From Clostridia bacterium (GTDB lineage Bacteria; Bacillota; Clostridia; Saccharofermentanales; UBA5734): a DNA stretch of 64,000 bases. Made by a program: the position numbers and the translations under genes. Positions 1-64,000 of this stretch are shown here, in pieces. Location of the stretch: NCBI GenBank assembly GCA_040772685.1, contig JAXGXQ010000002.1, positions 170,094 to 234,093 on the forward strand, read 5' to 3'. Each line of letters begins with the position of its first letter. Within the stretch, counting starts at the first letter, position 1. The notes below the pieces were generated by a model, which saw only the letters and a list, made by a program, of their open reading frames with translations, was not told the DNA's origin and made no database searches.

Positions 1-59
1 CTCAAAAGTACGCTTCAGCTGAAGGCATCTATCCTGCACTTAATTGGGACAAACGCTGA
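1..59 (+). CDS. 3' end of a gene entering from the left edge (reads ...QKYASAEGIYPALNWDKR*); by position probably the solute-binding protein of the ABC operon that follows
   Basis: Open frame from the window edge to TGA 57-59. It ends ...NW.., like the SBP at 12870-14108 (...SIVNW*), and is followed by the same kind of hairpin before the first permease gene. Confidence 0.3.
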   Translation, partial: QKYASAEGIYPALNWDKR

Positions 60-100
60 CTATACAAAACTGACTGATTTTCGAACTGACCTTATTGGCA

Positions 101-131
101 GAGGGGTTCAGCGGCTGATGCTGAACCCCTC
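101..131 (+). promoter_or_regulatory. Perfect 12-bp intercistronic stem-loop GAGGGGTTCAGC-N7-GCTGAACCCCTC, no T-tract
   Basis: Read directly. It lies between the upstream stop and the first permease start; an analogous hairpin sits at 14138-14169. Confidence 0.6.
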
Positions 132-179
132 GCCTGCATAAGGCTGAACGAATATCTGGATGCTTAAGGAGTTAAGATC

Positions 180-1031
180 ATGCTAGTCCAGGTTCTGTTT
201 GAAGGATTGGCGATGGGAGCAGTATATGCACTGATCGCCATGGGTATCGCACTCGTTTGGGGCGTAATGAATATCCTGAGTTTTTCTCAGGGCGAATTCA
301 TGATGCTTTCCATGTACTTAACATTTTTATTGAACACGAAACTAGGTCTCGACCCCATTTTGTCTATACCTATCGTAATGGCTGTCATGTTCCTCTTTGG
401 TATGTTTATTTATCGTCTGTTGATCAGCCGCGCTTTACGCGGGCCAATTCTCTCGCAACGCTTAGTAACTTTTGCTTTAGGTATGGTGCTAATTAACACA
501 ATGCTTATGGGAGTAGGAGGACAGTACTGGAAGGTTCAGAATCTCATGTTTGAAGGGTCACTAGACCTTGGATTTGTTACCCTTAGCAAACAGAAGCTAG
601 TTCCAATAGTTGTATCTCTGGTTGTTACCGCTATCTTGTTTTTGTTCATGAACAAAACTAGAACTGGTAAATCAATCAGTGCGACTTCTCAAGATAAAGG
701 AGCAGCGGCCTTGATGGGTATTAATACCGAGAGAGCCTATATGATTGCTTTCGGTATATCGTCTGCAATTGCTGGTGCTGCCGGTTGTGCTCTTACTTAC
801 TACTACTATATTTCACCATCTGTTGGCGCTCCGTTTCTCATCTTCGGTTTTATCGCTGTCTGCCTCGGTGGTTTTGGCAGTATCTTCGGTGCGTTTGTTG
901 GCGGTGTCATCATGGGCCTGGTGGATCTATTTACCGGTACATATCTCAGCGTGTCATACAAATACCTCGCCGTAATGCTGATCTTCATGTTGATCGTGTC
1001 CTTCAAGCCTAAAGGGCTCTTCGGGAGGTAA
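180..1031 (+). CDS. LivH-like branched-chain/HAAT-family ABC transporter permease (set 1)
   Basis: 283-aa polytopic ORF with AAGGAG RBS 8 nt upstream. Paralogous to 14199-15065 and first of a permease-permease-ATPase-ATPase series. Confidence 0.9.
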   Translation: MLVQVLFEGLAMGAVYALIAMGIALVWGVMNILSFSQGEFMMLSMYLTFLLNTKLGLDPILSIPIVMAVMFLFGMFIYRLLISRALRGPILSQRLVTFALGMVLINTMLMGVGGQYWKVQNLMFEGSLDLGFVTLSKQKLVPIVVSLVVTAILFLFMNKTRTGKSISATSQDKGAAALMGINTERAYMIAFGISSAIAGAAGCALTYYYYISPSVGAPFLIFGFIAVCLGGFGSIFGAFVGGVIMGLVDLFTGTYLSVSYKYLAVMLIFMLIVSFKPKGLFGR

Positions 1032-1035
1032 ACAG

Positions 1036-2082
1036 ATGGAATTGAAAACATCTCTAAAACGCAATCGAACCTTTGTGATAGAGTTTGTCATAATCATGGG
1101 CATACTGATTATTGTGCCTATGTTTATGTCCCGCCCGTTCCAAATAAATGTTCTTATTCTTTCTGCTATCTGGGCAATTATGGGAATCGGTTGGAACTTC
1201 ATTGGTGGCTATACGGGGCAGGTTTCCAACGGCCATGCCATGTTTTACGCTATCGGGGCCTATGTCAGCGCCCTTGCTCTTAAGTGGTTTCAGATTTCAC
1301 CCTGGATCTCAATGTGGCTTGGTGTTGTAATTTCGATGGCCGTAGCCTTCATAATTGGACTGCCACTATTCCGACTGCGTGGGCACTACTTCGCGATTGC
1401 CACAATGGCTCTGGTTGAAAGTACCCGGGTTATCTTTTTGAACTGGGAATGGATTGGTGGTTCTACAGGAGTCAGCTTTTTTGAAAGGGATATGCCGCAA
1501 TGGTACACAATGCAGTTCGTGGAAAAGAAACCCTCCTACTACATCGCACTTGGCTTTATGGCGGCATTCATTTTGTTGACCAAGGCTATGGAAAAATCCA
1601 AATACGGCTATTATTTTCGGGCAATTAAAGCCAATCAGGATTCTGCCGAAAGCTCAGGCGTTAACGCTGCCCGTTATAAGTTGATCGCCTACATGATTAG
1701 TGCCGGTATTGTCAGCATAGGCGGTGCGCTTTACGCACAGTATATTCAGTACATCGACCCCGCCGTGCTTCTTCCATTAAGCAATTCGATGCTTATTGTT
1801 CTTGTATGCGTTATGGGTGGTATCGGAACTGTGTGGGGCCCCGTACTTGGCGCTTTCCTTATGACAGCTATTAATGAGTATACCCGGGCGTATTTTGCTA
1901 GATTCAGCGGTCTGAACCTTGTGATTTATGGCGTCCTTGTCATTCTAATCGTTCTTTTTATACCTAACGGCTTAATCTCTTTTGTAAATAAGGAGAAGAT
2001 AGAAAATTTCATGGCTCGTTTTCGTAAAAACAGACTGAAGACCGAAATGGCTTCCCCGAGTCAGAGAGATAGGGAGGACTAG
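1036..2082 (+). CDS. LivM-like HAAT ABC permease (set 1)
   Basis: 348-aa membrane ORF with GGGAGG RBS; family blocks GYTGQVSNGHAMFYAIGAY and LRGHYFAIATMAL. Confidence 0.9.
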   Translation: MELKTSLKRNRTFVIEFVIIMGILIIVPMFMSRPFQINVLILSAIWAIMGIGWNFIGGYTGQVSNGHAMFYAIGAYVSALALKWFQISPWISMWLGVVISMAVAFIIGLPLFRLRGHYFAIATMALVESTRVIFLNWEWIGGSTGVSFFERDMPQWYTMQFVEKKPSYYIALGFMAAFILLTKAMEKSKYGYYFRAIKANQDSAESSGVNAARYKLIAYMISAGIVSIGGALYAQYIQYIDPAVLLPLSNSMLIVLVCVMGGIGTVWGPVLGAFLMTAINEYTRAYFARFSGLNLVIYGVLVILIVLFIPNGLISFVNKEKIENFMARFRKNRLKTEMASPSQRDRED

Positions 2083-2085
2083 AGC

Positions 2086-2817
2086 ATGAGTAATCTGCTT
2101 GAAATCAAAAACGCCAGCAAATACTATGGAGGTTTAAAAGCAAATCATGATATATCCTTTGAGGTTGAAACCGGATCTATTGTCGGTGTAGTCGGACCAA
2201 ATGGAGCAGGTAAAACAACTTTGTTCAACTCAATCAGCTGTTCACATCCGCTTACATCTGGCCAGATTATATTTGATGGTAAGGATATTACCGGCATGAA
2301 GCCATATCAGGTTTGTAAACTTGGTATGGGCCGCACCTTTCAGATTCCCCAGGCGCTTGAGGATATGACTCTGTTGGAAAATATTATCGTCGGCGCTCTC
2401 GTCCACCGCAATAGCGTTTCAGATGCCGAAGCTCACGCACTGGAAGTTTCTGAATTCTGTGAATTGTCCGACTTCAACCATATGCTCGCCAAAAATCTCA
2501 ACGTTATGCAAAAGAAACGACTGGAGATTGCTCGTGCTCTCGGAGGTGACCCTAAATTACTGCTTCTTGATGAAACAATGGCCGGTTTGAATGGTATTGA
2601 ACGAATTAATGCCAATAAATTGATACGCAAAATAAACGCAAAGGGAATAACAATCCTGATGATCGAACATGTAATGGAAGTCGTGATGAACGTTTCTGAT
2701 AAAGTGGTAGTTATTGTTACAGGCAAGAAACTACTGGAGGATACGCCTAAAGTCGTATCGAGCCATCCTGATGTTATCGATGCTTACCTTGGAGGTGGAC
2801 ACAATGCTGGTAGTTAA
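2086..2817 (+). CDS. LivG-like ABC ATPase (set 1)
   Basis: Walker A GPNGAGKTT, Walker B LLLLDE, C-terminal DVIDAYLGG tail typical of LivG. Confidence 0.9.
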   Translation: MSNLLEIKNASKYYGGLKANHDISFEVETGSIVGVVGPNGAGKTTLFNSISCSHPLTSGQIIFDGKDITGMKPYQVCKLGMGRTFQIPQALEDMTLLENIIVGALVHRNSVSDAEAHALEVSEFCELSDFNHMLAKNLNVMQKKRLEIARALGGDPKLLLLDETMAGLNGIERINANKLIRKINAKGITILMIEHVMEVVMNVSDKVVVIVTGKKLLEDTPKVVSSHPDVIDAYLGGGHNAGS

Positions 2818-3511
2818 GAACCTTGTTGCTGGTTATTCGAAAATACCGGCAATCCACAATATTTCTTTCAAGGTCAACGAAGGCAAGATTGTTGCTTTGC
2901 TGGGTTCAAACGGCGCCGGCAAAACGACAGCCTTGCGTGCCATCATTGGCGCGATTCCAACCATGAGCGGAAGCATCGAATATAACGGTAATAGTATTGT
3001 TGGCTTGCCAAGTCACGATATGGTCGGAAAGGGAATCAGTATGGTGCCGGAAGGGCGACGCCTTTTTCCGAAGATGACAGTTATGGACAACTTAAAAATG
3101 GGAGCGTTTTCAATCAAAGACAAGGTGCGCATTCAGAAGAAGCTCGATGAAATCTTCGAAATATTTCCACGCCTGGCTGAACGCAAAAACCAGTTGGCTG
3201 GCACAATGTCCGGCGGCGAACAGCAGATGGTTGCGATTGGTCGTGGCTTGATGTCTTATCCTAAACTACTTATTCTTGACGAACCCAGTCTGGGCATAAT
3301 GCCAAAACTTGTCGCGGAGATTTTTGACTTCATTAAGAAAATTAATAAATCAGGCGTTACTATTCTGATCGTCGAACAGAACGCCAAGGAAACTCTGGAA
3401 TTCGCGAATTATGCCTATGTTATAGCCAACGGTGAAACCGTGATTGAAGGAACAAATATCGAATTGCTCAACAATGATCGTGTTCAAAAGATTTATCTAG
3501 GTATCGACTGA
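2804..3511 (+). CDS. LivF-like ABC ATPase (set 1)
   Basis: Walker A GSNGAGKTT, signature SGGEQQM, Walker B LLILDEPS. I moved the start to ATG 2804 (GGAGGTGG RBS, 14-nt overlap with the preceding gene) instead of the track start 2714. Confidence 0.88.
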   Translation: MLVVKNLVAGYSKIPAIHNISFKVNEGKIVALLGSNGAGKTTALRAIIGAIPTMSGSIEYNGNSIVGLPSHDMVGKGISMVPEGRRLFPKMTVMDNLKMGAFSIKDKVRIQKKLDEIFEIFPRLAERKNQLAGTMSGGEQQMVAIGRGLMSYPKLLILDEPSLGIMPKLVAEIFDFIKKINKSGVTILIVEQNAKETLEFANYAYVIANGETVIEGTNIELLNNDRVQKIYLGID

Positions 3512-3538
3512 GACGGCTGCTTCAAGGAGAACAGGAAT

Positions 3539-4543
3539 ATGAGACATAGTGAAAAAGAAATACTCGATGTGCTATCAAAAACATTGATAAAGAAAGGGCT
3601 TAATGCCTCTGACGCGCAAGACTGCGCCCAACTCCTGCTGGAAAACAGCCTCGATGGCATATACTCGCATGGTGTTAACCGCTTTCCCCGTCTGGTGTCA
3701 TACCTTGACAAAGGATACATCAAGCCGGATAAGAAGCCTGTGCTGGTGGAATCGCTGGGTGCGCTGGAAAAATGGGATGGTCAGCTGGGCATGGGCAACA
3801 CAAATGCGAAGCTAATGATGGAAAGAACGATTGAGCTTGCTCATCAATACGGCATAGGCTGCGTTGCACTGCGGAACACGAACCACTGGATGCGCGGCGG
3901 TGCCTATGGCCTGCAAGCAGCAGATGCCGGCTGTATTGGCATTTGCTGGACGAATACACAGCCGAATATGCCTGCCTGGGGTGCTAAAGATCGTAGAATT
4001 GGCAATAATCCTTTGATTATGACTGTACCTAAACCGGATGGCCACATAATGGTTGATGGGGCTATGGCACAGTTTTCATATGGTGCAATTGAAGCTGCGA
4101 AAATTGCGGGCCGTGAGCTGCCAGTGCCTGGCGGGTATGACTCTAAGGGAAACCTGACGCGCGACCCGGCCGAAATCGAAAAAACCTGGCGTGTCCTCCC
4201 AATTGGATTCTGGAAAGGCTCGGGGTTCTCTATTGCCATGGATCTGATTGCGGCTTGCCTCTCTGACGGGAACACAACCTGCAAAGTTGGCCAATTGAGT
4301 GAAGATGAATATTCACTTTCACAGGTGTTCATAGCTCTCGATGTCACAAAGGCAACACCAGGATATGCTGACCTGGTCGCCGAAACAGTAGCCGACATAC
4401 GGGCTTCAGAGCGCATTGACGAAGGGAGTCCGATCCTTTATCCGGGCGAAAAGGAATACCAGACACGTCTGGACAACCTTGCTAATGGAGTGCCAGTCGA
4501 GGATTCCGTATGGAATACAATAATTAATCTGCATAATGCTTGA
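3539..4543 (+). CDS. Ldh_2-family (malate/L-lactate dehydrogenase type 2) oxidoreductase, YiaK/DlgD-like (3-dehydro-L-gulonate 2-dehydrogenase-like), copy 1
   Basis: Blocks SHGVNRFPR, ALRNTNHWMRGG, GICWTN, WGAKDRRIGNNP and WKGSGFSIAMDLI match my recollection of E. coli YiaK. AAGGAG RBS. Confidence 0.8.
   Translation: MRHSEKEILDVLSKTLIKKGLNASDAQDCAQLLLENSLDGIYSHGVNRFPRLVSYLDKGYIKPDKKPVLVESLGALEKWDGQLGMGNTNAKLMMERTIELAHQYGIGCVALRNTNHWMRGGAYGLQAADAGCIGICWTNTQPNMPAWGAKDRRIGNNPLIMTVPKPDGHIMVDGAMAQFSYGAIEAAKIAGRELPVPGGYDSKGNLTRDPAEIEKTWRVLPIGFWKGSGFSIAMDLIAACLSDGNTTCKVGQLSEDEYSLSQVFIALDVTKATPGYADLVAETVADIRASERIDEGSPILYPGEKEYQTRLDNLANGVPVEDSVWNTIINLHNA
3541..4452 (+). repeat. Near-identical ~0.9-kb DNA repeat, partner at 18610-19521 (offset 15069)
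   Basis: By-eye alignment finds 4 substitutions across ~910 bp (3542, 3600, 3777, 4303). Identity then drops sharply from 4453 to the stop codons. The upstream sequences are unrelated. Confidence 0.85.
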
Positions 4544-4555
4544 AACAGGAAAATT

Positions 4556-5542
4556 ATGATGGATAAAAATAAACCAAAAGTATTTGTCAGCTATAAAATA
4601 ATGCCTGAAGCGGAGGCTGTTCTGCCAGAGTTCTGTGAGTACTCAAAATGGACCAGAGCAGGCACGCCGAGCGAAGACGAAATAATCACCCTTGCCTGGG
4701 GCGCGGATGCCCTGTTGGTAGATGGTGCTAATCCTATTAGCCGCAAGGTAGTTGAAGCCTTGCCGCGGTTGCGAATTGTGAGCAATGCCTCTGTTGGCTA
4801 TAACAACTTTGATCTTGCCGCAATGAAAGAACACAACATTATGGGAATGAATGTATCCGGAGCATTGGATGATTCTGTAGTCGATCTTGCCTTGGGCCTG
4901 ATCATTGCTTGCGGTCGACGCATATGTGAGCTTGACCAGCTTGTTAAAGCCGGACAGTGGCAGCTAGGTGGTGATGAAACCGAACACTTCGGCCAGGATA
5001 TCCACAATCAGACACTCGGGATTATTGGAATGGGAAGGATCGGCGAAAATCTGGCACGCCGCGCCCGTCTTGGACTCGAAATGAAAGTCCTTTATCATAA
5101 CCGAAACCGTAAGCCTGAAGCTGAAAAACGACTGAAAGTAACTTATGCCACCTTGGATGATCTGTTGGAAAGATCAGACTATGTAGTTTTAATAACTCCA
5201 GCAACTGCAGAGACAAAGCACTTAATGAATCGAGGAAACTTTGCCAGGATGAAACCAACAGCAAGCTTCATTAACGTATCACGTGGCCCTAATGTCGACG
5301 AGATTGCGCTTGCTGAGGCGTTGCAGAACAGGATCATTGCTTCGGCTGCCCTCGATGTATATCAACAAGAACCCATAAATCCGGACAGCCCCCTGCTGCG
5401 GCTGAAAAATCTTATCACCTTACCGCACATCGGTTCAGCCACTGCCGCAACACGTTTGAATATGAGCCTTACAGCCATTAATAATTTGCGTCAGGCCCTG
5501 GCGGGGGAACGTCCTGCTTTGATTGTACCGGAACTGCGCTAA
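4556..5542 (+). CDS. D-isomer-specific 2-hydroxyacid dehydrogenase (GhrB / 2-ketoaldonate / glyoxylate-hydroxypyruvate reductase-like)
   Basis: NAD fold GIIGMGRIGENLARRA, then SRG and the catalytic-His block LPHIGSAT. Confidence 0.85.
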   Translation: MMDKNKPKVFVSYKIMPEAEAVLPEFCEYSKWTRAGTPSEDEIITLAWGADALLVDGANPISRKVVEALPRLRIVSNASVGYNNFDLAAMKEHNIMGMNVSGALDDSVVDLALGLIIACGRRICELDQLVKAGQWQLGGDETEHFGQDIHNQTLGIIGMGRIGENLARRARLGLEMKVLYHNRNRKPEAEKRLKVTYATLDDLLERSDYVVLITPATAETKHLMNRGNFARMKPTASFINVSRGPNVDEIALAEALQNRIIASAALDVYQQEPINPDSPLLRLKNLITLPHIGSATAATRLNMSLTAINNLRQALAGERPALIVPELR

Positions 5543-5755
5543 TGCTGCATTTGAAGGTTTCTACAACAAATTAGCAAACAATATCTTTATTAAAACATTT
5601 CGGTCTCCCTCCATCAGAAAATAATGTCCCGATTTGTTGGTCTGGGCATTGTTTCTGCATGAACACACTCAAATTAGTGTTGTCAGGCAATTGCCGGTTA
5701 AAAGACCAGAGATGGTTTAAATTTGCCGTATTCACGGAAAAAAGGAAAAAGAGCT

Positions 5756-6517
5756 ATGATAAAGGAAATATCACTATCAGGTAAAACCGCGCTTATCACA
5801 GGTGGTGCCACTGGAATAGGGTTCGCGATTGCTTCTGAGATGATCGACGCCGGAGCTCATGTAATCATTGTCGGAAGGCGTGAAGCTGTACTTCAGGAAG
5901 CTGCAGAAAAACTCGGTTCAGCCTGCACTTGGCTGTCATTTGACATCACAAATTCAGAGGGGATCCCCGGTTACATCGCCGAAATTGAAGCAAAAACAGC
6001 GATAGATATTTTAGTCAATAATGCCGGCATCAACAACAAAAAAGATTATCTAGACTTCACGGCTACGGAATTCGACAGTATTGTAGCGACACAGGCAAAG
6101 GCGCCTTTTATGCTATCGCAAGCGGTAGCGCTCTATATGAAAGCCAGGGGCAAGGGCTGTATCATCCTGATTTCTTCGCTGGCAGCGATCCTCGGCATGC
6201 ACAACATCCAGGCTTACACTGTATGCAAAGCAGGCATAGTCGGCTTAGCGCGAAGCCTGTCACTTGATCTCGCACCACATGGCATCCGGGTCAACAGTCT
6301 TAACCCGGGCTTCGTCTATACTGACATGCTGCGTACAACCAACATTAAGACTCCCGAACGTCTTGAAGAAATATCTGGCCGTACGCCCCTGCGTGGTTTT
6401 ACCGAACCAAAAGACCTTGGTATGGCCGCGGCCTTCCTGGCTTCGGATGCTGCCCGTTTCATAACCGGTATTGACTTGGTTGTCGATGGCGGCATAAGCT
6501 CCTCGTTTTTAATCTAA
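5756..6517 (+). CDS. SDR-family oxidoreductase (gluconate 5-dehydrogenase / KduD-like)
   Basis: TGGATGIGFAIA cofactor motif, NNAG, catalytic YTVCKAG (YxxxK). Start set at ATG 5756 rather than the TTG at 5723. Confidence 0.85.
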   Translation: MIKEISLSGKTALITGGATGIGFAIASEMIDAGAHVIIVGRREAVLQEAAEKLGSACTWLSFDITNSEGIPGYIAEIEAKTAIDILVNNAGINNKKDYLDFTATEFDSIVATQAKAPFMLSQAVALYMKARGKGCIILISSLAAILGMHNIQAYTVCKAGIVGLARSLSLDLAPHGIRVNSLNPGFVYTDMLRTTNIKTPERLEEISGRTPLRGFTEPKDLGMAAAFLASDAARFITGIDLVVDGGISSSFLI

Positions 6518-6749
6518 GAATACTCTGCATAAACAGCAAAATACTGTATTTATCACTTTTTATCTTGTTTAACAAATGTTTATGAAGACAGCAAGTTACA
6601 AAACGAAAAAATTACGGTTATTAATAGAAAAACCAAAAAATGTAGGTAAATAAGGAAAAATAGTAGTAATAAATATGGATAATTATATAATAAAACATAA
6701 TAACGACTTCAGCCCAAAGCTTAGATTTAACACATTGGTGGTGAGATGA

Positions 6750-7205
6750 GTGTTGGATTTGATTGACATCAAAATTCTAAAGTGTTTGGAAAAGAATTCT
6801 CGGATTAACGCTTCAATAATTGGCGAACAGATCAATATGTCCGTTTCAGCAGTCATTGAACGGATCAGAAAAATGGAGACTTCAGGTGTTATTCGCAAAT
6901 ACACAATCGTGCTGGATAACAAAAAAATCAATAAGGATGTATCAGCTTATATTTCGGTCCGGTTGGACCATCCAAGGCACAATGATGATTTCGTGAAAGC
7001 GGTCGGGGGTATTCTTGAAGTAGTTGAATGCCACTATATCGCAGGCGATTATGACTTCCTTTTGAAAGTTATAACCGAGTCGACCGGCACACTGACGGAT
7101 TTATTGAACAAAATCAAATCGCTGGTAGGAGTGTCGTTAACCCGTACAGTTGTTGTTTTAAGTACTACTAAAGATGGGCAGATCGTTCTTCCGGATATCA
7201 AATAA
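6750..7205 (+). CDS. Lrp/AsnC-family transcriptional regulator
   Basis: N-terminal HTH LDLIDIKILKCLEKNSRINASIIGEQINMSVSAVIERIRKME plus a C-terminal RAM-like domain, 151 aa; GTG start. Confidence 0.85.
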   Translation: MLDLIDIKILKCLEKNSRINASIIGEQINMSVSAVIERIRKMETSGVIRKYTIVLDNKKINKDVSAYISVRLDHPRHNDDFVKAVGGILEVVECHYIAGDYDFLLKVITESTGTLTDLLNKIKSLVGVSLTRTVVVLSTTKDGQIVLPDIK

Positions 7206-7272
7206 TATTTTCTGGCAACACAAAAAATTAACACTCAAGTTTAAAAAATGAGCTGAATAACAGGAGGATCTT

Positions 7273-8445
7273 ATGATTATCGGCATTCCCAAGGAAATTA
7301 TGGCTGGCGAACAAAGAGTGGCAGGCACACCCGAGACGGTCCAAAAGATGATCGCGGATGGTAATACTGTCCTGGTAGAACAAAACGCGGGGGCGGGCGC
7401 TTTCTTTAGTGATGAGATGTACAGTGCAGCCGGAGCTGTGGTTATTTCCGATCCTGCCGATTTATTCCAGAGGGCAGAGGTTATTCTTAAGGTCAAGGAA
7501 CCACAGTTCAACCAACAGAAAAACCTGCACGAAGTGGACATGATGCACGCGGGGCAGTATCTAATAACCTTTATCCATCCAGCCACTCCTTCTAATCATA
7601 AAATGGTAAGGGATATGGCTCAAAAGGGCGTAATCTCCCTGACTCTGGATGGAGTGCCGCGTATCTCACGCGCTCAGAACATGGACGCTCTCACTTCGAT
7701 GAGCACCTGCGCCGGCTACAAGGGGATGCTGATGGCAGCCCAGGAAATGAGAAAATTCGTTCCGCAGATTTTTTGTGCTGTTGGCGCGATAAAACCAGCC
7801 AAGGCTCTGATTGTCGGAGCTGGTGTTGGCGGATTGCAAGCTATCGCGACCGCGAAGCGGCTGGGGGCAGTCTGCTATGCTCTAGATATTCGTCCAGCGG
7901 CAGTAGAACAAGCACAGTCTTTAGGCGCGAAGATTGTGGAAAGCAATATACCTGAAGAAGCTGCTGTTGGCCCCGGCGGTTATGCGAAACAATTGAACGA
8001 TGAATTGCTGGAAGCTGAGCGTGATGTCTTGCGCAAGGTTCTACCGGACATGGATATAGTCTTCTTGTCAGCACTGGTACCTGGACGTGTGGCGCCTGTT
8101 CTGATCACGGAGGATATGGTCGCATTGATGAAACCGGGTTCTGCCATGGTTGATATTTCAATTGATCAGGGTGGTAACTGTGCCGCTACTGTACCGGCAG
8201 AAACTGTTATGCAGGACGGCGTATCAATTTGCGGAATCAAAAACATTCCAGGTATGCTGCCAACCAGCGCGACCTGGATGTTCGCTTTGAATGTTTATAA
8301 TCTACTGAAATATCTGTCGCCGAATGGTGAAATAGTGCTTGATGAAAGCGATGAGATTGTACAGGGGATTCTTACAACTAAGAATGGCCAGGTTGTACAT
8401 CAAGGTGCTTTGGATGCAATGTCGAATTTGGCATATAGGAGGTAA
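7273..8445 (+). CDS. pntAA: NAD(P) transhydrogenase subunit alpha part 1
   Basis: AlaDH/PNT N- and C-domains, Rossmann GAGVGGLQAIATAKRLGA, AGGAGG RBS. Followed by the small membrane part and the beta subunit. Confidence 0.9.
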   Translation: MIIGIPKEIMAGEQRVAGTPETVQKMIADGNTVLVEQNAGAGAFFSDEMYSAAGAVVISDPADLFQRAEVILKVKEPQFNQQKNLHEVDMMHAGQYLITFIHPATPSNHKMVRDMAQKGVISLTLDGVPRISRAQNMDALTSMSTCAGYKGMLMAAQEMRKFVPQIFCAVGAIKPAKALIVGAGVGGLQAIATAKRLGAVCYALDIRPAAVEQAQSLGAKIVESNIPEEAAVGPGGYAKQLNDELLEAERDVLRKVLPDMDIVFLSALVPGRVAPVLITEDMVALMKPGSAMVDISIDQGGNCAATVPAETVMQDGVSICGIKNIPGMLPTSATWMFALNVYNLLKYLSPNGEIVLDESDEIVQGILTTKNGQVVHQGALDAMSNLAYRR

Positions 8446-8448
8446 TAT

Positions 8449-8742
8449 ATGAGTCCTCTACTTTTAGTATTGATTTTTATTGTCGCTACTCTTGTCGGCT
8501 ATAAGTTAATCAGCAATGTGCCTAGTTTGTTGCATACTCCACTGATGTCAGGCATGAACGCGTTGTCAGGCATCACAATTCTGGGAGCGCTTGCAGCAAC
8601 TGGGACTGCGGTTGCCACAGGAAGTCGGGTATTTGGCTATATGGCGATTATTCTCGCAATGCTGAACATTGCTGGCGGCTTTGGCGTAACCCATCGTATG
8701 CTGAAAATGTTTGTTCATAAGGAGCATGAGAGTAATGAATGA
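8449..8742 (+). CDS. pntAB: NAD(P) transhydrogenase subunit alpha part 2 (membrane)
   Basis: 97-aa, 3-TM protein with blocks LHTPLMSGMNALSGI and GGFGVTHRML; sits between pntAA and pntB. Confidence 0.88.
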   Translation: MSPLLLVLIFIVATLVGYKLISNVPSLLHTPLMSGMNALSGITILGALAATGTAVATGSRVFGYMAIILAMLNIAGGFGVTHRMLKMFVHKEHESNE

Positions 8743-10117
8743 CCTGACTTATTACATAATCAGCGGCGTGTTGATAATCGGGGTATTAATTGGCATTTCG
8801 TTTATGAGTAAAGTTAAATCCTCTGTAAAGGGAAACGCGCTTTCGGCTGTCTGCACTGCAGCCGCGATAATAGTCACCCTTTACCGTTTTCAGATTGTTT
8901 CTGACGTGGGGATCGGGATCTGTATGATTATTGGCCTGGTAGTTGGCCTTGTTGCTGCCTGGCGTGTGAAAATGATCTCAATGCCCCAAACTGTAGCGAT
9001 CCTTAACGGATTTGGTGGCGGCGCGTCCGCGATTGTTGGATTTCTGGCATTAAGTGATACAAGTGATATGTTTGCCAGGACCACCTCCGTTTTGGCTGTT
9101 GCCGTTGGTTTGACAACACTTACTGGAAGTCTGGTAGCAGCAGGAAAACTGCAGCGGTTACTTTCGCAAAAACCGGTGATACTGCGCAATCACAGCCTAC
9201 TGACTAATGGCATGCTTATGTTGACATTAGGTACTATCATAGCGGCCGCGTTTTCACTTAACTCAGCGCTTCTCGTCGCGGCGGTATTATGTGCTGTGGC
9301 TGCCTCAATATTCGGGATTCTATTCTCAATTCGGGTAGGCGGCGCTGATATGCCAATTACCATCTCCCTACTTAATTCTCTTTCTGGAGTAGCTGGCTCT
9401 ATCGCGGGAATGGCTATTTCCGACCCATTACTGGTCGCTATTGGTGGCGTCGTTGGTTCCTCCGGCTTGCTGCTCACGCAAATAATGTGCCGGGCGATGA
9501 ACCGCTCATTGGCAGACATTCTCTTTGGAAGAACCTCAACTGTATCAATGCCACAGGGAGATGCTCTTGTTAAGCCCATGGTTAATACCACAGAACAGAA
9601 GCCAGAGAAAGCCGCGGTACCAGCTGACGAAATATTGAAAGCGGCCAAACGGGTTATTCTGGTACCCGGTTATGGCATGGCTCTGGCGCAAGCACAGAGC
9701 CTCGTCAAACAGCTTGCTGATAAACTCGAAACAGAAGGCAAAGAGGTAATGTTTGCCATTCACCCGGTAGCAGGCCGCATGCCTGGTCATATGAATGTCC
9801 TTTTAGCCGAGGTTGGCGTAGATTATGACCGATTGCTGGAAATGGACGAGGTAAACTCGCTCTTTGCAGGCTGCGACGCGGCAGTTGTTGTAGGCGCCAA
9901 CGATGTTCTTAACCCGGCGGCAAATTCAGCCGCAGGAACGCCTATTTATGGCATGCCCATACTGAAGGTTGAAGACTCTGCCCATATAATCGTATGCAAT
10001 TTCGACTTACAGCCTGGTTATGCAGGTGTGCCCAACCCGATTTACGAACGTGATAATACAACTCTGCTTCTGGGCGACGCAAAGGAAACTCTTAAAGCCT
10101 TGCTTGCAAAGCTGTGA
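8735..10117 (+). CDS. pntB: NAD(P) transhydrogenase subunit beta
   Basis: Polytopic N-terminus plus C-terminal NADP(H) domain (GYGMALAQAQ, HPVAGRMPGHMNVLLAE, GANDV.NP). Start set at ATG 8735 (AAGGAG 10 nt upstream, 8-nt overlap with pntAB). Confidence 0.9.
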   Translation: MNDLTYYIISGVLIIGVLIGISFMSKVKSSVKGNALSAVCTAAAIIVTLYRFQIVSDVGIGICMIIGLVVGLVAAWRVKMISMPQTVAILNGFGGGASAIVGFLALSDTSDMFARTTSVLAVAVGLTTLTGSLVAAGKLQRLLSQKPVILRNHSLLTNGMLMLTLGTIIAAAFSLNSALLVAAVLCAVAASIFGILFSIRVGGADMPITISLLNSLSGVAGSIAGMAISDPLLVAIGGVVGSSGLLLTQIMCRAMNRSLADILFGRTSTVSMPQGDALVKPMVNTTEQKPEKAAVPADEILKAAKRVILVPGYGMALAQAQSLVKQLADKLETEGKEVMFAIHPVAGRMPGHMNVLLAEVGVDYDRLLEMDEVNSLFAGCDAAVVVGANDVLNPAANSAAGTPIYGMPILKVEDSAHIIVCNFDLQPGYAGVPNPIYERDNTTLLLGDAKETLKALLAKL

Positions 10118-10164
10118 GCCAGTATTGAGGCACGAGTAAAAACGGATACTGATTGATAACGCAT

Positions 10165-10201
10165 AGCCGCTGAAGCCTTACTCGCTTTAGCGGCTTTTTT
10201 C
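10165..10201 (+). terminator. Rho-independent terminator after pntB
   Basis: AGCCGCT...AGCGGCT stem followed by TTTTTT. Confidence 0.7.
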
Positions 10202-10287
10202 ATGACAAAAGGACATAGCATCTTTTCTTAGGACAGATTGCACAAGAACATGAGAAAATGATCGGCGTTTTGCGCTTTGCTTTTGTC

Positions 10288-10316
10288 TTGACACGCATAC
10301 TATGGTGAGTTAATCT
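10288..10316 (+). promoter_or_regulatory. Candidate sigmaA promoter of the LacI-family gene
   Basis: TTGACA (10288-10293), 17-nt spacer, TAATCT (10311-10316). Confidence 0.45.
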
Positions 10317-10324
10317 GATTCATA

Positions 10325-10338
10325 GAAACACGTGTAAC
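10325..10338. promoter_or_regulatory. Candidate LacI-family operator O1 (GAAACACGTGTAAC)
   Basis: Core ACACGTGTAAC is repeated exactly at 11385-11395. ACACGTGT is palindromic. The site lies just downstream of the -10. Confidence 0.5.
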
Positions 10339-10368
10339 TGTAATAATAATAGAGGTTATAAGCGATTT

Positions 10369-11367
10369 ATGAAAAAGCTGGCTACACGAGATGATGTTGC
10401 AAAAGAAGCAGGGGTTTCTTCTGCTGTTGTCTCCTATGTATTGAATAATACTAAATTTGTCAGCGATGAAAAGCGCAAGGCAGTTCTTACCGCTGTAAAA
10501 AAACTAAACTATTTTCCTAATCAATTAGCCCGTGGCTTGAAAACAATGAAATCCAATCAGATAGCCTTTGTAGCCGATAACTTCCGTAACGATTGGCTGT
10601 CTGAACTGGAGAATATCCTTTCAGAAAAAGGATATTACGTTTCGATGTGTTATACCCGGGAGGATGACGGTTTTATTGATATGCTGCTGAAGCGTCAATA
10701 TGAAGGCGTCTTTATGATGACAAACTTGCTTTCAACGCAGCAGCTCAATACGATTGCTGAAATTGGAGTACCAATCATTCTCTACCGGACTCGTAATTAC
10801 GGTGATCTCAACTCGCGAATCGTGACGGTGGCCCCTGATTATGCTGATGGTGTGCGAATGTCAGTTGATTATTTAGCGCTAAAGGGGCATAAACGCATTG
10901 GACTTATTCCACCAATACGTTACAAAACAAAAGGCATCACAGGTGATGACTTTCGTGTAAAGGCATATGTTGAGACCATGGAAAAGCACGGACTTCCCTT
11001 GGAAGAATCATTGGTTTGTACCAATACACAAACTTTGGATACCATACTCGAAAGCGTCTTTAATATGATCACCAGCCAAGGCGCTTCAATGCGGCCTTCA
11101 GCATTTGTAGTAGGAAACGATTTTCTGGCTGCTCAAATAATGCAACACATTAAACATATGGGATTATCCGTTCCGGATGATATCGCGCTCACTGGCACAG
11201 ACAATACAGATATCGCGAAGATCACATCTCCTCAGCTGACAACTATTGATTTCTCCAAAACAGAGTTCGCTCAAAAAGTAGCAGACAAAATGCTTAAGCT
11301 GATAAATGGCGAAACTCCCGCGGGAGAATATCTAAAAGTTAGTCTAGTTATTCGAGACAGTGCGTAA
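10369..11367 (+). CDS. LacI-family transcriptional regulator
   Basis: N-terminal HTH ATRDDVAKEAGVSSAVVSYVLNN plus a periplasmic-binding-protein-like effector domain, 332 aa. Confidence 0.9.
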   Translation: MKKLATRDDVAKEAGVSSAVVSYVLNNTKFVSDEKRKAVLTAVKKLNYFPNQLARGLKTMKSNQIAFVADNFRNDWLSELENILSEKGYYVSMCYTREDDGFIDMLLKRQYEGVFMMTNLLSTQQLNTIAEIGVPIILYRTRNYGDLNSRIVTVAPDYADGVRMSVDYLALKGHKRIGLIPPIRYKTKGITGDDFRVKAYVETMEKHGLPLEESLVCTNTQTLDTILESVFNMITSQGASMRPSAFVVGNDFLAAQIMQHIKHMGLSVPDDIALTGTDNTDIAKITSPQLTTIDFSKTEFAQKVADKMLKLINGETPAGEYLKVSLVIRDSA

Positions 11368-11381
11368 TTTTTTACACTAAA

Positions 11382-11395
11382 TCTACACGTGTAAC
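11382..11395. promoter_or_regulatory. Candidate LacI-family operator O2 (TCTACACGTGTAAC)
   Basis: Same ACACGTGTAAC core as O1, 66 nt upstream of the first structural gene, overlapping a TTTACA -35-like hexamer (11371-11376). Confidence 0.5.
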
Positions 11396-11460
11396 TAAAT
11401 GGCAATAATAAGGCATGAAATCCATTGGCTACGAAAGGTTTGATAACTAAAAGGAGTGAC

Positions 11461-12747
11461 ATGAACATGATCGATTACCCCCAAGGCTTACTCTTTTCTA
11501 ACGAAATGCAGCAGGAGATTAAATCCAGATTCCTGAACGTCGATTCAGATCCTGAGACCGGCGAACGTGTCTTCTTTGAAAACGCGGGTGGTTCGCTTCG
11601 CCTTAAAGCTGTAAATGACGCGGTCGCTGAAGCTGATGGCTACCCTGATTGCGATTCCCGCAAGCATAAGCGTGCTAAGAACCTCCGCAAGCAGACTTTG
11701 CAGGGATTTGCCGATGCAAGGATTATATTCAACGCGCCTAAATATGGCCAGATAATTACTGAGACCTCATCTTCAAAAGTAATGTTTACAATGGTGCGCA
11801 CAATTGTTGAAAATGTGAAGGGCACCAACTGTGTAGTTTCTGATTTAGACCACCCTTCAGCTTATGACTCAGTTCGTTACTATGCTCGCAAACATGATCT
11901 TGATTTCCGTGTAGCGGCTCCAAACCTGCAAACAGGTGGAGTGGATCCTGAAAAATTTGCGGAACTTGTCGACGAAGGAACTGTTCTCGTAAGTATTATC
12001 GCCGCCTCCAACCACACTGGTGCCGTTCTTGATTTGGAAAAAACTGTTGAGCTATGCAAAGCTAAGAACCCCAATGTCTATATTGTGGTAGACGCGGTAC
12101 AGCATATTCCACATGGTTTAGTCGATGTCCAAAAGATTCCGATTGATGCCATTAACTTCGCGGCTTACAAAACATTCGGCTGCCGCGGCTTTGGTATCGG
12201 TTATATTTCTGATCGCGTTGCGATCATGGACCATCCCAACATTGGCGGTAACCTCGGTGATCCGTGGGAGATCGGCGGACCTGCCCCTGCGCTGTTCGCC
12301 AGTCTCACCGCGATCGTTGACTATGTCTGCTGGATTGGCAGCAAATTTTGCGAGGAGACTGATCGACGCAAATTGTATGAGTGTGGTGTTCATCATATTG
12401 AGATGCATGAGCGGGCACTTATGTATCACACACTGGAAGGCACACCGGAAATTCCGGGACTGCGTCATTTGCCAAATGTTAAAGCGCATTTTGACCGTGA
12501 GACATTCGAAAACCGGGATTTCATAATGGCTGTGACATTTGACAATATAAACTACACAGACGCCGTGGCTGAATACCAGAAGCATCGGGTTATCGTCTAC
12601 GATCGTAACGACGGCAACTATTATTCAGTCAGATCACTTCATCCGTTTGGACTTGATGGGATTATTAGAGTTTCACCCTTGCACTGTCATTCAACTGAAG
12701 ACGTAGATAAATTTTTGCTTGCCACAGCCTCTATTGCCAAAATTTGA
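11461..12747 (+). CDS. Aminotransferase class V-fold PLP-dependent enzyme (cysteine desulfurase / SufS-like fold, function unknown)
   Basis: Block SIIAASNHTGAVLDL...VDAVQHIPH is typical of class V. Start set at ATG 11461 (AAAGGAG RBS) rather than the TTG at 11425. Confidence 0.7.
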   Translation: MNMIDYPQGLLFSNEMQQEIKSRFLNVDSDPETGERVFFENAGGSLRLKAVNDAVAEADGYPDCDSRKHKRAKNLRKQTLQGFADARIIFNAPKYGQIITETSSSKVMFTMVRTIVENVKGTNCVVSDLDHPSAYDSVRYYARKHDLDFRVAAPNLQTGGVDPEKFAELVDEGTVLVSIIAASNHTGAVLDLEKTVELCKAKNPNVYIVVDAVQHIPHGLVDVQKIPIDAINFAAYKTFGCRGFGIGYISDRVAIMDHPNIGGNLGDPWEIGGPAPALFASLTAIVDYVCWIGSKFCEETDRRKLYECGVHHIEMHERALMYHTLEGTPEIPGLRHLPNVKAHFDRETFENRDFIMAVTFDNINYTDAVAEYQKHRVIVYDRNDGNYYSVRSLHPFGLDGIIRVSPLHCHSTEDVDKFLLATASIAKI

Positions 12748-12869
12748 TTCAGCTACAATTATTCGTACCCAAAACGGATCAGTATGACAGGAGGAAAATT
12801 TTACAGCACTGAACCGGAAACAACAAGATCACCGCGCTGAAAATTAATAATCAATCGGGAGGATTGGAA

Positions 12870-14108
12870 ATGAAAAAAATAATTTCACTTGCGCTCGTTT
12901 TAACCTTTATGCTGATTCTAGTTGCCGGATGTGGCACTACAGCAACAACCACCGTCTCTACTACTGTTGGCACAACTACGGCATCTGCTGGTGGCACTAC
13001 TACAGCTGGTACAACATCTGCAGCGACTACATCCTCGCCTTCTGCCAGTGAATTCATTCTTGGCGTGGTAAGTCCTCTTACCGGTTCAGGAGCGACCAGT
13101 GGCGCTGTTCAGGCTAACGCCGTAAAACTTGCAGTTAACGAAATTAACGCTGCCGGCGGCATCAATGGAACAATTCCGATCAAACTGATTTCGGAAGATG
13201 ATGAAGGTGTGCCAGCCAAGTCGGTCACTGTCACCCAGAAACTTGTCAATCAGGACAAAATCCACGCTATGATTGGTGCGCTTAACAGCTCATGTACTCT
13301 GGCAAACATGGAAGTCACAAAGGCCGCCAAAATTCCCCAAATCACGCCGTCATCCTCTAATGCTACGATTACTGAACAGGGTAATCAGTTCATTTTTCGG
13401 ATGACCGCTACTGATACGACCCACGCCAGAACTCTTCTGAAATATGCCAGTGAATCAATGAAAGCCAAGAAGGTCGCGATGATTTATGAGACAAGCGACT
13501 TCGGCACAGGAGCGTTCAATATTGTAAATGGCCTCGTTAATGAATATGGCCTCGAGATGGTAACAAGCGAAGTCTACAATTCAGGTGAAACGGATTTCAG
13601 CGTTCAGCTAACCAAATTAAAGAATGCCGCTCCTGATGTCATTATCCTCTGGGGTTATTACACCGAAGCCGCTCAGATCCGCAAGCAGGTTAAGCAGTAC
13701 GCGATTGATATCCCAATGATCGGTACCGGATACAATTCACCGGCTCTCATTGAGCTAGGCGGCGAAGCGGTTGATGGACTGATTTTCACTACCGCATTTA
13801 CCAATGCGAATCCCGATCCAAAAGTCCAAGCTTTTGATAAAAAGTACATGGAACAGATGAAATCCAGCTACGACCAAAATGCTCCTCAATCCTACGATAC
13901 AGTCTATATTATCGCCGATGCGGTCACTCGCGCTATCAAAGACGGTAAAGACTGGAGCAACGGAGAAGTGCTACGCGGTTATATTGCGTCTACCAAAGAC
14001 TACAATGGAGCCACAGGTATCACAAACTTCGATGAAAAAGGTGAAATGCTTAAAGACCTCATGGTTGTCAAGATTGTCGATGGCAAACACTCCATCGTGA
14101 ACTGGTAA
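12870..14108 (+). CDS. HAAT-family (Peripla_BP_6 / LivK-like) ABC substrate-binding lipoprotein
   Basis: Signal peptide plus lipobox LVAGC, Thr/Ala-rich linker, then a LivK-like fold (GVVSPLTGSGA..., NEINAAGGING). GGGAGG RBS before ATG 12870. Confidence 0.88.
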   Translation: MKKIISLALVLTFMLILVAGCGTTATTTVSTTVGTTTASAGGTTTAGTTSAATTSSPSASEFILGVVSPLTGSGATSGAVQANAVKLAVNEINAAGGINGTIPIKLISEDDEGVPAKSVTVTQKLVNQDKIHAMIGALNSSCTLANMEVTKAAKIPQITPSSSNATITEQGNQFIFRMTATDTTHARTLLKYASESMKAKKVAMIYETSDFGTGAFNIVNGLVNEYGLEMVTSEVYNSGETDFSVQLTKLKNAAPDVIILWGYYTEAAQIRKQVKQYAIDIPMIGTGYNSPALIELGGEAVDGLIFTTAFTNANPDPKVQAFDKKYMEQMKSSYDQNAPQSYDTVYIIADAVTRAIKDGKDWSNGEVLRGYIASTKDYNGATGITNFDEKGEMLKDLMVVKIVDGKHSIVNW

Positions 14109-14137
14109 TTGAGATTTTCTGATTTAACTGACAGGTC

Positions 14138-14169
14138 CGGGTGCTAGTCCCCCTTTAGGCTAGCACCCG
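14138..14169 (+). promoter_or_regulatory. Perfect 10-bp intercistronic stem-loop CGGGTGCTAG-N12-CTAGCACCCG, no T-tract
   Basis: Read directly. Same SBP-to-permease junction position as the hairpin at 101-131. Confidence 0.6.
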
Positions 14170-14198
14170 AGCCGGCATCGAGAAGAGAGGAAGAAGAC

Positions 14199-15065
14199 AT
14201 GCTCATACAACAAATCCTCAATGGACTTACCATGGGCAGTATTTATGCATTGCTGGCGATCGGCGTTACAATGATATATAAGGCCTTGGGCATGCTCAAC
14301 TTCGCACATGGCGATACTATGATGGTTGGCGCGTTCATCTGCCTGACATTGTACAAAGCCGGGATCCCCTTAGTAGGAGCGATTTTGATTACTGTCCCAT
14401 TGACTGCCGGAATCGGGTTTTTTCTGGAAAGATTCTTATATCGCCGTTTAGAGTTTAGTTCATTTACTAACCTCCTGATCGCCACTGTGGGAGTATCGTT
14501 TGTAATGCGGAACAGCAGTATTGTAATTTGGGGTACTAATCCGCAACTGTTTCCACAAATCTTTAGTACTGAACCGATAAAAGTTGGTAACTTTTTGATT
14601 CTGCCGCAAAGCATCGGCATTATACTTATATCTGCGTTGTTCGCCATTGGATTACAGATATTTTTCTATAAAACTAAGAACGGCAAATGCATGCGCGCTG
14701 CGTCTACTGACGCTGAAGGGGCAGCCATGATGGGGATAAATGTTGCCAAAGCCAGATTTTTGACCTTTGGCATTAGTGCCGGCTTTGCTGCAATTGCTGG
14801 TATCCTGCTGGCACCGATGTCTTATGCTCGTATTGACATGAGTGTCCTGGTTGGTCTCAAGTCTTTCGCGGCGGCAGTTCTTGGTGGTTTCGGTAACCTT
14901 TTGGGTGCGATGGTTGGCGGAATTATCCTTGGATTGGTCGAATCACTGGGCGCCACCTACATATCTACCGCTTACAAAGACATCCTGTCTTTCCTAGTTC
15001 TCTTCTTGGTACTTTATTTCAAACCAGCCGGTCTCTTTGCCAAGAAAATTGAGCAAAAGTTATAA
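14199..15065 (+). CDS. LivH-like HAAT ABC permease (set 2)
   Basis: 288-aa membrane ORF, paralog of 180-1031. Confidence 0.9.
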   Translation: MLIQQILNGLTMGSIYALLAIGVTMIYKALGMLNFAHGDTMMVGAFICLTLYKAGIPLVGAILITVPLTAGIGFFLERFLYRRLEFSSFTNLLIATVGVSFVMRNSSIVIWGTNPQLFPQIFSTEPIKVGNFLILPQSIGIILISALFAIGLQIFFYKTKNGKCMRAASTDAEGAAMMGINVAKARFLTFGISAGFAAIAGILLAPMSYARIDMSVLVGLKSFAAAVLGGFGNLLGAMVGGIILGLVESLGATYISTAYKDILSFLVLFLVLYFKPAGLFAKKIEQKL

Positions 15066-15077
15066 GGAGGGGTTGGT

Positions 15078-16058
15078 GTGAATAAAAAAGTTGTTTCTGC
15101 TATCAAGTACATTATATTCGCGGTTTTTCTGCTAATCTTGCCCAGAGTCTTGCCAAACCAGTACATTGTTCAAATCGTAAACATGATTCTCATATACGTG
15201 ATTCTTGCCACCGGGGTTAATATCCTGACTGGATACACAGGGCAGCTTTCTTTGGGGCAAGCAGCGTTTTTCGGCATTGGCGCTTATACAGCCGCGATAC
15301 TGAATAAGAATTTTGGACTGCAGTTTATCTCACTGATTCTGATTTCAGCCTTCGTAACCGCGATTTTTGGTGTGATCCTCTCAGTGCCAGCACTAAAGGT
15401 CAAAGGCAGCTACCTCGCCCTGATAACAATCGGGTTTGGAGAAATAGTGCGGATTCTAATGGTCAATTGGGTGCAGCTTACTAGAGGCCCCGCGGGCATA
15501 GTCGGTATCGAGGCGCCCAGAATCTTCGGTATCACCTTTGATGACCTGAATAAATACTACTATCTTATTTTGTTTTTTGTGATTATCGGTTTGCTATATC
15601 AAAAAATCCTTATTGAATCCAGAATTGGCCGGGCTTTCATCGCTATCCGGGAGGATGACACCGTTGCTGAACTAACTGGTATTAATATCACTGAGTTCAA
15701 GGTAAAGGCTTTTGTAATAGGCGCTGTTTATAGTTCTGTCGCTGGTGTTTTGTACGCAATGATGATCAGGTATGTAAGCCCAGACAGCTTCACTGGCAAT
15801 GATTCCAGCATAATTCTCTGGACAGTGATAATTGGCGGCATTGGAACACTTGCCGGACCTGTAGTCGGTGCGATAGTTATGACAATTCTGCCTGAAGCAC
15901 TCCGTGGGATCGGCAATATGCGCATGGTAATTTTTGGGATTGTGCTGTTGATCGTGATAATTAAATATCCTTCAGGACTGACTCCTTATTTTATCAAGTT
16001 TAAAGACTATATCTGGTCAACTATTACAAATAAAAAAACGCTTCCGGCGAGAAAGTGA
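15078..16058 (+). CDS. LivM-like HAAT ABC permease (set 2)
   Basis: GTG start after AAGGAGGGG; blocks GYTGQLSLGQAAFFGIGAY and LKGSYLALITIGFGEI. Confidence 0.9.
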   Translation: MNKKVVSAIKYIIFAVFLLILPRVLPNQYIVQIVNMILIYVILATGVNILTGYTGQLSLGQAAFFGIGAYTAAILNKNFGLQFISLILISAFVTAIFGVILSVPALKVKGSYLALITIGFGEIVRILMVNWVQLTRGPAGIVGIEAPRIFGITFDDLNKYYYLILFFVIIGLLYQKILIESRIGRAFIAIREDDTVAELTGINITEFKVKAFVIGAVYSSVAGVLYAMMIRYVSPDSFTGNDSSIILWTVIIGGIGTLAGPVVGAIVMTILPEALRGIGNMRMVIFGIVLLIVIIKYPSGLTPYFIKFKDYIWSTITNKKTLPARK

Positions 16059-16067
16059 GGTAAGAAC

Positions 16068-16841
16068 GTGGCAATCCTGACATTGACGGATATTTCCAAA
16101 AAATTCGGCGGACTTGCTGCCGTATCCGACCTCAATCTTCAGGTCGAAGAAGATACCATATCTGCCCTGATTGGCCCGAACGGGGCTGGTAAAACAACCG
16201 TTTTCAATATGATTACCGGTGTATATCAAGTGACGAGCGGCAGCATCACATACGATGGCAACAACATATGCGGTCTGGCGCCACATAAAATTGTAGAGAA
16301 AGGCATAGCTCGAACTTATCAAAATATCCGATTATTCAAGAAAGCCAGCGCATTGGAAAATGTAATGACCGGTTTTCATTCAAGAACCAAGGCTGGTTTG
16401 TTTAACATTATCTATAATCGGAAAGCAATGCTGGCAGAGGATGCCAAGGTTAAGCGGGATAGTCTTGACATTCTTGATTATCTGGGTATTGCTGACATGC
16501 GTGACTACCAGGCACGTAACCTGCCATACGGCCATCAGAGATTACTTGAAATAGGCAGAGCGCTGGCTACCCAACCGAAGCTTCTGCTGCTAGACGAGCC
16601 GGCAGCCGGTATGAATGAAAAAGAAAAGATCTCTTTAATCGATACAATCCGAAGAATTCGTGGCGACTTCAAGCTTACAGTATTACTTGTTGAACATGAC
16701 ATGCAGCTCGTAATGAACATATCCGACAAGATCACCGTGCTGGATTTTGGCAAGTGGATCGCGGAAGGTACTCCAGAGTCGATTCAGAGAAACGATAAAG
16801 TAATTGATGCTTATCTTGGAAGGGGTGAAAAGCAAGGATGA
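16068..16841 (+). CDS. LivG-like ABC ATPase (set 2)
   Basis: Walker A GPNGAGKTT, Walker B LLLLDEPAAG, tail VIDAYLG; GTG start. Confidence 0.9.
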   Translation: MAILTLTDISKKFGGLAAVSDLNLQVEEDTISALIGPNGAGKTTVFNMITGVYQVTSGSITYDGNNICGLAPHKIVEKGIARTYQNIRLFKKASALENVMTGFHSRTKAGLFNIIYNRKAMLAEDAKVKRDSLDILDYLGIADMRDYQARNLPYGHQRLLEIGRALATQPKLLLLDEPAAGMNEKEKISLIDTIRRIRGDFKLTVLLVEHDMQLVMNISDKITVLDFGKWIAEGTPESIQRNDKVIDAYLGRGEKQG

Positions 16842-17569
16842 ATGAACGCAATGCAATATTGAAAATTGAAAACCTTGTTTCCTCTTACGGATTAATTAAA
16901 GCATTAAAAGGAATCTCAATGGAGGTTAGACAAGGCGAGCTGGTTTCATTGCTTGGATCAAACGGCGCCGGGAAATCGACTTTGCTTAAATCAATTATTG
17001 GGATGGTCCATATTGATTCGGGAAGCATAAAATACGAAGGTCAGGAACTAGTGGGCAAAAAAAGCCATCAAATTATTCCTTGCGGAATTTCATTGGTTCC
17101 TGAAGGACGCAAGATATTTGCTGATCAGACAGTTACCGAGAATTTGGAAATTGGTACTTTTTTCACAAAAAATAATAGAAAACGTAACAGTGAGATCTTA
17201 TGCAATGTTTTCGAGGTGTTCCCACGACTCTACGAACGCAGAAACCAAATGGGAGGAACCCTTTCCGGCGGCGAACAACAAATGTTAGCGATTGGCAGGT
17301 CAATGATGTCAGATCCCAAATTGCTCTTGCTTGACGAACCGTCTATGGGACTTGCTCCAATAATTGTCGAGCAGGTGTTCCAGGTTTTGCAACGTGTTAA
17401 ACAAACTAATGTTTCAATTCTGCTAGTTGAGCAAAACGCACGTATGGCGCTAAAGATTAGCGACCGGGCATACGTCCTTAATACAGGCGTTATAACAGCG
17501 GAAGACACAGGAGCCAATATGGCTGATAGCAGCGTTCTTCAGGAAGCTTATCTCGGCAAGAAACAATAA
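16838..17569 (+). CDS. LivF-like ABC ATPase (set 2)
   Basis: Walker A GSNGAGKST, signature SGGEQQM, Walker B LLLLDEPS; ATGA overlap with the previous gene. Confidence 0.9.
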   Translation: MNERNAILKIENLVSSYGLIKALKGISMEVRQGELVSLLGSNGAGKSTLLKSIIGMVHIDSGSIKYEGQELVGKKSHQIIPCGISLVPEGRKIFADQTVTENLEIGTFFTKNNRKRNSEILCNVFEVFPRLYERRNQMGGTLSGGEQQMLAIGRSMMSDPKLLLLDEPSMGLAPIIVEQVFQVLQRVKQTNVSILLVEQNARMALKISDRAYVLNTGVITAEDTGANMADSSVLQEAYLGKKQ

Positions 17570-17663
17570 AAATAATTCTATTCAAACAATTAACGATGAA
17601 GTAAGACTGACCGATGAGTCAGGTTTTTCTTTAGAACAGTCTTAGAACAAAAAGGAGAACGAG

Positions 17664-18563
17664 ATGAACCTCGAAAATGTCAAATTGAACCTGGATACGA
17701 AGCTAGTGCTGAATGTCGGGTTCCCTATGGGTAAAACAAATGCCCCCCGGGTTTACAATAAATTATTCAGTGTTCGTGACATGAATGCGATTATGCTGCC
17801 TGTCGAGATTCATAAAGGTGAGCTTAAAAGCTTTATGGAAGCAGTTCGGACATTGAATATTCGTTATTTATGCCCCACGATGCCGCATAAAGCTGACATT
17901 ATTGAGTATCTAGACGATGTAGACGAGTATTCTCGCCTTTTCAAATCGGTAAACGCGATTAGAATAGACGATGAGGGAATATCACATGGAACAGGTATGG
18001 ATGGCAAGGGCGCTGTCCGCGCGTTAACAGATGCCGGGGTGGAACTAGAGGGCCGTGAAGCTATGATGATCGGCGCCGGCAGCATCAGCGGCGTTATCGG
18101 CCTGGAATTGGCACGAAAAGGTGTTCGGAAATTGACACTGTTAAACCGAACCGTTGATAAAGCTGAAACAATCACTCGGATACTGAATGAGCATACTGAT
18201 ATGCAAGCAGACGCAATAGTTTCCAGCCCTGAAAATCTGGACAAGATTTCGAAAACGGCTGACGTTTTATTGCAAGCAACACCTCTAGGGATGGCTGGCT
18301 ATGAGCACACTCATCCTTACCTGGATTTCATCAACCAGTTGCCGGATGACGCAACTGTTTTTGACGTTATTATCAATCCACCGGATACGCCGGTTATTGC
18401 TCGCGCCAAAGCTAGAAATCTGCAAACAGTGCCGGGCATGAACATGCTGGTTGGTCAGATGTCCGAAATTTTTAAGTTTCTTTTTGATGTTACGCTAACA
18501 CGGGAAGACAAAGCTTCCTGCATAGATGAGCTTTGTTCTTACCTTGGATTAAAGATTTCCTGA
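17664..18563 (+). CDS. Shikimate/quinate dehydrogenase-family (AroE/YdiB-like) oxidoreductase
   Basis: N-terminal substrate-domain blocks (NAIMLPVEI, N.RYLCPTMPHK), GTGMDG, Rossmann GAGSISGVIG; 299 aa. Confidence 0.75.
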   Translation: MNLENVKLNLDTKLVLNVGFPMGKTNAPRVYNKLFSVRDMNAIMLPVEIHKGELKSFMEAVRTLNIRYLCPTMPHKADIIEYLDDVDEYSRLFKSVNAIRIDDEGISHGTGMDGKGAVRALTDAGVELEGREAMMIGAGSISGVIGLELARKGVRKLTLLNRTVDKAETITRILNEHTDMQADAIVSSPENLDKISKTADVLLQATPLGMAGYEHTHPYLDFINQLPDDATVFDVIINPPDTPVIARAKARNLQTVPGMNMLVGQMSEIFKFLFDVTLTREDKASCIDELCSYLGLKIS

Positions 18564-18607
18564 TTAGGAAAACTGTCAAATTCCCAAAATAACATGGAGG
18601 AGTCTAA

Positions 18608-19606
18608 ATGCGACATAGTGAAAAAGAAATACTCGATGTGCTATCAAAAACATTGATAAAGAAAGGGATTAATGCCTCTGACGCGCAAGACTGCGCCCAA
18701 CTCCTGCTGGAAAACAGCCTCGATGGCATATACTCGCATGGTGTTAACCGCTTTCCCCGTCTGGTGTCATACCTTGACAAAGGATACATCAAGCCGGATA
18801 AGAAGCCTGTGCTGGTGGAATCGCTGGGTGCGCTGGAAAAATGGGACGGTCAGCTGGGCATGGGCAACACAAATGCGAAGCTAATGATGGAAAGAACGAT
18901 TGAGCTTGCTCATCAATACGGCATAGGCTGCGTTGCACTGCGGAACACGAACCACTGGATGCGCGGCGGTGCCTATGGCCTGCAAGCAGCAGATGCCGGC
19001 TGTATTGGCATTTGCTGGACGAATACACAGCCGAATATGCCTGCCTGGGGTGCTAAAGATCGTAGAATTGGCAATAATCCTTTGATTATGACTGTACCTA
19101 AACCGGATGGCCACATAATGGTTGATGGGGCTATGGCACAGTTTTCATATGGTGCAATTGAAGCTGCGAAAATTGCGGGCCGTGAGCTGCCAGTGCCTGG
19201 CGGGTATGACTCTAAGGGAAACCTGACGCGCGACCCGGCCGAAATCGAAAAAACCTGGCGTGTCCTCCCAATTGGATTCTGGAAAGGCTCGGGGTTCTCT
19301 ATTGCCATGGATCTGATTGCGGCTTGCCTCTCTGACGGGAACACAACCTGCAAAGTTGGCCAATTGAGTGAGGATGAATATTCACTTTCACAGGTGTTCA
19401 TAGCTCTCGATGTCACAAAGGCAACACCAGGATATGCTGACCTGGTCGCCGAAACAGTAGCCGACATACGGGCTTCAGAGCGCATTGACGAAGGGAGTCC
19501 GATCCTTTATCCGGGCGAAAAAGAGTACCAGACGCGTCTGGACAATCTTGCCAATGGTGTGCCGGTCGAGGATTCCGTATGGAAAACAATTTTGAGTTTA
19601 CAGTGA
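18608..19606 (+). CDS. Ldh_2-family YiaK/DlgD-like oxidoreductase, copy 2
   Basis: Protein almost identical to 3539-4543 except L21I and the last ~10 residues. It has its own GGAGG RBS. Confidence 0.8.
   Translation: MRHSEKEILDVLSKTLIKKGINASDAQDCAQLLLENSLDGIYSHGVNRFPRLVSYLDKGYIKPDKKPVLVESLGALEKWDGQLGMGNTNAKLMMERTIELAHQYGIGCVALRNTNHWMRGGAYGLQAADAGCIGICWTNTQPNMPAWGAKDRRIGNNPLIMTVPKPDGHIMVDGAMAQFSYGAIEAAKIAGRELPVPGGYDSKGNLTRDPAEIEKTWRVLPIGFWKGSGFSIAMDLIAACLSDGNTTCKVGQLSEDEYSLSQVFIALDVTKATPGYADLVAETVADIRASERIDEGSPILYPGEKEYQTRLDNLANGVPVEDSVWKTILSLQ
18610..19521 (+). repeat. Partner of the 3541-4452 near-identical repeat
   Basis: See 3541-4452. Confidence 0.85.
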
Positions 19607-19643
19607 AAGATTATAGAAAAACGAAATCAATGAGGTGATTAAA

Positions 19644-20606
19644 ATGACAAGCATTTATCCTGGCTGCAAAATACTAGTTGAAGTTTGCGCTGAATGTAAG
19701 AAAGACGAAAAAATTCTGATTATTACAGATAATTACAGCATGGAAATTGGGATGGCCATGTGGGCTGCGACCGAGGGATACCCCAACAGAAGCATGATTC
19801 TGATGGATGACCGCACTGCCCATGCCGAGGAACCAGCTCCACTAGTAAGAGCGGCAATGATGGAAGCAGATGTTCTCTTCAATGCGACTAAGTTCTCGAT
19901 CAACAATACACAAGCTCGCCAGCTCGCCTGCAAAAATGGCGCCAGAAGTTGTAACATGGCAGATTATTCACTCGAAATGCTGGAAGACAGCGGCCTGTTT
20001 ACAGATTATGAAGAAGCCCGCCGCATGGTCGATCACGTAATAAGCCGTTTACCCGGCAAGGTCGCCCATGTCACAACACCAGGTGGTACTGATTACACCA
20101 CCAACATTGAAGGCGCTGAAGTGTTCCCCCAATATGGACGCAGCTTGGTACCAGGGCAATCGTCTTCACCGCCTGATATCGAAGCAGCGGTTTACGGCCG
20201 TCCGGGCTACGGCGATGGCGTAATTGTGGCGGATGCTTCCATGACACACCCCGATCTTGGCATTGTCGAAGACGATCCTGTAACTATGAAGGTTAAGGAC
20301 GGCACTGTGTACGAAATTACCGGTGGGAAAAACGCTGAAACACTTAACAAGATTCTCGCTCAATATGATGACAAGCGCGTTTATAATGTTGGCGAGATAG
20401 GCGTGGGTCTTAACAAAGCCTGCAAGCTTTCGGGCCGCATGTTGGAGGACGAGGGGATTTATCGCACTGTACACTTGGCGCTTGGCAGTAATGTCTGGAT
20501 TGGCCCTGGCGACTGCGCCTTCCATCTCGATATGATGATGTGGAACCCTACCCTCACAATTGATGACAAAGCAGTATTAAAAGACGGCGAAATTGTCTGG
20601 GACTGA
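19644..20606 (+). CDS. Short M29 (aminopeptidase T/AmpS)-fold protein, NicX-like size class; function unknown
   Basis: 321 aa, with family-like blocks PGGTDYT..., GVIVADAS, EIGVGLN, HLALGSN. Start set at ATG 19644 (GAGGTG RBS). Confidence 0.6.
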   Translation: MTSIYPGCKILVEVCAECKKDEKILIITDNYSMEIGMAMWAATEGYPNRSMILMDDRTAHAEEPAPLVRAAMMEADVLFNATKFSINNTQARQLACKNGARSCNMADYSLEMLEDSGLFTDYEEARRMVDHVISRLPGKVAHVTTPGGTDYTTNIEGAEVFPQYGRSLVPGQSSSPPDIEAAVYGRPGYGDGVIVADASMTHPDLGIVEDDPVTMKVKDGTVYEITGGKNAETLNKILAQYDDKRVYNVGEIGVGLNKACKLSGRMLEDEGIYRTVHLALGSNVWIGPGDCAFHLDMMMWNPTLTIDDKAVLKDGEIVWD

Positions 20607-20682
20607 ATTATTTGCTTGATCGTTGGATTAGGTTGTAAAGACGGAATTCAGATTAGTCAAAAGGGGATTGTTGACAAAAGAG

Positions 20683-20731
20683 AATAAGTGGCGCAGACGG
20701 AGCGATTTCGTTTGTACCACTTATTTTTGTT
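20683..20731 (+). terminator. Rho-independent terminator ending the LacI-controlled operon
   Basis: AATAAGTGG...CCACTTATT outer stem with inner CAGACG/CGTTTG pairing, followed by TTTTGTTT. Confidence 0.65.
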
Positions 20732-21022
20732 TATCATGAACAAGAAAAAAATCGCAAGTATTGGGTCTTTCGTATTGCACGTAAATGCCTATTATTATTA
20801 TGTTAGCAGATAATGGAGTAGAGTAGTACGTATCCAATTATTATCATGCAGAATTAATTGAAAACATTGAGCGTCGGCCGTGTGGTTACGTTATCGCCTG
20901 ACGCCAGGCTGAGAGTGTGTTAAGGTAAAGCTTTAGCGCTTATGATTACCATGAAGAACATTAAAAAATATATCTATGAAAAACATAGCTTATAACTTTA
21001 GCAACCCGAGCGAGGTAACGCA

Positions 21023-21696
21023 ATGACCACAAATGTTTTCGACATTATCGGTCCGGTTATGATCGGTCCTTCAAGTTCGCATACGCGGGTGCTGTCAGGC
21101 TGGGTTTGATTGCCAGGGAAATACTGGGTTCACAGCCAATAAAGGCGATAATTAGTCTGCATGGTTCATTTGCAAAAACCGGCATTGGGCATGGTACCGA
21201 TAAGGCTATCATTGGTGGTCTGCTTGGTTATGCACCTTCTGATCCGCGTATCCACTCAAGCCTGCAAACTGCTACCAAACTTAAACTGTATTACCAATTC
21301 AAGCATGTTGATTTAGGCGACGTACATCCAAACACTGTTTTGATTGAACTTTGGAGTGAGGATGGCAATAAAGCAATTGTACGCGGCTCTTCAATTGGCG
21401 GCGGTGCTGTACAAATTGAGTCGGTTAATGGCATGGAAGTTTCCTTCAGTGCGGAATACAGTACGCTAGTTATTCCCCATAAAGACGAGCCGGGTGTAAT
21501 TGCTGCAGTTACCAGTATACTGGCTGAAAAAAGAGTTAATATTGCCCGGATGAAGATATTCCGTAAGAATCGCGGTGGTGTCGCCTACATGATTATAGAA
21601 ACAGATCAGCCGATAACAGAGGAAACTAACAAGCTGATTGCAGATACTACTGGTGTTATCAGCTCATCAATAATCAAGGCGATTCAACATGATTGA
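21023..21696 (+). pseudogene. sdaAB: L-serine dehydratase beta subunit, frameshifted
   Basis: MTTNVFDIIGPVMIGPSSSH reads in frame from ATG 21023. The expected TAGAVRLGLIAREILG continues only after a 1-nt deletion around 21084-21086; the original frame stops at 21107. The ACT-like C-terminus is intact. Confidence 0.8.
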
Positions 21697-21706
21697 GGAA
21701 AACTTT

Positions 21707-22603
21707 ATGCTGGATTATACGAGCGTTTCCGACCTGGTCAAGTTGGCTGAACATAGCGGCATATCTATCGGTGAAATGGTATTGCACGACCAGGCGCGGC
21801 AGCAGGATCTACCTGTTGAGAAATTTATCGCGCTGATGTCTGAACGGTTGCAAATTATGCGTCAATCGGTCGAAACTGGTTTGCGCTCAGAAGAATTATC
21901 TATCAGTAGCCTTAGTGGCACTTCCGCAGCCAAGATGCACATAGCAAGTATTTCCTCCAAAACCATTTGTGGCCCGATTTTAAGTAAAATGTTGGCTAAA
22001 GCACTGGCAGTTGTGGAGGTCAATGCGCGAATGGGTCAGGTAGTCGCTGCTCCAACTGCAGGTTCTTGCGGCCTTTTGCCTGCTGTAATCCTAACCTTGG
22101 CAGTTGAGCTGCAGTTATCAGAAAAAGAGGCCATTCTGGGATTATTCACAGCCTCGGGTTTGGGACTTGTTGTCGCTAATTGCGCAACAGTGGCAGGGGC
22201 TGAAGGCGGCTGTCAGGCTGTATGCGGCAGTGCTGCAGCAATGGCTGCCGGAGCTGCGATTGCGATGATGGGTGGAAACCCGCGTCAGGTTGCAAATGCA
22301 TTTGCTATTGCCTTGAAGAACAGCCTGGGCCTGATTTGCGATCCGGTTGGCGGTTTGGTCGAAGTCCCTTGTATTAAGCGCAATGCCATCTCTGTTGCCA
22401 ACGCTATGGCTGCCAGTGATATGTCACTGGCGGGTATAGAAAGTGCAATCCCAGCTGACGAAGTAATAGCAGCAATGAAATCCATTGGCGACATGATGCC
22501 TATAGCTCTTAAAGAAACCTCTACCGGCGGTCTGGCCATGACGCCGACAGGGCAAAAGATAGCGGAAAAGATGGTGGAGATGGCGAGCAAACGCAGAAGA
22601 TGA
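21707..22603 (+). CDS. sdaAA: L-serine dehydratase alpha subunit
   Basis: Blocks TAGSCGLLPAV, GAEGGCQAVCGSAAAMAA and CDPVGGLVEVPCIKRNA. ATG 21707 follows a GAGGA RBS; the track start 21689 is also possible. Confidence 0.88.
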   Translation: MLDYTSVSDLVKLAEHSGISIGEMVLHDQARQQDLPVEKFIALMSERLQIMRQSVETGLRSEELSISSLSGTSAAKMHIASISSKTICGPILSKMLAKALAVVEVNARMGQVVAAPTAGSCGLLPAVILTLAVELQLSEKEAILGLFTASGLGLVVANCATVAGAEGGCQAVCGSAAAMAAGAAIAMMGGNPRQVANAFAIALKNSLGLICDPVGGLVEVPCIKRNAISVANAMAASDMSLAGIESAIPADEVIAAMKSIGDMMPIALKETSTGGLAMTPTGQKIAEKMVEMASKRRR

Positions 22604-22899
22604 GTGGTGTTTGCTGTTTAAACAAAGTGATTAGCAACCTCTAATCTTTTAATTGCAAGCTTCTAGTTAGTACTAATGTTAGTTCAAAAAAATAGGGTGG
22701 CATACTCAAATGCTGCTTCATCTGTACAATGGTATTTCTTGTTCCGAAGCATGTTAGAATGCCTGTTGAATTAATCATCCGAATATCCACACCTCATATG
22801 AAAGGAAATTCCAATTAGAGTATCTGGTGACTATTAGATTTCATCAGATAGCAAGAGCAGAAATCATTTACTAACGCAACTGTAAAAGCGCGAGAGGCA

Positions 22900-24074
22900 T
22901 ATGAATTCAAAGGAACGTATTGACAGCATACTTGGCAATGAGGAACCCGATCGTCCCTGTCGGGGAAATGCACATTATGTCTCCCGTAGCTAGCGAAATT
23001 CTTGACGTGAAGCGATTACAGGCGAAGGCGGCTGGACGATCCGTACCATGATGGAGATGCTAGTTAATAACAACCGCGCCGAGTACATCGAACGGCTTTC
23101 AAAAGATACTTATGATGTATTCACCAAAAGCGGCTTGGACCTGATTTGCACTGAACTGGATCCTTCCGCCGATTTGTCGGCAAAAATCTATAAAGATGTT
23201 ACAGCTGACAGTTGGGTAGAAGTGGACGCTGAAACAGGCGCCTGGGCGAAGTTTGTTTATAAAGAGAGTTCAGACACAGCACATGAAGTCGACTCACTCG
23301 AAAAGCAAGGAGAAGATTACGAGGCGATTGAGCAACATCTCGACACGATGGAAAAGCGTGGTTACGATCTGGATGACAGTATGTTCGATTCTACACGTTA
23401 CATGGTTGAACACGCTGGCAAAACGATATGTTCTTTATGGCGAAAATCCCCAACCTCATACCCTCGGGACGCAGTTGGTACACTAAATTCATGGAGATGA
23501 TGTATGTTGAACCTGAGCTGACAGAGCGGTTGTGCGATATCTATCTGCAATACGGTCTTGCCGTTGCTAAAAAGTACGCTGATCTCGGCCTGATTGCGTT
23601 ATGATCGCAACGGATTGGGCTGGTGCGAATGGACCGTTGTTTTCACCGGACATGATTAGAAAATAAGACTGGTTCCACAGATAAAAACAATGTCAGAATA
23701 CTGTCATTCCCGTGGATTGCTTGTGCTCAAGCATACTGACGGCAACATCATGCAATTTGTTGATGACTTTTTCTCTATGGGAATTGATGGCTATCAGAGT
23801 ATTGAGCCATATGCTGGTATGGACATTGGTTTTATCAAGCAAAAATATGGTGACAAGGTTTTACTGATGGGCAATATTGACTGCGCCCGTACACTGCCTT
23901 TTGGCTCAAAGGAAGAAGTTGTCAAGGAAACTATCGAATGCATGAAGCAGGCATTCTCCTGGCGGTGGTCATATCGTTTCGATCAACACTATTGGTTATC
24001 CCACATCCGCGGATAATTTCTTAGCTATGGTAGAGACTGTGCACCGTTTTGGGCAATATCCACTTTCATTATAA
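22900..24074 (+). pseudogene. Uroporphyrinogen decarboxylase (URO-D)/MtaA-family methyltransferase-like gene, several frameshifts
   Basis: MNSKERIDSILGNEEP... then VPVGEMHIMSPVASEIL in another frame. Fragments at 23048-23500 and 23690-24016, with a tail ...GGGHIVSINTIGYPTSADNFLAMVETVHRFGQYPLSL* ending at 24074. Confidence 0.75.
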
Positions 24075-24696
24075 ACGGCGTCAAAATGTCACGATCTCCA
24101 GCTGGCTGGTTTCTTAGCTTCCGTACTGGCTGGTTTCAATTTTGCCAAACGCATTATCTGCAACTTCATTAAATACCAGCGATCATTCTTTAAAATGCGG
24201 ACATCCAAAATTTTTCAAATGATGCCAAAAGTTGCGCTAATTTTGAAACCGCCGTTTCACCTGCTCAAAAGTACAAGAGGCTTACATTTTACTTGTGCTT
24301 TTTGACCATTAATATTGCGATTAGTAACTTAATTGGCGGCAATGACTGGACTCGAAAAAGTTTTCAGACGAAAAAGTATTATAAAGAAACAACGATAAAC
24401 TGCACAACTCATCCCCGCTCAGTGTTGACACATTGACAGGTTTAGATCTCGGATTTACATTGATACTATAAGTAAAAGCAATTGATCTTAATATATTTAA
24501 ATTGAATGCGTTATCCTTTAGCCTAAAGCCGTAGGATTTGCCAGACTTATGTGTTTCTTCATTCTCAACTCTGCAGTACACCGTCATGTCTGCTTTAATT
24601 ACTTTATAGACTTAAGCCTTATCAGAACTCTTGCTCATCGGCAATTTTATTACGTAAAGAAGCTAACTAAAGACACTAGTATGGAGAGTGGTATAA

Positions 24697-26249
24697 ATGA
24701 AAGATGTTCCACTATTAAAAGTTAAAGGTATATCAAAAGGATTTGGTGTTGTTCAAGCGTTGAGCAAGGTCGATTTCGAGTTAAGAAGCGGCGAAGTTCA
24801 CGCTCTAATGGGTGAGAACGGAGCCGGCAAATCAACCTTAGCGAAGATTATCAGCGGCATTGAAATTCCAGACGAAGGTAACATTGAGCTTTGTGGCAAG
24901 CAAGTTACCATAGATAACCCAGCATTCGCGACTGACAATGGAATCTCAATTGTGATGCAGGAATTTAACTCGATGCCGCATCTTACGGTCTATGAAAATA
25001 TCTTTATTGGCCACAAAGAAATATACAAACATGGGATAATCAATAAAAAAGAGGCAATTTCACGCACAGTCGACTTGCTTAAGCTGTTTGACATGCAAGG
25101 TCAAATCAGTCCGCATATGCTGCTATCAGGCTTATCTGTCGCGGAACAACAGATAGTGGAAATATTGAAGGCGGCTCGTACGATTCCCAAATCATAATAA
25201 TGGACGAACCTACAGCCGCGCTAAGCAAAACAGAAGCGGACCGGTTGTTCAGAGTAATTACCAGCCTAAAAGCAAAAGGTGTTGCCTTTATCATTGTTTC
25301 GTACTGCTTCAAGGAAATATTTGAAATTTCAGACCGAATCACGGTTCTCCGCGATGGCAATTTGGTTGTCGAAGGAGACATATGAGTGAAATGACCGAGC
25401 AAAAGCTTGTACGGGCTATGGTAGGTCGCGAAATCAAAGAGTTTTTTGGTGAAAAACGAAATAAGGGGAGACAGATTTCTAAAACACCCGTATTGAGTGT
25501 AGAAGGCTTATACGATAATTACGATTTTCTCAAAAAATATTTCTGTTTAATGCATACGGTGGTGAGATTCTTGGTATCGCTGGCTTAATCGGCGCGGGTC
25601 GCACCTCTCTTGTTCGTAGTATTTTTGGTGCGGACAGTTACAGGCAAGGCAGCGTCAAAGTTAATGGCAAAAGCATCCAAAAGCACTCGCCGGAGAATGC
25701 AATCAAAAACGGCATGGTGTTGGCAACGGAAAACAGAAAGGAGGGAAGGGCCGGGCTTAGTCTTTCAGTTTTGGTCAACATCGCCTTCGCCAAAACGGCG
25801 ACCAGACAAGGCTTTTGGCTGCCGCATCGCGCTGAAGCAAATGATTGTATTGAAATGATAAAAAACCTCAACATAAAGCTCGGTCATTACAGAAATCCAG
25901 CAGCTTAAGCGGTGGTAATCAGCAAAAAGTAGTTATTGCCAAGTGGCTTTTAACTGAGCCAAAAGTGATGATTCTGGACGAACCTACCCGGGGGATCGAT
26001 ATATCGGCAAAATCAGAGATTTACACGATTATTCAGAATTCGGCGCAACAAATGGTGTTGCAATAATTCGTGGTGTCCTCTGAGCTGCCTGAAATACTAG
26101 GAATTTGTGACAGGGTGCTAATTATGAAGGATGGCTCCCTTGTGGGCGATTTAAATGTTAAGGATGGCTTCACAGAAGAGCATGTAATGCAGTATGCTTC
26201 TTTTGCCGAGCGGCGGGTCAGTGAACTTTCAATCAAAAACAGGACTTAA
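24697..26249 (+). pseudogene. Sugar ABC transporter ATPase (RbsA/MglA-like, two-cassette), at least 5 frame breaks
   Basis: Walker A GENGAGKST in fragment 1. SQIIIMDEPTAAL is only readable in a shifted frame at ~25190. Later fragments are at 25200-25385, 25382-25588, 25610 onward, and ...[13 protein letters not shown] at ~25970. Confidence 0.8.
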
Positions 26250-26296
26250 GAACTATACAAAAATGCTATAACATGTGAATCAGGAGGATTCAATCC

Positions 26297-27298
26297 ATGA
26301 GCAATCATACAGCTGACAATGTCGCACGGAACGGCGAAATCTGAAGTATTAGATCTGCCTACTTCAGTCAGAAATAAGCGTCGGCTTGGGAATGATCGCT
26401 TTCTTTGTCTTCATGAGCATCGCGTCTCTTTACTTCCCTGACAGCGCAAAACATGGCCAACATAATGTCGCAGATAGCGATTATAGCGATTTTGTCAATT
26501 GGTCAAACCTACGTCATGCTCACAGGCGGCATCGACCTGTCGACGGGTAATACGCTTGGCATCATCTCAATGTTACTTGCCTTAACCATGCGTGATACGG
26601 GTAGTATTTTTCTGGGTGTAGTGGTTTGTTTGCTCGGAGGAATTTTTATCGGACTGGTAAATGGACTTCTGGTTTCTTATGTAGGAATCCCCGCTTTTAT
26701 TACGACTCTGGGCATGTCCATGATCACCAGAAGTGGGGACTATCTTGTTAGTGGTGGCCGCGCAGTCACGAGGCTGATTCCTGGCTTTGAAAAGCTCACA
26801 GTCTCAGGCTTCGGAATTTTCCCGATTTTACTATTTCGGCGTGGTGATTCTATGGAGTTTTGTAATGGCTTGGATACTGGCCAATACAAAACTAGGCCGT
26901 TACACCTACGCGATTGGTAGTAACGAAAACGCAACCTGCCTGGCAGTGTAAACGTGAAGAGATTCAAGAGCTACACCTACATCATTTCAGGCATCATGTT
27001 CGCCATTGGCGCCAATAATAATTGCCTCGCGTCTGGGGAGCAGACCCGAACTATGGTGATGGCTATGAAATGGATACTCCTTGGCAGCCGTAGTTATTGG
27101 AGGTACTGCGATGACCGCGGCAAAGGCACTTTGCTTGGCACAGGAATCGGTGTTATTTTTCTAGGCCTGATCAAAAACGGGCTAGATATCCTTGGGGTTT
27201 CACCCTATTGGCAGGGGTTGACTGTTGGCGTGATCATCATCCTCAAGCTTGTGATTGATAGAGCCGCTTCTCGAGAAAAGAAACGAAAAATTAGCTGA
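26297..27298 (+). pseudogene. Sugar ABC permease (RbsC-like), frameshifted
   Basis: Fragments 26453-26920 and 26954-27298 carry the typical QTYVMLTGGIDLS and GGTAMTGGKG-like segments split over several frames. Confidence 0.75.
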
Positions 27299-27355
27299 TA
27301 TTTCTTGGGGTTCATCCTCTTCATGAGGATCCAAATATAATAGGAGGTACTTCAA

Positions 27356-28429
27356 ATGTCCAAGAGAAAGATCATTACTATTTGCCTAAGCCTTGTTTTG
27401 GTTTTAGCACTGCTTGCCGGCTGTGGTAGCACAGCAACAACAACAGCTGCTACAACTGCCGGAACAACTGCCGGTACCACTGCAGGGACAACAAAAGGGT
27501 CCGCAGCAGCTACGACAACAACCGCGCCTACAACAACTGCCGCAACAAAGAAGACAATCGCTTACATCACGCCTTCAACAACTGTTCCTTTTTGAACTGG
27601 ACAGAAGAGGGTGTTAAGACTCAATGCGATACCTACGGCTGGGATATGATTACTTATGACTCTAAGGACAGTGCCACAACTCGGCTGACAAACGCTCAAA
27701 ACGCGATTACTCGTAAAGTTGATGCAATCGTGATTTCGCCAACTGACTCCGCCTCATGCGTTTCAGTATTAGCAGAAGCCCAAGCCGCGAAAGTACCGGT
27801 TGTTATTTGCGACATTGGTACAAACTCTTGGTGAATATGTTTCTATGTAGCAACACCAAACTTTGATGGTGCCTATGAAGTTGGTAAATATGTAGCTAAG
27901 TATATCCAAGACACAAACGGCATTAGGTCCGGTAGCTGAAATAATCGTACCTTTGGCCAGATTGAATGGTCAAAACAGACAAGCCGGGTTTAAAAAGGCA
28001 ATGGATGAAGTTGGCATCAAAATGACGACCACGCTTGAGAGCAAGAACTTTACCATTGACGAAGCTGTTTCTCAAACAAAGAATATTGTCACAGCTAACC
28101 CCGGACTAGTATGCCTTTGGGCACATCACTCCCAGGCTACCTTGGGAACAGTATCAGCTTTGAACGAACTAGGCCTGCAAGATAAGGTTTTGGTAGCGGC
28201 TTTTGACGGTGATCCAGATATCGTTGATTATCTGCAAAACGGCAAGGTTCTTGTTTGTGGTGCTCAGCAGCCAAAGAAAATGGGCCGTGAGTCTGTTACC
28301 GCTCTAAAAACACATTTTGATGGCGGCACACCCCAAAAAGAAATTCCTGTGCCGGTACTGTTACTCACCAAAGATAATGTCATGGCAAATCTTGACGCTA
28401 TTGAAAAGGACGTCTGCGGACTTAAGTAA
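27356..28429 (+). pseudogene. Sugar ABC substrate-binding lipoprotein (RbsB-like), frameshifted
   Basis: Lipobox LLAGC plus a Thr/Ala linker. The frame breaks at 27594 (CCTTTTTGAACTGG, where ..TTTTTGGAACTGG is expected) and again near 27835-27950. Confidence 0.8.
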
Positions 28430-28532
28430 CTCAAAACAGATATCTATGAAATAATTGTCAATAAGTAAAGTTGATAAGTCCGGGGTGTCACCCGACATCC
28501 CGGATAATTATTTTCCGGCAAGGAGACTTACC

Positions 28533-29194
28533 ATGCTACCTAAAGTCAAAAAGATACTGATTTGAGCCAGCCTGTCTACCATGCTTGCCCTGCCTGGCCT
28601 ACCTACGCTCCAACCAATGTAAATTATGAAGCCAGATACGCAACGCATGGTTTCACAGCTGAACGAATCGAAATGAACACGCACACAGGAACACATATGG
28701 ATGCCCCGTTTCACTTTAGTGATGAGGGTGAGACGATCGAGAACATGGACATGAGTCTGTTTCAGGGACGAGCGGTTGCTGTTGATCTGCGAAACATACA
28801 ATCGCAGGCAATTATGGCTGAGCACCTGAGCCACTTGCAGAACGTTTAAAGCAAAATGATATTGTTTTACTGTATACCGGCTGGGCTCAAAAGAGAGCCA
28901 TGACCAAAGAATATCTTTATGAATGGCCATATGTTTGGCGAGGCTGCGCAATGGCTGGTGGATCATCAGGTCAAATGCGTTTGCATCGATGGTTTGAGTG
29001 TCGGCGGTTGGCCGGAGGGAACCTGCGTGCCCCCGCACGATGTTTTGCTAAGCAACTCGGTCGTTATTGTCGAAGAACTTTATATGGACGAAGAGCTGTT
29101 TTCTGAACCGGAATGGTTCTTGGTTTGCTATCCGCTAAAGCTTGTTGGTTTTGGTGGCTCACCTGTCAGAGTCGTTGCTTTCGCGTTTGAATAA
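28533..29194 (+). pseudogene. Putative cyclase / kynurenine formamidase-family protein, frameshifted
   Basis: SQPVYHACPAWPTY...HTGTHMDAPFHF (the HxGTHxDxPxH motif) sits in one frame and the N-terminal and C-terminal parts in others. Confidence 0.75.
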
Positions 29195-29207
29195 AGAAGG
29201 TGTTAAG

Positions 29208-30058
29208 ATGCGGTCGTCTTTGTGCTGACTTTTGCATTCCCACTGATTAACCATGATGCTGCTTTTGATTTGATCGCCGCCATCGGTTTTGAAGGCGTTG
29301 ATGTTGGTTTGTTTGTTGACCGTTCTCATCTACAACCAGCAGACCAGTTTCAGAACATTCCGCTTCGTGCGCGGCTGAAATGCGAAAGAGAGCAGAGGAC
29401 CGGGGATTAGTAGTTTCAGATGTGTTTTTGCAGTCAGATTTAGATTTTACCCGTTACGCAGTGAATCATCCTGAAGCCGGACGGCGAGTGCATGCACGTG
29501 AGCAATTTTTAAAAATGTGTTGAATACACCTGTATAACAGAATCCAAGCATATATCTTGATTACCGGGCATTACGTTTGATTCCGAACCGTTTGAAAAAT
29601 CATTTGAGCGATGTATTGAAGAGAAATGCGTTTCAAGGCGGGTCAAAGAAGCAAATAAGGCAAATCTGAAGTACGGTGTTGAAGCTCACATAGACTCAAT
29701 CATTGAAGAGCCGGGTATGGCGATTCGCCTAATGTGAAAGCAGTTCCGGAACTGGGGTTAACTCTAGATTACTCGCATTTTGTCAGGCTGGGGAAACCAG
29801 ATACAGCTGGTGACGCATTAATCCCTTATGCTAATCATATGCATGGCGCGGTGCGGCCAAGGGAATTCTGCAGTCAAGTGTTGAGGAAAACGAAATAGAT
29901 TTTGCACGTGTTGTTCAATTGCTTAAAGACCATCAATACGCGAAATGGATCTGCCTGGAATACTGTTGACTTCACATTGGGAAAACTGCAGCCGCAACGA
30001 TAACATCTCCGAAACTGTCATTTTGCGCGACGTTTTACTCCAAGCTCTCAATAATTAA
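29208..30058 (+). pseudogene. Sugar phosphate isomerase/epimerase (xylose-isomerase-like TIM barrel), frameshifted
   Basis: Fragment LTFAFPLINHDAAFDLIAAIGFEGVDVGLF, with later fragments in other frames up to ...LQALNN* at 30058. Confidence 0.65.
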
Positions 30059-30061
30059 GAG

Positions 30062-31674
30062 TTAAAAATATGGTTCGGAGAAACCTCGTGAAGTGGCGTT
30101 TAAAGCAGCGGCTGAAATAGTAAACATCACGGTAACCAACATTTGTGGCGATGTCTGTAATCTCACTACGCAAATCAACTTTGAGCAAATCAAATGCTTT
30201 TTTCATGCGGTATGTGACTAGATATTCCGTCAGCTGTTTTTGCCGGTTTCCTTTTTTGAAAAGTACTCAGGTATGAGGGATTAGTGAAAATGGTTTTTGC
30301 TATTTGATCGAGACTCAATTCAGGTCATTAAAGCGTTGATCGATTTCAATCAGCGCTTTTTTTACTGTCGGATGGATTTGAATTGTCTCATAGGCCGCTT
30401 CAGCTTGTTCATGATAGCTTTAAGAAGATAGAGTACATTATCACGGAGTTCTTGAATCGAATCAGTAGAAATGGCGAAATTCCAATGAACCATTCAAAGA
30501 AAACTCTGGTAGTGAAAGGTTTTTGTGAGACAGATAGTTCTGAAAGACAGATAAAAATATTTATAGAAATGCTCTTAATATATTCTTCCGAACTCTATAG
30601 ATTTCGCTCCCCTCTAAAAATATTTTCAACTGCAACAGCCTGCTTCCTCAAAAATGTCCAAGCATAAGGTCCGATAAAATGTTAATCGCACTAGCAGCTG
30701 GAATATGATCAATTTTATTTAATGTAGATGTGGTTTCTGGCTGGAACACCATAATCGCCTTCCGATTATAAAAGCGCTCCTTAATAAAATGGTTGGCATC
30801 CTTATACGATTTGGCGATCGCTGTAGCTGATGATTGAATGGATCCGGAGTACGATCGTAGGATTGATTTTCAAATGATGCCTGGATAATTGAATTATCTC
30901 CTGACAGTCATTAACCAGCGGTGTCAATCCGGCCTCATATTCTGCTTGGCTAATTTGCACGATCATAGCGATTGTTAAATCAAGCTCTGTCAGGGCATCG
31001 CAGACCCGGTTCCTATTGACTATTTCCAAGGCAATGTTGGCAAGTGCATTTAGGAAAAGGACTTGATCAGATGAGTCTGTATAGTAGCTATCTTCGGGTT
31101 CAACATTTATGACCATGACAATGAAACCGCCTGGTTGCCAGTGCTCATTCCATTGCTGCACCGCTTCAGAATATCTTGTTCGTTGTCCTTAACAAAGCCA
31201 TTAATCAGGCGTCGAATATAATCAGACTTGATAGCCGCTTGACCACGGAATGCCTCGCTCATCAGACTAACATATTCTTGATTAAAGCTATCTTTTGTTA
31301 TCACCGAATCGCGTGCTTGAATTAACGCTTCCTTTAATTCACTAGCGTCAATCGGTTTAGTTATATAATTTACAGCCTTTGCTCGCAGAGCTTTTTGGGC
31401 ATATGTAAAAATCAGGATATCCGGTCAAAATTATTACTTGTATATTGGGATACTTTTCGGATATAAGCTGAGTAAGTTCCAACCCATTGATATGTGGTAT
31501 ATTAATATCAATTATCGCACTTGTGGATTATGAGTCTCGATTAATAGGATTGCTTCCTTACCATCGGCAGCTTCACAAACAACCTCAAGACCCAGTTCGT
31601 CCCAGTCAATCAACCGCTTGACCAGATCAAGAAGTAAAAATATTCATCATCAGCCAATAAAACTGAATTTTCAT
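30062..31674 (-). pseudogene. YesN-like response regulator (receiver + AraC-type HTH), frameshifted
   Basis: The minus strand starts ATGAAAATT at 31674, with receiver-domain fragments. The AraC HTH tail reads ...GFSEPYF* ending at 30062. Internal fragments at 30802-31161 and 31107-31304. Confidence 0.75.
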
Positions 31675-33488
31675 AAGCTAAGCCTACTTTCTTCTGGATT
31701 GTTTGGTATTAGCATTTCAACGCGAGTCCAATATCCGCTTTGATTCAACCTTCAATCCGTAAACATCACCAAAGCAAAGCTTAAGTCTTTTATCGATACT
31801 GGCCAGACCAAAAGCCCTTACGCTTTATACTTAGGGAAGGTTCCTGCTCTTCTTGGAATATAGTGTCGCTGATTTCAAATCCCTGGCCATTGTCGTAAAT
31901 CGCGATAACAGCATTTTCACCTTGGCTAAAGCATCTTATTAATATTCGCCCTCTTCGGCTGATATGCTTCAAACCATGGTAAATAGAATTTTCTACAAGA
32001 GGTTGAATAGACAGCTTTACCATTTTAAGACCTGCCATTGCCTCGGGCATTAGTATACGGAAAGAAATTTTCCTTCATAACGGATAGACTGAATTTTGAG
32101 ATAATTCTCTGTTATATCCAGTTCTTCAGCCAGTGTGACAAAACTTCTACTGCTGCTAAGAACGCCTTTATAAAAGCCAATGATCTTGACATGGTATATA
32201 AATCATCATTCCGGTCCAGTTGAGTAAGGGCGGAAACGCTTTCGAGTGAATTATAAAGAAAATGAGGATTGATTTGCGATTGCAATGCCTTAACTCAAGC
32301 TCACGTTTCTTGTTTTCTGAGCAGTAACCAATTCATCCATCAAACTGACTATTCGATCCAACATTTCGTCCATAGAATCCGCAAGCATGCCGATTTCATC
32401 TTTGCGATCAAATTTGGCGCGTACTTGCAAATCTTCTTGCCCATAGTGGTCATCATTTTTGCCAGATGACCAACCGATTTTGGTAACAGATTTTCGCATG
32501 ACAAGGGTAAACAATATTTCCAGGATGATAATGACAGCTGCAATTATATAGATCAAGCTACTTATCTGACGCTTTTCCTGAATTAGTTCATCGTAAGGCA
32601 AAAAGGCGCTAACAACAATTTGATCGGTTAAGAATTGGGACATCAAGCAATGTATTCTTTGCCCAAATAGTGATAGTGCTTCAGGCCTTCAAATTTATTC
32701 TCAACATAGTCGTTAAAGCTTGCTTGTTTAAGGTAATTACTTACCTCACTTCGCTCAAAAGGCAACAAAATTCGCCCCGAGCTGCTGGTTATTACAATCT
32801 GAGCAGAACGGTTGAAGCCAATTTCATTATAAATTTGAGATAATTGTCCGGTGTTGGATACTCGTGCTCACCATGCCAATGATAGTTGCGGTATCTTCAA
32901 GGTCATAGATTAGCCGGGTAACGCTGAGAGTTTCGTCTGCTTGTTGTTGGTGATGACAGAATTAAGTTCATTTGCGTTGGTCCAAAGAAATTTTTGTTCA
33001 GAATTTTTGATCTGCTTCATGATTTGGTCATCAAGCGGCCGGCCGCTTGTGGTTTCCAGCAACCCTTTCTGGTCGAGGAAGAGCAAGTGCCCACCATCAT
33101 TAAAGATTCCTAGCGAGTATATGTTGGGGTCAGTAGAGATTTCTTTGACGAGTGAGGATATGCGATAACTTAAAATTGTGTAGACATCAAATATGCTGGC
33201 AGAATGATTCTTCGATTTGGGATCTTTCAAAAATTGTTGTATAGTTAAGCTTTTAACTAGGTGGGATGTTCTTTCTTCAAGATTGTCATTCAACTTGTCA
33301 AAATAGTCTGAAACTTCCGTGAGGTTAGTTTCTGTCAAGCGGATAGCTTTGCCGATTACTAACTTGTGCGCTAATGATTCGGCAAAAAAGAACATGGTAA
33401 CGATCAGGATCGAGATAAGGATGCCTGTAAAGTATTGAATTTTTTGCGCAATTGTCAGGTTATTAAAATACTTGGCAAATCTCTTCAA
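31671..33488 (-). pseudogene. YesM-like sensor histidine kinase, frameshifted
   Basis: The N-terminal sensor part (32910-33488, TTG start after AGGGAG) is intact. HAMP (32290-32646) and HATPase (31790-32050) fragments are in different frames. The reconstructed tail ...VEMLIPNNPEESRLSL* overlaps the RR start by ATGA. Confidence 0.75.
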
Positions 33489-33501
33489 GTTTTTCTCCCT
33501 T

Positions 33502-34650
33502 TCAATATTTAGGCGCTATGTCATTCACTTCCAGACCGTAGGAATTAGTCCGGTTGGTGTAGGCCACCAGGAAACTATCAGATTGATCCGGGTAATAATA
33601 TACTGTTGCCTCTTTATAGGATGCATAAGGAATATCCATCTTGTTATTCTGCGGTACCTTTTCCCCAGCTAGAATCCTGAGTGCGATATCTACGCTTTCT
33701 GCCACAATATATGGCGGTTGCCCAACAGCAAAGCCAATAACACCATCATTTTGCATATGGCGAAAGAATCCGTTAGACATTTCACCTGTCATGGGAATTT
33801 TTTGCGGAGAAAGACCGTGAGATATTAACGCCTCATAGATAGCACTTTCGCCGCCGCCTTCGTTTAGAATTCCATCAATGGCAACTCCATCGAAACTCGA
33901 CAGCATTTGCCGCATCAATGTTGCTGTTGCTTCATTGTCCCATTTACCATCACCCTGATCTAGGACATGAATATCTGGATAGTTTTTCAAAACAGAATCA
34001 ATTCCGATTCCCCGGTCTCTACTTACAGAAGTGCCAGTGATCCCGTTGATTCGCAAAACATTACCCTTTCCTTCCATAGTTTCGACAAGCCACTGGGCCA
34101 ATAGGCGGCCATATTCAACTTGATCTGTATTTACACAGTACACTTTTTCGCAATCAACAGTATTATCGAAAGTAACAACAACGATACCTTGAGCAGTCGC
34201 CTCCGTTAAAACTTCAACCAACGAGGTTGGGGAAGCGGCATTAACAATTATCGCATCATAACCACTTTTAATCAGATACTTAATCTCATTGATCTGGGCA
34301 AGGGAATCATTACCGCTACTGGTTGCATATGCTGAAGCCAGGATACCTTCTTCGATAAGCTTCTTAGTATAAGCTTCAAAAATTTTCACCGTTTCGGCTC
34401 GCCAGTGATTACCAATATAAGAATTGCTGAACGCGATGCGATAACCAATAGGATTTTTTGGCGCAGCTGGAGATGTAGTTGATGTTTTAGAACTGGGATA
34501 GTTCATTGGGGTTGGACTTGCAACGCCAAACGAAAAATCACTGGTAAGCGAAGTGTCGGAGCAGCCTGCCAAAGCCAGTGCTAAAATTAGACTGACAACC
34601 ATGATTAGCTTAAACACCTGCTCTCGTGCAGTACGATGTTGCTTTGCCAT
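33502..34650 (-). CDS. Periplasmic sugar-binding lipoprotein (Peripla_BP_1/4-like) heading the HK/RR operon; apparently intact
   Basis: 382 aa with lipobox LALAGC and a Ser/Thr/Pro linker; blocks IAFSNSYIGNHWR and DAIIVNAASP are typical of RbsB-type folds. Confidence 0.8.
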   Translation of the reverse strand: MAKQHRTAREQVFKLIMVVSLILALALAGCSDTSLTSDFSFGVASPTPMNYPSSKTSTTSPAAPKNPIGYRIAFSNSYIGNHWRAETVKIFEAYTKKLIEEGILASAYATSSGNDSLAQINEIKYLIKSGYDAIIVNAASPTSLVEVLTEATAQGIVVVTFDNTVDCEKVYCVNTDQVEYGRLLAQWLVETMEGKGNVLRINGITGTSVSRDRGIGIDSVLKNYPDIHVLDQGDGKWDNEATATLMRQMLSSFDGVAIDGILNEGGGESAIYEALISHGLSPQKIPMTGEMSNGFFRHMQNDGVIGFAVGQPPYIVAESVDIALRILAGEKVPQNNKMDIPYASYKEATVYYYPDQSDSFLVAYTNRTNSYGLEVNDIAPKY

Positions 34651-34979
34651 GGAATTATACTCTCTTAATTAAGTGAGCTTATTTGTTATAGCAATTATAA
34701 CACGAGAGATTAATTTGTAATATTTGCGATAATCACATAGTGGTAAAACGCGTACTAATTTCAATTGAGACAGAAAATCTGTAAGGGTTTAATATTGTAC
34801 TCTCATTAAATCCTGAACCTCATTGGTTTGCATTGAAGCATTGAGTCTTGATGTCATCATTTAGCCCAAACTGTCATGAATTTGTGCTTCATCTAAAAAG
34901 CTCTTTGATCTGCTCTTCTTGATTAATTTCTCCTAGTATTATGATATTGCGCTGTCAAGCGCTGGTTTAGCCTGTTGCT

Positions 34980-35157
34980 TGATATAATGCACGCAGACGC
35001 TGTGGACTGGTACGCTCTCCTACCGCTTGACGGTTTTTTCAAGGCTCCAGCCACAGCTTTTTGCCTAATTGGTGATGAGTCAGATACCGCTCGACGGTTT
35101 ATATAGAACTAGGATCGGGTAGCAAAAAGTCTGTGGAATATTCAGCGTACTTTTTTC
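34980..35157 (+). ncRNA. Candidate structured non-coding leader of the IS110-family element, at the position where IS110-type bridge RNAs are encoded
   Basis: Extended -10 TGATATAAT (34980-34988). An 11-bp stem (34999-35010 with 35047-35057) encloses a hairpin at 35025-35045 and is followed by T5. A 15/16 direct repeat TACCGCT[T/C]GACGGTTT sits at 35021-35036 and 35085-35100. GTACGCT (35010-35016) is complementary to AGCGTAC (35144-35150), which is followed by T6 just before the transposase RBS. Confidence 0.35.
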
Positions 35158-35173
35158 AAAGGATGGAAAATCC

Positions 35174-36108
35174 ATGATCTATGTAGGTATTGATGTCGCC
35201 AAGGCTAAACACGACTGTTGTATCCTTAGCAGTGATGGCAGCGCCCTTCGGGAACCATTCACGTTCGCAAACGATCAGGGTGGGTTCGACTTGTTAATGG
35301 CACCAGTATCTTACCAAATTCAGGAGCTCAAGACACTAACACGCCAGTCTGCGTTTGGTTGCCCGGCAAACCAAGCTCAAGGTCAGTATCTCCAGGCTGG
35401 TGGACATACTTTTCCCTGAGTTGCCATCTATCTGCTGCTTCGTCACTCAAGCTTCTATAAAGGCGGCCGTGCTGCTCGAACTCCTCTAGTGCCCGCGAGA
35501 TCGCAGCCTGCCGTATTGATCGGCTGACGAATCTTCTTCGAAAGTCTTCCAAAGGGCGCTATGGCGGTGAGAAAGCCCTTCAAATTAAAGCTTTGGCTAA
35601 AAGTTCAATCGGATCCTCAAGCCCCGCTACTGCATTAGAACTGCAGTTCACTCTGCAACAGCTCAACTTCATACAGCAACAAATTGCTCGCCTTGACAAA
35701 GAAATCCGGGACGCCGTTTTGTCTACTAAAACTCCGCTGCTTTCCATTCCCGGCATTGGTCCAACTCTCGCTGCTATTATTCTTGCCGAGATCGGCGACA
35801 TCCAGAACTTCAGTTCGCCTGACAAGCTTCAAGCCTTTGCAGGGCTTGATCCTTCGACCTACCAATCTGGCAAGTTCAAGGCCGATAAGACGCCAATGGT
35901 CAAACATGGCTCGACTTACTTGCGCTGGGCATTGATGCAGGCAGCACGTTTAGCCGCCTTGAACTGTGAGACCTTCCGTCGTTATCTTGAGTTAAAACGT
36001 GCCCAAGGGAAACACTACTTTGTTGCCCTTGGCCATACAGCTAAAAAACTCATACGCGTCATATTTCACATTCTGAATACCAACGAGGTCTTTGTTCCTC
36101 AGACGTAA
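35174..36108 (+). mobile_element. IS110-family transposase gene, degenerate (internal deletion plus frameshifts)
   Basis: N-terminus MIYVGIDVAKAKHD (DEDD_Tnp_IS110) runs for only ~43 aa before jumping to ...IQELKTLTRQ, so about 100 aa are missing. The C-terminal Transposase_20 part is intact (35593-36108, PGIGPTLAAIILAEIGD). Element ends were not determined. Confidence 0.8.
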
Positions 36109-36230
36109 CTGAGTTCACCTTTCGATCGTCGAGGCTTGTTCCAGATGGATCAGGCCTTTTCAGCATGCATTATTGTCAAGGTTCACTGCATCTAGCGACT
36201 ACGCTACTTTTTCTCATTTAGAGCTTGACT

Positions 36231-37258
36231 TCATATAGTCAGTCTAGATAAATCTGTGTGATACAAAACGTCATAACGGAGACGATCAGCAGATATGGGA
36301 TTATTGACATAATTATCCTTAAAAGTATTCCAGTTATCCGAAAGCTTTTTGGGACACAAAACCAGAACTGAGCGGTTTTTATTTTCGTAGTATTTAATTA
36401 CTGAAAGTGCAGTGAACGTTTTGCCAAGCCCTACGCTGTCGGCAAGAATGCATCCATTAAAAGACTTCGAGCTTATTAATGATAGCCAAAGCCGCATCTT
36501 TTCTGGAAAGTATAGAGCATATTCCAAATTTTGCCTTCTTTAAAGCCAGTAGCTTCATTTGGCAAAACATCCTCAGAAATATCCTCGAGAAATTCGTTGA
36601 AAATATTGTATATGGCTATGTAATAGATAAATCTTGGTGAATTTTCATTATAAGCCGCAGTGATACCTTCAATGACCTGTTCAGTAACATCCTGCATAAG
36701 GGTCTTGTCATTCCAGATTTGATTAAACATGCGAACGTATTCGTTCGAAAGTGGCGCAAACATCTTATTGACAGGATTGATAATGTTGTTGCCGCGCTCA
36801 CAACCTATATCCGCAGTAGTAAACCCATACAGAGGCATGTAAGTTATTGACTCAGTACCGGTGATATTCATAAAACCGCTTATATTTCCACCAGTCAAAT
36901 TTGAACGAAACTTAACTTTCTTACGTATCCAATCGGCACATTCACGAGCGATTGCTTTCTGTGTCAGTTCGTTGCGAAGTTTTACTTCAAACTCCGTGCC
37001 GTAAAGAGATCGCTCACGGTCAAGGCGAGGTATATAGAATTCTCTCTTTTCTTTTGGTGCTTTTTCTTGCAAGAATGTCGGTGAAGTGAAAATAAAACGT
37101 AACTCATCAATACCGTCAAGTTGTTCCTTTAAAGCTTGGTAAGCATATATGGAGAAACATGCCGCCGCAATCGCCAGATTGTCACCTTTTTTAATTGTTA
37201 CAGCTAAGTCATCTTTTAAAGTTTTGCCTACGTTATCAAGTATTTCGGGCATTTGCAT
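36231..37258 (-). pseudogene. SNF2-family helicase with degenerate PLD-like N-domain; frameshifted and truncated after helicase motif I
   Basis: N-terminus ...NLAIAAACFSIYAYQALKEQLDGIDELRFIF, then LYTFQK / ILADSVGLGKTF (the DxxGLGKT motif) split over frames at homopolymers A4 36459-36462 and T4 36499-36502. The reading frame ends at 36231, with no helicase C-domain anywhere downstream. Confidence 0.75.
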
Positions 37259-37465
37259 AATGTGAGCTCCTAAGTAACTGACTTTAACTGCTTAAATATT
37301 TTAAACACAATTTACATAAAGATTAATGACGAGCTAATGAGAGCTAATACACGATTTGCACATAGAGTAGTCGAATTTCAAATATCTTAATTATCACTAA
37401 ATTGAAAAATTATAGCAAATTATAATATTTACAATATGGTTACTATAAATAAATTTGAATCAATT

Positions 37466-39148
37466 TTATATCTTAGACAGCTCATCTTTGAACGCCGGTT
37501 TGTTAGCATATTCGGTAGCCAGCTTATGTTTGACTTCTGTTGCCTGTTGATGCCCGCCAAGCTCTATTAGTTGCCGTATAATGGCACATACACTTTGGTA
37601 ATCTTTCCTGTTACGTGCTCCGACAGCACTTAGCTCAATATACTGAGCAAATAGAGTGTATACCACTTCTGAAAACTCCGGAAGCAGTTGATCATAAAAA
37701 ACTACTATCATTGAGGGCCTTGACTTAATATGAGTGAGGAGTTTCTGTTTTTCTCCTTCTTCGATTAGAACAAGCGGGTAGATGCTATTCCTTTTGTTTT
37801 CCAGTAGTAAAAAAATTTCAGGGTATATAGAACTCCATTCTTGGCTGTTGTAAGTGTTTTTCAGTTCCTTATAATATTCAAAATTATCATCAAGAATAAA
37901 TTCCATGGCTAACCCGCGCATATCTTCAAGTCTGCCTGAACGCTGAAATGCCTGGTAACGGTATTTCTTCCACTGATTTACTTGTCCACGAAATTCTTGA
38001 TCTTCTTTTTCGCCATCAAGCGTCAGGTTAACTACCGCATTGTAATCTTTAGCTGCCATAGCGTTTTCTATAGCCATTTTTCTAAATTCAGGATATTGTA
38101 AATTCTGTTCAATAAAATCCAGCGCCTTTTTTCGCCCATCAAAATGTTCAATTATCTTATACCTAATGAGATTAATTCTTTCCGTCAGGTAGCTATTGCT
38201 CCAAGAATCCTCATTGTGGTTATTTTTAAGTGCTTCGAAATGCTTTTCTAATACATTTCGCAAAACTAAAGTATCGGCCAACTTTGAGCAACATTCCAAA
38301 AACTCCAGTTTCCAATCAGTCCAACCTTCGTATCGCGTGTGCGACGCTTCTTCTAGCAATAAATGAAAAATACTGGCTTTCTCCGGTTGGCTTAAGAATT
38401 TACTCGCAACTATTTCATGGATGAGTGCCAGGCTTTCTTCAATTTCGCCGCCGATATATCCGGAGGAATCGTCTGCATTTTCAAGTAGTGACATCATTTC
38501 CCTGATTACACAAAGGGAGAGGTGTAAAGCTTGAATAAAATCGTTTTTGGCTAAAGCAATACGGGCTCTATCCAATACCAATCCCGTTCCTTTGATTGCT
38601 GCCCAGACATCATTGTATGCAATATATCCACGACTGCTTGAATTATTTCTGATATAGGTGCGGATAAGGTTTTCAGATTGGGAAATTTCGTCCTCAGCGG
38701 TTCCTTCGTTAAAATGCAATTTTAATAATTGCTCGATTTCTTCGTTATCACTTGCGATTGCCAGGATAAATTCAATAAGTTCAGATTTTGTCCTCTGCAA
38801 AAGCAATTCTTTCATATCAGGCTCTTCTATTTGGCTGTAAGCTGGATAAACTGTATTCAAATTATTGGTAACTTCATTATTCTTTGCATCACGTATAGCG
38901 AAGAAAGCGGACACCTGATGTTTGCAGTATTCGCCTCGATCATAAGGGCAATCACATTGGCTCGCTGTTATCGCTTCCTGATCATCGAGCTCAACTTCTA
39001 CTTTATACAAATTACTGCCTTCCACCGTTACCACATAAAAATTTTTCTCGACTTCTTTCACTGAAATCACACAGTTATTTACGTAATAATCATAGCCTCT
39101 GGCAACAATTACATTATTAATCTGCTTTTCGAAATTCTGGAGATTCAT
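37466..39148 (-). CDS. SWIM zinc-finger domain protein
   Basis: CDCPYDRGEYCKHQVSAF is the CxCx(n)CxH SWIM signature, near the N-terminus of a ~560-aa helical protein. Start set at ATG 39148 (AAAGGAG RBS) rather than 39223. Confidence 0.8.
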   Translation of the reverse strand: MNLQNFEKQINNVIVARGYDYYVNNCVISVKEVEKNFYVVTVEGSNLYKVEVELDDQEAITASQCDCPYDRGEYCKHQVSAFFAIRDAKNNEVTNNLNTVYPAYSQIEEPDMKELLLQRTKSELIEFILAIASDNEEIEQLLKLHFNEGTAEDEISQSENLIRTYIRNNSSSRGYIAYNDVWAAIKGTGLVLDRARIALAKNDFIQALHLSLCVIREMMSLLENADDSSGYIGGEIEESLALIHEIVASKFLSQPEKASIFHLLLEEASHTRYEGWTDWKLEFLECCSKLADTLVLRNVLEKHFEALKNNHNEDSWSNSYLTERINLIRYKIIEHFDGRKKALDFIEQNLQYPEFRKMAIENAMAAKDYNAVVNLTLDGEKEDQEFRGQVNQWKKYRYQAFQRSGRLEDMRGLAMEFILDDNFEYYKELKNTYNSQEWSSIYPEIFLLLENKRNSIYPLVLIEEGEKQKLLTHIKSRPSMIVVFYDQLLPEFSEVVYTLFAQYIELSAVGARNRKDYQSVCAIIRQLIELGGHQQATEVKHKLATEYANKPAFKDELSKI

Positions 39149-39299
39149 ACCGCTCCTTTTTCCCAACGCGTACACCATAGCTGATTTGTTTTGATTATAG
39201 TTGCCTCCATGGGTTTTGACCATGTTTACGACAATAATGAAGGCGCCTATAATTAAGGAAAATCATCTGTTGATCAAAGTAATAACAAGGAGCACCCTC

Positions 39300-40250
39300 A
39301 TGCAAACCCTCATCAACAACTTCATCGCCCACGCCGAGCAAAGCAACTTCTTTCTTCTTGCTACTGAGCTGCGTCAGGGTGGGGAAGTGGTTGCTGAATG
39401 GAACAGGTTCGCGGCTAAGCCGAGGTTTGAATCGTATTCCACCTCAAAAACCTTTGCGGCTGTGGGGGCGGGCATCGCTATAGACGAAGGCCTGATAACT
39501 CTGGACGAGTGTGTCAGCGCCAGCTTTCCGGAGGCGACCTACGACATAACCAGTGAAAACGCCCTTAACATAACTGTCCGGGATCTGCTGACGATGTCCT
39601 CAGGTGTGAGCAATACGATGTTCTGGCGCGATGGTTATGAGCGCAAGCATGAGCGGGACTGGATTCGTTTTTTCTATAAGAACGGAAAATTCGATCATAA
39701 GCCGGGAACTGTGTTCTTGTACAACAACGTCAATTCCTACATGCTTGGCTGTCTGATCGAGAAAAAATCCGGCCAGAACCTGCGGGAATATCTCAGATAC
39801 CGTCTCTTTGAACCATTGGAGATTCACAATGTGGAGTGGACCAGCTGTCCGCTTGGCCACACAGTTGTTGCTAATTCGCTGGCGATCAGCGTTGACGAAA
39901 TGGGACGCTTTGGCCAGCTGCTGGCCAATGGCGGCGAATTCAACGGTAAACGCCTTGTCTCAGAATCGTTTGTCAAAGAGATGCTGACTGCACAGATCGA
40001 GACGAACGAATATCTTCCCGGCGAACCGCCGACCATAGCCGGTTACGGTTATCAAATCTGGCTGGATAGCAAGAATAACGCGGCTTTTATGTGGGGGATT
40101 TTTGGCCAGTATTGTATTGTCCTGCCCGAAAAGAATACTGTAATTTCAATCCAGGCGCTGCAACAAGATGACGGCGGCTCAAATGGTAATTACAGTAAGA
40201 TCTCAACATTGCGGCAGATGATTTGGGCAGACCTTGTGACGCGGATTTAA
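39300..40250 (+). CDS. Serine hydrolase, beta-lactamase / PBP4*-type family
   Basis: SxxK (YSTSKTF) and YxN (LYNNVNSY) motifs. Start set at ATG 39300 (AAGGAG RBS) rather than 39201. Confidence 0.8.
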   Translation: MQTLINNFIAHAEQSNFFLLATELRQGGEVVAEWNRFAAKPRFESYSTSKTFAAVGAGIAIDEGLITLDECVSASFPEATYDITSENALNITVRDLLTMSSGVSNTMFWRDGYERKHERDWIRFFYKNGKFDHKPGTVFLYNNVNSYMLGCLIEKKSGQNLREYLRYRLFEPLEIHNVEWTSCPLGHTVVANSLAISVDEMGRFGQLLANGGEFNGKRLVSESFVKEMLTAQIETNEYLPGEPPTIAGYGYQIWLDSKNNAAFMWGIFGQYCIVLPEKNTVISIQALQQDDGGSNGNYSKISTLRQMIWADLVTRI

Positions 40251-40298
40251 CATCTGGCTCTGGCTTTTCTAAAGTTTTCCGAAGCTTTCAGAAGTTTT

Positions 40299-41552
40299 TC
40301 AAAGCTTTGCAGCCTGCTGGTCACTGGTTTTGTTCCAGGCGTACAGCTCCTCGGTGGCCAGGGCTATTTTAGTTACAACATTCTTAATATTTTTCGGATA
40401 GATATAGTAAGTGTCCTCCAGCGTCGACAGCTCGACGCAATCACCGCGGTGGTCGTAATCGTATTCAATGTGGCAGGAATACATGCTGGCCGGCGTTTTA
40501 TGCAATTGCAAGAGGCCGGTCGGCAGATCCGCTTCCAGAGTAAAACCGTTTTGATTGTGCGTAAGGCGACCTGTTCCCAAATGAATAAAGCGGCGCGCGT
40601 TCGGCAGCGAATCAATATCGACCTCATCGTGGATAAAGTAGGTGCCGTTTTCTATTTGTCTACGGACCTCAGCCCGTTGAAATTCGTACCAATCCGGCAC
40701 ATGCGAAAACTCAGTCTCGCCGTTTTCGGCGCGTAGCTCTCCGAACTCCGACAGCGTCCAGCTCTTGCTGCAGTTTTCACACCAAAGACGAACTCCGGCG
40801 GAGGCCATTTTATGTTCGACACGACAGGCAGGGCATTGGTATAAAACCTTATGCAGCCCTTTGGCATTTTCCGGGTGGTCGATGCGAATACCATTTTCCT
40901 TTTGCCATTTATATTCATCGTAAACAAAAGCCGCACGTATCCTTTCGTTGATTTCAGCAACAGGCAGCTTTCGGACTTCTTCGGCTGTGAGGATTTTGCT
41001 GAAATCAGCCGCCAGAGGCAGCTTGCGCTTACTCAGGTTCCAGCAGGGAGAGCTCAAATAGTTGCCATGCATATTCAGCATCGCGACCGGCACACCCAGT
41101 AAACGTGCCACTTTTCCAAGGGAGTCAGGCAAAACTACAGTTGTGCCGGCAAGGGAATAGCGGGCTTCGGGATAAAGGACAAGGATGTCGCCGTTATCGA
41201 TCACACGTTTCAAATGCCGAATCATGGTCAGGTCGTGCGTGAATTTGCGCTTGCAGATACCACCGGCATTACGCAAAAGCCATTCCCGCCCTAAAAAACC
41301 GTCGATCGCGACCACATAATTTGCCCGATGGGGAAATATGGCTGCCGTTGTAACTTTGAAATCTATAAAGGCGTGGTGGGTGCAGAGAAGAAGGTAAGGC
41401 GGCTTTAAATCAGCAACGTCTGTGCGCCGGATTCGCAGACGGCGTGCCCATACGTCAGGATAGCTGGCAAGCCAGGTGACAATACGTAGAAACCACCGCT
41501 GGCGAATCGGGGGTTTCTGCAGGTCAAACCGGACAACGTGACTGTTAGCCAT
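40299..41552 (-). CDS. PlsC-family (lysophospholipid) acyltransferase with a ~200-aa C-terminal extension containing Cys pairs
   Basis: HX4D motif (CTHHAFIDF), a PEARYS block, and CPACRVEH...CENC in the C-terminal half. GAGAGG RBS. Confidence 0.75.
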   Translation of the reverse strand: MANSHVVRFDLQKPPIRQRWFLRIVTWLASYPDVWARRLRIRRTDVADLKPPYLLLCTHHAFIDFKVTTAAIFPHRANYVVAIDGFLGREWLLRNAGGICKRKFTHDLTMIRHLKRVIDNGDILVLYPEARYSLAGTTVVLPDSLGKVARLLGVPVAMLNMHGNYLSSPCWNLSKRKLPLAADFSKILTAEEVRKLPVAEINERIRAAFVYDEYKWQKENGIRIDHPENAKGLHKVLYQCPACRVEHKMASAGVRLWCENCSKSWTLSEFGELRAENGETEFSHVPDWYEFQRAEVRRQIENGTYFIHDEVDIDSLPNARRFIHLGTGRLTHNQNGFTLEADLPTGLLQLHKTPASMYSCHIEYDYDHRGDCVELSTLEDTYYIYPKNIKNVVTKIALATEELYAWNKTSDQQAAKL

Positions 41553-41726
41553 TTATTTCCTCTCAAAATTACGTATTATTCTTTGCCTGAATCTACGATT
41601 TGCTTATGAAGCTGAATGTACAATTTCGGCATACGTTCAAATGCCTGGATCCGCACCGGTTTTAACTTAAAAGCCATGCCCATGCCAAGATTGAAAACTT
41701 GCTTTCCCAGGTCCTTTTGCGGGAAG

Positions 41727-42485
41727 TCATACAACCTGTGTTTCTTCATAAGGAAAATCATTGATATCTACGACTTCGATTGTGTGGGGATATTCATCTA
41801 TAAATACTTCAAGCATCCGTGATAAATTGCCATCTTGCTGAATCTCATCCGTCAGCAGGACCGTTCTCAAATTTGTTGCTTTAGAAACTGGATTTGCTGC
41901 TTGAGATGTGGGGATTTGGCTTGGCAAGAAGCGAGGGGATTTAGTAGCTGGCAGAGGCATGAATTTGCGTTCCACTGGGGATCTGTTGCGGCAGGCATTG
42001 ACAAAATCATTCATGAAAAACCGCATACTGGACCGATGCGACTTTTTCAGCATGTCCATATTATCTGCTGTCCGGCCTTCAATATATAACATGCCAAGGT
42101 CTTCGCTCGTGCCGCGAAGATATTCCTCCGCCAAGTAATCGTAATAATGGAAGCAAGTCATCATACTGGTGGCATATTTCCCCTTGAAAATCGTATTGCG
42201 GCCGGCTTCTTTGATTAATTGGAACAAACGGATCAACTGCCAGGGAACCAGCATCGTGTAGACTGGTGTATTCCAGATAACCGCGTCAGACCACTCGATA
42301 TCAGCGATGGCGGAATTCAGCCAGGCTTGCTCAAAGTTGATTTTTGACAAGGCTTCGCCAGCCTGCAGAACCTTAAACTCAATGTCTTTTTGCTGACCCA
42401 ACATATAAAGACTGTGCTGCAGGGTTAAACTGAATTCACCTTTGGGGCTGCCATTTACAACAAGAATTTTAATGGTTTTGTTCAT
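41727..42485 (-). CDS. Flavodoxin-like-fold NAD(P)H-dependent oxidoreductase-like protein; possibly truncated by a frameshift at its 3' end
   Basis: N-terminus KILVVNGSPKGEFSLT is typical of the FMN-reductase fold. Start at ATG 42485 (GTGAGG RBS). A 61-aa ORF (41576-41761) overlaps the stop in another frame and fills the gap to the acyltransferase gene. Confidence 0.6.
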   Translation of the reverse strand: MNKTIKILVVNGSPKGEFSLTLQHSLYMLGQQKDIEFKVLQAGEALSKINFEQAWLNSAIADIEWSDAVIWNTPVYTMLVPWQLIRLFQLIKEAGRNTIFKGKYATSMMTCFHYYDYLAEEYLRGTSEDLGMLYIEGRTADNMDMLKKSHRSSMRFFMNDFVNACRNRSPVERKFMPLPATKSPRFLPSQIPTSQAANPVSKATNLRTVLLTDEIQQDGNLSRMLEVFIDEYPHTIEVVDINDFPYEETQVV

Positions 42486-42670
42486 TGCCGCTTGCCTCAC
42501 TTTATTTTTATTGAATTTTCGAACCGGATCATTGATTTTATTAGCAACTTTGAATAAGTTGTTATTGAAATATTTTAGTGATGCTACAAGGTTGATCGGC
42601 AACTAATGTTAAAATCAGCATATACTATATTGGCCTTTGGTGGAACACATTATTCCAGGAGGAATGTGCC

Positions 42671-43348
42671 ATGTATTGTTCAAATTGTGGAGCGCAATTA
42701 TCGGAAAGCACAAGATTTTGTCCAGCTTGCGGCAACGAAATAAAACACGAGTCTCAAGTGTCACAGACTACAGGTCTGCGCGGATTTTCGCCTCGCATCA
42801 ACGACCTGGCCTTTGCCAAATATGTTAAGAACAGCAACCGCTGGGCGGCGATATTCTCCATGATACTTGCTGTAGCTGCATTGATTGGCTTTTACATCTA
42901 CGGCGAGGTCAGCTCAGAAATGGATAACCCAGGAGCGCTTTACATTGGGTTCGGGATTGGCGGTATGTTTCTGCTGATCGCGTTGTTTCAGATATTAGGC
43001 AGGAAGCGAAGTAAGACCTGGGATGGTACGGTGGAGGACAAGAAGATCAAGAAGAAAACCAAAAGGCACGATTATGGCAACGATAACGTTCAATATGACG
43101 ACTATCTGGAATATTCCGTTATCATCCGAAGCGATAAGGGGAAAAGGCACACCATCAAATCTGAAGACAGCGATACCCTGTATAACTACTATCAGATCGG
43201 CGATCGGGTGCGGCATCATGCGGGTTTGAATTCATACGAAAAGTATGACAAGACCGGTGATAGGTTCATTCCCTGTAACGCCTGCGGGACATTGTGCGAC
43301 ATCCAGGATGATTATTGCTTCCGCTGCAAATGCCCGTTGCTCAAATAA
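42671..43348 (+). CDS. Zinc-ribbon membrane protein (N-terminal CxxC-x11-CxxC, 2 TM, C-terminal second Cys cluster)
   Basis: MYCSNCGAQLSESTRFCPACG, two hydrophobic spans, and C-terminus CNACGTLCDIQDDYCFRCKC. AGGAGG RBS. Confidence 0.7.
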   Translation: MYCSNCGAQLSESTRFCPACGNEIKHESQVSQTTGLRGFSPRINDLAFAKYVKNSNRWAAIFSMILAVAALIGFYIYGEVSSEMDNPGALYIGFGIGGMFLLIALFQILGRKRSKTWDGTVEDKKIKKKTKRHDYGNDNVQYDDYLEYSVIIRSDKGKRHTIKSEDSDTLYNYYQIGDRVRHHAGLNSYEKYDKTGDRFIPCNACGTLCDIQDDYCFRCKCPLLK

Positions 43349-43369
43349 TTGAACCCTTTTCGAAATTGC

Positions 43370-43645
43370 TTAATGAGGAAATAGAATCTCTGCTGCCCCC
43401 CAGAAAATAATCAGCAATCCAACTGCTATAGACAATATTACCGACACTGATCTGTCTTTGTTTTTAAAAAACGAAATGATTCCTAAAACGAAGCCGATTA
43501 CTCCGAATACAGCAATAAATGGTGATGGAAATGGGATCCTGATTCCAATATTAAATGCCTTTAATCCCATTAATGCGATAAAAAGCAATGCAAGTAAAGA
43601 CGCCCACTTGCCAATCCTTGTTTTAGATATAATTCGAATCTTCAT
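43370..43645 (-). CDS. Small 3-TM membrane protein, unknown function
   Basis: 91-aa hydrophobic ORF with an AGAAGGG RBS-like element. Confidence 0.5.
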   Translation of the reverse strand: MKIRIISKTRIGKWASLLALLFIALMGLKAFNIGIRIPFPSPFIAVFGVIGFVLGIISFFKNKDRSVSVILSIAVGLLIIFWGAAEILFPH

Positions 43646-43712
43646 AATTCCGAATTCCCTTCTTTAATCCTTATTTTGTTCTTCAGAGCCTTCATCGCGC
43701 GCGACCTTTTGT

Positions 43713-45413
43713 TTACTTGTTCTCTCGTTCAACGGCTTGCAATGCTTCTTTTTTACTGCCAGTAGTGGATCGAATTGAGAAAGCAATATTCACGATATGA
43801 TCCGATATTCTTTGCATTGCATACAGAACGGAATAGGTGCTTTTTGATACTTCAACAGGATACATTCCAGAGTTTAGCCGAATGACATGTTCGTCACGTG
43901 TAGCGGTTATCAGTTTTTTAATTTCCTTGTGAAGATCTGACATTTTATTAAAATTTTCTGTATTTTGATGTTTGAAGGCATCAAATCCGAAGTCGAAAAG
44001 TTCAGATAGGAGGTTGTAGATTGTATCAAGCTCAGCTTTTGTCTGATCTAAAAACTTAACTTCATTTTTTTTCATATACTTGGTTTCTTTAGCCAAAAGA
44101 ACCGCATAATCGCCCAGCCGCTCAACATCATTGGTAACATGATGCAATCCGCCGATCAGTTTTTCATCTTTTGCCGATTTAGTAGCTGATGAAATTTTGA
44201 TATAAAAGCTTGTGAGCTTCTCTGTCAGGAAATCAATCCGATATTCAATATCATCTATTTTTTTGCGCTCACTCAAATCTTCGTTGATCAACGAGGTAAA
44301 AGAACGATCAAGGTTCTCCTTGGCAAGGATCATCATATCGAGCAGTTCCTTCAGTGCCTGTTCAATAGCAACCGCCGGAGTTTTCAAAAAACGCTCATCA
44401 ATATACGACAATTCTTCTAACTTCAGTTGTTTATCTACCACTAACCGTGTTACCAGATTGACTAATGGATCGAGAAACACAAGCAATATCAGTGTGTAGA
44501 GGGAATTATAAATTAAGTTGTATGATGCAAGGCTAAACTGAGGTCTTCCGGGGAAGAGACTCTCAAATATATTGACGATTGGTGTTTGGAAAATAATCAA
44601 AATAATCGTAAATACTGTCGCTCCAATTACACTGGTAATCAGATGAAATAATGCAATTCGTTTTCCTTTGGCGTTGGTGGTCAATGATGCCATAATACCG
44701 TCGCTGCAGGTTCCAATATTTGCTCCCATAATTAAGAAAAACGACTGATCAATATTGTTGATAACTCCTGTAGCCAGGAAAGCAATAAAAACACCAGTTG
44801 CTGCCGTAGATGACTGTATGATGGCTGTAAAGAGAATGCCCAGTATCACCAGCAGGAAAGGATTATGCATTGTTTCATACTGGAAAACTTTTGACAGCTC
44901 AATGCTCAGCGTTGATTCGGGTCCGCCTATGGCGAATTCCATAACTTCCATACCAATGAAAAGCATTCCGAATCCTATTAAGAAGGGTGCAATTCTATTC
45001 AGGATTTCGTTGCTGGTTGTGAAAATAATCATGACACCGACAAACGCTAATGACGCAAAAACATAGCTGATGCTAAAATCACCTTTGCTGATGCCTGAAA
45101 GAGCAAATATAAATGCAGTGAAAGTTGTACCTACTTTTGCGCCTAAGATAAACCCTGCGCCTTGTTTGACTGTCACAATGTTAGCATGAGCAAGTCCAAC
45201 TGTCATAATCGAAGTGGCCGAAGAAGATTGGACAAGCACGGTGGTTCCGATTCCTATTCCGTAATTGACAACTCTGTTTCTGTCCAGTCTTTTGAAGAGA
45301 TTTCGTACTCCTGTCCCTGCGCTTTGCTCCAAACCAGAGCTCATCTGCTTCATGCCGAACATAAATACAGCGACTCCACCTAGCATAAGCAGTACATCCA
45401 TAAATATTTCCAT
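43713..45413 (-). CDS. Na+/phosphate cotransporter-family protein with C-terminal PhoU-like repeats
   Basis: Na_Pi_cotrans-type duplicated membrane core (GVAVFMFGMKQMS, VQSSSATS, IQSSTAATG) plus helical PhoU-like tail; AGGAG RBS. Confidence 0.85.
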   Translation of the reverse strand: MEIFMDVLLMLGGVAVFMFGMKQMSSGLEQSAGTGVRNLFKRLDRNRVVNYGIGIGTTVLVQSSSATSIMTVGLAHANIVTVKQGAGFILGAKVGTTFTAFIFALSGISKGDFSISYVFASLAFVGVMIIFTTSNEILNRIAPFLIGFGMLFIGMEVMEFAIGGPESTLSIELSKVFQYETMHNPFLLVILGILFTAIIQSSTAATGVFIAFLATGVINNIDQSFFLIMGANIGTCSDGIMASLTTNAKGKRIALFHLITSVIGATVFTIILIIFQTPIVNIFESLFPGRPQFSLASYNLIYNSLYTLILLVFLDPLVNLVTRLVVDKQLKLEELSYIDERFLKTPAVAIEQALKELLDMMILAKENLDRSFTSLINEDLSERKKIDDIEYRIDFLTEKLTSFYIKISSATKSAKDEKLIGGLHHVTNDVERLGDYAVLLAKETKYMKKNEVKFLDQTKAELDTIYNLLSELFDFGFDAFKHQNTENFNKMSDLHKEIKKLITATRDEHVIRLNSGMYPVEVSKSTYSVLYAMQRISDHIVNIAFSIRSTTGSKKEALQAVERENK

Positions 45414-45651
45414 TATTATCTCCTGTTATTTAGGATTTGTTGTTTTAGCTTATCCTGATATGTCTGGCGATGCAAACGATATTGCTTTGGCCAAAGTGAT
45501 AGCTGCTTACAGTATAATCATCTGTTCGGAGCCATCGGTATTTATGTTTGGCTGATATGCGCCTTTGCCGAGCCCGTTCTTTTTGCTGTTTTCAAAAAAC
45601 TGAACTAAATACAGCTGATGCGCTGCTGTAAAAATCGTCAATTTACCGCAT

Positions 45652-45696
45652 AAACAAAAAAGTCCGAAAACTGCTGTTAATGGACAGCTTTCGGAC
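45652..45696 (-). terminator. Rho-independent terminator of tRNA-Ser
   Basis: The minus strand reads GTCCGAAAGCTGT...ACAGCAGTTTTCGGAC followed by TTTTTTGTTT. Confidence 0.75.
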
Positions 45697-45702
45697 AAGT
45701 TG

Positions 45703-45792
45703 TGGCGGAGAGAGAGGGATTTGAACCCTCGGTACGCTCACACGTACGCCGCATTTCGAGTGCGGTGCCTTCAGCCGCTCGACCATCTCTCC
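45703..45792 (-). tRNA. tRNA-Ser (anticodon CGA), long variable arm, encoded CCA
   Basis: The minus strand reads GGAGAGATGGTCGAGCGGCTGAAGGCACCGCACTCGAAATGCGGCGTACGTGTGAGCGTACCGAGGGTTCAAATCCCTCTCTCTCCGCCA. Anticodon stem CCGCA/TGCGG with loop CTCGAAA. Confidence 0.92.
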
Positions 45793-45810
45793 GTATCTTT
45801 CAAGAACCCA

Positions 45811-45839
45811 ATTATAGATTAGCGCTTCGGAGGCGTCAA
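45811..45839 (-). promoter_or_regulatory. Near-consensus sigmaA promoter of tRNA-Ser
   Basis: On the minus strand: TTGACG (45839-45834), 17 nt, TATAAT (45816-45811). The mature tRNA 5' end is at 45792. Confidence 0.75.
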
Positions 45840-45944
45840 GAATCGCTGACTATTGACAGAATCGCGCTTTTATACTTTTGTTTCAATGCGTTATCACTTC
45901 AGGCATTTCGTGCCAATAAGTCTTGATGTCTCTTTAACAGCATT

Positions 45945-47156
45945 CTAGCCGAAATGCCGTTTGCCGCCTCTGAGCGCAAATTCCAGAAATACTGCGCTTT
46001 GTTTGCTGCCTGCGGGGTCGAGCAGGAGCAGAACCTGACCGCCGGTCGCTGCCAGACGCAGGGCTTCTTCGGGCAGACGGTGTGGACGGCGTGGGTCGGC
46101 CGGGCTGATACCTTTGAGATTATCTGCCGGATCCGGCTTTGGGTAGCCAATCTGGTCAGGTTCGAGCACCAGGCTGCGGTACATTGCGGTGTCCGGCCAA
46201 CGGTGACTGTGGGTGACGGTGAATTTGGGGAACCGGATCAGCAACGTATCGCGGTTTTGTTCACTTGCGCTTTGAATATAGTTACGAAATCGCAGGAAGA
46301 AACGTGCGTACTCAGGGTTGCCGCTGAAGTGCGAGCCGATGGTTGCTTCCCGCAGCCAGGTTTCGAAGCGGCTGCATTCCTTGGGGCGAATCATCTCCCA
46401 TATAGGCTGACCGTCTTCAGGTCCGCCGCAACGGTCATAAATAATCTGACAATACTGGTCAAAAACTGCCGGTGCCAGTTTCTCCTGCTGTAGGAACCGG
46501 CTAAGCAGAACTGCCTGCTCCTTGGGTTCTGCCTGCAGCAGAGATTCTTCAAATAAGAGAGCGCTGTCGGTGTACAACTCGGCATTGCTGTTGCGAAACA
46601 ACTGAGAGCAAAGAGTTGCGCCAAATGGCAGCTTCGGATCAATGTGGTAATAATTAATAAACTCGCTTAATGATAAACGTTGGTCAAGCACACGGCGACA
46701 GGTGCGGTTGATTAAGGAGCGCGAAGTTAAAGGCAGTAGATCCTGCAGAATAGGGTCGTGCCGAATACCGCGAATTTGCAAAATACGCCAGACAGAATCC
46801 ACGGCAGCCGCGACTAGCGGGTGGGGGTAGTGGCGCTGGAAAGTAACATAGCCTACGCGAAGCAATGAAATGCAGGCGCGTTCGCGCAAAACGGTGTTGA
46901 GTCGGTTTGTAAATTCACTGCGCTGTTCTTGCTTAGCTAATAGTGGAAACACCAGCATTAGTTTGCGTGAAGGCAAAACCTGCGCCCAGGCCAACAATTT
47001 TGCCTGACTGGCAGGCCGCATTACTTCAACAGCCAGTTGTTCCAACGCATCTGGCTCAGCAACTGATTCCAATTCTTCAGGATACGGCAACTGTTGCCGG
47101 ACATCCTTAAGAACTGTCGCCAGCCGTTCTGTCGGTTTTTGATTACTGGAAATCAT
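45945..47156 (-). CDS. Hypothetical cytoplasmic protein B (404 aa), no family recognised
   Basis: Long ORF with coding-like composition. ATG 47156 overlaps the stop of the upstream gene (47143-47145) by 14 nt. No P-loop and no obvious catalytic motif. The start is uncertain because no good SD is present. Confidence 0.65.
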   Translation of the reverse strand: MISSNQKPTERLATVLKDVRQQLPYPEELESVAEPDALEQLAVEVMRPASQAKLLAWAQVLPSRKLMLVFPLLAKQEQRSEFTNRLNTVLRERACISLLRVGYVTFQRHYPHPLVAAAVDSVWRILQIRGIRHDPILQDLLPLTSRSLINRTCRRVLDQRLSLSEFINYYHIDPKLPFGATLCSQLFRNSNAELYTDSALLFEESLLQAEPKEQAVLLSRFLQQEKLAPAVFDQYCQIIYDRCGGPEDGQPIWEMIRPKECSRFETWLREATIGSHFSGNPEYARFFLRFRNYIQSASEQNRDTLLIRFPKFTVTHSHRWPDTAMYRSLVLEPDQIGYPKPDPADNLKGISPADPRRPHRLPEEALRLAATGGQVLLLLDPAGSKQSAVFLEFALRGGKRHFG

Positions 47157-48780
47157 TGTTGCCGCGCAGGGCCTGCGGTAAGGCATCGACAGCATCGCGG
47201 ATCTCGTTGGCGGCGTTGGCCAGGCGGCTGACGACTTCGGCCAGACCATCGTCAAACGACTGCAATGTATCCGCTACATAGCGAGTTGAGGCTTGAGCAA
47301 ACTGCTGGCCGGTCTGGTCGAGCAGTGCATTGAGTTCTTGAAAACGTTGATTGATTCCGGTTGACTGTAAAGTCAGCTGACCGGTTTCCTGACGCATCTG
47401 TTGCAGCAACAAACCAATCTCCTGCTGTAATCCTTCTGTCAGGCGGCTGACCTGCGTGTTCATATCGGCTATGTACTGGCCGGAGGTTTTTGATTGGTTC
47501 TGAGCCGCAATCTGCGCTTCGCGTAAGGCTCGGCTCGATTCCGCTACCAGCCCGGCGAGAGCTTGCGCGTACGAGGACATTTGTTGGTTCAGCTCATTTA
47601 CAGTCGAGGTCAAAGATTGCTCATTGCCGGCGTAGACATTTGCCATACTGGCAGTTGCTTCTGCCAGCCGGGAAATTTCACTGCTCATGGCGCTGCTGTC
47701 TTGTGAAAAGGCTTCACGCGCCTGGGCTAAAACGCCAATCGAAGCTTCTGTCTGGCGAGCCAAGGTATCAGCTTCAGTGCGAGCGGTCTGCAGGGAGCGT
47801 AAAGCCACATCGACGTACTGCTTGACATCACTCATCAGCGGAGTCAGCTTACTGAGCTCGCTGTAGATCGGCTCTAAATGGCTGGCTAATTCTTCCGATA
47901 AAGCGCTGGCAAAACGGACAGCCATATCCTGCATGCCTTTATCCTGGCGGTTGACAACATCGGCAGCCAGTGTTGTAACAGCCTGATTGGCTTCCGCAAT
48001 TGTGGGCGCGACGGTTTCCATCAGGACGCGCTCGACACTGTGCTGAATCCCAGCTGCCATTTCCGATTCGGCTATGCGGGAAGTAGTTTGATTGAAACTG
48101 TCGAGAGATGCCGCCATCTGACGGTCGGATTCCAGAAAAGCATTAACTAATGCTGCCAGGCCGGTTTGACTGCCCAAAGTCGGCACCCGGCGGTTGATTG
48201 CTGCATTCAGCTGTGAAGCCCGGTGTCTTAGTTTGCCCCGCCGCTGAACTGCCAGTAATGCCAGCAGCAGACCGCCGGCCAGTCCAACAGTAACCGGTGC
48301 GAACGTAAACAGTAGATTAAGCGCACCTGCCGGCAGCGGTAAATTGATTTGAGTGATCAGACTGGCTAGAGTTGCGGCCAGACCGATCAGGAAAACAGAT
48401 ACTGCCGGGCGCAGACTGAGGCTGTTTTCCTGTAAAGGTGTCAGTAGATTATCCGGAGCCAGAACCGGCGCTGGATCAGGCAGCCACTTGCCGTCATGCA
48501 GCTCAATAGCGTCACGCCGCAAACAGGTTATGCCCTCACTCAAAGCTTCGCAATCGGCTGCCGTTGCCAGCGCAGCCAAAGCATCGATATTGGCGGCACT
48601 GTAACCGGGCAGATCATTTACATCTTCGGTTAAATAACTCAGTGCTTTTGAGACGCGTTTGGCAATGCGCCAGCCTGCCAGACTGTAAATAATCACGGCC
48701 AGCAGCAGGAGTATTGTTATCCCGGGCGAAAGGATCAGATGAATGGCTGGCTGTTCAAATCCGGCAAGAGCAAGCAACAT
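47143..48780 (-). CDS. Hypothetical membrane protein A (545 aa): 3 predicted TM segments plus a ~365-aa Ala/Gln/Ser-rich helical tail
   Basis: ATG 48780 follows AAAGGAGG. Hydrophobic spans at about aa 13-37, 126-145 and 153-178, with K/R clusters after TM1 (WRIAKRVSK) and TM3 (QRRGKLRHR). The rest is a heptad-like low-complexity helix. The MCP signalling motif is absent. Confidence 0.75.
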   Translation of the reverse strand: MLLALAGFEQPAIHLILSPGITILLLLAVIIYSLAGWRIAKRVSKALSYLTEDVNDLPGYSAANIDALAALATAADCEALSEGITCLRRDAIELHDGKWLPDPAPVLAPDNLLTPLQENSLSLRPAVSVFLIGLAATLASLITQINLPLPAGALNLLFTFAPVTVGLAGGLLLALLAVQRRGKLRHRASQLNAAINRRVPTLGSQTGLAALVNAFLESDRQMAASLDSFNQTTSRIAESEMAAGIQHSVERVLMETVAPTIAEANQAVTTLAADVVNRQDKGMQDMAVRFASALSEELASHLEPIYSELSKLTPLMSDVKQYVDVALRSLQTARTEADTLARQTEASIGVLAQAREAFSQDSSAMSSEISRLAEATASMANVYAGNEQSLTSTVNELNQQMSSYAQALAGLVAESSRALREAQIAAQNQSKTSGQYIADMNTQVSRLTEGLQQEIGLLLQQMRQETGQLTLQSTGINQRFQELNALLDQTGQQFAQASTRYVADTLQSFDDGLAEVVSRLANAANEIRDAVDALPQALRGNNDFQ

Positions 48781-48880
48781 AGATGCCTCCTTTAATGAGT
48801 TGGCAGGGACGAAAGTCAATAAGTAAAAACTGTCATTTTGAGTCAATATTGTTCAGTTGGAAATTTTCAGAAGCAAATCA

Positions 48881-50002
48881 TCAGGGGTTCAGGCCGGTCA
48901 GTTCCGGTAATGTGAACATTCCGTCCTTGCGAACCAATACGTCGTCAAACCAGATCTCGCCGCCGCCGTATTCCGGCCGCTGAATGCAGACCATATCCCA
49001 ATGAATTGTTGAAGTGTTGCCGTTATCCGCTTCAGCGTAGGCCTTGCCGGGTGTGAAGTGGAAGGAACCGCAGATTTTTTCATCAAACAGGGTGTTCAGG
49101 AAAGGCTCGCGGATCAAGGGGTTGATTCCCAGCGCGAACTCACCGACATAACGGGCGCCTTCATCACTGTCCAGGATTTTATTCAGCGTCTCTTCATTGG
49201 TATCTGCAGTTGCTTTGATAATTTTGCCGTTTTCAAATTCCAGCTTTACGCCGGTCATGATTTTGCCCCAGTAGAGCGTTGGTGTGTTGAATTTAAGTGT
49301 GCCGTTGATGGAATCTCTAACCGGTGCTGTGAAAACTTCGCCGTCCGGAATGTTTGCTTCACCACTGCAGGGAATAATCGGAATATTCTTGATTGAGAAT
49401 CTGAGGTCTGTTTCCGGCCCGACAATCCGGACGCGGTCGGTGCGTTCCATCAGGCTGACCAGGGGTTTAACATCCTCCGCCATTTTGGCGTAATCAACAT
49501 TGGAAACGTCGAAGACAAAATCGAAATATTTTTCATAAGCAATACCGGCACGCTGCGCCTGGCCCGGAGTCGGGTATTCAAACAGCACCCAGCGGCGTTC
49601 ATCTATCAACAAATCCTGGAGCGGCTTGGCTATGCGTCCTTCCATGTTGTGAATCGCAGGCGGAATTGCCGACAATTCCTGGTCATTCTGATAGGCTCGC
49701 AGGTTGATCAGACAAGCGATGTCTTGTGCACGGGCCAGTCCCCAGGATGTTTTTTTCTCCAAAAACCGTTCACTGGCACAGTCGTCATCAGTATGCAGGC
49801 CTTCCTTTGCCAGACGAATTGTTTCCTGAGTGGTTATTTCCGGCACGACAAAAACGCCCATTTCGTTGGCACGAAGCATTATGGCTTTGGCCAGCGGCAA
49901 GGCTGTGATATCCGTGTTCAGGAGGACGATCTCCTGCGGCTGGGCTTTTATCGAATATTCAAGCATTAGTTTAGCAAGTTGGTCGAGACGTGAATCTTTC
50001 AT
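48881..50002 (-). CDS. M29-family aminopeptidase (AmpS/PepS-like)
   Basis: 373 aa; blocks GEANIPDGEVFTAP, EFALGINP, TLFDEKICGSFHFTPG and IHWDMV. GAGGAGG RBS. Confidence 0.85.
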   Translation of the reverse strand: MKDSRLDQLAKLMLEYSIKAQPQEIVLLNTDITALPLAKAIMLRANEMGVFVVPEITTQETIRLAKEGLHTDDDCASERFLEKKTSWGLARAQDIACLINLRAYQNDQELSAIPPAIHNMEGRIAKPLQDLLIDERRWVLFEYPTPGQAQRAGIAYEKYFDFVFDVSNVDYAKMAEDVKPLVSLMERTDRVRIVGPETDLRFSIKNIPIIPCSGEANIPDGEVFTAPVRDSINGTLKFNTPTLYWGKIMTGVKLEFENGKIIKATADTNEETLNKILDSDEGARYVGEFALGINPLIREPFLNTLFDEKICGSFHFTPGKAYAEADNGNTSTIHWDMVCIQRPEYGGGEIWFDDVLVRKDGMFTLPELTGLNP

Positions 50003-50153
50003 TTTGCCTCCTCAGACTGCGCTGGCAAGACGGCGGTTTTATGCATCGGCCGCCTTGCTTTTCGTGTTCAATAACTGAAAATATTATAGCAGATAGCACT
50101 GTAAGATTCGCGGATCCGGCAGCTAAACCAGCTTTTGCTTCACGCGCAAGCTT

Positions 50154-51077
50154 TTAGCCATCTAAGCCGAAGTAGTCGTTCAGGTTGTTGATAAATCGAG
50201 TTGAAAGCTTGTTAAGCGGTTCACCATATCGCTTGATCCACACTAATTCGGTAACAGGTGCCGGTTCTTCATTATCAGACACCACTGCTACAGAACGGAT
50301 TGGTGTGCCGGCAAAGCACCCAATAGCCCATTTTGAAACAAATAGCAATGAATCGGTTTCAAGCAGAAAGTGCGCACAGGCACTAATGGAATTAAAGAAA
50401 ATAATGTTATTCATATTGAAGTGGTGTTTCGTGCTTTCAATAAAGTTGGCCATTTTCGTTTCTTGCTCCATATCCAAAGCAATTTGCGGACAGCGCTCAG
50501 CTTCCGCGAAGGTTATCTGCTCGCGCTTATAATAGGGTGATTTTGGCCCGATACAGGCAAAAACGCCGGCTTTGTCGAGATGATTAACCTCAAGTTTTTT
50601 CAAATCAGACTGCCAGAGAAATGTTTTGCTGTCAGAAGTTGAACGCACCAGTATACCAAGGTCAACCTCGCCTTCAATTACCTTGCGGATTACGCTCTTG
50701 CGATCAGTTTCTAAAATGTTGCTGACAATAGCTCCGCTTTTTTTAAAGGTCTTGACCAGGATGTCATAAAGAAAGTCGCATTGCTGTGAAGCGATAAACA
50801 ATTGTGACCTGTCTTCCGCACCTCTGTCGGTAAACGTGTTGTCGAGTCTTGTCGCAGCTTCAACAACAACCTTCGCATAGTTCAGGAACTTGACGCCAAC
50901 CGGCGTTAAAACTACGCCTAAAGGTTTGCGCTCAAACAGTTGGATGCTGTACTCACTTTCCAGCTGGGCTATTGATTTTGACAAACTCGGTTGGCTGATG
51001 TACAACGCCTGTGCTGCTTCCGTCATAGATCCGCAATCTGCTGTTTTTATGAAATACCTCAATTGATTAATGTTCAC
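50154..51077 (-). CDS. LysR-family transcriptional regulator
   Basis: HTH MNINQLRYFIKTADCGSMTEAAQALYISQPSLSKSIAQLE; GTG start after AAGGAG; divergent from the operon at 51306. Confidence 0.9.
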   Translation of the reverse strand: MNINQLRYFIKTADCGSMTEAAQALYISQPSLSKSIAQLESEYSIQLFERKPLGVVLTPVGVKFLNYAKVVVEAATRLDNTFTDRGAEDRSQLFIASQQCDFLYDILVKTFKKSGAIVSNILETDRKSVIRKVIEGEVDLGILVRSTSDSKTFLWQSDLKKLEVNHLDKAGVFACIGPKSPYYKREQITFAEAERCPQIALDMEQETKMANFIESTKHHFNMNNIIFFNSISACAHFLLETDSLLFVSKWAIGCFAGTPIRSVAVVSDNEEPAPVTELVWIKRYGEPLNKLSTRFINNLNDYFGLDG

Positions 51078-51128
51078 AAAACTCGGCTCCTTTTTTGTAC
51101 TTTATCACCTAGTCAATGCACAAAAGCT

Positions 51129-51162
51129 ATGGGCAGGGTGTGAAAAATCTATATTTGCCCAT
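51129..51162. promoter_or_regulatory. Inverted repeat ATGGGCA-N20-TGCCCAT in the LysR divergent intergenic region (candidate regulator site)
   Basis: Read directly. Also a direct repeat AAAATTGCA x2 about 25 nt apart further downstream (~51171-51205). Confidence 0.35.
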
Positions 51163-51305
51163 ACTATCACAAAATTGCAAAATAAAAGCAACTGAAAATT
51201 GCACAGAATAACTAAAAGCAAGAAAATCTAAATTCAATCATCGAATACCAAAATTTGGTTTCAGGCACTATTTGTTCTTCGCAACGAAAAATATGGAGGG
51301 TTTGC

Positions 51306-52157
51306 ATGATGTCGGAAGAATACTATTCGATTTATCCAAAAGATATGTGGAAGAATGAAACATATCGGTTATTTGACAAATTTTCTCTTAAGGGGAAAAA
51401 AGGCATGGTAACTGGTGGTGGCGGCGGCATCGGCAGAAATACAGCTGCTGCCTGGGCAGAAGCAGGCGCTGACGTTGCTTTGGTTGATATCCCCGCGTCT
51501 AAGGACAGGCTTGAAGCGACTGCCGCAGAAATGTCGAAACGTTATGGTGTAAAAGTTGTTCCTTTGTACTGTGATGTTTCCAGCAAAGAACAAGTAGATG
51601 CACTCAAGGAAAACCTCATTAAAGAATTGGGCACAATTGATGTTGCTCATATCAACGCAGGTGTTTGCCTGGGCGGCGATGACGTGGATTGTCCTTATGA
51701 GGTTTGGCAGAAAACACTTGATATCAACCTTACCGGAGCTTTCCTGACTGCGCAGATTTCGCATCAGATAATGCGCGAGCATGGCCATGGCGGTTCCATA
51801 ATCATGACTTCCTCTTTATCTGGTTATAACGCCAACTTCATAGATGGCGGCCCCACTCCTGTAGCTGCTTATGGTACTACAAAAGCCGCTGTATCTCAGT
51901 ATGCACGTTATCTGGCCGCCGGGTTGGCAAAATTCGATATCCGGGTAAATACAATATCACCCGGTTATATCTGGTCAGGAATTCATGAAGGCGTCATGGA
52001 CAAAACAGGCCATGACTTGCTGCTCGAAGTAGTGCCGATGAAACGTTTCGGCCGTACTGATGAACTGCAGGCTGTCATGTTGTTTTTGGCCAGTGATGCT
52101 TCTTCATACGTTACAGGCATCAATATCCCAGTGGATGGCGGCTATTCAATTTATTAA
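51306..52157 (+). CDS. SDR-family oxidoreductase
   Basis: TGGGGGIGRNTA cofactor motif, catalytic YGTTKAA (YxxxK). Start at ATG 51306 (GGAGGG RBS). Confidence 0.85.
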   Translation: MMSEEYYSIYPKDMWKNETYRLFDKFSLKGKKGMVTGGGGGIGRNTAAAWAEAGADVALVDIPASKDRLEATAAEMSKRYGVKVVPLYCDVSSKEQVDALKENLIKELGTIDVAHINAGVCLGGDDVDCPYEVWQKTLDINLTGAFLTAQISHQIMREHGHGGSIIMTSSLSGYNANFIDGGPTPVAAYGTTKAAVSQYARYLAAGLAKFDIRVNTISPGYIWSGIHEGVMDKTGHDLLLEVVPMKRFGRTDELQAVMLFLASDASSYVTGINIPVDGGYSIY

Positions 52158-52175
52158 GAGAGGATGTACAGAATC

Positions 52176-53066
52176 ATGGCAAAAGTTTATATTGAAGACG
52201 TGCGCGATCTGGTTGCCAAGGCTGGAGAAATCCGCCAGCAGTTGGCATTAGGCACACGTCGTATCGGTAATGTTCATATCGCTGGCCCGATGTCAGCTGC
52301 AGATATGGCTGTCGCCGTTTATTACAAATATCTTGGATTTGACCCGGAAAATCTGGAAGATCCAAATCGCAATATCTTCATTTTAAGTAAAGGTCACAAC
52401 GGTGTTCTGCTTTACACAATTTTCTGCGACATGGGGATGTATGACTGGGAACTGCTCCTGGACAAATATAACACCATTGGCAACTCCTTCGGTGCCCATC
52501 CGAACCGTAAGCATGTCAAAGGCATTGAAGTCTCAACCGGCTCACTTGGACATGGCTTGAACTGGGCTGTAGGCATTGGGCATGCCAACCGTGATCAAGG
52601 TATTAAGTCGCGTATATTTGTAATGCTTGGCGACGGTGAAATGGAAGAAGGTTCCAACTGGGAGGCAATCCTTTATTCCGCCTCTAAAAACATGGACAAT
52701 ATCGTCGCACTGGTTGACTTTAACCACTGTTCCGCTTCCTTCGAAGTTAACGAGAATATCCGTTGGGGCACTGAAGGCGGTGCTGAAGGCATGGCAGACT
52801 GTTTCCGGGCATTCGGCTGGAACGCAGTTGTCATAGACGGCACAGACATGACAGAAATCGACAAAACTCTGGCCGCACTGCCTGAGGTCACACTTAACGG
52901 CAAACCTAATGCGATTATCAGCAAAACCATTAAAGGTCAGGGCTGTAAATTCATGAGCGACAGACCTGCTGCCTGGCACATTGGCGGCTTTGACGATGAA
53001 AAGCTGGCAGAAGCACAGGCATTGATTGCTGAATACACGAATGAAAAGCTGAAGGAGGTGCAGTGA
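52176..53066 (+). CDS. Transketolase, N-terminal (TPP-binding) subunit
   Basis: Blocks SKGHNGVLLY, GSLGHGL and GDGEMEEGSNWEA (TPP/Mg motif). Split-type, followed directly by the C-terminal subunit. Confidence 0.88.
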   Translation: MAKVYIEDVRDLVAKAGEIRQQLALGTRRIGNVHIAGPMSAADMAVAVYYKYLGFDPENLEDPNRNIFILSKGHNGVLLYTIFCDMGMYDWELLLDKYNTIGNSFGAHPNRKHVKGIEVSTGSLGHGLNWAVGIGHANRDQGIKSRIFVMLGDGEMEEGSNWEAILYSASKNMDNIVALVDFNHCSASFEVNENIRWGTEGGAEGMADCFRAFGWNAVVIDGTDMTEIDKTLAALPEVTLNGKPNAIISKTIKGQGCKFMSDRPAAWHIGGFDDEKLAEAQALIAEYTNEKLKEVQ

Positions 53067-53068
53067 TA

Positions 53069-54037
53069 ATGGGCGGATTTACATTTTGTTGCGGCGATAT
53101 GGGAGCTATGTTTGATGCCAAGGGATCAGTTTCCAGAGCGATTCTGGATCTCGTAGAGTCAAACCCCAAGGTCGCATATATCAATACTGACGGTACAGGC
53201 AAGGGGAACAGCCTTGCTGCTGCTTCGCAAAAATATCCAGACAGAGTGTTTGATGTCGGCATTCAGGAAATGAACATGGTAACTGCTGCTGCCGGCATGG
53301 CTAAAATGGGCTACATCCCCTTTGCCCAGACGTTTGGACCGTTCCTTTGCGTGCGTGCGCTCGATCAGATTCATAACGATGTCTGCTATAACGATTTCCC
53401 CGTAAGAATGATCGGCACACATGCTGGCGTTTCATCTGGCTACGGACCGACCCACAATACAATTATTGAATTTGCGGTAATGAACGCGTTACCCAATATG
53501 ACAATGGTTGCGCCCTGCGACGCTGGCCAGGCTCGCAAGCTGATTAATGCCTCAATAACCTACCCTGGCCCGATCTACATCCGTATCCCGCGCGGTGAAG
53601 AGCCTTCAGTCTATCCGGAAAACTTTGAGTATGAATACCAGATCGGCAAAGCGATCGAAATCAAGGAAGGCACCGACTTAACCATTATCGCAACCGGCGT
53701 TGGCGTGTACCCGTCCGTAAAAGCAGCGGAGGCTCTACAGGAAGCGGGCTATGATGTCGGTGTTATCGACATGCATACAATCAAACCGATTGATGTCGAA
53801 GCAGTTCTGAAAGCTGCAAAAGCAGGCAAGATTATTACAGTTGAAGACCACAACATTAAAGGCGGCCTGGGCAGCATCGTTGCCGACACTTTGCTGGAAA
53901 ACGGCGTCTATGCCCAAGTGAAAAAAATCGGCATACCAGATACTTTCGTTGACTTTGGTTATCCGGAGGAGTTGTATCCCTTCTATGGTATGGATACAGC
54001 CGGCATTACCAAAACAGCGCTTGAAATGCTCAAGTGA
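53069..54037 (+). CDS. Transketolase, C-terminal (pyrimidine-binding) subunit
   Basis: Blocks FDVGIQEMNMV, TFGPFL..RALDQI, HAGVSSGYGPTH and a TKC domain. ATG 53069 follows AAGGAGG. Confidence 0.88.
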   Translation: MGGFTFCCGDMGAMFDAKGSVSRAILDLVESNPKVAYINTDGTGKGNSLAAASQKYPDRVFDVGIQEMNMVTAAAGMAKMGYIPFAQTFGPFLCVRALDQIHNDVCYNDFPVRMIGTHAGVSSGYGPTHNTIIEFAVMNALPNMTMVAPCDAGQARKLINASITYPGPIYIRIPRGEEPSVYPENFEYEYQIGKAIEIKEGTDLTIIATGVGVYPSVKAAEALQEAGYDVGVIDMHTIKPIDVEAVLKAAKAGKIITVEDHNIKGGLGSIVADTLLENGVYAQVKKIGIPDTFVDFGYPEELYPFYGMDTAGITKTALEMLK

Positions 54038-54048
54038 AAGGGTAATTA

Positions 54049-55101
54049 ATGCAACAGTTATTTATCACTGCGGTTCGCGATTTTGCAAAAAATACAATGG
54101 GTGTTGTTGAGAAACGGGAAGTACCCATGCCCGAACCAGCAGATGATGAGGTTCGGATCAAGGTTGTTTATTCATCTATCTGCGGCTCTGACACACATAC
54201 TCTGACGGGACATCTAGGGGCCTGGGAAGAAACGACCAAGTCGATGCTGCCAATGTCCTTTGGGCATGAACTGTCGGGCATCATTGACAAGGCTGGCTCC
54301 AAAGCCGAAGCCCTTGGCTATATGGCCGGTGACAAGGTAACTGCCAATTATGCCAAGTACTGTTATAGCTGTGATAATTGCCGCAGCGGCAAAGAAAATC
54401 TTTGCACCAATCTGCAGTTCTGCATGAATGGATTTGCTGAGTACGCTGTCTATCATGTCACACAAGTGCATAAGCTGCCCGCGGATTACGACCTGAAGTC
54501 AGCAGCGTTAATCGAACCTCTGACCATAGCAATGGCCGCTGCAGAACAGGCAAAATTCAGCTACGGTAAGTCAGTGGCGATCATGGGTGCAGGCGGACTT
54601 GGTCTGATGCTTGTTCAATTGGCGCGTTTGTCCGGTGCGGCAACTGTAACGGTTTTTGACTTAGTTGCGGACAAACGTGACTTGGCCTGTAAACTGGGTG
54701 CTGACTTTGTCTTTGATTCCCGCGTTGAGGGTGTTGTTGAAAAAGCGATCGAAGCTGCAGGCGGCAAGTATGATTGTGTGCTGGAGGGCACCGGTTCAAC
54801 TGAGGCCGCGAAGCTTGCGCTGCAACTGCTGGCACGTGATGGTGAAGGTGTATATTTTGCCATGTATGGGCAGGATCCAATTTTGCCAGTTAATCTGCAT
54901 ACCGATTTTTATTGGGATCAAAAACACCTGCATGGCGTAATCATGGGCGCCGGCATGTTTCCCAAGGCCATAAAAACACTTCCCCGCCTGGACATGGATT
55001 CCTTGATTCAACGTGTTTATCCCCTCAGTGATTACCAGAAGGCATTTGCAGATCTTTATGAGAAAAAACAGGTAAAGATTGTCATCAAAATGGATGCATG
55101 A
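54049..55101 (+). CDS. Zn-dependent medium-chain alcohol/polyol dehydrogenase (sorbitol/threonine-DH-like)
   Basis: Catalytic CGSDTH...GHELSG, structural-Zn Cys cluster CYSCDNCRSGKENLC, Rossmann GAGGLGLM. Confidence 0.88.
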   Translation: MQQLFITAVRDFAKNTMGVVEKREVPMPEPADDEVRIKVVYSSICGSDTHTLTGHLGAWEETTKSMLPMSFGHELSGIIDKAGSKAEALGYMAGDKVTANYAKYCYSCDNCRSGKENLCTNLQFCMNGFAEYAVYHVTQVHKLPADYDLKSAALIEPLTIAMAAAEQAKFSYGKSVAIMGAGGLGLMLVQLARLSGAATVTVFDLVADKRDLACKLGADFVFDSRVEGVVEKAIEAAGGKYDCVLEGTGSTEAAKLALQLLARDGEGVYFAMYGQDPILPVNLHTDFYWDQKHLHGVIMGAGMFPKAIKTLPRLDMDSLIQRVYPLSDYQKAFADLYEKKQVKIVIKMDA

Positions 55102-55160
55102 GCACACCCTAATAGAAGGAAGGAGAAGTCCGCTTATACATAGGCGGACGAGAACACACT

Positions 55161-56603
55161 ATGAGTGAAGTAAAAGCTGTTAAAGTGGATACTGATAAAT
55201 CCACCAAGCTGGAAACCGAAAAGCAATTGTTTTATGGAGGTCAGGCTGTTGCCCGTAAACTGGCGTTCGCCAGTGGCGAGATGGTGTACAACCTGCCCTG
55301 GATGCTGGTCAGTTCATTTCTTGCCTTTTTTTTGACTGACGTTGCCCTGGTTCCTGCCGCTTCAGTATCAATTATCTTTTTAGTCAGCCGTATCTGGGAT
55401 GCTGTCAACGATCCAATGATTGGATCTCTGTCTGACCGGACCAAAACAAAACTGGGCAGATACCGCCCCTGGATGCTGTTTGGCGGCTCTGCGCTGCTGC
55501 CGCTGGTTGTGCTGCTTTTCTGGGCGCATCCGACCTGGAGTGTTGGCGCCCGCACCGCTTACTATGCTGTGCTTTATATGATCACTGTAGTAGCTTCAAC
55601 ATCCTGGAATATTCCATATTCCGCTTTGAATGGCGTAATCAGCCCGTATCCGAGGGAAAGAGCTTCATTCGCCAGCTACCGGATTTCGGTTTCCTCACTA
55701 GCCTGCTCTGCTTCGGTAGCATTATTCCTCCCACTGGTTGCCAGATTCAGCGGTGCGGACAATAACAGCGTCCGTGGTTATCTTATGGCGGCACTTGTGA
55801 TTTGTGCCTTAGCTTTACCCTTCATGTTTACGAGTATTCTTGGTACCAAAGAAGCAATTAAACCGCCGCCAGCACAAAAATTCCATGCCAAAGACATGGT
55901 TCAACTCTTTACCAAGAACCCACCATTGCTGATCGTCAGCCTGGCCTTCCTGATTTATGGCTTCCTGAACTACGGCAGAATGACTGTTGGTATGTACTAT
56001 TTCACCTACGTTTGGGGAAATCCCAGCCTCTTCACTTTCTATGCCACAGCTACCGGCATCGTAACTGCGGTCGCTGCATTCTTCAGTATTTATCTGGTCA
56101 GACTGTTTAAAGGCAAACGCGGAGCGCTGCTCTTTAGCTACTTCGTTTCTATAATTCTTAATGCCATACTTTATTTCTTAACACCTGAGAGATCAACAGC
56201 AACAGTTGTCATGGTAATCCTGCTTTCAGCAGCTGTCATGAATGGCGCGATTACGGCTCTGCTTTATGGAATTATCGGTGATACCGCGGACTATGGCCAA
56301 TGGAAAACCGGTCTCCGTGCCGATGGACTTTGCTCATCAGGTACAAGCTTCATGCTGAAATTTGGCGGCGCGCTCGCGCCCACCATGCTGCTGTCAATGC
56401 TTGCCGCCAGCGGTTATGTAGCGAATTCTCCACAGCAAACAGCCGGTGCGCTCAGTTCCATGAATATCGTCATGAACCTGGTGCCGGCAATCCTCGCCGT
56501 AATCGGCTTTGTGCTCTTCCTCTTCTATAAACTGGACGAAAACTTGCACGGCAAGATTATCTCTGATCTTAAAGAACGTGGCCATTATCTTGTAGAAGAG
56601 TAA
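55161..56603 (+). CDS. GPH-family (MelB/YicJ-like) glycoside-pentoside-hexuronide:cation symporter
   Basis: 480-aa, 12-TM-type ORF with SRIWDAVNDPMIGSLSDRT..LGRYRPW, the GPH signature region. Confidence 0.85.
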   Translation: MSEVKAVKVDTDKSTKLETEKQLFYGGQAVARKLAFASGEMVYNLPWMLVSSFLAFFLTDVALVPAASVSIIFLVSRIWDAVNDPMIGSLSDRTKTKLGRYRPWMLFGGSALLPLVVLLFWAHPTWSVGARTAYYAVLYMITVVASTSWNIPYSALNGVISPYPRERASFASYRISVSSLACSASVALFLPLVARFSGADNNSVRGYLMAALVICALALPFMFTSILGTKEAIKPPPAQKFHAKDMVQLFTKNPPLLIVSLAFLIYGFLNYGRMTVGMYYFTYVWGNPSLFTFYATATGIVTAVAAFFSIYLVRLFKGKRGALLFSYFVSIILNAILYFLTPERSTATVVMVILLSAAVMNGAITALLYGIIGDTADYGQWKTGLRADGLCSSGTSFMLKFGGALAPTMLLSMLAASGYVANSPQQTAGALSSMNIVMNLVPAILAVIGFVLFLFYKLDENLHGKIISDLKERGHYLVEE

Positions 56604-56646
56604 TTCTCAAAGAACGTAAAGCGAAAGCATTAAAAATTCAAAAAAG

Positions 56647-56676
56647 ACGGGTTGCCAGCTGGCAGCCCGTTTTTTA
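56647..56676 (+). terminator. Rho-independent terminator after the transporter gene
   Basis: ACGGGTTGCC-AGCT-GGCAGCCCGT stem followed by TTTTT. Confidence 0.8.
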
Positions 56677-56754
56677 GTGAAAAATCAGTCCAACCGCATA
56701 GCGAGCGACTGAATCATATTGATATTTTGCTGCAGAGGTTTTGCTGCAGAAGTA

Positions 56755-57768
56755 TCACCCCGGCATTTGCAGCCCTGTAACAGCTGCCGTCAGCGATTCC
56801 GTATCCTCAACCGGCCAGCAGGAAACCTGCGGCGCGATCTTTCTAATTAATCCTGTGAGCACTTTGCCGCTGCCGCATTCCACAAAAGCGGTGCAGCCGG
56901 TTGCGATTAATGCTTCAACCTCTTGTCGCCAGAGCACTGGGCTAAGCATATGCTCAGACAGATAAGCAGGCATATCAGCTTCAGCCGGCAGGGGAGCGGC
57001 AGTCTTATTGCTAAAGACAAGACCTTGACCGGGCAGAAAATTGAATTCAGCTGCAAACGCGCGCAGAGGCTCAGCGGCCGGAGACATCAACCTGGTATGG
57101 AAAGCGCCGCTGACTGACAACGGCACAATGCGCCGGGCGCCGGCAGCTTTCAACGGTTCAGCTGCAGCCGCTACTGCTGCTGCTTCGCCGGCAATTACCA
57201 TTTGGCCGGGGGCATTATCGTTCACCGCGTAAACCCTGCCGGCAAGCTCAGGTTTGCTCAATATTTCGCCAAAGGCCGCTGCCGGCAACCCAATGACAGC
57301 TGCCATTGCGCCTGATTCCTGCGCTGAAGCCTGTTGCATCAGCTCGGCACGCCGCGCAACCAATCGCACTGTATCCTCCAGACTGAGTCGGCCGGCGGCA
57401 CAAAGCGCACTGTATTCTCCCAGCGAGAAACCGGCATAGGCTGTTTTAGCTGAAGCTTTTATTTTCGCGGTGTCTGCCGCGCTTGCTGCTTCCACCGCTC
57501 TCGCCACTCCTGCTGCCCTCGATCCATTTGCTGCTTTCTTTGCCAGCTCTTTTGTAACTGCAGTATAAGCTGCCAGACTATGGGCAACTATCGCCAACTG
57601 CGCGTAGCGTGTTTGCGTCAGCGCCTCAGCGTCAAGGTTCAGCAGGTCAACACCGGCTGACTTGGAAGCAGCCGCCATTACTTCAGCAGCGGCCGGATTG
57701 GCATGGCAAAGCTCCTGACCCATGCCGACTTTCTGTGAACCTTGCCCGGGAAATACAAATGCGATCAT
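56755..57768 (-). CDS. fabD: Malonyl-CoA:ACP transacylase with a ~35-aa Ala/Lys-rich insertion
   Basis: Blocks FVFPGQGSQ, GFSLGEYSAL (nucleophile elbow), VSGAFHT. AGGAG RBS. The insertion is encoded at 57442-57552. Confidence 0.88.
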   Translation of the reverse strand: MIAFVFPGQGSQKVGMGQELCHANPAAAEVMAAASKSAGVDLLNLDAEALTQTRYAQLAIVAHSLAAYTAVTKELAKKAANGSRAAGVARAVEAASAADTAKIKASAKTAYAGFSLGEYSALCAAGRLSLEDTVRLVARRAELMQQASAQESGAMAAVIGLPAAAFGEILSKPELAGRVYAVNDNAPGQMVIAGEAAAVAAAAEPLKAAGARRIVPLSVSGAFHTRLMSPAAEPLRAFAAEFNFLPGQGLVFSNKTAAPLPAEADMPAYLSEHMLSPVLWRQEVEALIATGCTAFVECGSGKVLTGLIRKIAPQVSCWPVEDTESLTAAVTGLQMPG

Positions 57769-57800
57769 AAAGCGAACTCCTGATAATTTCTAAATTCAGT

Positions 57801-57831
57801 CACCTGCCCCAATTGAGGCAGGTGTATTTTT
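57801..57831 (+). other. 8-bp GC-rich hairpin CACCTGCC-N8-GGCAGGTG followed by TATTTTT, in the fabD/fabH divergent region
   Basis: Read directly. Terminator-like on the plus strand although no plus-strand gene precedes it. On the minus strand it would lie in the fabD leader. Confidence 0.4.
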
Positions 57832-57886
57832 CTTGACAGTTGAGATCATCTCAGTTATCCTGAATGTGATTTGACGATCAAACTAT

Positions 57887-57916
57887 TTGACAATCATAAT
57901 AATATGATTATATAGA
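57887..57916 (+). promoter_or_regulatory. Candidate fabH-operon promoter whose spacer is an 18-bp palindrome (candidate operator)
   Basis: TTGACA 57887-57892; AATCATAATAATATGATT 57892-57909 (ATCATA/TATGAT arms); TATAGA 57911-57916. A second TTGACA at 57833-57838 is followed by the palindrome TGAGATCATCTCA (57841-57853). Confidence 0.45.
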
Positions 57917-57958
57917 ATCTTGTTTGAAATGCAACGCACAGATTCAGTTGGAGGCATT

Positions 57959-59002
57959 ATGCGGCCAATGCGCATCCTCGGCTCCGGCTCTTATTTGCCG
58001 GAGATGACCATAGATAACAACCAGATGTCGGAAATTGTTGAAACCAGCGATGCTTGGATTCTCAGCCGCACCGGTATTTCCAGCCGTCATCTTTCCAGCG
58101 GCGAAGGCACAACAGATATGGGTGAAGCAGCTGCACGACATGCGCTTGGTGCTGCCGGGATTGCGGCTGCAGACCTTGGCGCCATAATAGTTTCCACCGT
58201 GACGCCGGACCACTTTACCCCCTCGACGTCCTGCGAAATCCAAGCCCGGATCGGCGCTGACAACGCTTTTTGCTTTGATGTTAACGCTGCCTGCACGGGT
58301 TTTGTTTATGCCCTCGACATCGCTTCCCGTTACCTGCTGGATCCGGAAATCGGACCAATTCTGATAGTGAGCACTGAAGCCCTAAACAAAATTGTTGATT
58401 ATTCTGACCGCACCACCTGTGTGCTCTTTGGCGACGCGGCCGGTGCTGTTATTGTTGATCGCGCTCCAGATACAGCTGCGGGTTCAGCTGCGTCTTCAAC
58501 TGTTGGTGCTACTGCTGGCTCGGCGATGCTGGCCAGCTATCTGCGCGCTGAAGGCAAAAACGCTGATTCTTTGGTCAGCTCAGCCTTGCCGGTCTCGCAC
58601 CCTTTTCTGAAAAAAGATCATACAGCAATTGACAGCTATAGCAATGCCAACGGCCATTTTCTGGTGATGAATGGTCAAGAAGTTTACCGCTTTGCTATTC
58701 GTGCCTTAGCGGAATCCGTCGAAGCTGCTGCTGCCAGCGCGGGCATGGAAGTGAGCGAGCTGGACTGGATTGTTCCGCATCAGGCTAATCTGCGGATTCT
58801 CGACGCAGCCAGCCGCAGGCTCAAAGTTGACCAACAAAAAATTGTTTCCCGTATTCGTGATCTTGGTAACACCTCCTCGGCCAGTATTCCGGTTTGCCTG
58901 GATGAAATGATTCGCGATGGCCGCCTGCAGCGCGGCCAGACAGTAGCAGTAACCGGTTTTGGCGGTGGACTTACCTACGGTTGCGTTATCTTCCGTTATT
59001 AA
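57959..59002 (+). CDS. fabH: 3-oxoacyl-ACP synthase III with a ~20-aa Ala/Ser/Thr-rich insertion
   Basis: Catalytic Cys block NAACTGF, plus HQANLRI and GNTSSAS. The start at 57959 or 57968 is ambiguous. The insertion is encoded at ~58460-58525. Confidence 0.88.
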   Translation: MRPMRILGSGSYLPEMTIDNNQMSEIVETSDAWILSRTGISSRHLSSGEGTTDMGEAAARHALGAAGIAAADLGAIIVSTVTPDHFTPSTSCEIQARIGADNAFCFDVNAACTGFVYALDIASRYLLDPEIGPILIVSTEALNKIVDYSDRTTCVLFGDAAGAVIVDRAPDTAAGSAASSTVGATAGSAMLASYLRAEGKNADSLVSSALPVSHPFLKKDHTAIDSYSNANGHFLVMNGQEVYRFAIRALAESVEAAAASAGMEVSELDWIVPHQANLRILDAASRRLKVDQQKIVSRIRDLGNTSSASIPVCLDEMIRDGRLQRGQTVAVTGFGGGLTYGCVIFRY

Positions 59003-59066
59003 ATAATTCTCGAATTCTAATAGCGTGCAACAAGGCGCTTGGCTCCTATAAGAAAGGAAATAAATT

Positions 59067-60014
59067 ATGAGTTCAAATAGAATCTGTCAGCTTCTTAAAA
59101 CCGAATATCCGCTTATTCAAGGCGGTATGGCCTGGGTTGCCAACGCCACACTGGCAGCAGCCGTTTCCAATGGCGGCGGCCTTGGCCTCGTTGGCGCCGG
59201 TTCCATGACAGCTGAGCTGTTGCGCGCTGAAATTCGCAAAACCAAAGCTCTGACTGATAAGCCGTTTGGTGTCAATATCATGCTGATGAACCCGGCTGTG
59301 GATGAACTTGCTCAGGTTGTAATCGATGAAGGCGTAAATGTTGTGACCACCGGCGCCGGTTCTCCCGGCAAATATATCGCTGCCTGGAAAGAAGCGGGTA
59401 TTGTTGTGATTCCGGTAATTCCTTCTGTTGCTTATGCCAAACGCATGGAAAAACTCGGCGCCGATGCACTGGTTGCAGAAGGTACTGAAGCCGGCGGCCA
59501 TATCGGCGAACTTACCACGATGGTACTGATTCCGCAAATAGCCGATGCTGTAAGCATTCCTGTTATTGCTGCCGGCGGTGTTGCTGACGGGCGCGGCGTA
59601 GCGGCAGCGTTTATGCTGGGTGCAGAAGGGGTTCAACTGGGCACGCGCTTCCTGGCCTGTGAGGAATGCTGCATTCACGATCAATACAAACAACTGGTCG
59701 TCAAAGCGCGCGATATCGATACAATCGTCACCGGCCGCAGCGGTGGTCATCCTGTACGTGTCTTAAAAAACAAACTTGCCCGTAATCTGATTGAGCTGGA
59801 AAAGCAAGGCGCAACCTTCGAAGAAATGGAAAACATTACAGTCGGCTCACTGCGTAAGGCCGTGCAGGAAGGCTGCCTCGAAGAAGGCTCTTTCATGGCC
59901 GGACAATCTGCCGGCTTGGTTCAAACCATCCAGCCGGCGGCTGAAATCATCCGCGGTTTGTTTGCCGAAGCAGCGAATCTGCTTCAGGCTAAGGGACCGG
60001 AGGTGCTGAAATGA
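59067..60014 (+). CDS. fabK: Enoyl-ACP reductase II (FMN-dependent, NMO-family)
   Basis: Blocks IQGGMAWV, GAGSPGKY, EAGGHIG and AAGGVADGRG; located between fabH and fabG. Confidence 0.85.
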   Translation: MSSNRICQLLKTEYPLIQGGMAWVANATLAAAVSNGGGLGLVGAGSMTAELLRAEIRKTKALTDKPFGVNIMLMNPAVDELAQVVIDEGVNVVTTGAGSPGKYIAAWKEAGIVVIPVIPSVAYAKRMEKLGADALVAEGTEAGGHIGELTTMVLIPQIADAVSIPVIAAGGVADGRGVAAAFMLGAEGVQLGTRFLACEECCIHDQYKQLVVKARDIDTIVTGRSGGHPVRVLKNKLARNLIELEKQGATFEEMENITVGSLRKAVQEGCLEEGSFMAGQSAGLVQTIQPAAEIIRGLFAEAANLLQAKGPEVLK

Positions 60015-60739
60015 TCGCACTGGTAACAGGCGGTTCGCGTGGTATTGGCGCCGCTATCGCCAAACAGCTGGCGGAAGCCGGCCACGATGTTGTTTTGACT
60101 TATCGCAGCGGAGGCGACACGGCTGAAGCTACGGCTGAACTCTGCCGTGCCTGCGGCGTTCAAGCGCTGGCATTGCAGGCGGATATCGCCAGCGAAGCAG
60201 CCAGTGAAGCTTTGGTTAGCAGAATCCGTTCTGAGCTGGGACCAATCAGCATTCTGGTAAATAACGCCGGAGTTAATCGTGATGGACTGATGATGCGGAT
60301 GAAAACAGAACAATTTTCTGAAGTCATTGAAACCAATCTGACAGGGGCGTTTATCCTCAGTCGTCTGGTAGTGCCAGACATGATGAAAGCGCGCCATGGC
60401 CGAATTATTAATATCACCTCAGTTGCCGGCATTTACGGCAACGCAGGGCAAGCCAATTACAGTGCCGCCAAAGCCGGGCTTATCGGCCTGACCAAATCCA
60501 TGTCTCGCGAGCTGGGGAGTCGCAACATTACGGTTAACGCAGTCGCCCCCGGCTTTATCGACACCGATATGACCGCGGCGTTGCCGGAAAAACTGCGCGC
60601 CGGCGCGCTTGAACGCATCTCCTTAGGCCGTTTTGGTGAACCTGCTGATGTTGCCGGGCTTGTCGCTTTTCTGGCTTCGGATGCAGCTGGTTATATTACC
60701 GGCCAAGTGGTTGAGGTGAGCGGCGGCTTAAGTTTATAA
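60011..60739 (+). CDS. fabG: 3-oxoacyl-ACP reductase
   Basis: Blocks TGGSRGIG, NNAG, YSAAKAG, PGFIDTDM; ATGA overlap with fabK. Confidence 0.9.
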   Translation: MIALVTGGSRGIGAAIAKQLAEAGHDVVLTYRSGGDTAEATAELCRACGVQALALQADIASEAASEALVSRIRSELGPISILVNNAGVNRDGLMMRMKTEQFSEVIETNLTGAFILSRLVVPDMMKARHGRIINITSVAGIYGNAGQANYSAAKAGLIGLTKSMSRELGSRNITVNAVAPGFIDTDMTAALPEKLRAGALERISLGRFGEPADVAGLVAFLASDAAGYITGQVVEVSGGLSL

Positions 60740-60833
60740 GCCGGATCTTGGCATCACTGCTGGTACTACAGCATCACTGCTTGTGATGAAACTAGAATTG
60801 TTGAAACTATTGAATTTAGGAGTGAATCCAGAA

Positions 60834-62087
60834 ATGAAAACCAATCCTGATTCTCGTCGCGTTGTGATCACCGGAATGGGCGTTGTCAGCCCCGTCGGCC
60901 ATGATACTGCTGCCTTTTGGCATAGTCTGGTAAACGGTGTTTCCGGCATCCGGACTTTGACTAAGCCTGAGCTTGCTTATGAAAAGGTGCATGTTGCCGC
61001 CACTGTCGAGGATTTTGATCCTCTGCAGTATTTTGAGCGCAAGGAAGCCCGGCGGTTGGATCGCTATTGTCAGTTTGCCCTGGTTGCTGCCCGCGAAGCT
61101 GTGGCACAAGCCGACGGCCTGATGTCGGCATACGAACCCGAGCGCGTTGGAACTATAATCGGCAGCGGTGTTGGTGGCCTGCAAACTATTGAAAATGAAT
61201 ATACCAAATTGTTTCAGGGCGGCATGGGCCGTATCTCGCCGCTGTTTATCCCGATGATGATCAGCAATATGGCCGCCGGCCATGTCTCGATGGCTCATGG
61301 CACCAAAGGCCCCAGTTATTGCGTTACCACAGCTTGTGCTTCCGGCACTCACTCAATTGGCGATGCCTTCCGCCTGATCAAGCACGGTTATGCGGATGCC
61401 TGTATCGCCGGCGGTTGTGAAGCGCCTCTGACCACAATTGCTGTTGCCGGTTTTGCCAACATGACTGCGCTCAGCAATCAGCAGGATCCGGCTCGCGCTT
61501 CGATTCCTTTTGATAATCGCCGCGACGGTTTTGTTATCGGCGAGGGTGCCGGCGTGCTTGTGCTGGAGAATCTGGAATCAGCAAAAAAACGCGGTGCCAA
61601 CATCATCTGCGAGATTGCCGGCTACGGCTCCACTTCTGATGCTTACCACATCACCAGCCCCGATCCGGAAGGACGCGGTGCAGCCGAGGCCATGCGCCTG
61701 GCGATAGCTGAGGCAGGTTTGACCCCGGAAGATGTTGACTATATTAATGCGCACGGTACCAGCACGCCGCTGAATGACAAATACGAAACGATCGCGATTC
61801 ATTCCGCTTTGGCAGCCGCCGCTGAAAAAGTCGCGGTCAGTTCAACTAAATCGATGGTTGGCCATCTACTGGGCGCAGCTGGAGCCGTTGAAGCTATCGC
61901 CTCGGCTTTAGCTATTCGAGACGGCATCATACCGCCGACAATTGGTTTACTGGAAGCTGACCCGGAATGCGATCTGGATTATGTGCCGAACACTGCCCGC
62001 CATACTCCGGTGCGGGTCGCCCTCAGCAATTCACTGGGCTTCGGCGGTCATAACGCCACTCTGCTGCTGCGCAGCCTGGAGGACTGA
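60834..62087 (+). CDS. fabF: 3-oxoacyl-ACP synthase II
   Basis: Blocks RRVVITGMG, TACASGTH, NAHGTSTPLND, GHLLGAAG. Start at ATG 60834 (AGGAG RBS) rather than 60783. Confidence 0.9.
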   Translation: MKTNPDSRRVVITGMGVVSPVGHDTAAFWHSLVNGVSGIRTLTKPELAYEKVHVAATVEDFDPLQYFERKEARRLDRYCQFALVAAREAVAQADGLMSAYEPERVGTIIGSGVGGLQTIENEYTKLFQGGMGRISPLFIPMMISNMAAGHVSMAHGTKGPSYCVTTACASGTHSIGDAFRLIKHGYADACIAGGCEAPLTTIAVAGFANMTALSNQQDPARASIPFDNRRDGFVIGEGAGVLVLENLESAKKRGANIICEIAGYGSTSDAYHITSPDPEGRGAAEAMRLAIAEAGLTPEDVDYINAHGTSTPLNDKYETIAIHSALAAAAEKVAVSSTKSMVGHLLGAAGAVEAIASALAIRDGIIPPTIGLLEADPECDLDYVPNTARHTPVRVALSNSLGFGGHNATLLLRSLED

Positions 62088-62089
62088 TT

Positions 62090-62641
62090 ATGGATCTACA
62101 AGCAATTCTGGCTCTGATGCAGGAAATGAAAACCAGCGGTATAGAAAACCTGGAATGGGAAGCTGACGGCCACTCACTGCGTCTGACCCGCCCTGTACCG
62201 GCGCAAGCCGCAACCGGTGCTGCCTGCACAGAATCTGCACCTGGTGCTAAGGCCAACGCAACCGTTGCCGGAGCCGCTGTTGCTAACACGGAAAGCAATA
62301 CTGCTGCCGCCAATGTTACTTCTTCCTCAGTTTCTGCAATGGGCGCAGCCTCCGCTGCTGCTGCTGAAGACCCAGCTGCTGCCGCTGCTGTTGAGCCTGC
62401 CGGCCGTCTGATCTGTTCACCGGTTGTTGGTGTTTTCTACGCTGCCGCTGCGCCTGACCAGGATCCTTTTGTCAGTCAGGGGAGTGTGGTCGCTGCAGGT
62501 GCTCCTCTGGGTATTATTGAGGCGATGAAGCTGATGAATGAAGTTACCAGCCCCGTCGACGGCGTTGTAATTGAAATACTGGTGGATAACGGCCAGCGGG
62601 TTGAATATGGTCAGCCGCTGTTCCGGATCGAGGAGAACTAA
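62090..62641 (+). CDS. accB: Biotin carboxyl carrier protein of acetyl-CoA carboxylase
   Basis: Ala-rich linker and biotinyl-lysine motif IEAMKLMNE. Confidence 0.88.
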
Positions 62642-62643
62642 AC

Positions 62644-63072
62644 ATGATTATGGACCAGGAAGCCATCAAAAAGATAATTCCGCACCGTGATCCTTTTTTA
62701 TTGATAGACAGCGTGCTGGAACTTTCGTCTGAACACGTTGTGGCTCTAAAGCAAGTGACTGGCGAGGAAGATTTCTTCCGCGGCCATTTTCCCGAATACC
62801 CGGTAATGCCCGGAGTCCTGATTGTCGAAGCACTCGCCCAGGCCGGTGCTGTCAGCATTCTCAGCCGCCCGGAATTCGCCGGTAAAATCGCTTTTTTCGG
62901 TGGTCTCGACAAAGTTCGCTTCAAGCGTCAGGTTCGCCCCGGCGACACTCTGCGTCTGGAAGTCCAGATCACCCGGCTGCGCGGTCCTGTCGGCTTTGGT
63001 GAAGGCAAGGCTTATGTTGGTGAAGAGCTGGCTTGCCAGGCTTCGCTGATGTTCGCTGTTCAGCGTGACTGA
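62644..63072 (+). CDS. fabZ: 3-hydroxyacyl-ACP dehydratase
   Basis: HRDPFLLID and [20 protein letters not shown]. Confidence 0.9.
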
Positions 63073-63084
63073 CGGAGAAACAAA

Positions 63085-64000
63085 ATGTTCAACAAAATTC
63101 TGATCGCCAACCGCGGTGAAATCGCAGTCACAATAATCAGAGCCTGCCGTGATTTAGGTATCCGCACAGTCGCGGTTTTTTCTGAAACCGACCGGCTCGC
63201 TTTGCATGCTCAGCTTGCTGACGAGCGCATCTGCATCGGTCCGGCTGCATCGCGCGACAGCTATTTAAATGCCCAGGCAATTTTAACTGCCTGCACCATA
63301 ACCGGTGCCGAGGCGATCCATCCCGGCTTTGGCTTTTTGTCTGAAAACGCTGCCTTCGCCCGCATGTGCGAGAAGTGCGGCATTACTTTTATCGGACCAC
63401 GACCGGAAACAATCGAACAGATGGGTGACAAAGCAACTGCCCGCAAGACTGCTACTGCTGCGGGAGTGCCGGTTGTGCCTGGTTCCACTGGCATCATCGA
63501 TTCTCTTTCCGATGCATTACGTGCCGCTGAGGAAATCGGGTACCCAATCATGATCAAAGCCTCATCCGGCGGAGGTGGCCGTGGCATGCGCATTGCCACT
63601 GACGCGGAGGAGCTGCCGGCCATGCTGGCGACTGCCAAAGCTGAAGCCCGCGCCTGTTTTGGTGACGATCGCGTTTATCTGGAACGCTTTTTGAAAAACC
63701 CGCGCCATGTCGAGGTGCAGCTCTTGGCCGATCAACACGGCCGGGTTGTGCATCTGGGAGACCGCGACTGCTCAATTCAACGCCGTAATCAGAAGCTGTT
63801 GGAAGAAGCGCTGGCACCTGCCAGCAACGCAGAGCTGCGCTTGCAAATGGGCACCGCTGCAGTGCGTCTGGCTGAATCTGTCGGCTACGAAGGTGCCGGA
63901 ACGATTGAGTTTCTGGTCGATTCCGACAATCGTTTCTACTTTATGGAAATGAATACCCGCATTCAGGTTGAGCATCCGGTTACGGAAGCGATTACCGGCG
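63085..64000 (+). CDS. accC: Biotin carboxylase (5' ~305 codons; continues past the window end)
   Basis: Absent from the ORF track because no stop is reached. ATG 63085 follows GGAGA. Reads [15 protein letters not shown]..., [39 protein letters not shown]. Confidence 0.9.

Follow-up and report, generated by a model that had tools for sequence, protein, structure and literature searches.

Two YiaK/DlgD-like genes at separate loci of the window, the whole 64-kb stretch of DNA analysed here, have very probably undergone interlocus gene conversion, in which the resident copy B was written over approximately 900 nt of the interior of copy A before the window and the related contig L081 diverged. 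Copy A is a mosaic whose breakpoints lie within two narrow intervals, and both loci also carry the gene in a sister lineage. The resident copy B appears to have been the donor. The two genes form the sole long repeat within the window, and no third copy was found there.

The two copies (copy A, 334 aa; copy B, 332 aa; Table 1) were compared without gaps at a fixed offset of 15069. Gene position 1 denotes the first base of the ATG, and winA and winB denote the window's copies A and B. Only four mismatches occur in the first 914 nt, at gene positions 4, 61, 240, and 765 (window coordinates 3542, 3599, 3778, and 4303), and identity over 910 nt is 99.6%. A sequence-only reading of the window had reported this near-identity, with four differences over ~910 nt, and had located two of the mismatches correctly (3542, 4303); the other two, given as 3600 and 3777, were each off by one. 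It had also described substitutions every few bases from 4453/19522, which correspond to eight mismatches in the following 69 nt (gene positions 915, 918, 927, 939, 945, 951, 957, and 978; window coordinates 4453, 4456, 4465, 4477, 4483, 4489, 4495, and 4516), every one of them in a third codon position and the first seven synonymous. Divergence along the gene is strongly non-uniform, with the best breakpoint after gene position 914 (4/914 versus 8/69 mismatches, Fisher p = 1.6e-7). The dS between the copies is 0.014 in the tract (codons 1–304) and 0.68 in positions 913–981. The tails after position 978 are ~40% different, and beyond gene position 983 (window 4522 on) the copies mismatch at almost all bases and are essentially unalignable. 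The C-termini differ as the sequence-only reading had given them (copy A ...VWNTIINLHNA*, copy B ...VWKTILSLQ*). Identity between the copies starts at the start codon. The sequence 5' of the ATG is unrelated between the loci, which have no flanking DNA in common, and between the clusters the liv-type permeases and ATPases share only 30, 30, 37, and 47% protein identity and almost no DNA similarity; the unrelated upstream regions and the DNA-level divergence of the liv-like genes had been recognised from the sequence alone.

Table 1 Features of the two gene clusters in the window
Feature	Position	Strand	Evidence
Ldh_2/YiaK-like copy A, putative recipient	3539..4543	+	PF02615 E 2e-103; NF009750; site table and triplet test
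Putatively converted tract in copy A, gene positions 5–914	3543..4452	+	winA = winB at 83 informative sites
A-type 3' end kept by copy A, gene positions 915–1005	4453..4543	+	Identical to L042A/L164; tail NTIINLHNA*
Ldh_2/YiaK-like copy B, putative donor; putative donor stretch 18612–19521	18608..19606	+	First 242 nt orthologous to L163
Cluster A liv-type ABC transporter: two permeases, two ATPases; directly 5' of copy A	180..3511	+	
D-2-hydroxyacid dehydrogenase, directly 3' of copy A, A-context marker	4556..5542	+	PF02826, PF00389
Cluster B liv-type transporter: binding protein, two permeases, two ATPases	12864..17569	+	Order as in L082
Shikimate-dehydrogenase-like, directly 5' of copy B, B-context marker	17664..18563	+	PF08501, PF01488
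NicX-like gene directly 3' of copy B	19635..20606	+	Homologues carry PF26233

Both proteins match PF02615 (346 bits versus a cut-off of 38.8), and copy A scores 444 bits against NF009750, the 3-dehydro-L-gulonate 2-dehydrogenase equivalog (cut-off 316). Copies A and B belong to the same protein family as Escherichia coli YiaK/DlgD, a 2,3-diketo-L-gulonate reductase, whose structures 1nxu and 1s20 were matched by copy B with E = 5e-105; the label 'YiaK/DlgD-like' is thus a fair description of what both genes putatively encode. In E. coli, yiaK sits in the yiaK-S sugar utilisation operon. The neighbours here are instead liv-type ABC transporters, a 2-hydroxyacid dehydrogenase, a short-chain dehydrogenase/reductase (SDR), a shikimate-dehydrogenase-like gene, a NicX-like gene, and a class-V aminotransferase, and because of this different context the substrate of both enzymes may differ from that of YiaK. 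The SDR gene also lies 3' of copy A, beside the D-2-hydroxyacid dehydrogenase gene. Both copies are operon-internal, with gaps of 12 and 28 nt to the next gene, and a promoter and terminator scan near either copy returned nothing above shuffled expectation. The NicX-like protein had no match in the Pfam and NCBIfam copies used, though its homologues carry PF26233. It is 89% identical to its L082 homologue, while the neighbouring shikimate-dehydrogenase-like and Ldh_2 proteins are 70% and 84% identical to theirs. Between the clusters lie PntA/PntB-type transhydrogenase genes (7273–10117), flanked by an AsnC-type regulator upstream and a LacI-type regulator downstream and followed by a strong terminator-like hairpin (10165–10195).

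Five assemblies proved informative for the two loci. The metagenome contig L081, from JGI 3300061362, is 99.72% identical to window positions 1130–13403 (12,274 nt, 34 mismatches, no gaps) and holds copy A in the window's synteny. The sister lineage is represented by L042 and L164 for copy A and by L163 for copy B. L042, a contig of the Oscillospiraceae MAG CAYPHB01, is 93.5% identical to window positions 1–4521 in the A context and stops within copy A at gene position 983. L164 contains gene positions 328–1005 of copy A and downstream genes, and has two mismatches to the L042 copy (L042A) over the shared 656 nt. L163 contains a shikimate-dehydrogenase-like gene and, behind it, the initial 242 nt of copy B. 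L163 and L164 are from a common Logan sample (SRR8925743) but not necessarily from one genome. The gene order of the cluster A liv genes and copy A is the same in L042 and L081, and the D-2-hydroxyacid dehydrogenase gene 3' of copy A is kept in L081 and L164. In L082, which is more distant, the whole B cluster is present at 70–78% nucleotide identity, with a 332-aa gene ending in ILSLQ*; copy B shares this tail with L082, P0004, and P0005, and P0003 has the variant ILSLR. The shikimate-dehydrogenase-like gene precedes the Ldh_2 gene in L082, L083, L011, L002, and L163, and the NicX-like gene follows it in L082 and L168, with an AlaDH-like gene in between. The closest other homologues (71–84% amino acid identity) are mostly located behind a shikimate-dehydrogenase-like gene, i.e., in the B context, and the A context was seen in L081, L042, and L164 only. 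A scan of metagenome contigs returned no relative with >75% amino acid identity, and exact matches were found neither for the two window proteins, searched with their stop symbol, nor for the cluster representative P0001. A search for the missing 3' half of the sister-lineage copy B through the NicX-like neighbour returned only relatives with ~77% nucleotide identity. L168 (positions 1–5064, ~75% nucleotide identity) has a hybrid order of a livF gene similar to that of cluster A, SDR, Ldh_2 with a B-type tail, AlaDH-like, and NicX-like genes; the transporter that accompanies the Ldh_2/AlaDH/NicX module thus varies from organism to organism.

The A and B loci both carry the gene in the sister lineage, and both therefore predate the split between the window and the L042/SRR8925743 lineage. 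Locus B is older still, as its presence in L082 places it before a much deeper split. The window's copy A shows two different affiliations along its length. At the 93 sites where winB and L042A differ, winA is like winB at 83 and like L042A at positions 4 and 61 and at the last eight consecutive sites; that all of the last eight informative sites switch parent has a triplet-test probability of P = 4.4e-10. The identity with winB holds at every one of the 83 informative sites from position 24 to position 900. All A copies (winA, L042A, and the L081 copy, L081A) have A at position 4 and all B copies (winB, L163) have C, and the difference at position 61 is a change private to winB. Counted over the whole comparison, winA and L042A differ at 85 sites. 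From position 901, winA shows no difference to L042A as far as that contig extends (983) and none to L164 through 1008. The distances of winA to winB and to L042A are 0.007 and 0.094 in segment 5–303, 0.000 and 0.025 in segment 304–659, 0.004 and 0.199 in segment 660–900, and 0.091 and 0.000 in segment 901–977. Inside the tract, the two paralogues of the window are thus closer to each other than winA is to its orthologue L042A, and differ at three interior sites (3599, 3778, and 4303), whereas outside of it (position 4 and positions 901–1008) winA retains locus-specific A sequence unlike winB. The 5' junction falls within window positions 3543–3561 and the 3' junction within 4439–4452.

Seven bases 3' of the junction interval, a perfect palindrome of 14 nt, CCAGACGCGTCTGG, occurs in copy B (19528–19541); its counterpart in copy A (4459–4472) is CCAGACACGTCTGG. 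This palindrome is not conserved in L082, and tying it to the tract end would be pure speculation.

The 99.6% identity over 910 nt, beginning at the start codon, would also be expected if the ORF of one locus had recently been duplicated into the other cluster, where no such gene had existed before. Such a fresh duplication is extremely improbable given that the sister lineage has the gene at both loci and that position 4 and the last 105 nt of winA are orthologous to the sister A gene and not to copy B. Moreover, the tails differ by ~40%, the flanking DNA of the loci is unrelated, and divergence along the gene is far from uniform. The sequence-only reading had regarded the genes as older paralogues of which the 5' 90% was homogenised by gene conversion, and had argued against a fresh duplication; the occurrence of both loci in related assemblies and the mosaic copy A support it.

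The most likely direction of the proposed conversion is B into A. Over its 242 nt, L163 has three mismatches to winB, four to winA, and 21 to L042A, corresponding to a dS of 0.037 to winB and of 0.53 to L042A. In this comparable stretch, positions 1–242, copies A and B of the sister lineage are distinct and winB matches the sister-lineage B copy. As the B copy of the sister lineage is window-like and L042A is not, overwriting of the interior of copy A by copy B would be the simplest reading. Across positions 243–914, the direction is suggested by the coincidence of boundaries and by parsimony. Conversely, a native copy A could have overwritten copy B, with L042A merely being a diverged orthologue of winA, and the dS of livG and livF between the window and L042 (~0.4) indeed resembles that between winA and L042A in positions 1–300 (0.55). 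This opposite direction is unlikely: it does not explain why the B-context copy in L163 resembles the window's sequence and not L042A, and it makes a coincidence of the fact that the identity between copies A and B ends (914) within 14 nt of where that between winA and L042A starts (901). The end of L163 at position 242, just before a difference between the types at 243, also fits the presence of both types in the sample. L042A and the B type have the 41-nt stretch 202–242 in common, and Logan assemblies use k = 31; we infer that L163 ends at a k = 31 graph fork caused by both types.

Conversion of copy A by copy B is dated by two positions inside the tract. The bases at 240 and 765 are derived and common to winA and L081A, which places the event before the split of the window and L081. 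It is also later than the divergence from the L042 lineage.

Near-identical repeats are easily mis-assembled, both copies are known from assemblies alone, and the contigs of the sister lineage are interrupted within the gene (L042 at 983, L163 at 242, and L164 starting at 328), so the mosaic could in principle stem from reads of one copy having been threaded or polished into the other. We consider such an artefact very unlikely, as the independent assembly of L081 shows the mosaic copy A with A-specific bases at 240 and 765, and the stretches shared by A and B types at the junctions are just 19 and 14 nt long, below usual assembly k-mers. In contig coordinates, the breaks lie at 8614 (L042 end), 1324 (L163 end), and 1 (L164 start), all within this gene. 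At both 983 and 242, the very next base is one at which A and B differ, as expected for graph forks at a part-shared repeat. We rejected the L042 end at 983 as proof of homogenised copies in L042, which would need A/B identity of at least the k-mer length before 983; this argument is also weakened by the Logan contig L164, which continues unbroken through position 983.

The 3' edge of the tract differs between the window and L081. Within the gene, L081A and winA differ at position 70 and at seven sites in 915–957, and the B-like stretch of copy A in L081 reaches position 957–977. Two histories need equal numbers of events. In the first, the ancestral tract ended at 901–914 and L081 later received a second B-into-A patch within 766–977; it fits the data as well as the second, in which the ancestral conversion extended to ~977 and the window's copy A later regained an A-type patch of no more than 108 nt (from 901/915 to at most 1008) from an L042-like strain. 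We hold the second history only tentatively, at somewhat less than an even chance. It accords with the match of L081A to winB at all seven sites across 915–957, where winA matches L042A, and short patches of recombination between strains do exist, as in window positions 12111–12171. Against it, a second B-into-A conversion in L081 explains the same data with a donor already in the cell. A switch of the assembly path in L081 is a third possibility for 915–957. The second history concerns the 3' boundary alone and is compatible with our best explanation, and the main tract stands under either history. The sharp 3' boundary of the sequence-only reading therefore holds insofar as there is an edge at 914/915, but this is perhaps the edge of a later recombination patch and not the end of the tract. 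Over the 61 nt of the patch at 12111–12171, in the class-V aminotransferase gene (11425–12747), the window and L081 have 11 mismatches against a background of ~1 per 700 nt. The patch probably reflects short recombination between strains; a donor was searched for in the window and not found.

Divergence between L042A and the B type is itself uneven, with dS of 0.55 in positions 1–300, 0.13 in 301–660, 1.29 in 661–900, and 0.53 in 901–981 (chi-square on third positions, p = 2e-8). This suggests earlier exchanges of differing age, and, like the patch in L081, it hints at a history with more than a single event. In every segment but the tail, the distance between A and B types (0.03–0.20) is lower than that of either to L082 or L168 (0.16–0.33), and the paralogy, or its last homogenisation, is therefore younger than the divergence from L082 and L168. 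Around the gene, dS between the window and L042 is 0.05 for livH, 0.41 for livF, ~0.4 for livG, 0.08 for the downstream dehydrogenase gene, and 0.02 for the second gene downstream of copy A. Along the alignment of window positions 1–4521 with L042 positions 4094–8614, divergence is ~1.5% in 1–1600 and ~10% in 1600–3538, and it is low again 3' of copy A. Such mosaic divergence indicates frequent homologous recombination in the population. Since the window and L042 are themselves mosaic, part of the divergence between winA and L042A could be ordinary allelic divergence.

We propose that two paralogues had fixed positions in two unrelated liv-type transporter operons, and that in the ancestor of the window and L081 homologous recombination copied the donor stretch of copy B over the corresponding tract of copy A (Table 1). 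This would have been a non-reciprocal ectopic gene conversion, presumably RecA-dependent, that would have left the original first four bases and the original 3' end of copy A in place. Subsequently, copy A would have gained two synonymous changes (3778, 4303) and copy B one change (18667, Leu21Ile). The tract would be confined between the start codon and gene position 983 because homology ends there. The sequence-only reading had raised selection acting on this enzyme; selection is not needed, since across the two clusters only these two genes are similar enough in DNA sequence for recombination, which would by itself make the event specific to this enzyme. Between the A-type and B-type proteins, 11 of 327 residues are different, and dN is 0.0175 for the whole gene and 0.004–0.06 by segment; with so few differences, the swap was probably near-neutral, and we invoke no selection.

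It is possible, though rather doubtful, that the pair undergoes repeated, ongoing conversion with tract ends differing between co-existing strains (914 in the window, 957–977 in L081) and that the 15-kb interval is prone to deletion or amplification. If conversion were repeated, the pair would allow ectopic conversion to be measured in nature, in a lineage of uncultivated Oscillospiraceae. It is predicted that the 15 kb between the 910-nt direct repeats could plausibly be deleted or amplified; they contain the transhydrogenase genes, two regulators, the aminotransferase gene, and transporter B. The value of the case is mainly practical, and it opens no new question. Short-read assemblies will collapse or break at the two genes, as L042, L163, and L164, all ending within the gene, illustrate, and a tree made from this gene would mislead, as copy A would reflect orthology at its two ends only. 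The case also shows that conversion can target whichever pair keeps enough identity, without selection.

In bacteria, dispersed repeats are well known to exchange sequence non-reciprocally by homologous recombination, tuf genes and rRNA operons being examples (PMC6053082, PMC8022953). Concerted evolution of tufA and tufB by gene conversion is covered by Lathe and Bork 2001 and Kondrashov et al. 2007, as surveyed in PMC6053082. The pair described here is like tufA/tufB in that two dispersed paralogues are located in different conserved genomic contexts, each copy resembles its partner in the genome more closely than its orthologue in another lineage, the similarity concerns synonymous and non-synonymous sites alike, and homology, hence the tract, is limited to the coding region. 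It is unlike tufA/tufB, a core translation gene, in being a putative catabolic oxidoreductase, in having undergone a partial conversion that left a diverged 3' end, and in showing the pattern in one lineage, with sister copies that differ over the comparable positions 1–242; long-lasting recurrent conversion of the tufA/tufB type spans many taxa, whereas the evidence here is from this one lineage. Ectopic conversion between rRNA operons and other repeated genes is attributed to Santoyo and Romero 2005 as cited in PMC6053082, and rate estimates are available (PMC8022953). Shared with rRNA operons are the apparent non-reciprocal transfer between repeats of one chromosome, tracts of hundreds of bases, and variable tract ends that yield mosaics; unlike rRNA operons, the repeats here are protein-coding, operon-internal, and present in two copies only. 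The pair adds a further example to a known process; as bacterial gene conversion goes, the case is clean but ordinary.

Follow-up and report, generated by a model that had tools for sequence, protein, structure and literature searches.

Judged from the sequence itself, the dense frameshifts between positions 22,955 and 32,945 of the window (the whole stretch of 64,000 nucleotides that was analysed) are very probably the product of a poor assembly consensus and not of real gene decay. This core is most likely a long-read consensus, of low coverage or unpolished, placed inside an otherwise accurate sequence; the long-read technology is one that we infer. Random insertions and deletions of 1-2 nt, at about 0.66% per base, would then break each reading frame that they hit. 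As judged from sequence comparison, the underlying genes comprise one of the URO-D family and those of a sugar-uptake locus, which encodes an ABC transporter, a cyclase, an isomerase and a sensor of three parts (binding protein, histidine kinase and AraC-type regulator); in the organism itself, all of these genes are probably intact and subject to selection.

Distribution and boundaries of the lesions

Frameshift-aware alignment with intact homologs identifies 11 disrupted genes within positions 21,023-37,258 (Table 1). The core was compared with the intact operon on Logan contig L002 (91% identical) and with that of the outgroup L001, and the operon is fully intact in both of these known relatives. 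The preliminary description of this DNA had reported 12 disrupted genes, although it listed 11, and had extended the breakage over 16 kb. The disruption of the tract is confirmed, but 66 of the 72 lesions are placed in a core of 9,991 bp (22,955-32,945), at 6.6 per kb, and these 66 are all small indels that change the frame (lengths other than multiples of three). Stop-to-stop frames of at least 200 codons cover 89% of the left flank and 86% of the right flank, and 0% of the core. The spacing of the lesions inside the core fits an exponential (Poisson) distribution (CV 0.81, KS p = 0.20).

Table 1. Features in and beside the disrupted tract, with dN/dS and amino acid identity of the operon genes relative to the intact operon on contig L002
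Feature	Coordinates	Strand	State	dN/dS	Identity
sdaAB (L-serine dehydratase beta chain)	21,023-21,696	+	single 1-nt deletion after CATAC, at about 21,085; otherwise intact		
sdaAA (L-serine dehydratase alpha chain)	21,689-22,603	+	intact; SDH_alpha positions 3-260 of 260		
URO-D family gene	22,901-24,074	+	6 frame slips: 22,955; 23,004; 23,420; 23,590; 23,664; 23,954		
ABC sugar-transporter ATPase (two ABC_tran domains)	24,697-26,224	+	7 frameshifting indels	0.11	92%
ABC permease (BPD_transp_2)	26,297-27,298	+	8 frameshifting indels; one TGA at 26,342	0.08	94%
Substrate-binding protein SBP1 (Peripla_BP_4)	27,356-28,429	+	4 frameshifting indels	0.07	97.5%
Cyclase-family protein (PF04199)	28,533-29,194	+	3 frameshifting indels	0.06	97%
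Sugar-phosphate isomerase/epimerase (AP_endonuc_2)	29,208-30,058	+	7 frameshifting indels; one TGA at 29,558	0.24	
AraC-type response regulator (Response_reg + HTH_18)	30,055-31,674	-	17 frameshifting indels	0.19	
Histidine kinase (dCache_1, HAMP, His_kinase, HATPase_c)	31,671-33,488	-	11 frameshifting indels	0.09	
Sensor-associated substrate-binding protein	33,502-34,650	-	intact; 0 indels	0.18	
IS110-family transposase, defective	35,174-36,108	+	frame slips at 35,348 and 35,484-35,487; internal deletion		
SNF2-family helicase stub	36,231-37,252	-	two +1 slips: 36,499-36,502 and 36,462-36,465		
SWIM zinc-finger protein	37,466-39,223	-	intact upstream partner of the SNF2 gene; first clean gene right of the tract		

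No broken genes were found in the 48 kb of the window that flank the tract, where the open reading frames are tightly tiled. Most of the 17 flanking open reading frames compared with Pfam match a domain over nearly its full length; three are without a Pfam match, and in none is a domain split between adjacent frames. With the lesion rate of the core, flanks without a single lesion would have a probability of about 1e-127. The preliminary description is borne out in that the genes outside the tract read through, and in that sdaAA and the sensor-associated binding protein are intact within the tract.

The edges of the core are sharp and intragenic, located at codon 19 of the URO-D gene and at codon 182 of the histidine kinase. 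The 11 kinase indels are all downstream of codon 182, whereas codons 1-182 are clean. Positions 21,086-22,954 are free of lesions, and the sole lesion in 32,946-35,347 is an intergenic 1-nt indel at 34,657. At the core rate, the absence of lesions in sdaAA and most of sdaAB has a probability of 5e-5, and that in codons 1-182 of the kinase and the adjoining binding protein of 1.4e-5. These boundaries bear on a first alternative, in which a real dead island is proposed: a sugar-utilisation locus, gained by horizontal transfer and silenced perhaps by an IS110-associated rearrangement, that erodes neutrally via slipped-strand mutations. This is considered very unlikely. The lesions end midway through the kinase and spare its sensor binding protein, although this protein has no use in the absence of the kinase; likewise, sdaAA is spared though useless without sdaAB. 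The lesion distribution tracks coordinates and not gene function. Since functionally dependent genes are untouched and the edges fall within genes, selection cannot explain the clean parts.

Lesion spectrum and selection on the corrected genes

Relative to L002, 69 indel events are counted (33 deletions and 36 insertions), a balanced set without the deletion bias expected of a dead island. Sixty of them are 1-2 nt in length: the 1-nt events comprise 26 deletions and 19 insertions, and the 2-nt events comprise 4 deletions and 11 insertions, six of the latter being non-templated. Two deletions of 4 nt occur, the longest in the 10 kb; only 5-6 events are in-frame, and no event exceeds 7 nt. The coding sequences carry 57 frameshifts, in contrast to only two nonsense codons; the presence of these two is nevertheless a point in favor of the island.

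The preliminary description had also read the breaks as a homopolymer signature, which the counts do not sustain: 70% of the slips are near a run of at least three identical bases, compared with 69% of random positions. The indel rate per base is 0.31% where a base is isolated and 0.4-1.05% where it belongs to a run of 2-5, and this near independence of run length likewise argues against slipped-strand erosion. The slip that it had assigned to three C residues at 22,946-22,948 in the URO-D gene is best read as the loss of 2 nt at about 22,955, a position placed by eye against one protein homolog only. Compared with its intact 391-aa homolog (P0223), the URO-D gene has neither a nonsense codon nor a deletion, and its reconstruction spans 100% of that homolog.

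The spectrum implies a substitution:indel ratio of about 1 or less, whereas the ratio in bacteria is 4-23 (PMC6330053). At a ratio of 4, from the same source, 7.5-9.4 nonsense codons are expected, against the two observed (P = 0.005-0.02), as well as about 160 extra missense changes, against an observed excess of 19-47.

Once corrected for indels, the seven broken operon genes have dN/dS values of 0.06-0.24 relative to L002, compared with 0.18 in the intact binding protein. They retain 88-97% amino acid identity, the changes are predominantly at third codon positions and the catalytic motifs are intact; the ATPase, for example, keeps its Walker A, signature and Walker B motifs. Divergence by substitution is about 8% relative to L002 and stays flat between broken and intact parts. 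Both the dN/dS of the reconstructed frames, which does not rise above that of the intact neighbour, and the flat divergence speak against an eroding island. On the other hand, the amino acid changes private to the window are modestly in excess (89 versus 42), as the island would predict and as would also be expected from a brief relaxation of selection. Of these changes, 38% are no more than 12 nt from an indel; away from indels the numbers are 55 versus 36. The contrast between the closest relative of the operon, at 91% identity, and sdaAA, for which no relative exceeds 61%, would also fit an acquired island. No sequence of the same species was found in the genomes or metagenomes searched.

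A second alternative is a localised, indel-specific hypermutation, in which one or a few rounds of copying of the 10 kb by a very frameshift-prone synthesis, such as error-prone repair or break-induced replication, would have left many small indels and few substitutions. It would account for a sharply bounded block of about 10 kb with Poisson-spaced lesions, and for a spectrum dominated by indels with few substitutions. Nevertheless, the pattern of the core is the textbook one for long-read consensus errors, and the event would offer no gain to a living lineage. Known mutagenic repair synthesis raises error rates by orders of magnitude, which are still far below 1e-3 per base, and we know of no described bacterial process that yields about 0.7% indels per base. 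Such an origin is thus regarded as extremely improbable. If true, it would imply an undescribed, extremely frameshift-prone and tract-limited process of bacterial DNA synthesis or repair.

The right-hand end of the tract

The transposase gene at the right-hand end misses about 80 residues (240 bp) of the DEDD catalytic domain, a deletion that the preliminary description had recognised and had estimated at about 300 bp. The Pfam matches are restricted to positions 1-39 of 155 of DEDD_Tnp_IS110 and positions 4-85 of 87 of Transposase_20. Its domain content marks the copy as a defective IS110 remnant that cannot encode an active transposase, because these catalytic-domain residues are absent and the frame slips twice. 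Defective IS copies carrying internal deletions are common. The adjacent SNF2 stub keeps the first ~331 residues of a protein whose homologs have ~970-1,120, and matches only positions 15-76 of 290 of SNF2-rel_dom. Its homology stops at about 36,243, beside the end of the IS110 copy and ~135 bp past the transposase stop codon; the sizes of IS110 elements make an end at this distance plausible.

The internal deletion and the SNF2 truncation look like genuine and ordinary IS-associated damage. Structural damage of this kind adjoining the tract would favor the dead island. The earlier argument that these two lesions are not base-calling errors is sound; they are placed outside the dense core and, as a sign of real decay, are uninformative on its frameshifts. 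It is also unlikely, though less so than either of the alternatives for the core, that the whole right-hand end is itself an assembly artefact, with the deletion and the truncation marking a collapsed or chimeric repeat join. Misassembly and failed polishing classically occur at IS elements (PMC8812927), the four small slips of this region cluster at the IS or up to about 260 bp away, and the missing 2 kb of the SNF2 gene were found nowhere within the window. Against this, the SNF2 homology ends roughly where the IS end could lie, as an insertion with an adjacent deletion would give, and the junction sequence itself has no signs of a chimera. The four small slips, together with the single one in sdaAB, could be real or errors alike. 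With one base added, sdaAB encodes a protein of 224 residues that contains SDH_beta positions 2-150 of 155 and an ACT domain.

Comparison with long-read assemblies, pseudogene tracts and sugar-sensing loci

The lesion spectrum, the selection on the corrected genes, the gene-blind edges and the lesion density together point to an unpolished or low-coverage long-read consensus and not to neutral erosion. The preliminary description had left both open: its low-quality or low-coverage patch fits every test run on the core, whereas its silenced, eroding island is contradicted. Unpolished or low-coverage long-read assemblies (Nanopore, PacBio CLR) have the same dominance of 1-2-nt indels with few substitutions, and full-length conserved proteins are likewise recovered from them upon frame correction. 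The indel density of the core, about 660 per 100 kb, is of like order to the 474 per 100 kb of an unpolished MinION consensus, while short-read assemblies have fewer than 2 (PMC6487183). Pseudogenization of genes through long-read indels is a known effect (PMC12007338), and errors remain wherever polishing reads cannot be placed (PMC8812927). Two differences are observed. The dependence on homopolymer length is weaker in the core than usually reported for Nanopore consensus, and the errors occupy one 10-kb block of a clean 64-kb window instead of being genome-wide. An accessory island poorly covered by polishing reads may be the cause of such local errors, or else a skipped processing chunk; the confinement to one 10-kb block is a point against the assembly reading.

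Natural pseudogene tracts, such as decaying islands and reductive genomes, share with this one the contiguous disrupted genes beside an IS and a truncated neighbour. Natural decay also brings a mix of nonsense and frameshift mutations, a deletion bias and multi-base and large deletions (mutational input: PMC6330053), as well as elevated dN/dS and run-length-dependent slippage, and these features are absent from the core. At the right-hand end, the IS110 copy has the common features of its family, namely the N-terminal start of DEDD_Tnp_IS110 and the C-terminal Transposase_20 domain, and shares 52% identity, over query residues 31-311, with an IS110 transposase annotated in Clostridium felsineum (p239).

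With regard to the identity of its genes, the locus itself resembles what we take to be a three-component sensing system with a CUT2-type ABC transporter, such as AraPST/AraEGH of Geobacillus stearothermophilus. The matching content comprises the Peripla_BP_4 sensor, the kinase with dCache, HAMP and His_kinase domains and the regulator with Response_reg and HTH_AraC domains. The arrangement also matches, with the sensor genes convergent with those of the ATPase, permease and binding-protein transporter. A cyclase gene and an AP_endonuc_2 isomerase gene are additions specific to the locus in the window.

Identity of the locus and distribution of its lesions

The left end of the locus encodes an L-serine dehydratase (sdaAB and sdaAA), followed by a URO-D family protein, a CUT2-type sugar ABC transporter (ATPase, permease and the binding protein SBP1), a cyclase-family protein and an AP_endonuc_2 isomerase/epimerase. 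Convergent with the transporter side is a three-part sensor, formed by a separate binding protein, a dCache/HAMP histidine kinase and an AraC-type response regulator. We take the locus to resemble known three-component sugar-sensing loci. Two unusually long non-coding gaps precede sdaAB and the ABC ATPase; Rfam gives no match in the tract (21,023-37,258), and neither gap holds a known riboswitch or leader. Further to the right, a tRNA-Ser gene stands where the G+C content jumps from ~0.40 to 0.51-0.56 (45,900-64,000), which may mark the edge of a tRNA-integrated element or a stretch of foreign DNA. Neither of the two large ORFs immediately past this gene has a Pfam match.

Two sources provided intact comparators. 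A scan of species-representative genomes gave a syntenic outgroup locus in a Clostridia MAG (JAXGXR010000001.1; L001), with ~71% DNA identity to the window locus and all eight operon genes intact. A protein search with the intact sensor binding protein gave a 90% relative, whose Logan contigs L002 (10,478 bp) and L003 hold the complete, intact operon. The L002 genes encode the sensor binding protein (382 aa), histidine kinase (607), response regulator (537), isomerase (279), cyclase (221), second binding protein (358), permease (331) and ATPase (507), and window positions 24,657-34,729 align with this contig at 90.9% nucleotide identity. The remaining references were P0223, an intact URO-D homolog of 391 aa, SNF2 homologs of up to about 970-1,120 aa and the annotated IS110 transposase of Clostridium felsineum plasmid p239. 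The collections reached hold no same-species sequence, the nearest being L002/L003 (91%) and then L001 (71%). No relative emerged from a metagenome scan that used the central binding-protein fragment, and the JGI relatives in protein searches do not exceed about 55-61% identity. Two Logan samples, ERR10905741 and ERR10905742, contain the intact relative of the sugar operon. For the adjacent sdaAA, no relative exceeds 61% amino-acid identity, and L001 has the operon in common with the window but not the flanking genes. This may mean that the operon is mobile among lineages of Clostridia, or simply that its relatives are poorly sampled.

In the six-frame ORF list, long ORFs are tightly packed up to 20,606 and resume at 37,466. 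Only ORF fragments occur in between, except sdaAA and the sensor binding protein. Coverage by stop-to-stop frames of 200 codons or more is 89% in the left flank and 86% in the right flank but 0% in the segment 22,955-32,945, hereafter the core. Seventeen flanking ORFs were run against Pfam: most match a domain over nearly its full length, three have no match, and no domain is split over neighbouring ORFs. These results confirm the run of broken genes amid clean flanks noted in the preliminary description. Lesions were called by frameshift-aware protein-to-DNA alignment against the L001 proteins and by nucleotide alignment against L002. The alignment gives 11 disrupted genes, not the 12 first counted (the original list itself names 11), and the damage, described as reaching nearly every gene across 16 kb, is concentrated: 66 of the 72 lesions fall inside the core (9,991 bp; 6.6 per kb). 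One lesion lies in 21,024-22,954, one, intergenic, in 32,946-35,347 and four in 35,348-36,527, while the other ~48.5 kb of the window (both flanks and 36,528-37,258) have none. As a curiosity only, the length of the core, close to 10 kb, recalls the fixed-size chunks of consensus and polishing software.

Features of the tract and its surroundings (window positions; strand in brackets)
Feature	Position	State
Non-coding gap upstream of sdaAB	20,607-21,022	~415 bp
sdaAB	~21,085 (lesion)	one 1-nt deletion; one added base gives a 224-aa SDH_beta + ACT protein
sdaAA	21,689-22,603	intact
URO-D		6 slips
Non-coding gap upstream of ABC ATPase	24,075-24,696	~620 bp
ABC ATPase		7 lesions
Permease	26,342 (TGA)	8 lesions and the TGA
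Binding protein SBP1		4 lesions
Cyclase		3 lesions
Isomerase	29,558 (TGA)	7 lesions and the TGA
Response regulator		17 lesions
Histidine kinase		11 lesions
Sensor binding protein	33,502-34,650 (-)	intact
IS110	35,348 and 35,484 (slips)	reference residues ~43-122 lost
SNF2	36,499-36,502 and 36,462-36,465 (slips)	two +1 slips; homology stops at ~36,243
SWIM zinc-finger protein, directly upstream of SNF2	37,466-39,223 (-)	585 aa, intact
Beta-lactamase-family ORF	39,201-40,250 (+)	longest frame extends into the 5' end of the divergent SWIM gene
tRNA-Ser (CGA)	45,703-45,792 (-)	
Large ORFs past tRNA-Ser	45,945-47,255; 47,143-48,846 (-)	

Selection, spectrum and geometry of the core lesions

Substitutions against L002 are uniform, at ~8% per 500 bp in broken and intact parts alike, and once the indels are removed they fall mainly at third positions. 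The dN/dS values of the broken genes are 0.09 (kinase), 0.19 (regulator), 0.24 (isomerase), 0.06 (cyclase), 0.07 (SBP1), 0.08 (permease) and 0.11 (ATPase), compared with 0.18 for the intact sensor binding protein. Amino-acid identity to L002 is 88-97%, the Walker A, ABC signature and Walker B motifs are all intact, and ~2,800 codons contain only two nonsense substitutions. Relaxed selection is not evident from dN/dS. In a relative-rate test with L001 as outgroup, the window has 89 private amino-acid changes and L002 has 42. Of the 89, however, 38% are found no more than 12 nt from an indel, against 16% expected; these indel-adjacent changes reflect indel placement and compensated indel pairs (e.g., ATPase 25,745-25,754). 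Farther from indels, the window has 55 private changes and L002 has 36.

The indels against L002 number 69, with 26 1-nt deletions, 19 1-nt insertions, 11 2-nt insertions, four 2-nt deletions and two 4-nt deletions, and none exceeds 7 nt. A handful of indels in multiples of three resemble ordinary species differences. Insertions and deletions are balanced, and the 1-nt events are mostly gains or losses in runs of only a few bases, typically two. The indel rate per base is 0.31% at isolated bases and 0.73, 0.41, 0.68 and 1.05% in runs of 2, 3, 4 and 5, respectively, nearly flat with run length, and a run of at least 3 lies near 70% of the frame-slip sites and 69% of random positions. The short-homopolymer breaks first read as a signature of slippage or sequencing error therefore fail to discriminate error from decay. 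Contingency loci and programmed frameshifting are rejected, since slips occur by the dozen in a single operon and at sites that are not repetitive.

In mutation-accumulation data from ten bacterial species, the substitution:indel ratio ranges from 4 to 23, indels cluster in simple repeats, with small deletions as a rule commoner than small insertions (PMC6330053). The expectation was calculated from the lowest ratio (4), 57 frameshifts and the same codons. Natural mutation would then yield 7.5-9.4 nonsense codons, against the two observed (P = 0.005-0.02). It would also add ~160 missense changes, where the excess actually seen is 19-47. With the ratio set to 10, the probability for the nonsense count drops to less than 2e-6. 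The data are fitted by a ratio of ~1 or less.

Within the core, lesion spacing fits an exponential distribution (CV 0.81, KS p = 0.20). Segment 25,100-25,600, for example, has three slips (25,174, 25,377 and 25,537), and segment 30,400-30,700 has seven indels (30,410-30,650). At its borders, sdaAA is intact although its obligate partner sdaAB is broken, and the sensor binding protein is intact although its kinase and regulator are shattered; the histidine kinase itself is clean over codons 1-182 and then carries 11 slips. The probability that the clean coding stretches escaped by chance at the core rate is 5e-5 on the sdaAA/sdaAB side and 1.4e-5 on the binding protein/kinase side. Retained function cannot account for these clean segments, because the obligate partners are the broken genes and the clean zone includes part of the kinase. 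The lesion process tracks coordinates, not genes.

Probable structural damage at the right end of the tract

The IS110 transposase is short of ~80 DEDD-domain residues (Pfam matches only positions 1-39 of 155), with Transposase_20 present. The SNF2 helicase ends at residue ~331 of about 970-1,120 (SNF2-rel_dom positions 15-76 of 290 only), and the rest of the gene is nowhere in the window. SNF2 homology ends ~135 bp past the transposase stop codon. Both lesions look like genuine, ordinary IS-associated damage, though a misjoin at the repeat might also have produced them. The preliminary description rightly held that they are not base-calling errors, but this point bears on a region other than the core. 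The four small slips of the two relics, like the lone sdaAB slip, may be either mutations or errors.

SWIM and SNF2 (together 36,231-39,223, minus strand) form a recurrent gene pair, of which the helicase half is lost here, beside the IS110 remnant. The Pfam match of the neighbouring beta-lactamase-family ORF starts at residue 59 and its true start is probably further downstream; its overlap with the SWIM gene is an ORF-extension artefact, not a lesion.

Origin of the core

The core is probably not a real biological feature. Of the two explanations offered at the outset, the assembly patch is supported and neutral erosion is not; real decay is improbable, and a truly novel, indel-only hypermutation event is highly improbable. 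Real indels would make the tract remarkable, but the evidence is against them. The core would be a patch of low-quality consensus set in sequence that is accurate elsewhere, most likely a long-read consensus of low depth or one never polished. The restriction to one block may reflect an accessory island under-covered by reads in a mixed population, or possibly a skipped processing chunk. Errors persist where polishing reads cannot be placed (PMC8812927). As for a repeat or duplication behind failed polishing, the window contains no second copy of the core, and its edges are free of repeats.

The main value of the result is a warning. Annotated at face value, the tract would yield nine or more pseudogenes and an apparent decaying sugar-utilisation island, and would distort pseudogene counts, metabolic reconstruction and genome-reduction inferences for this uncultured lineage of Clostridia. 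A read-free recipe for separating assembly indel errors from true decay also emerges: an intact close relative as comparator, nonsense versus frameshift counts, indel rate versus run length, frame-corrected dN/dS, and whether lesion boundaries respect genes. That indels in long-read data create spurious pseudogenes is well recognised (PMC12007338). The indel density of the core, ~660 per 100 kb, compares with 474 per 100 kb published for an unpolished MinION assembly, 23 after polishing and fewer than 2 in short-read assemblies (PMC6487183).
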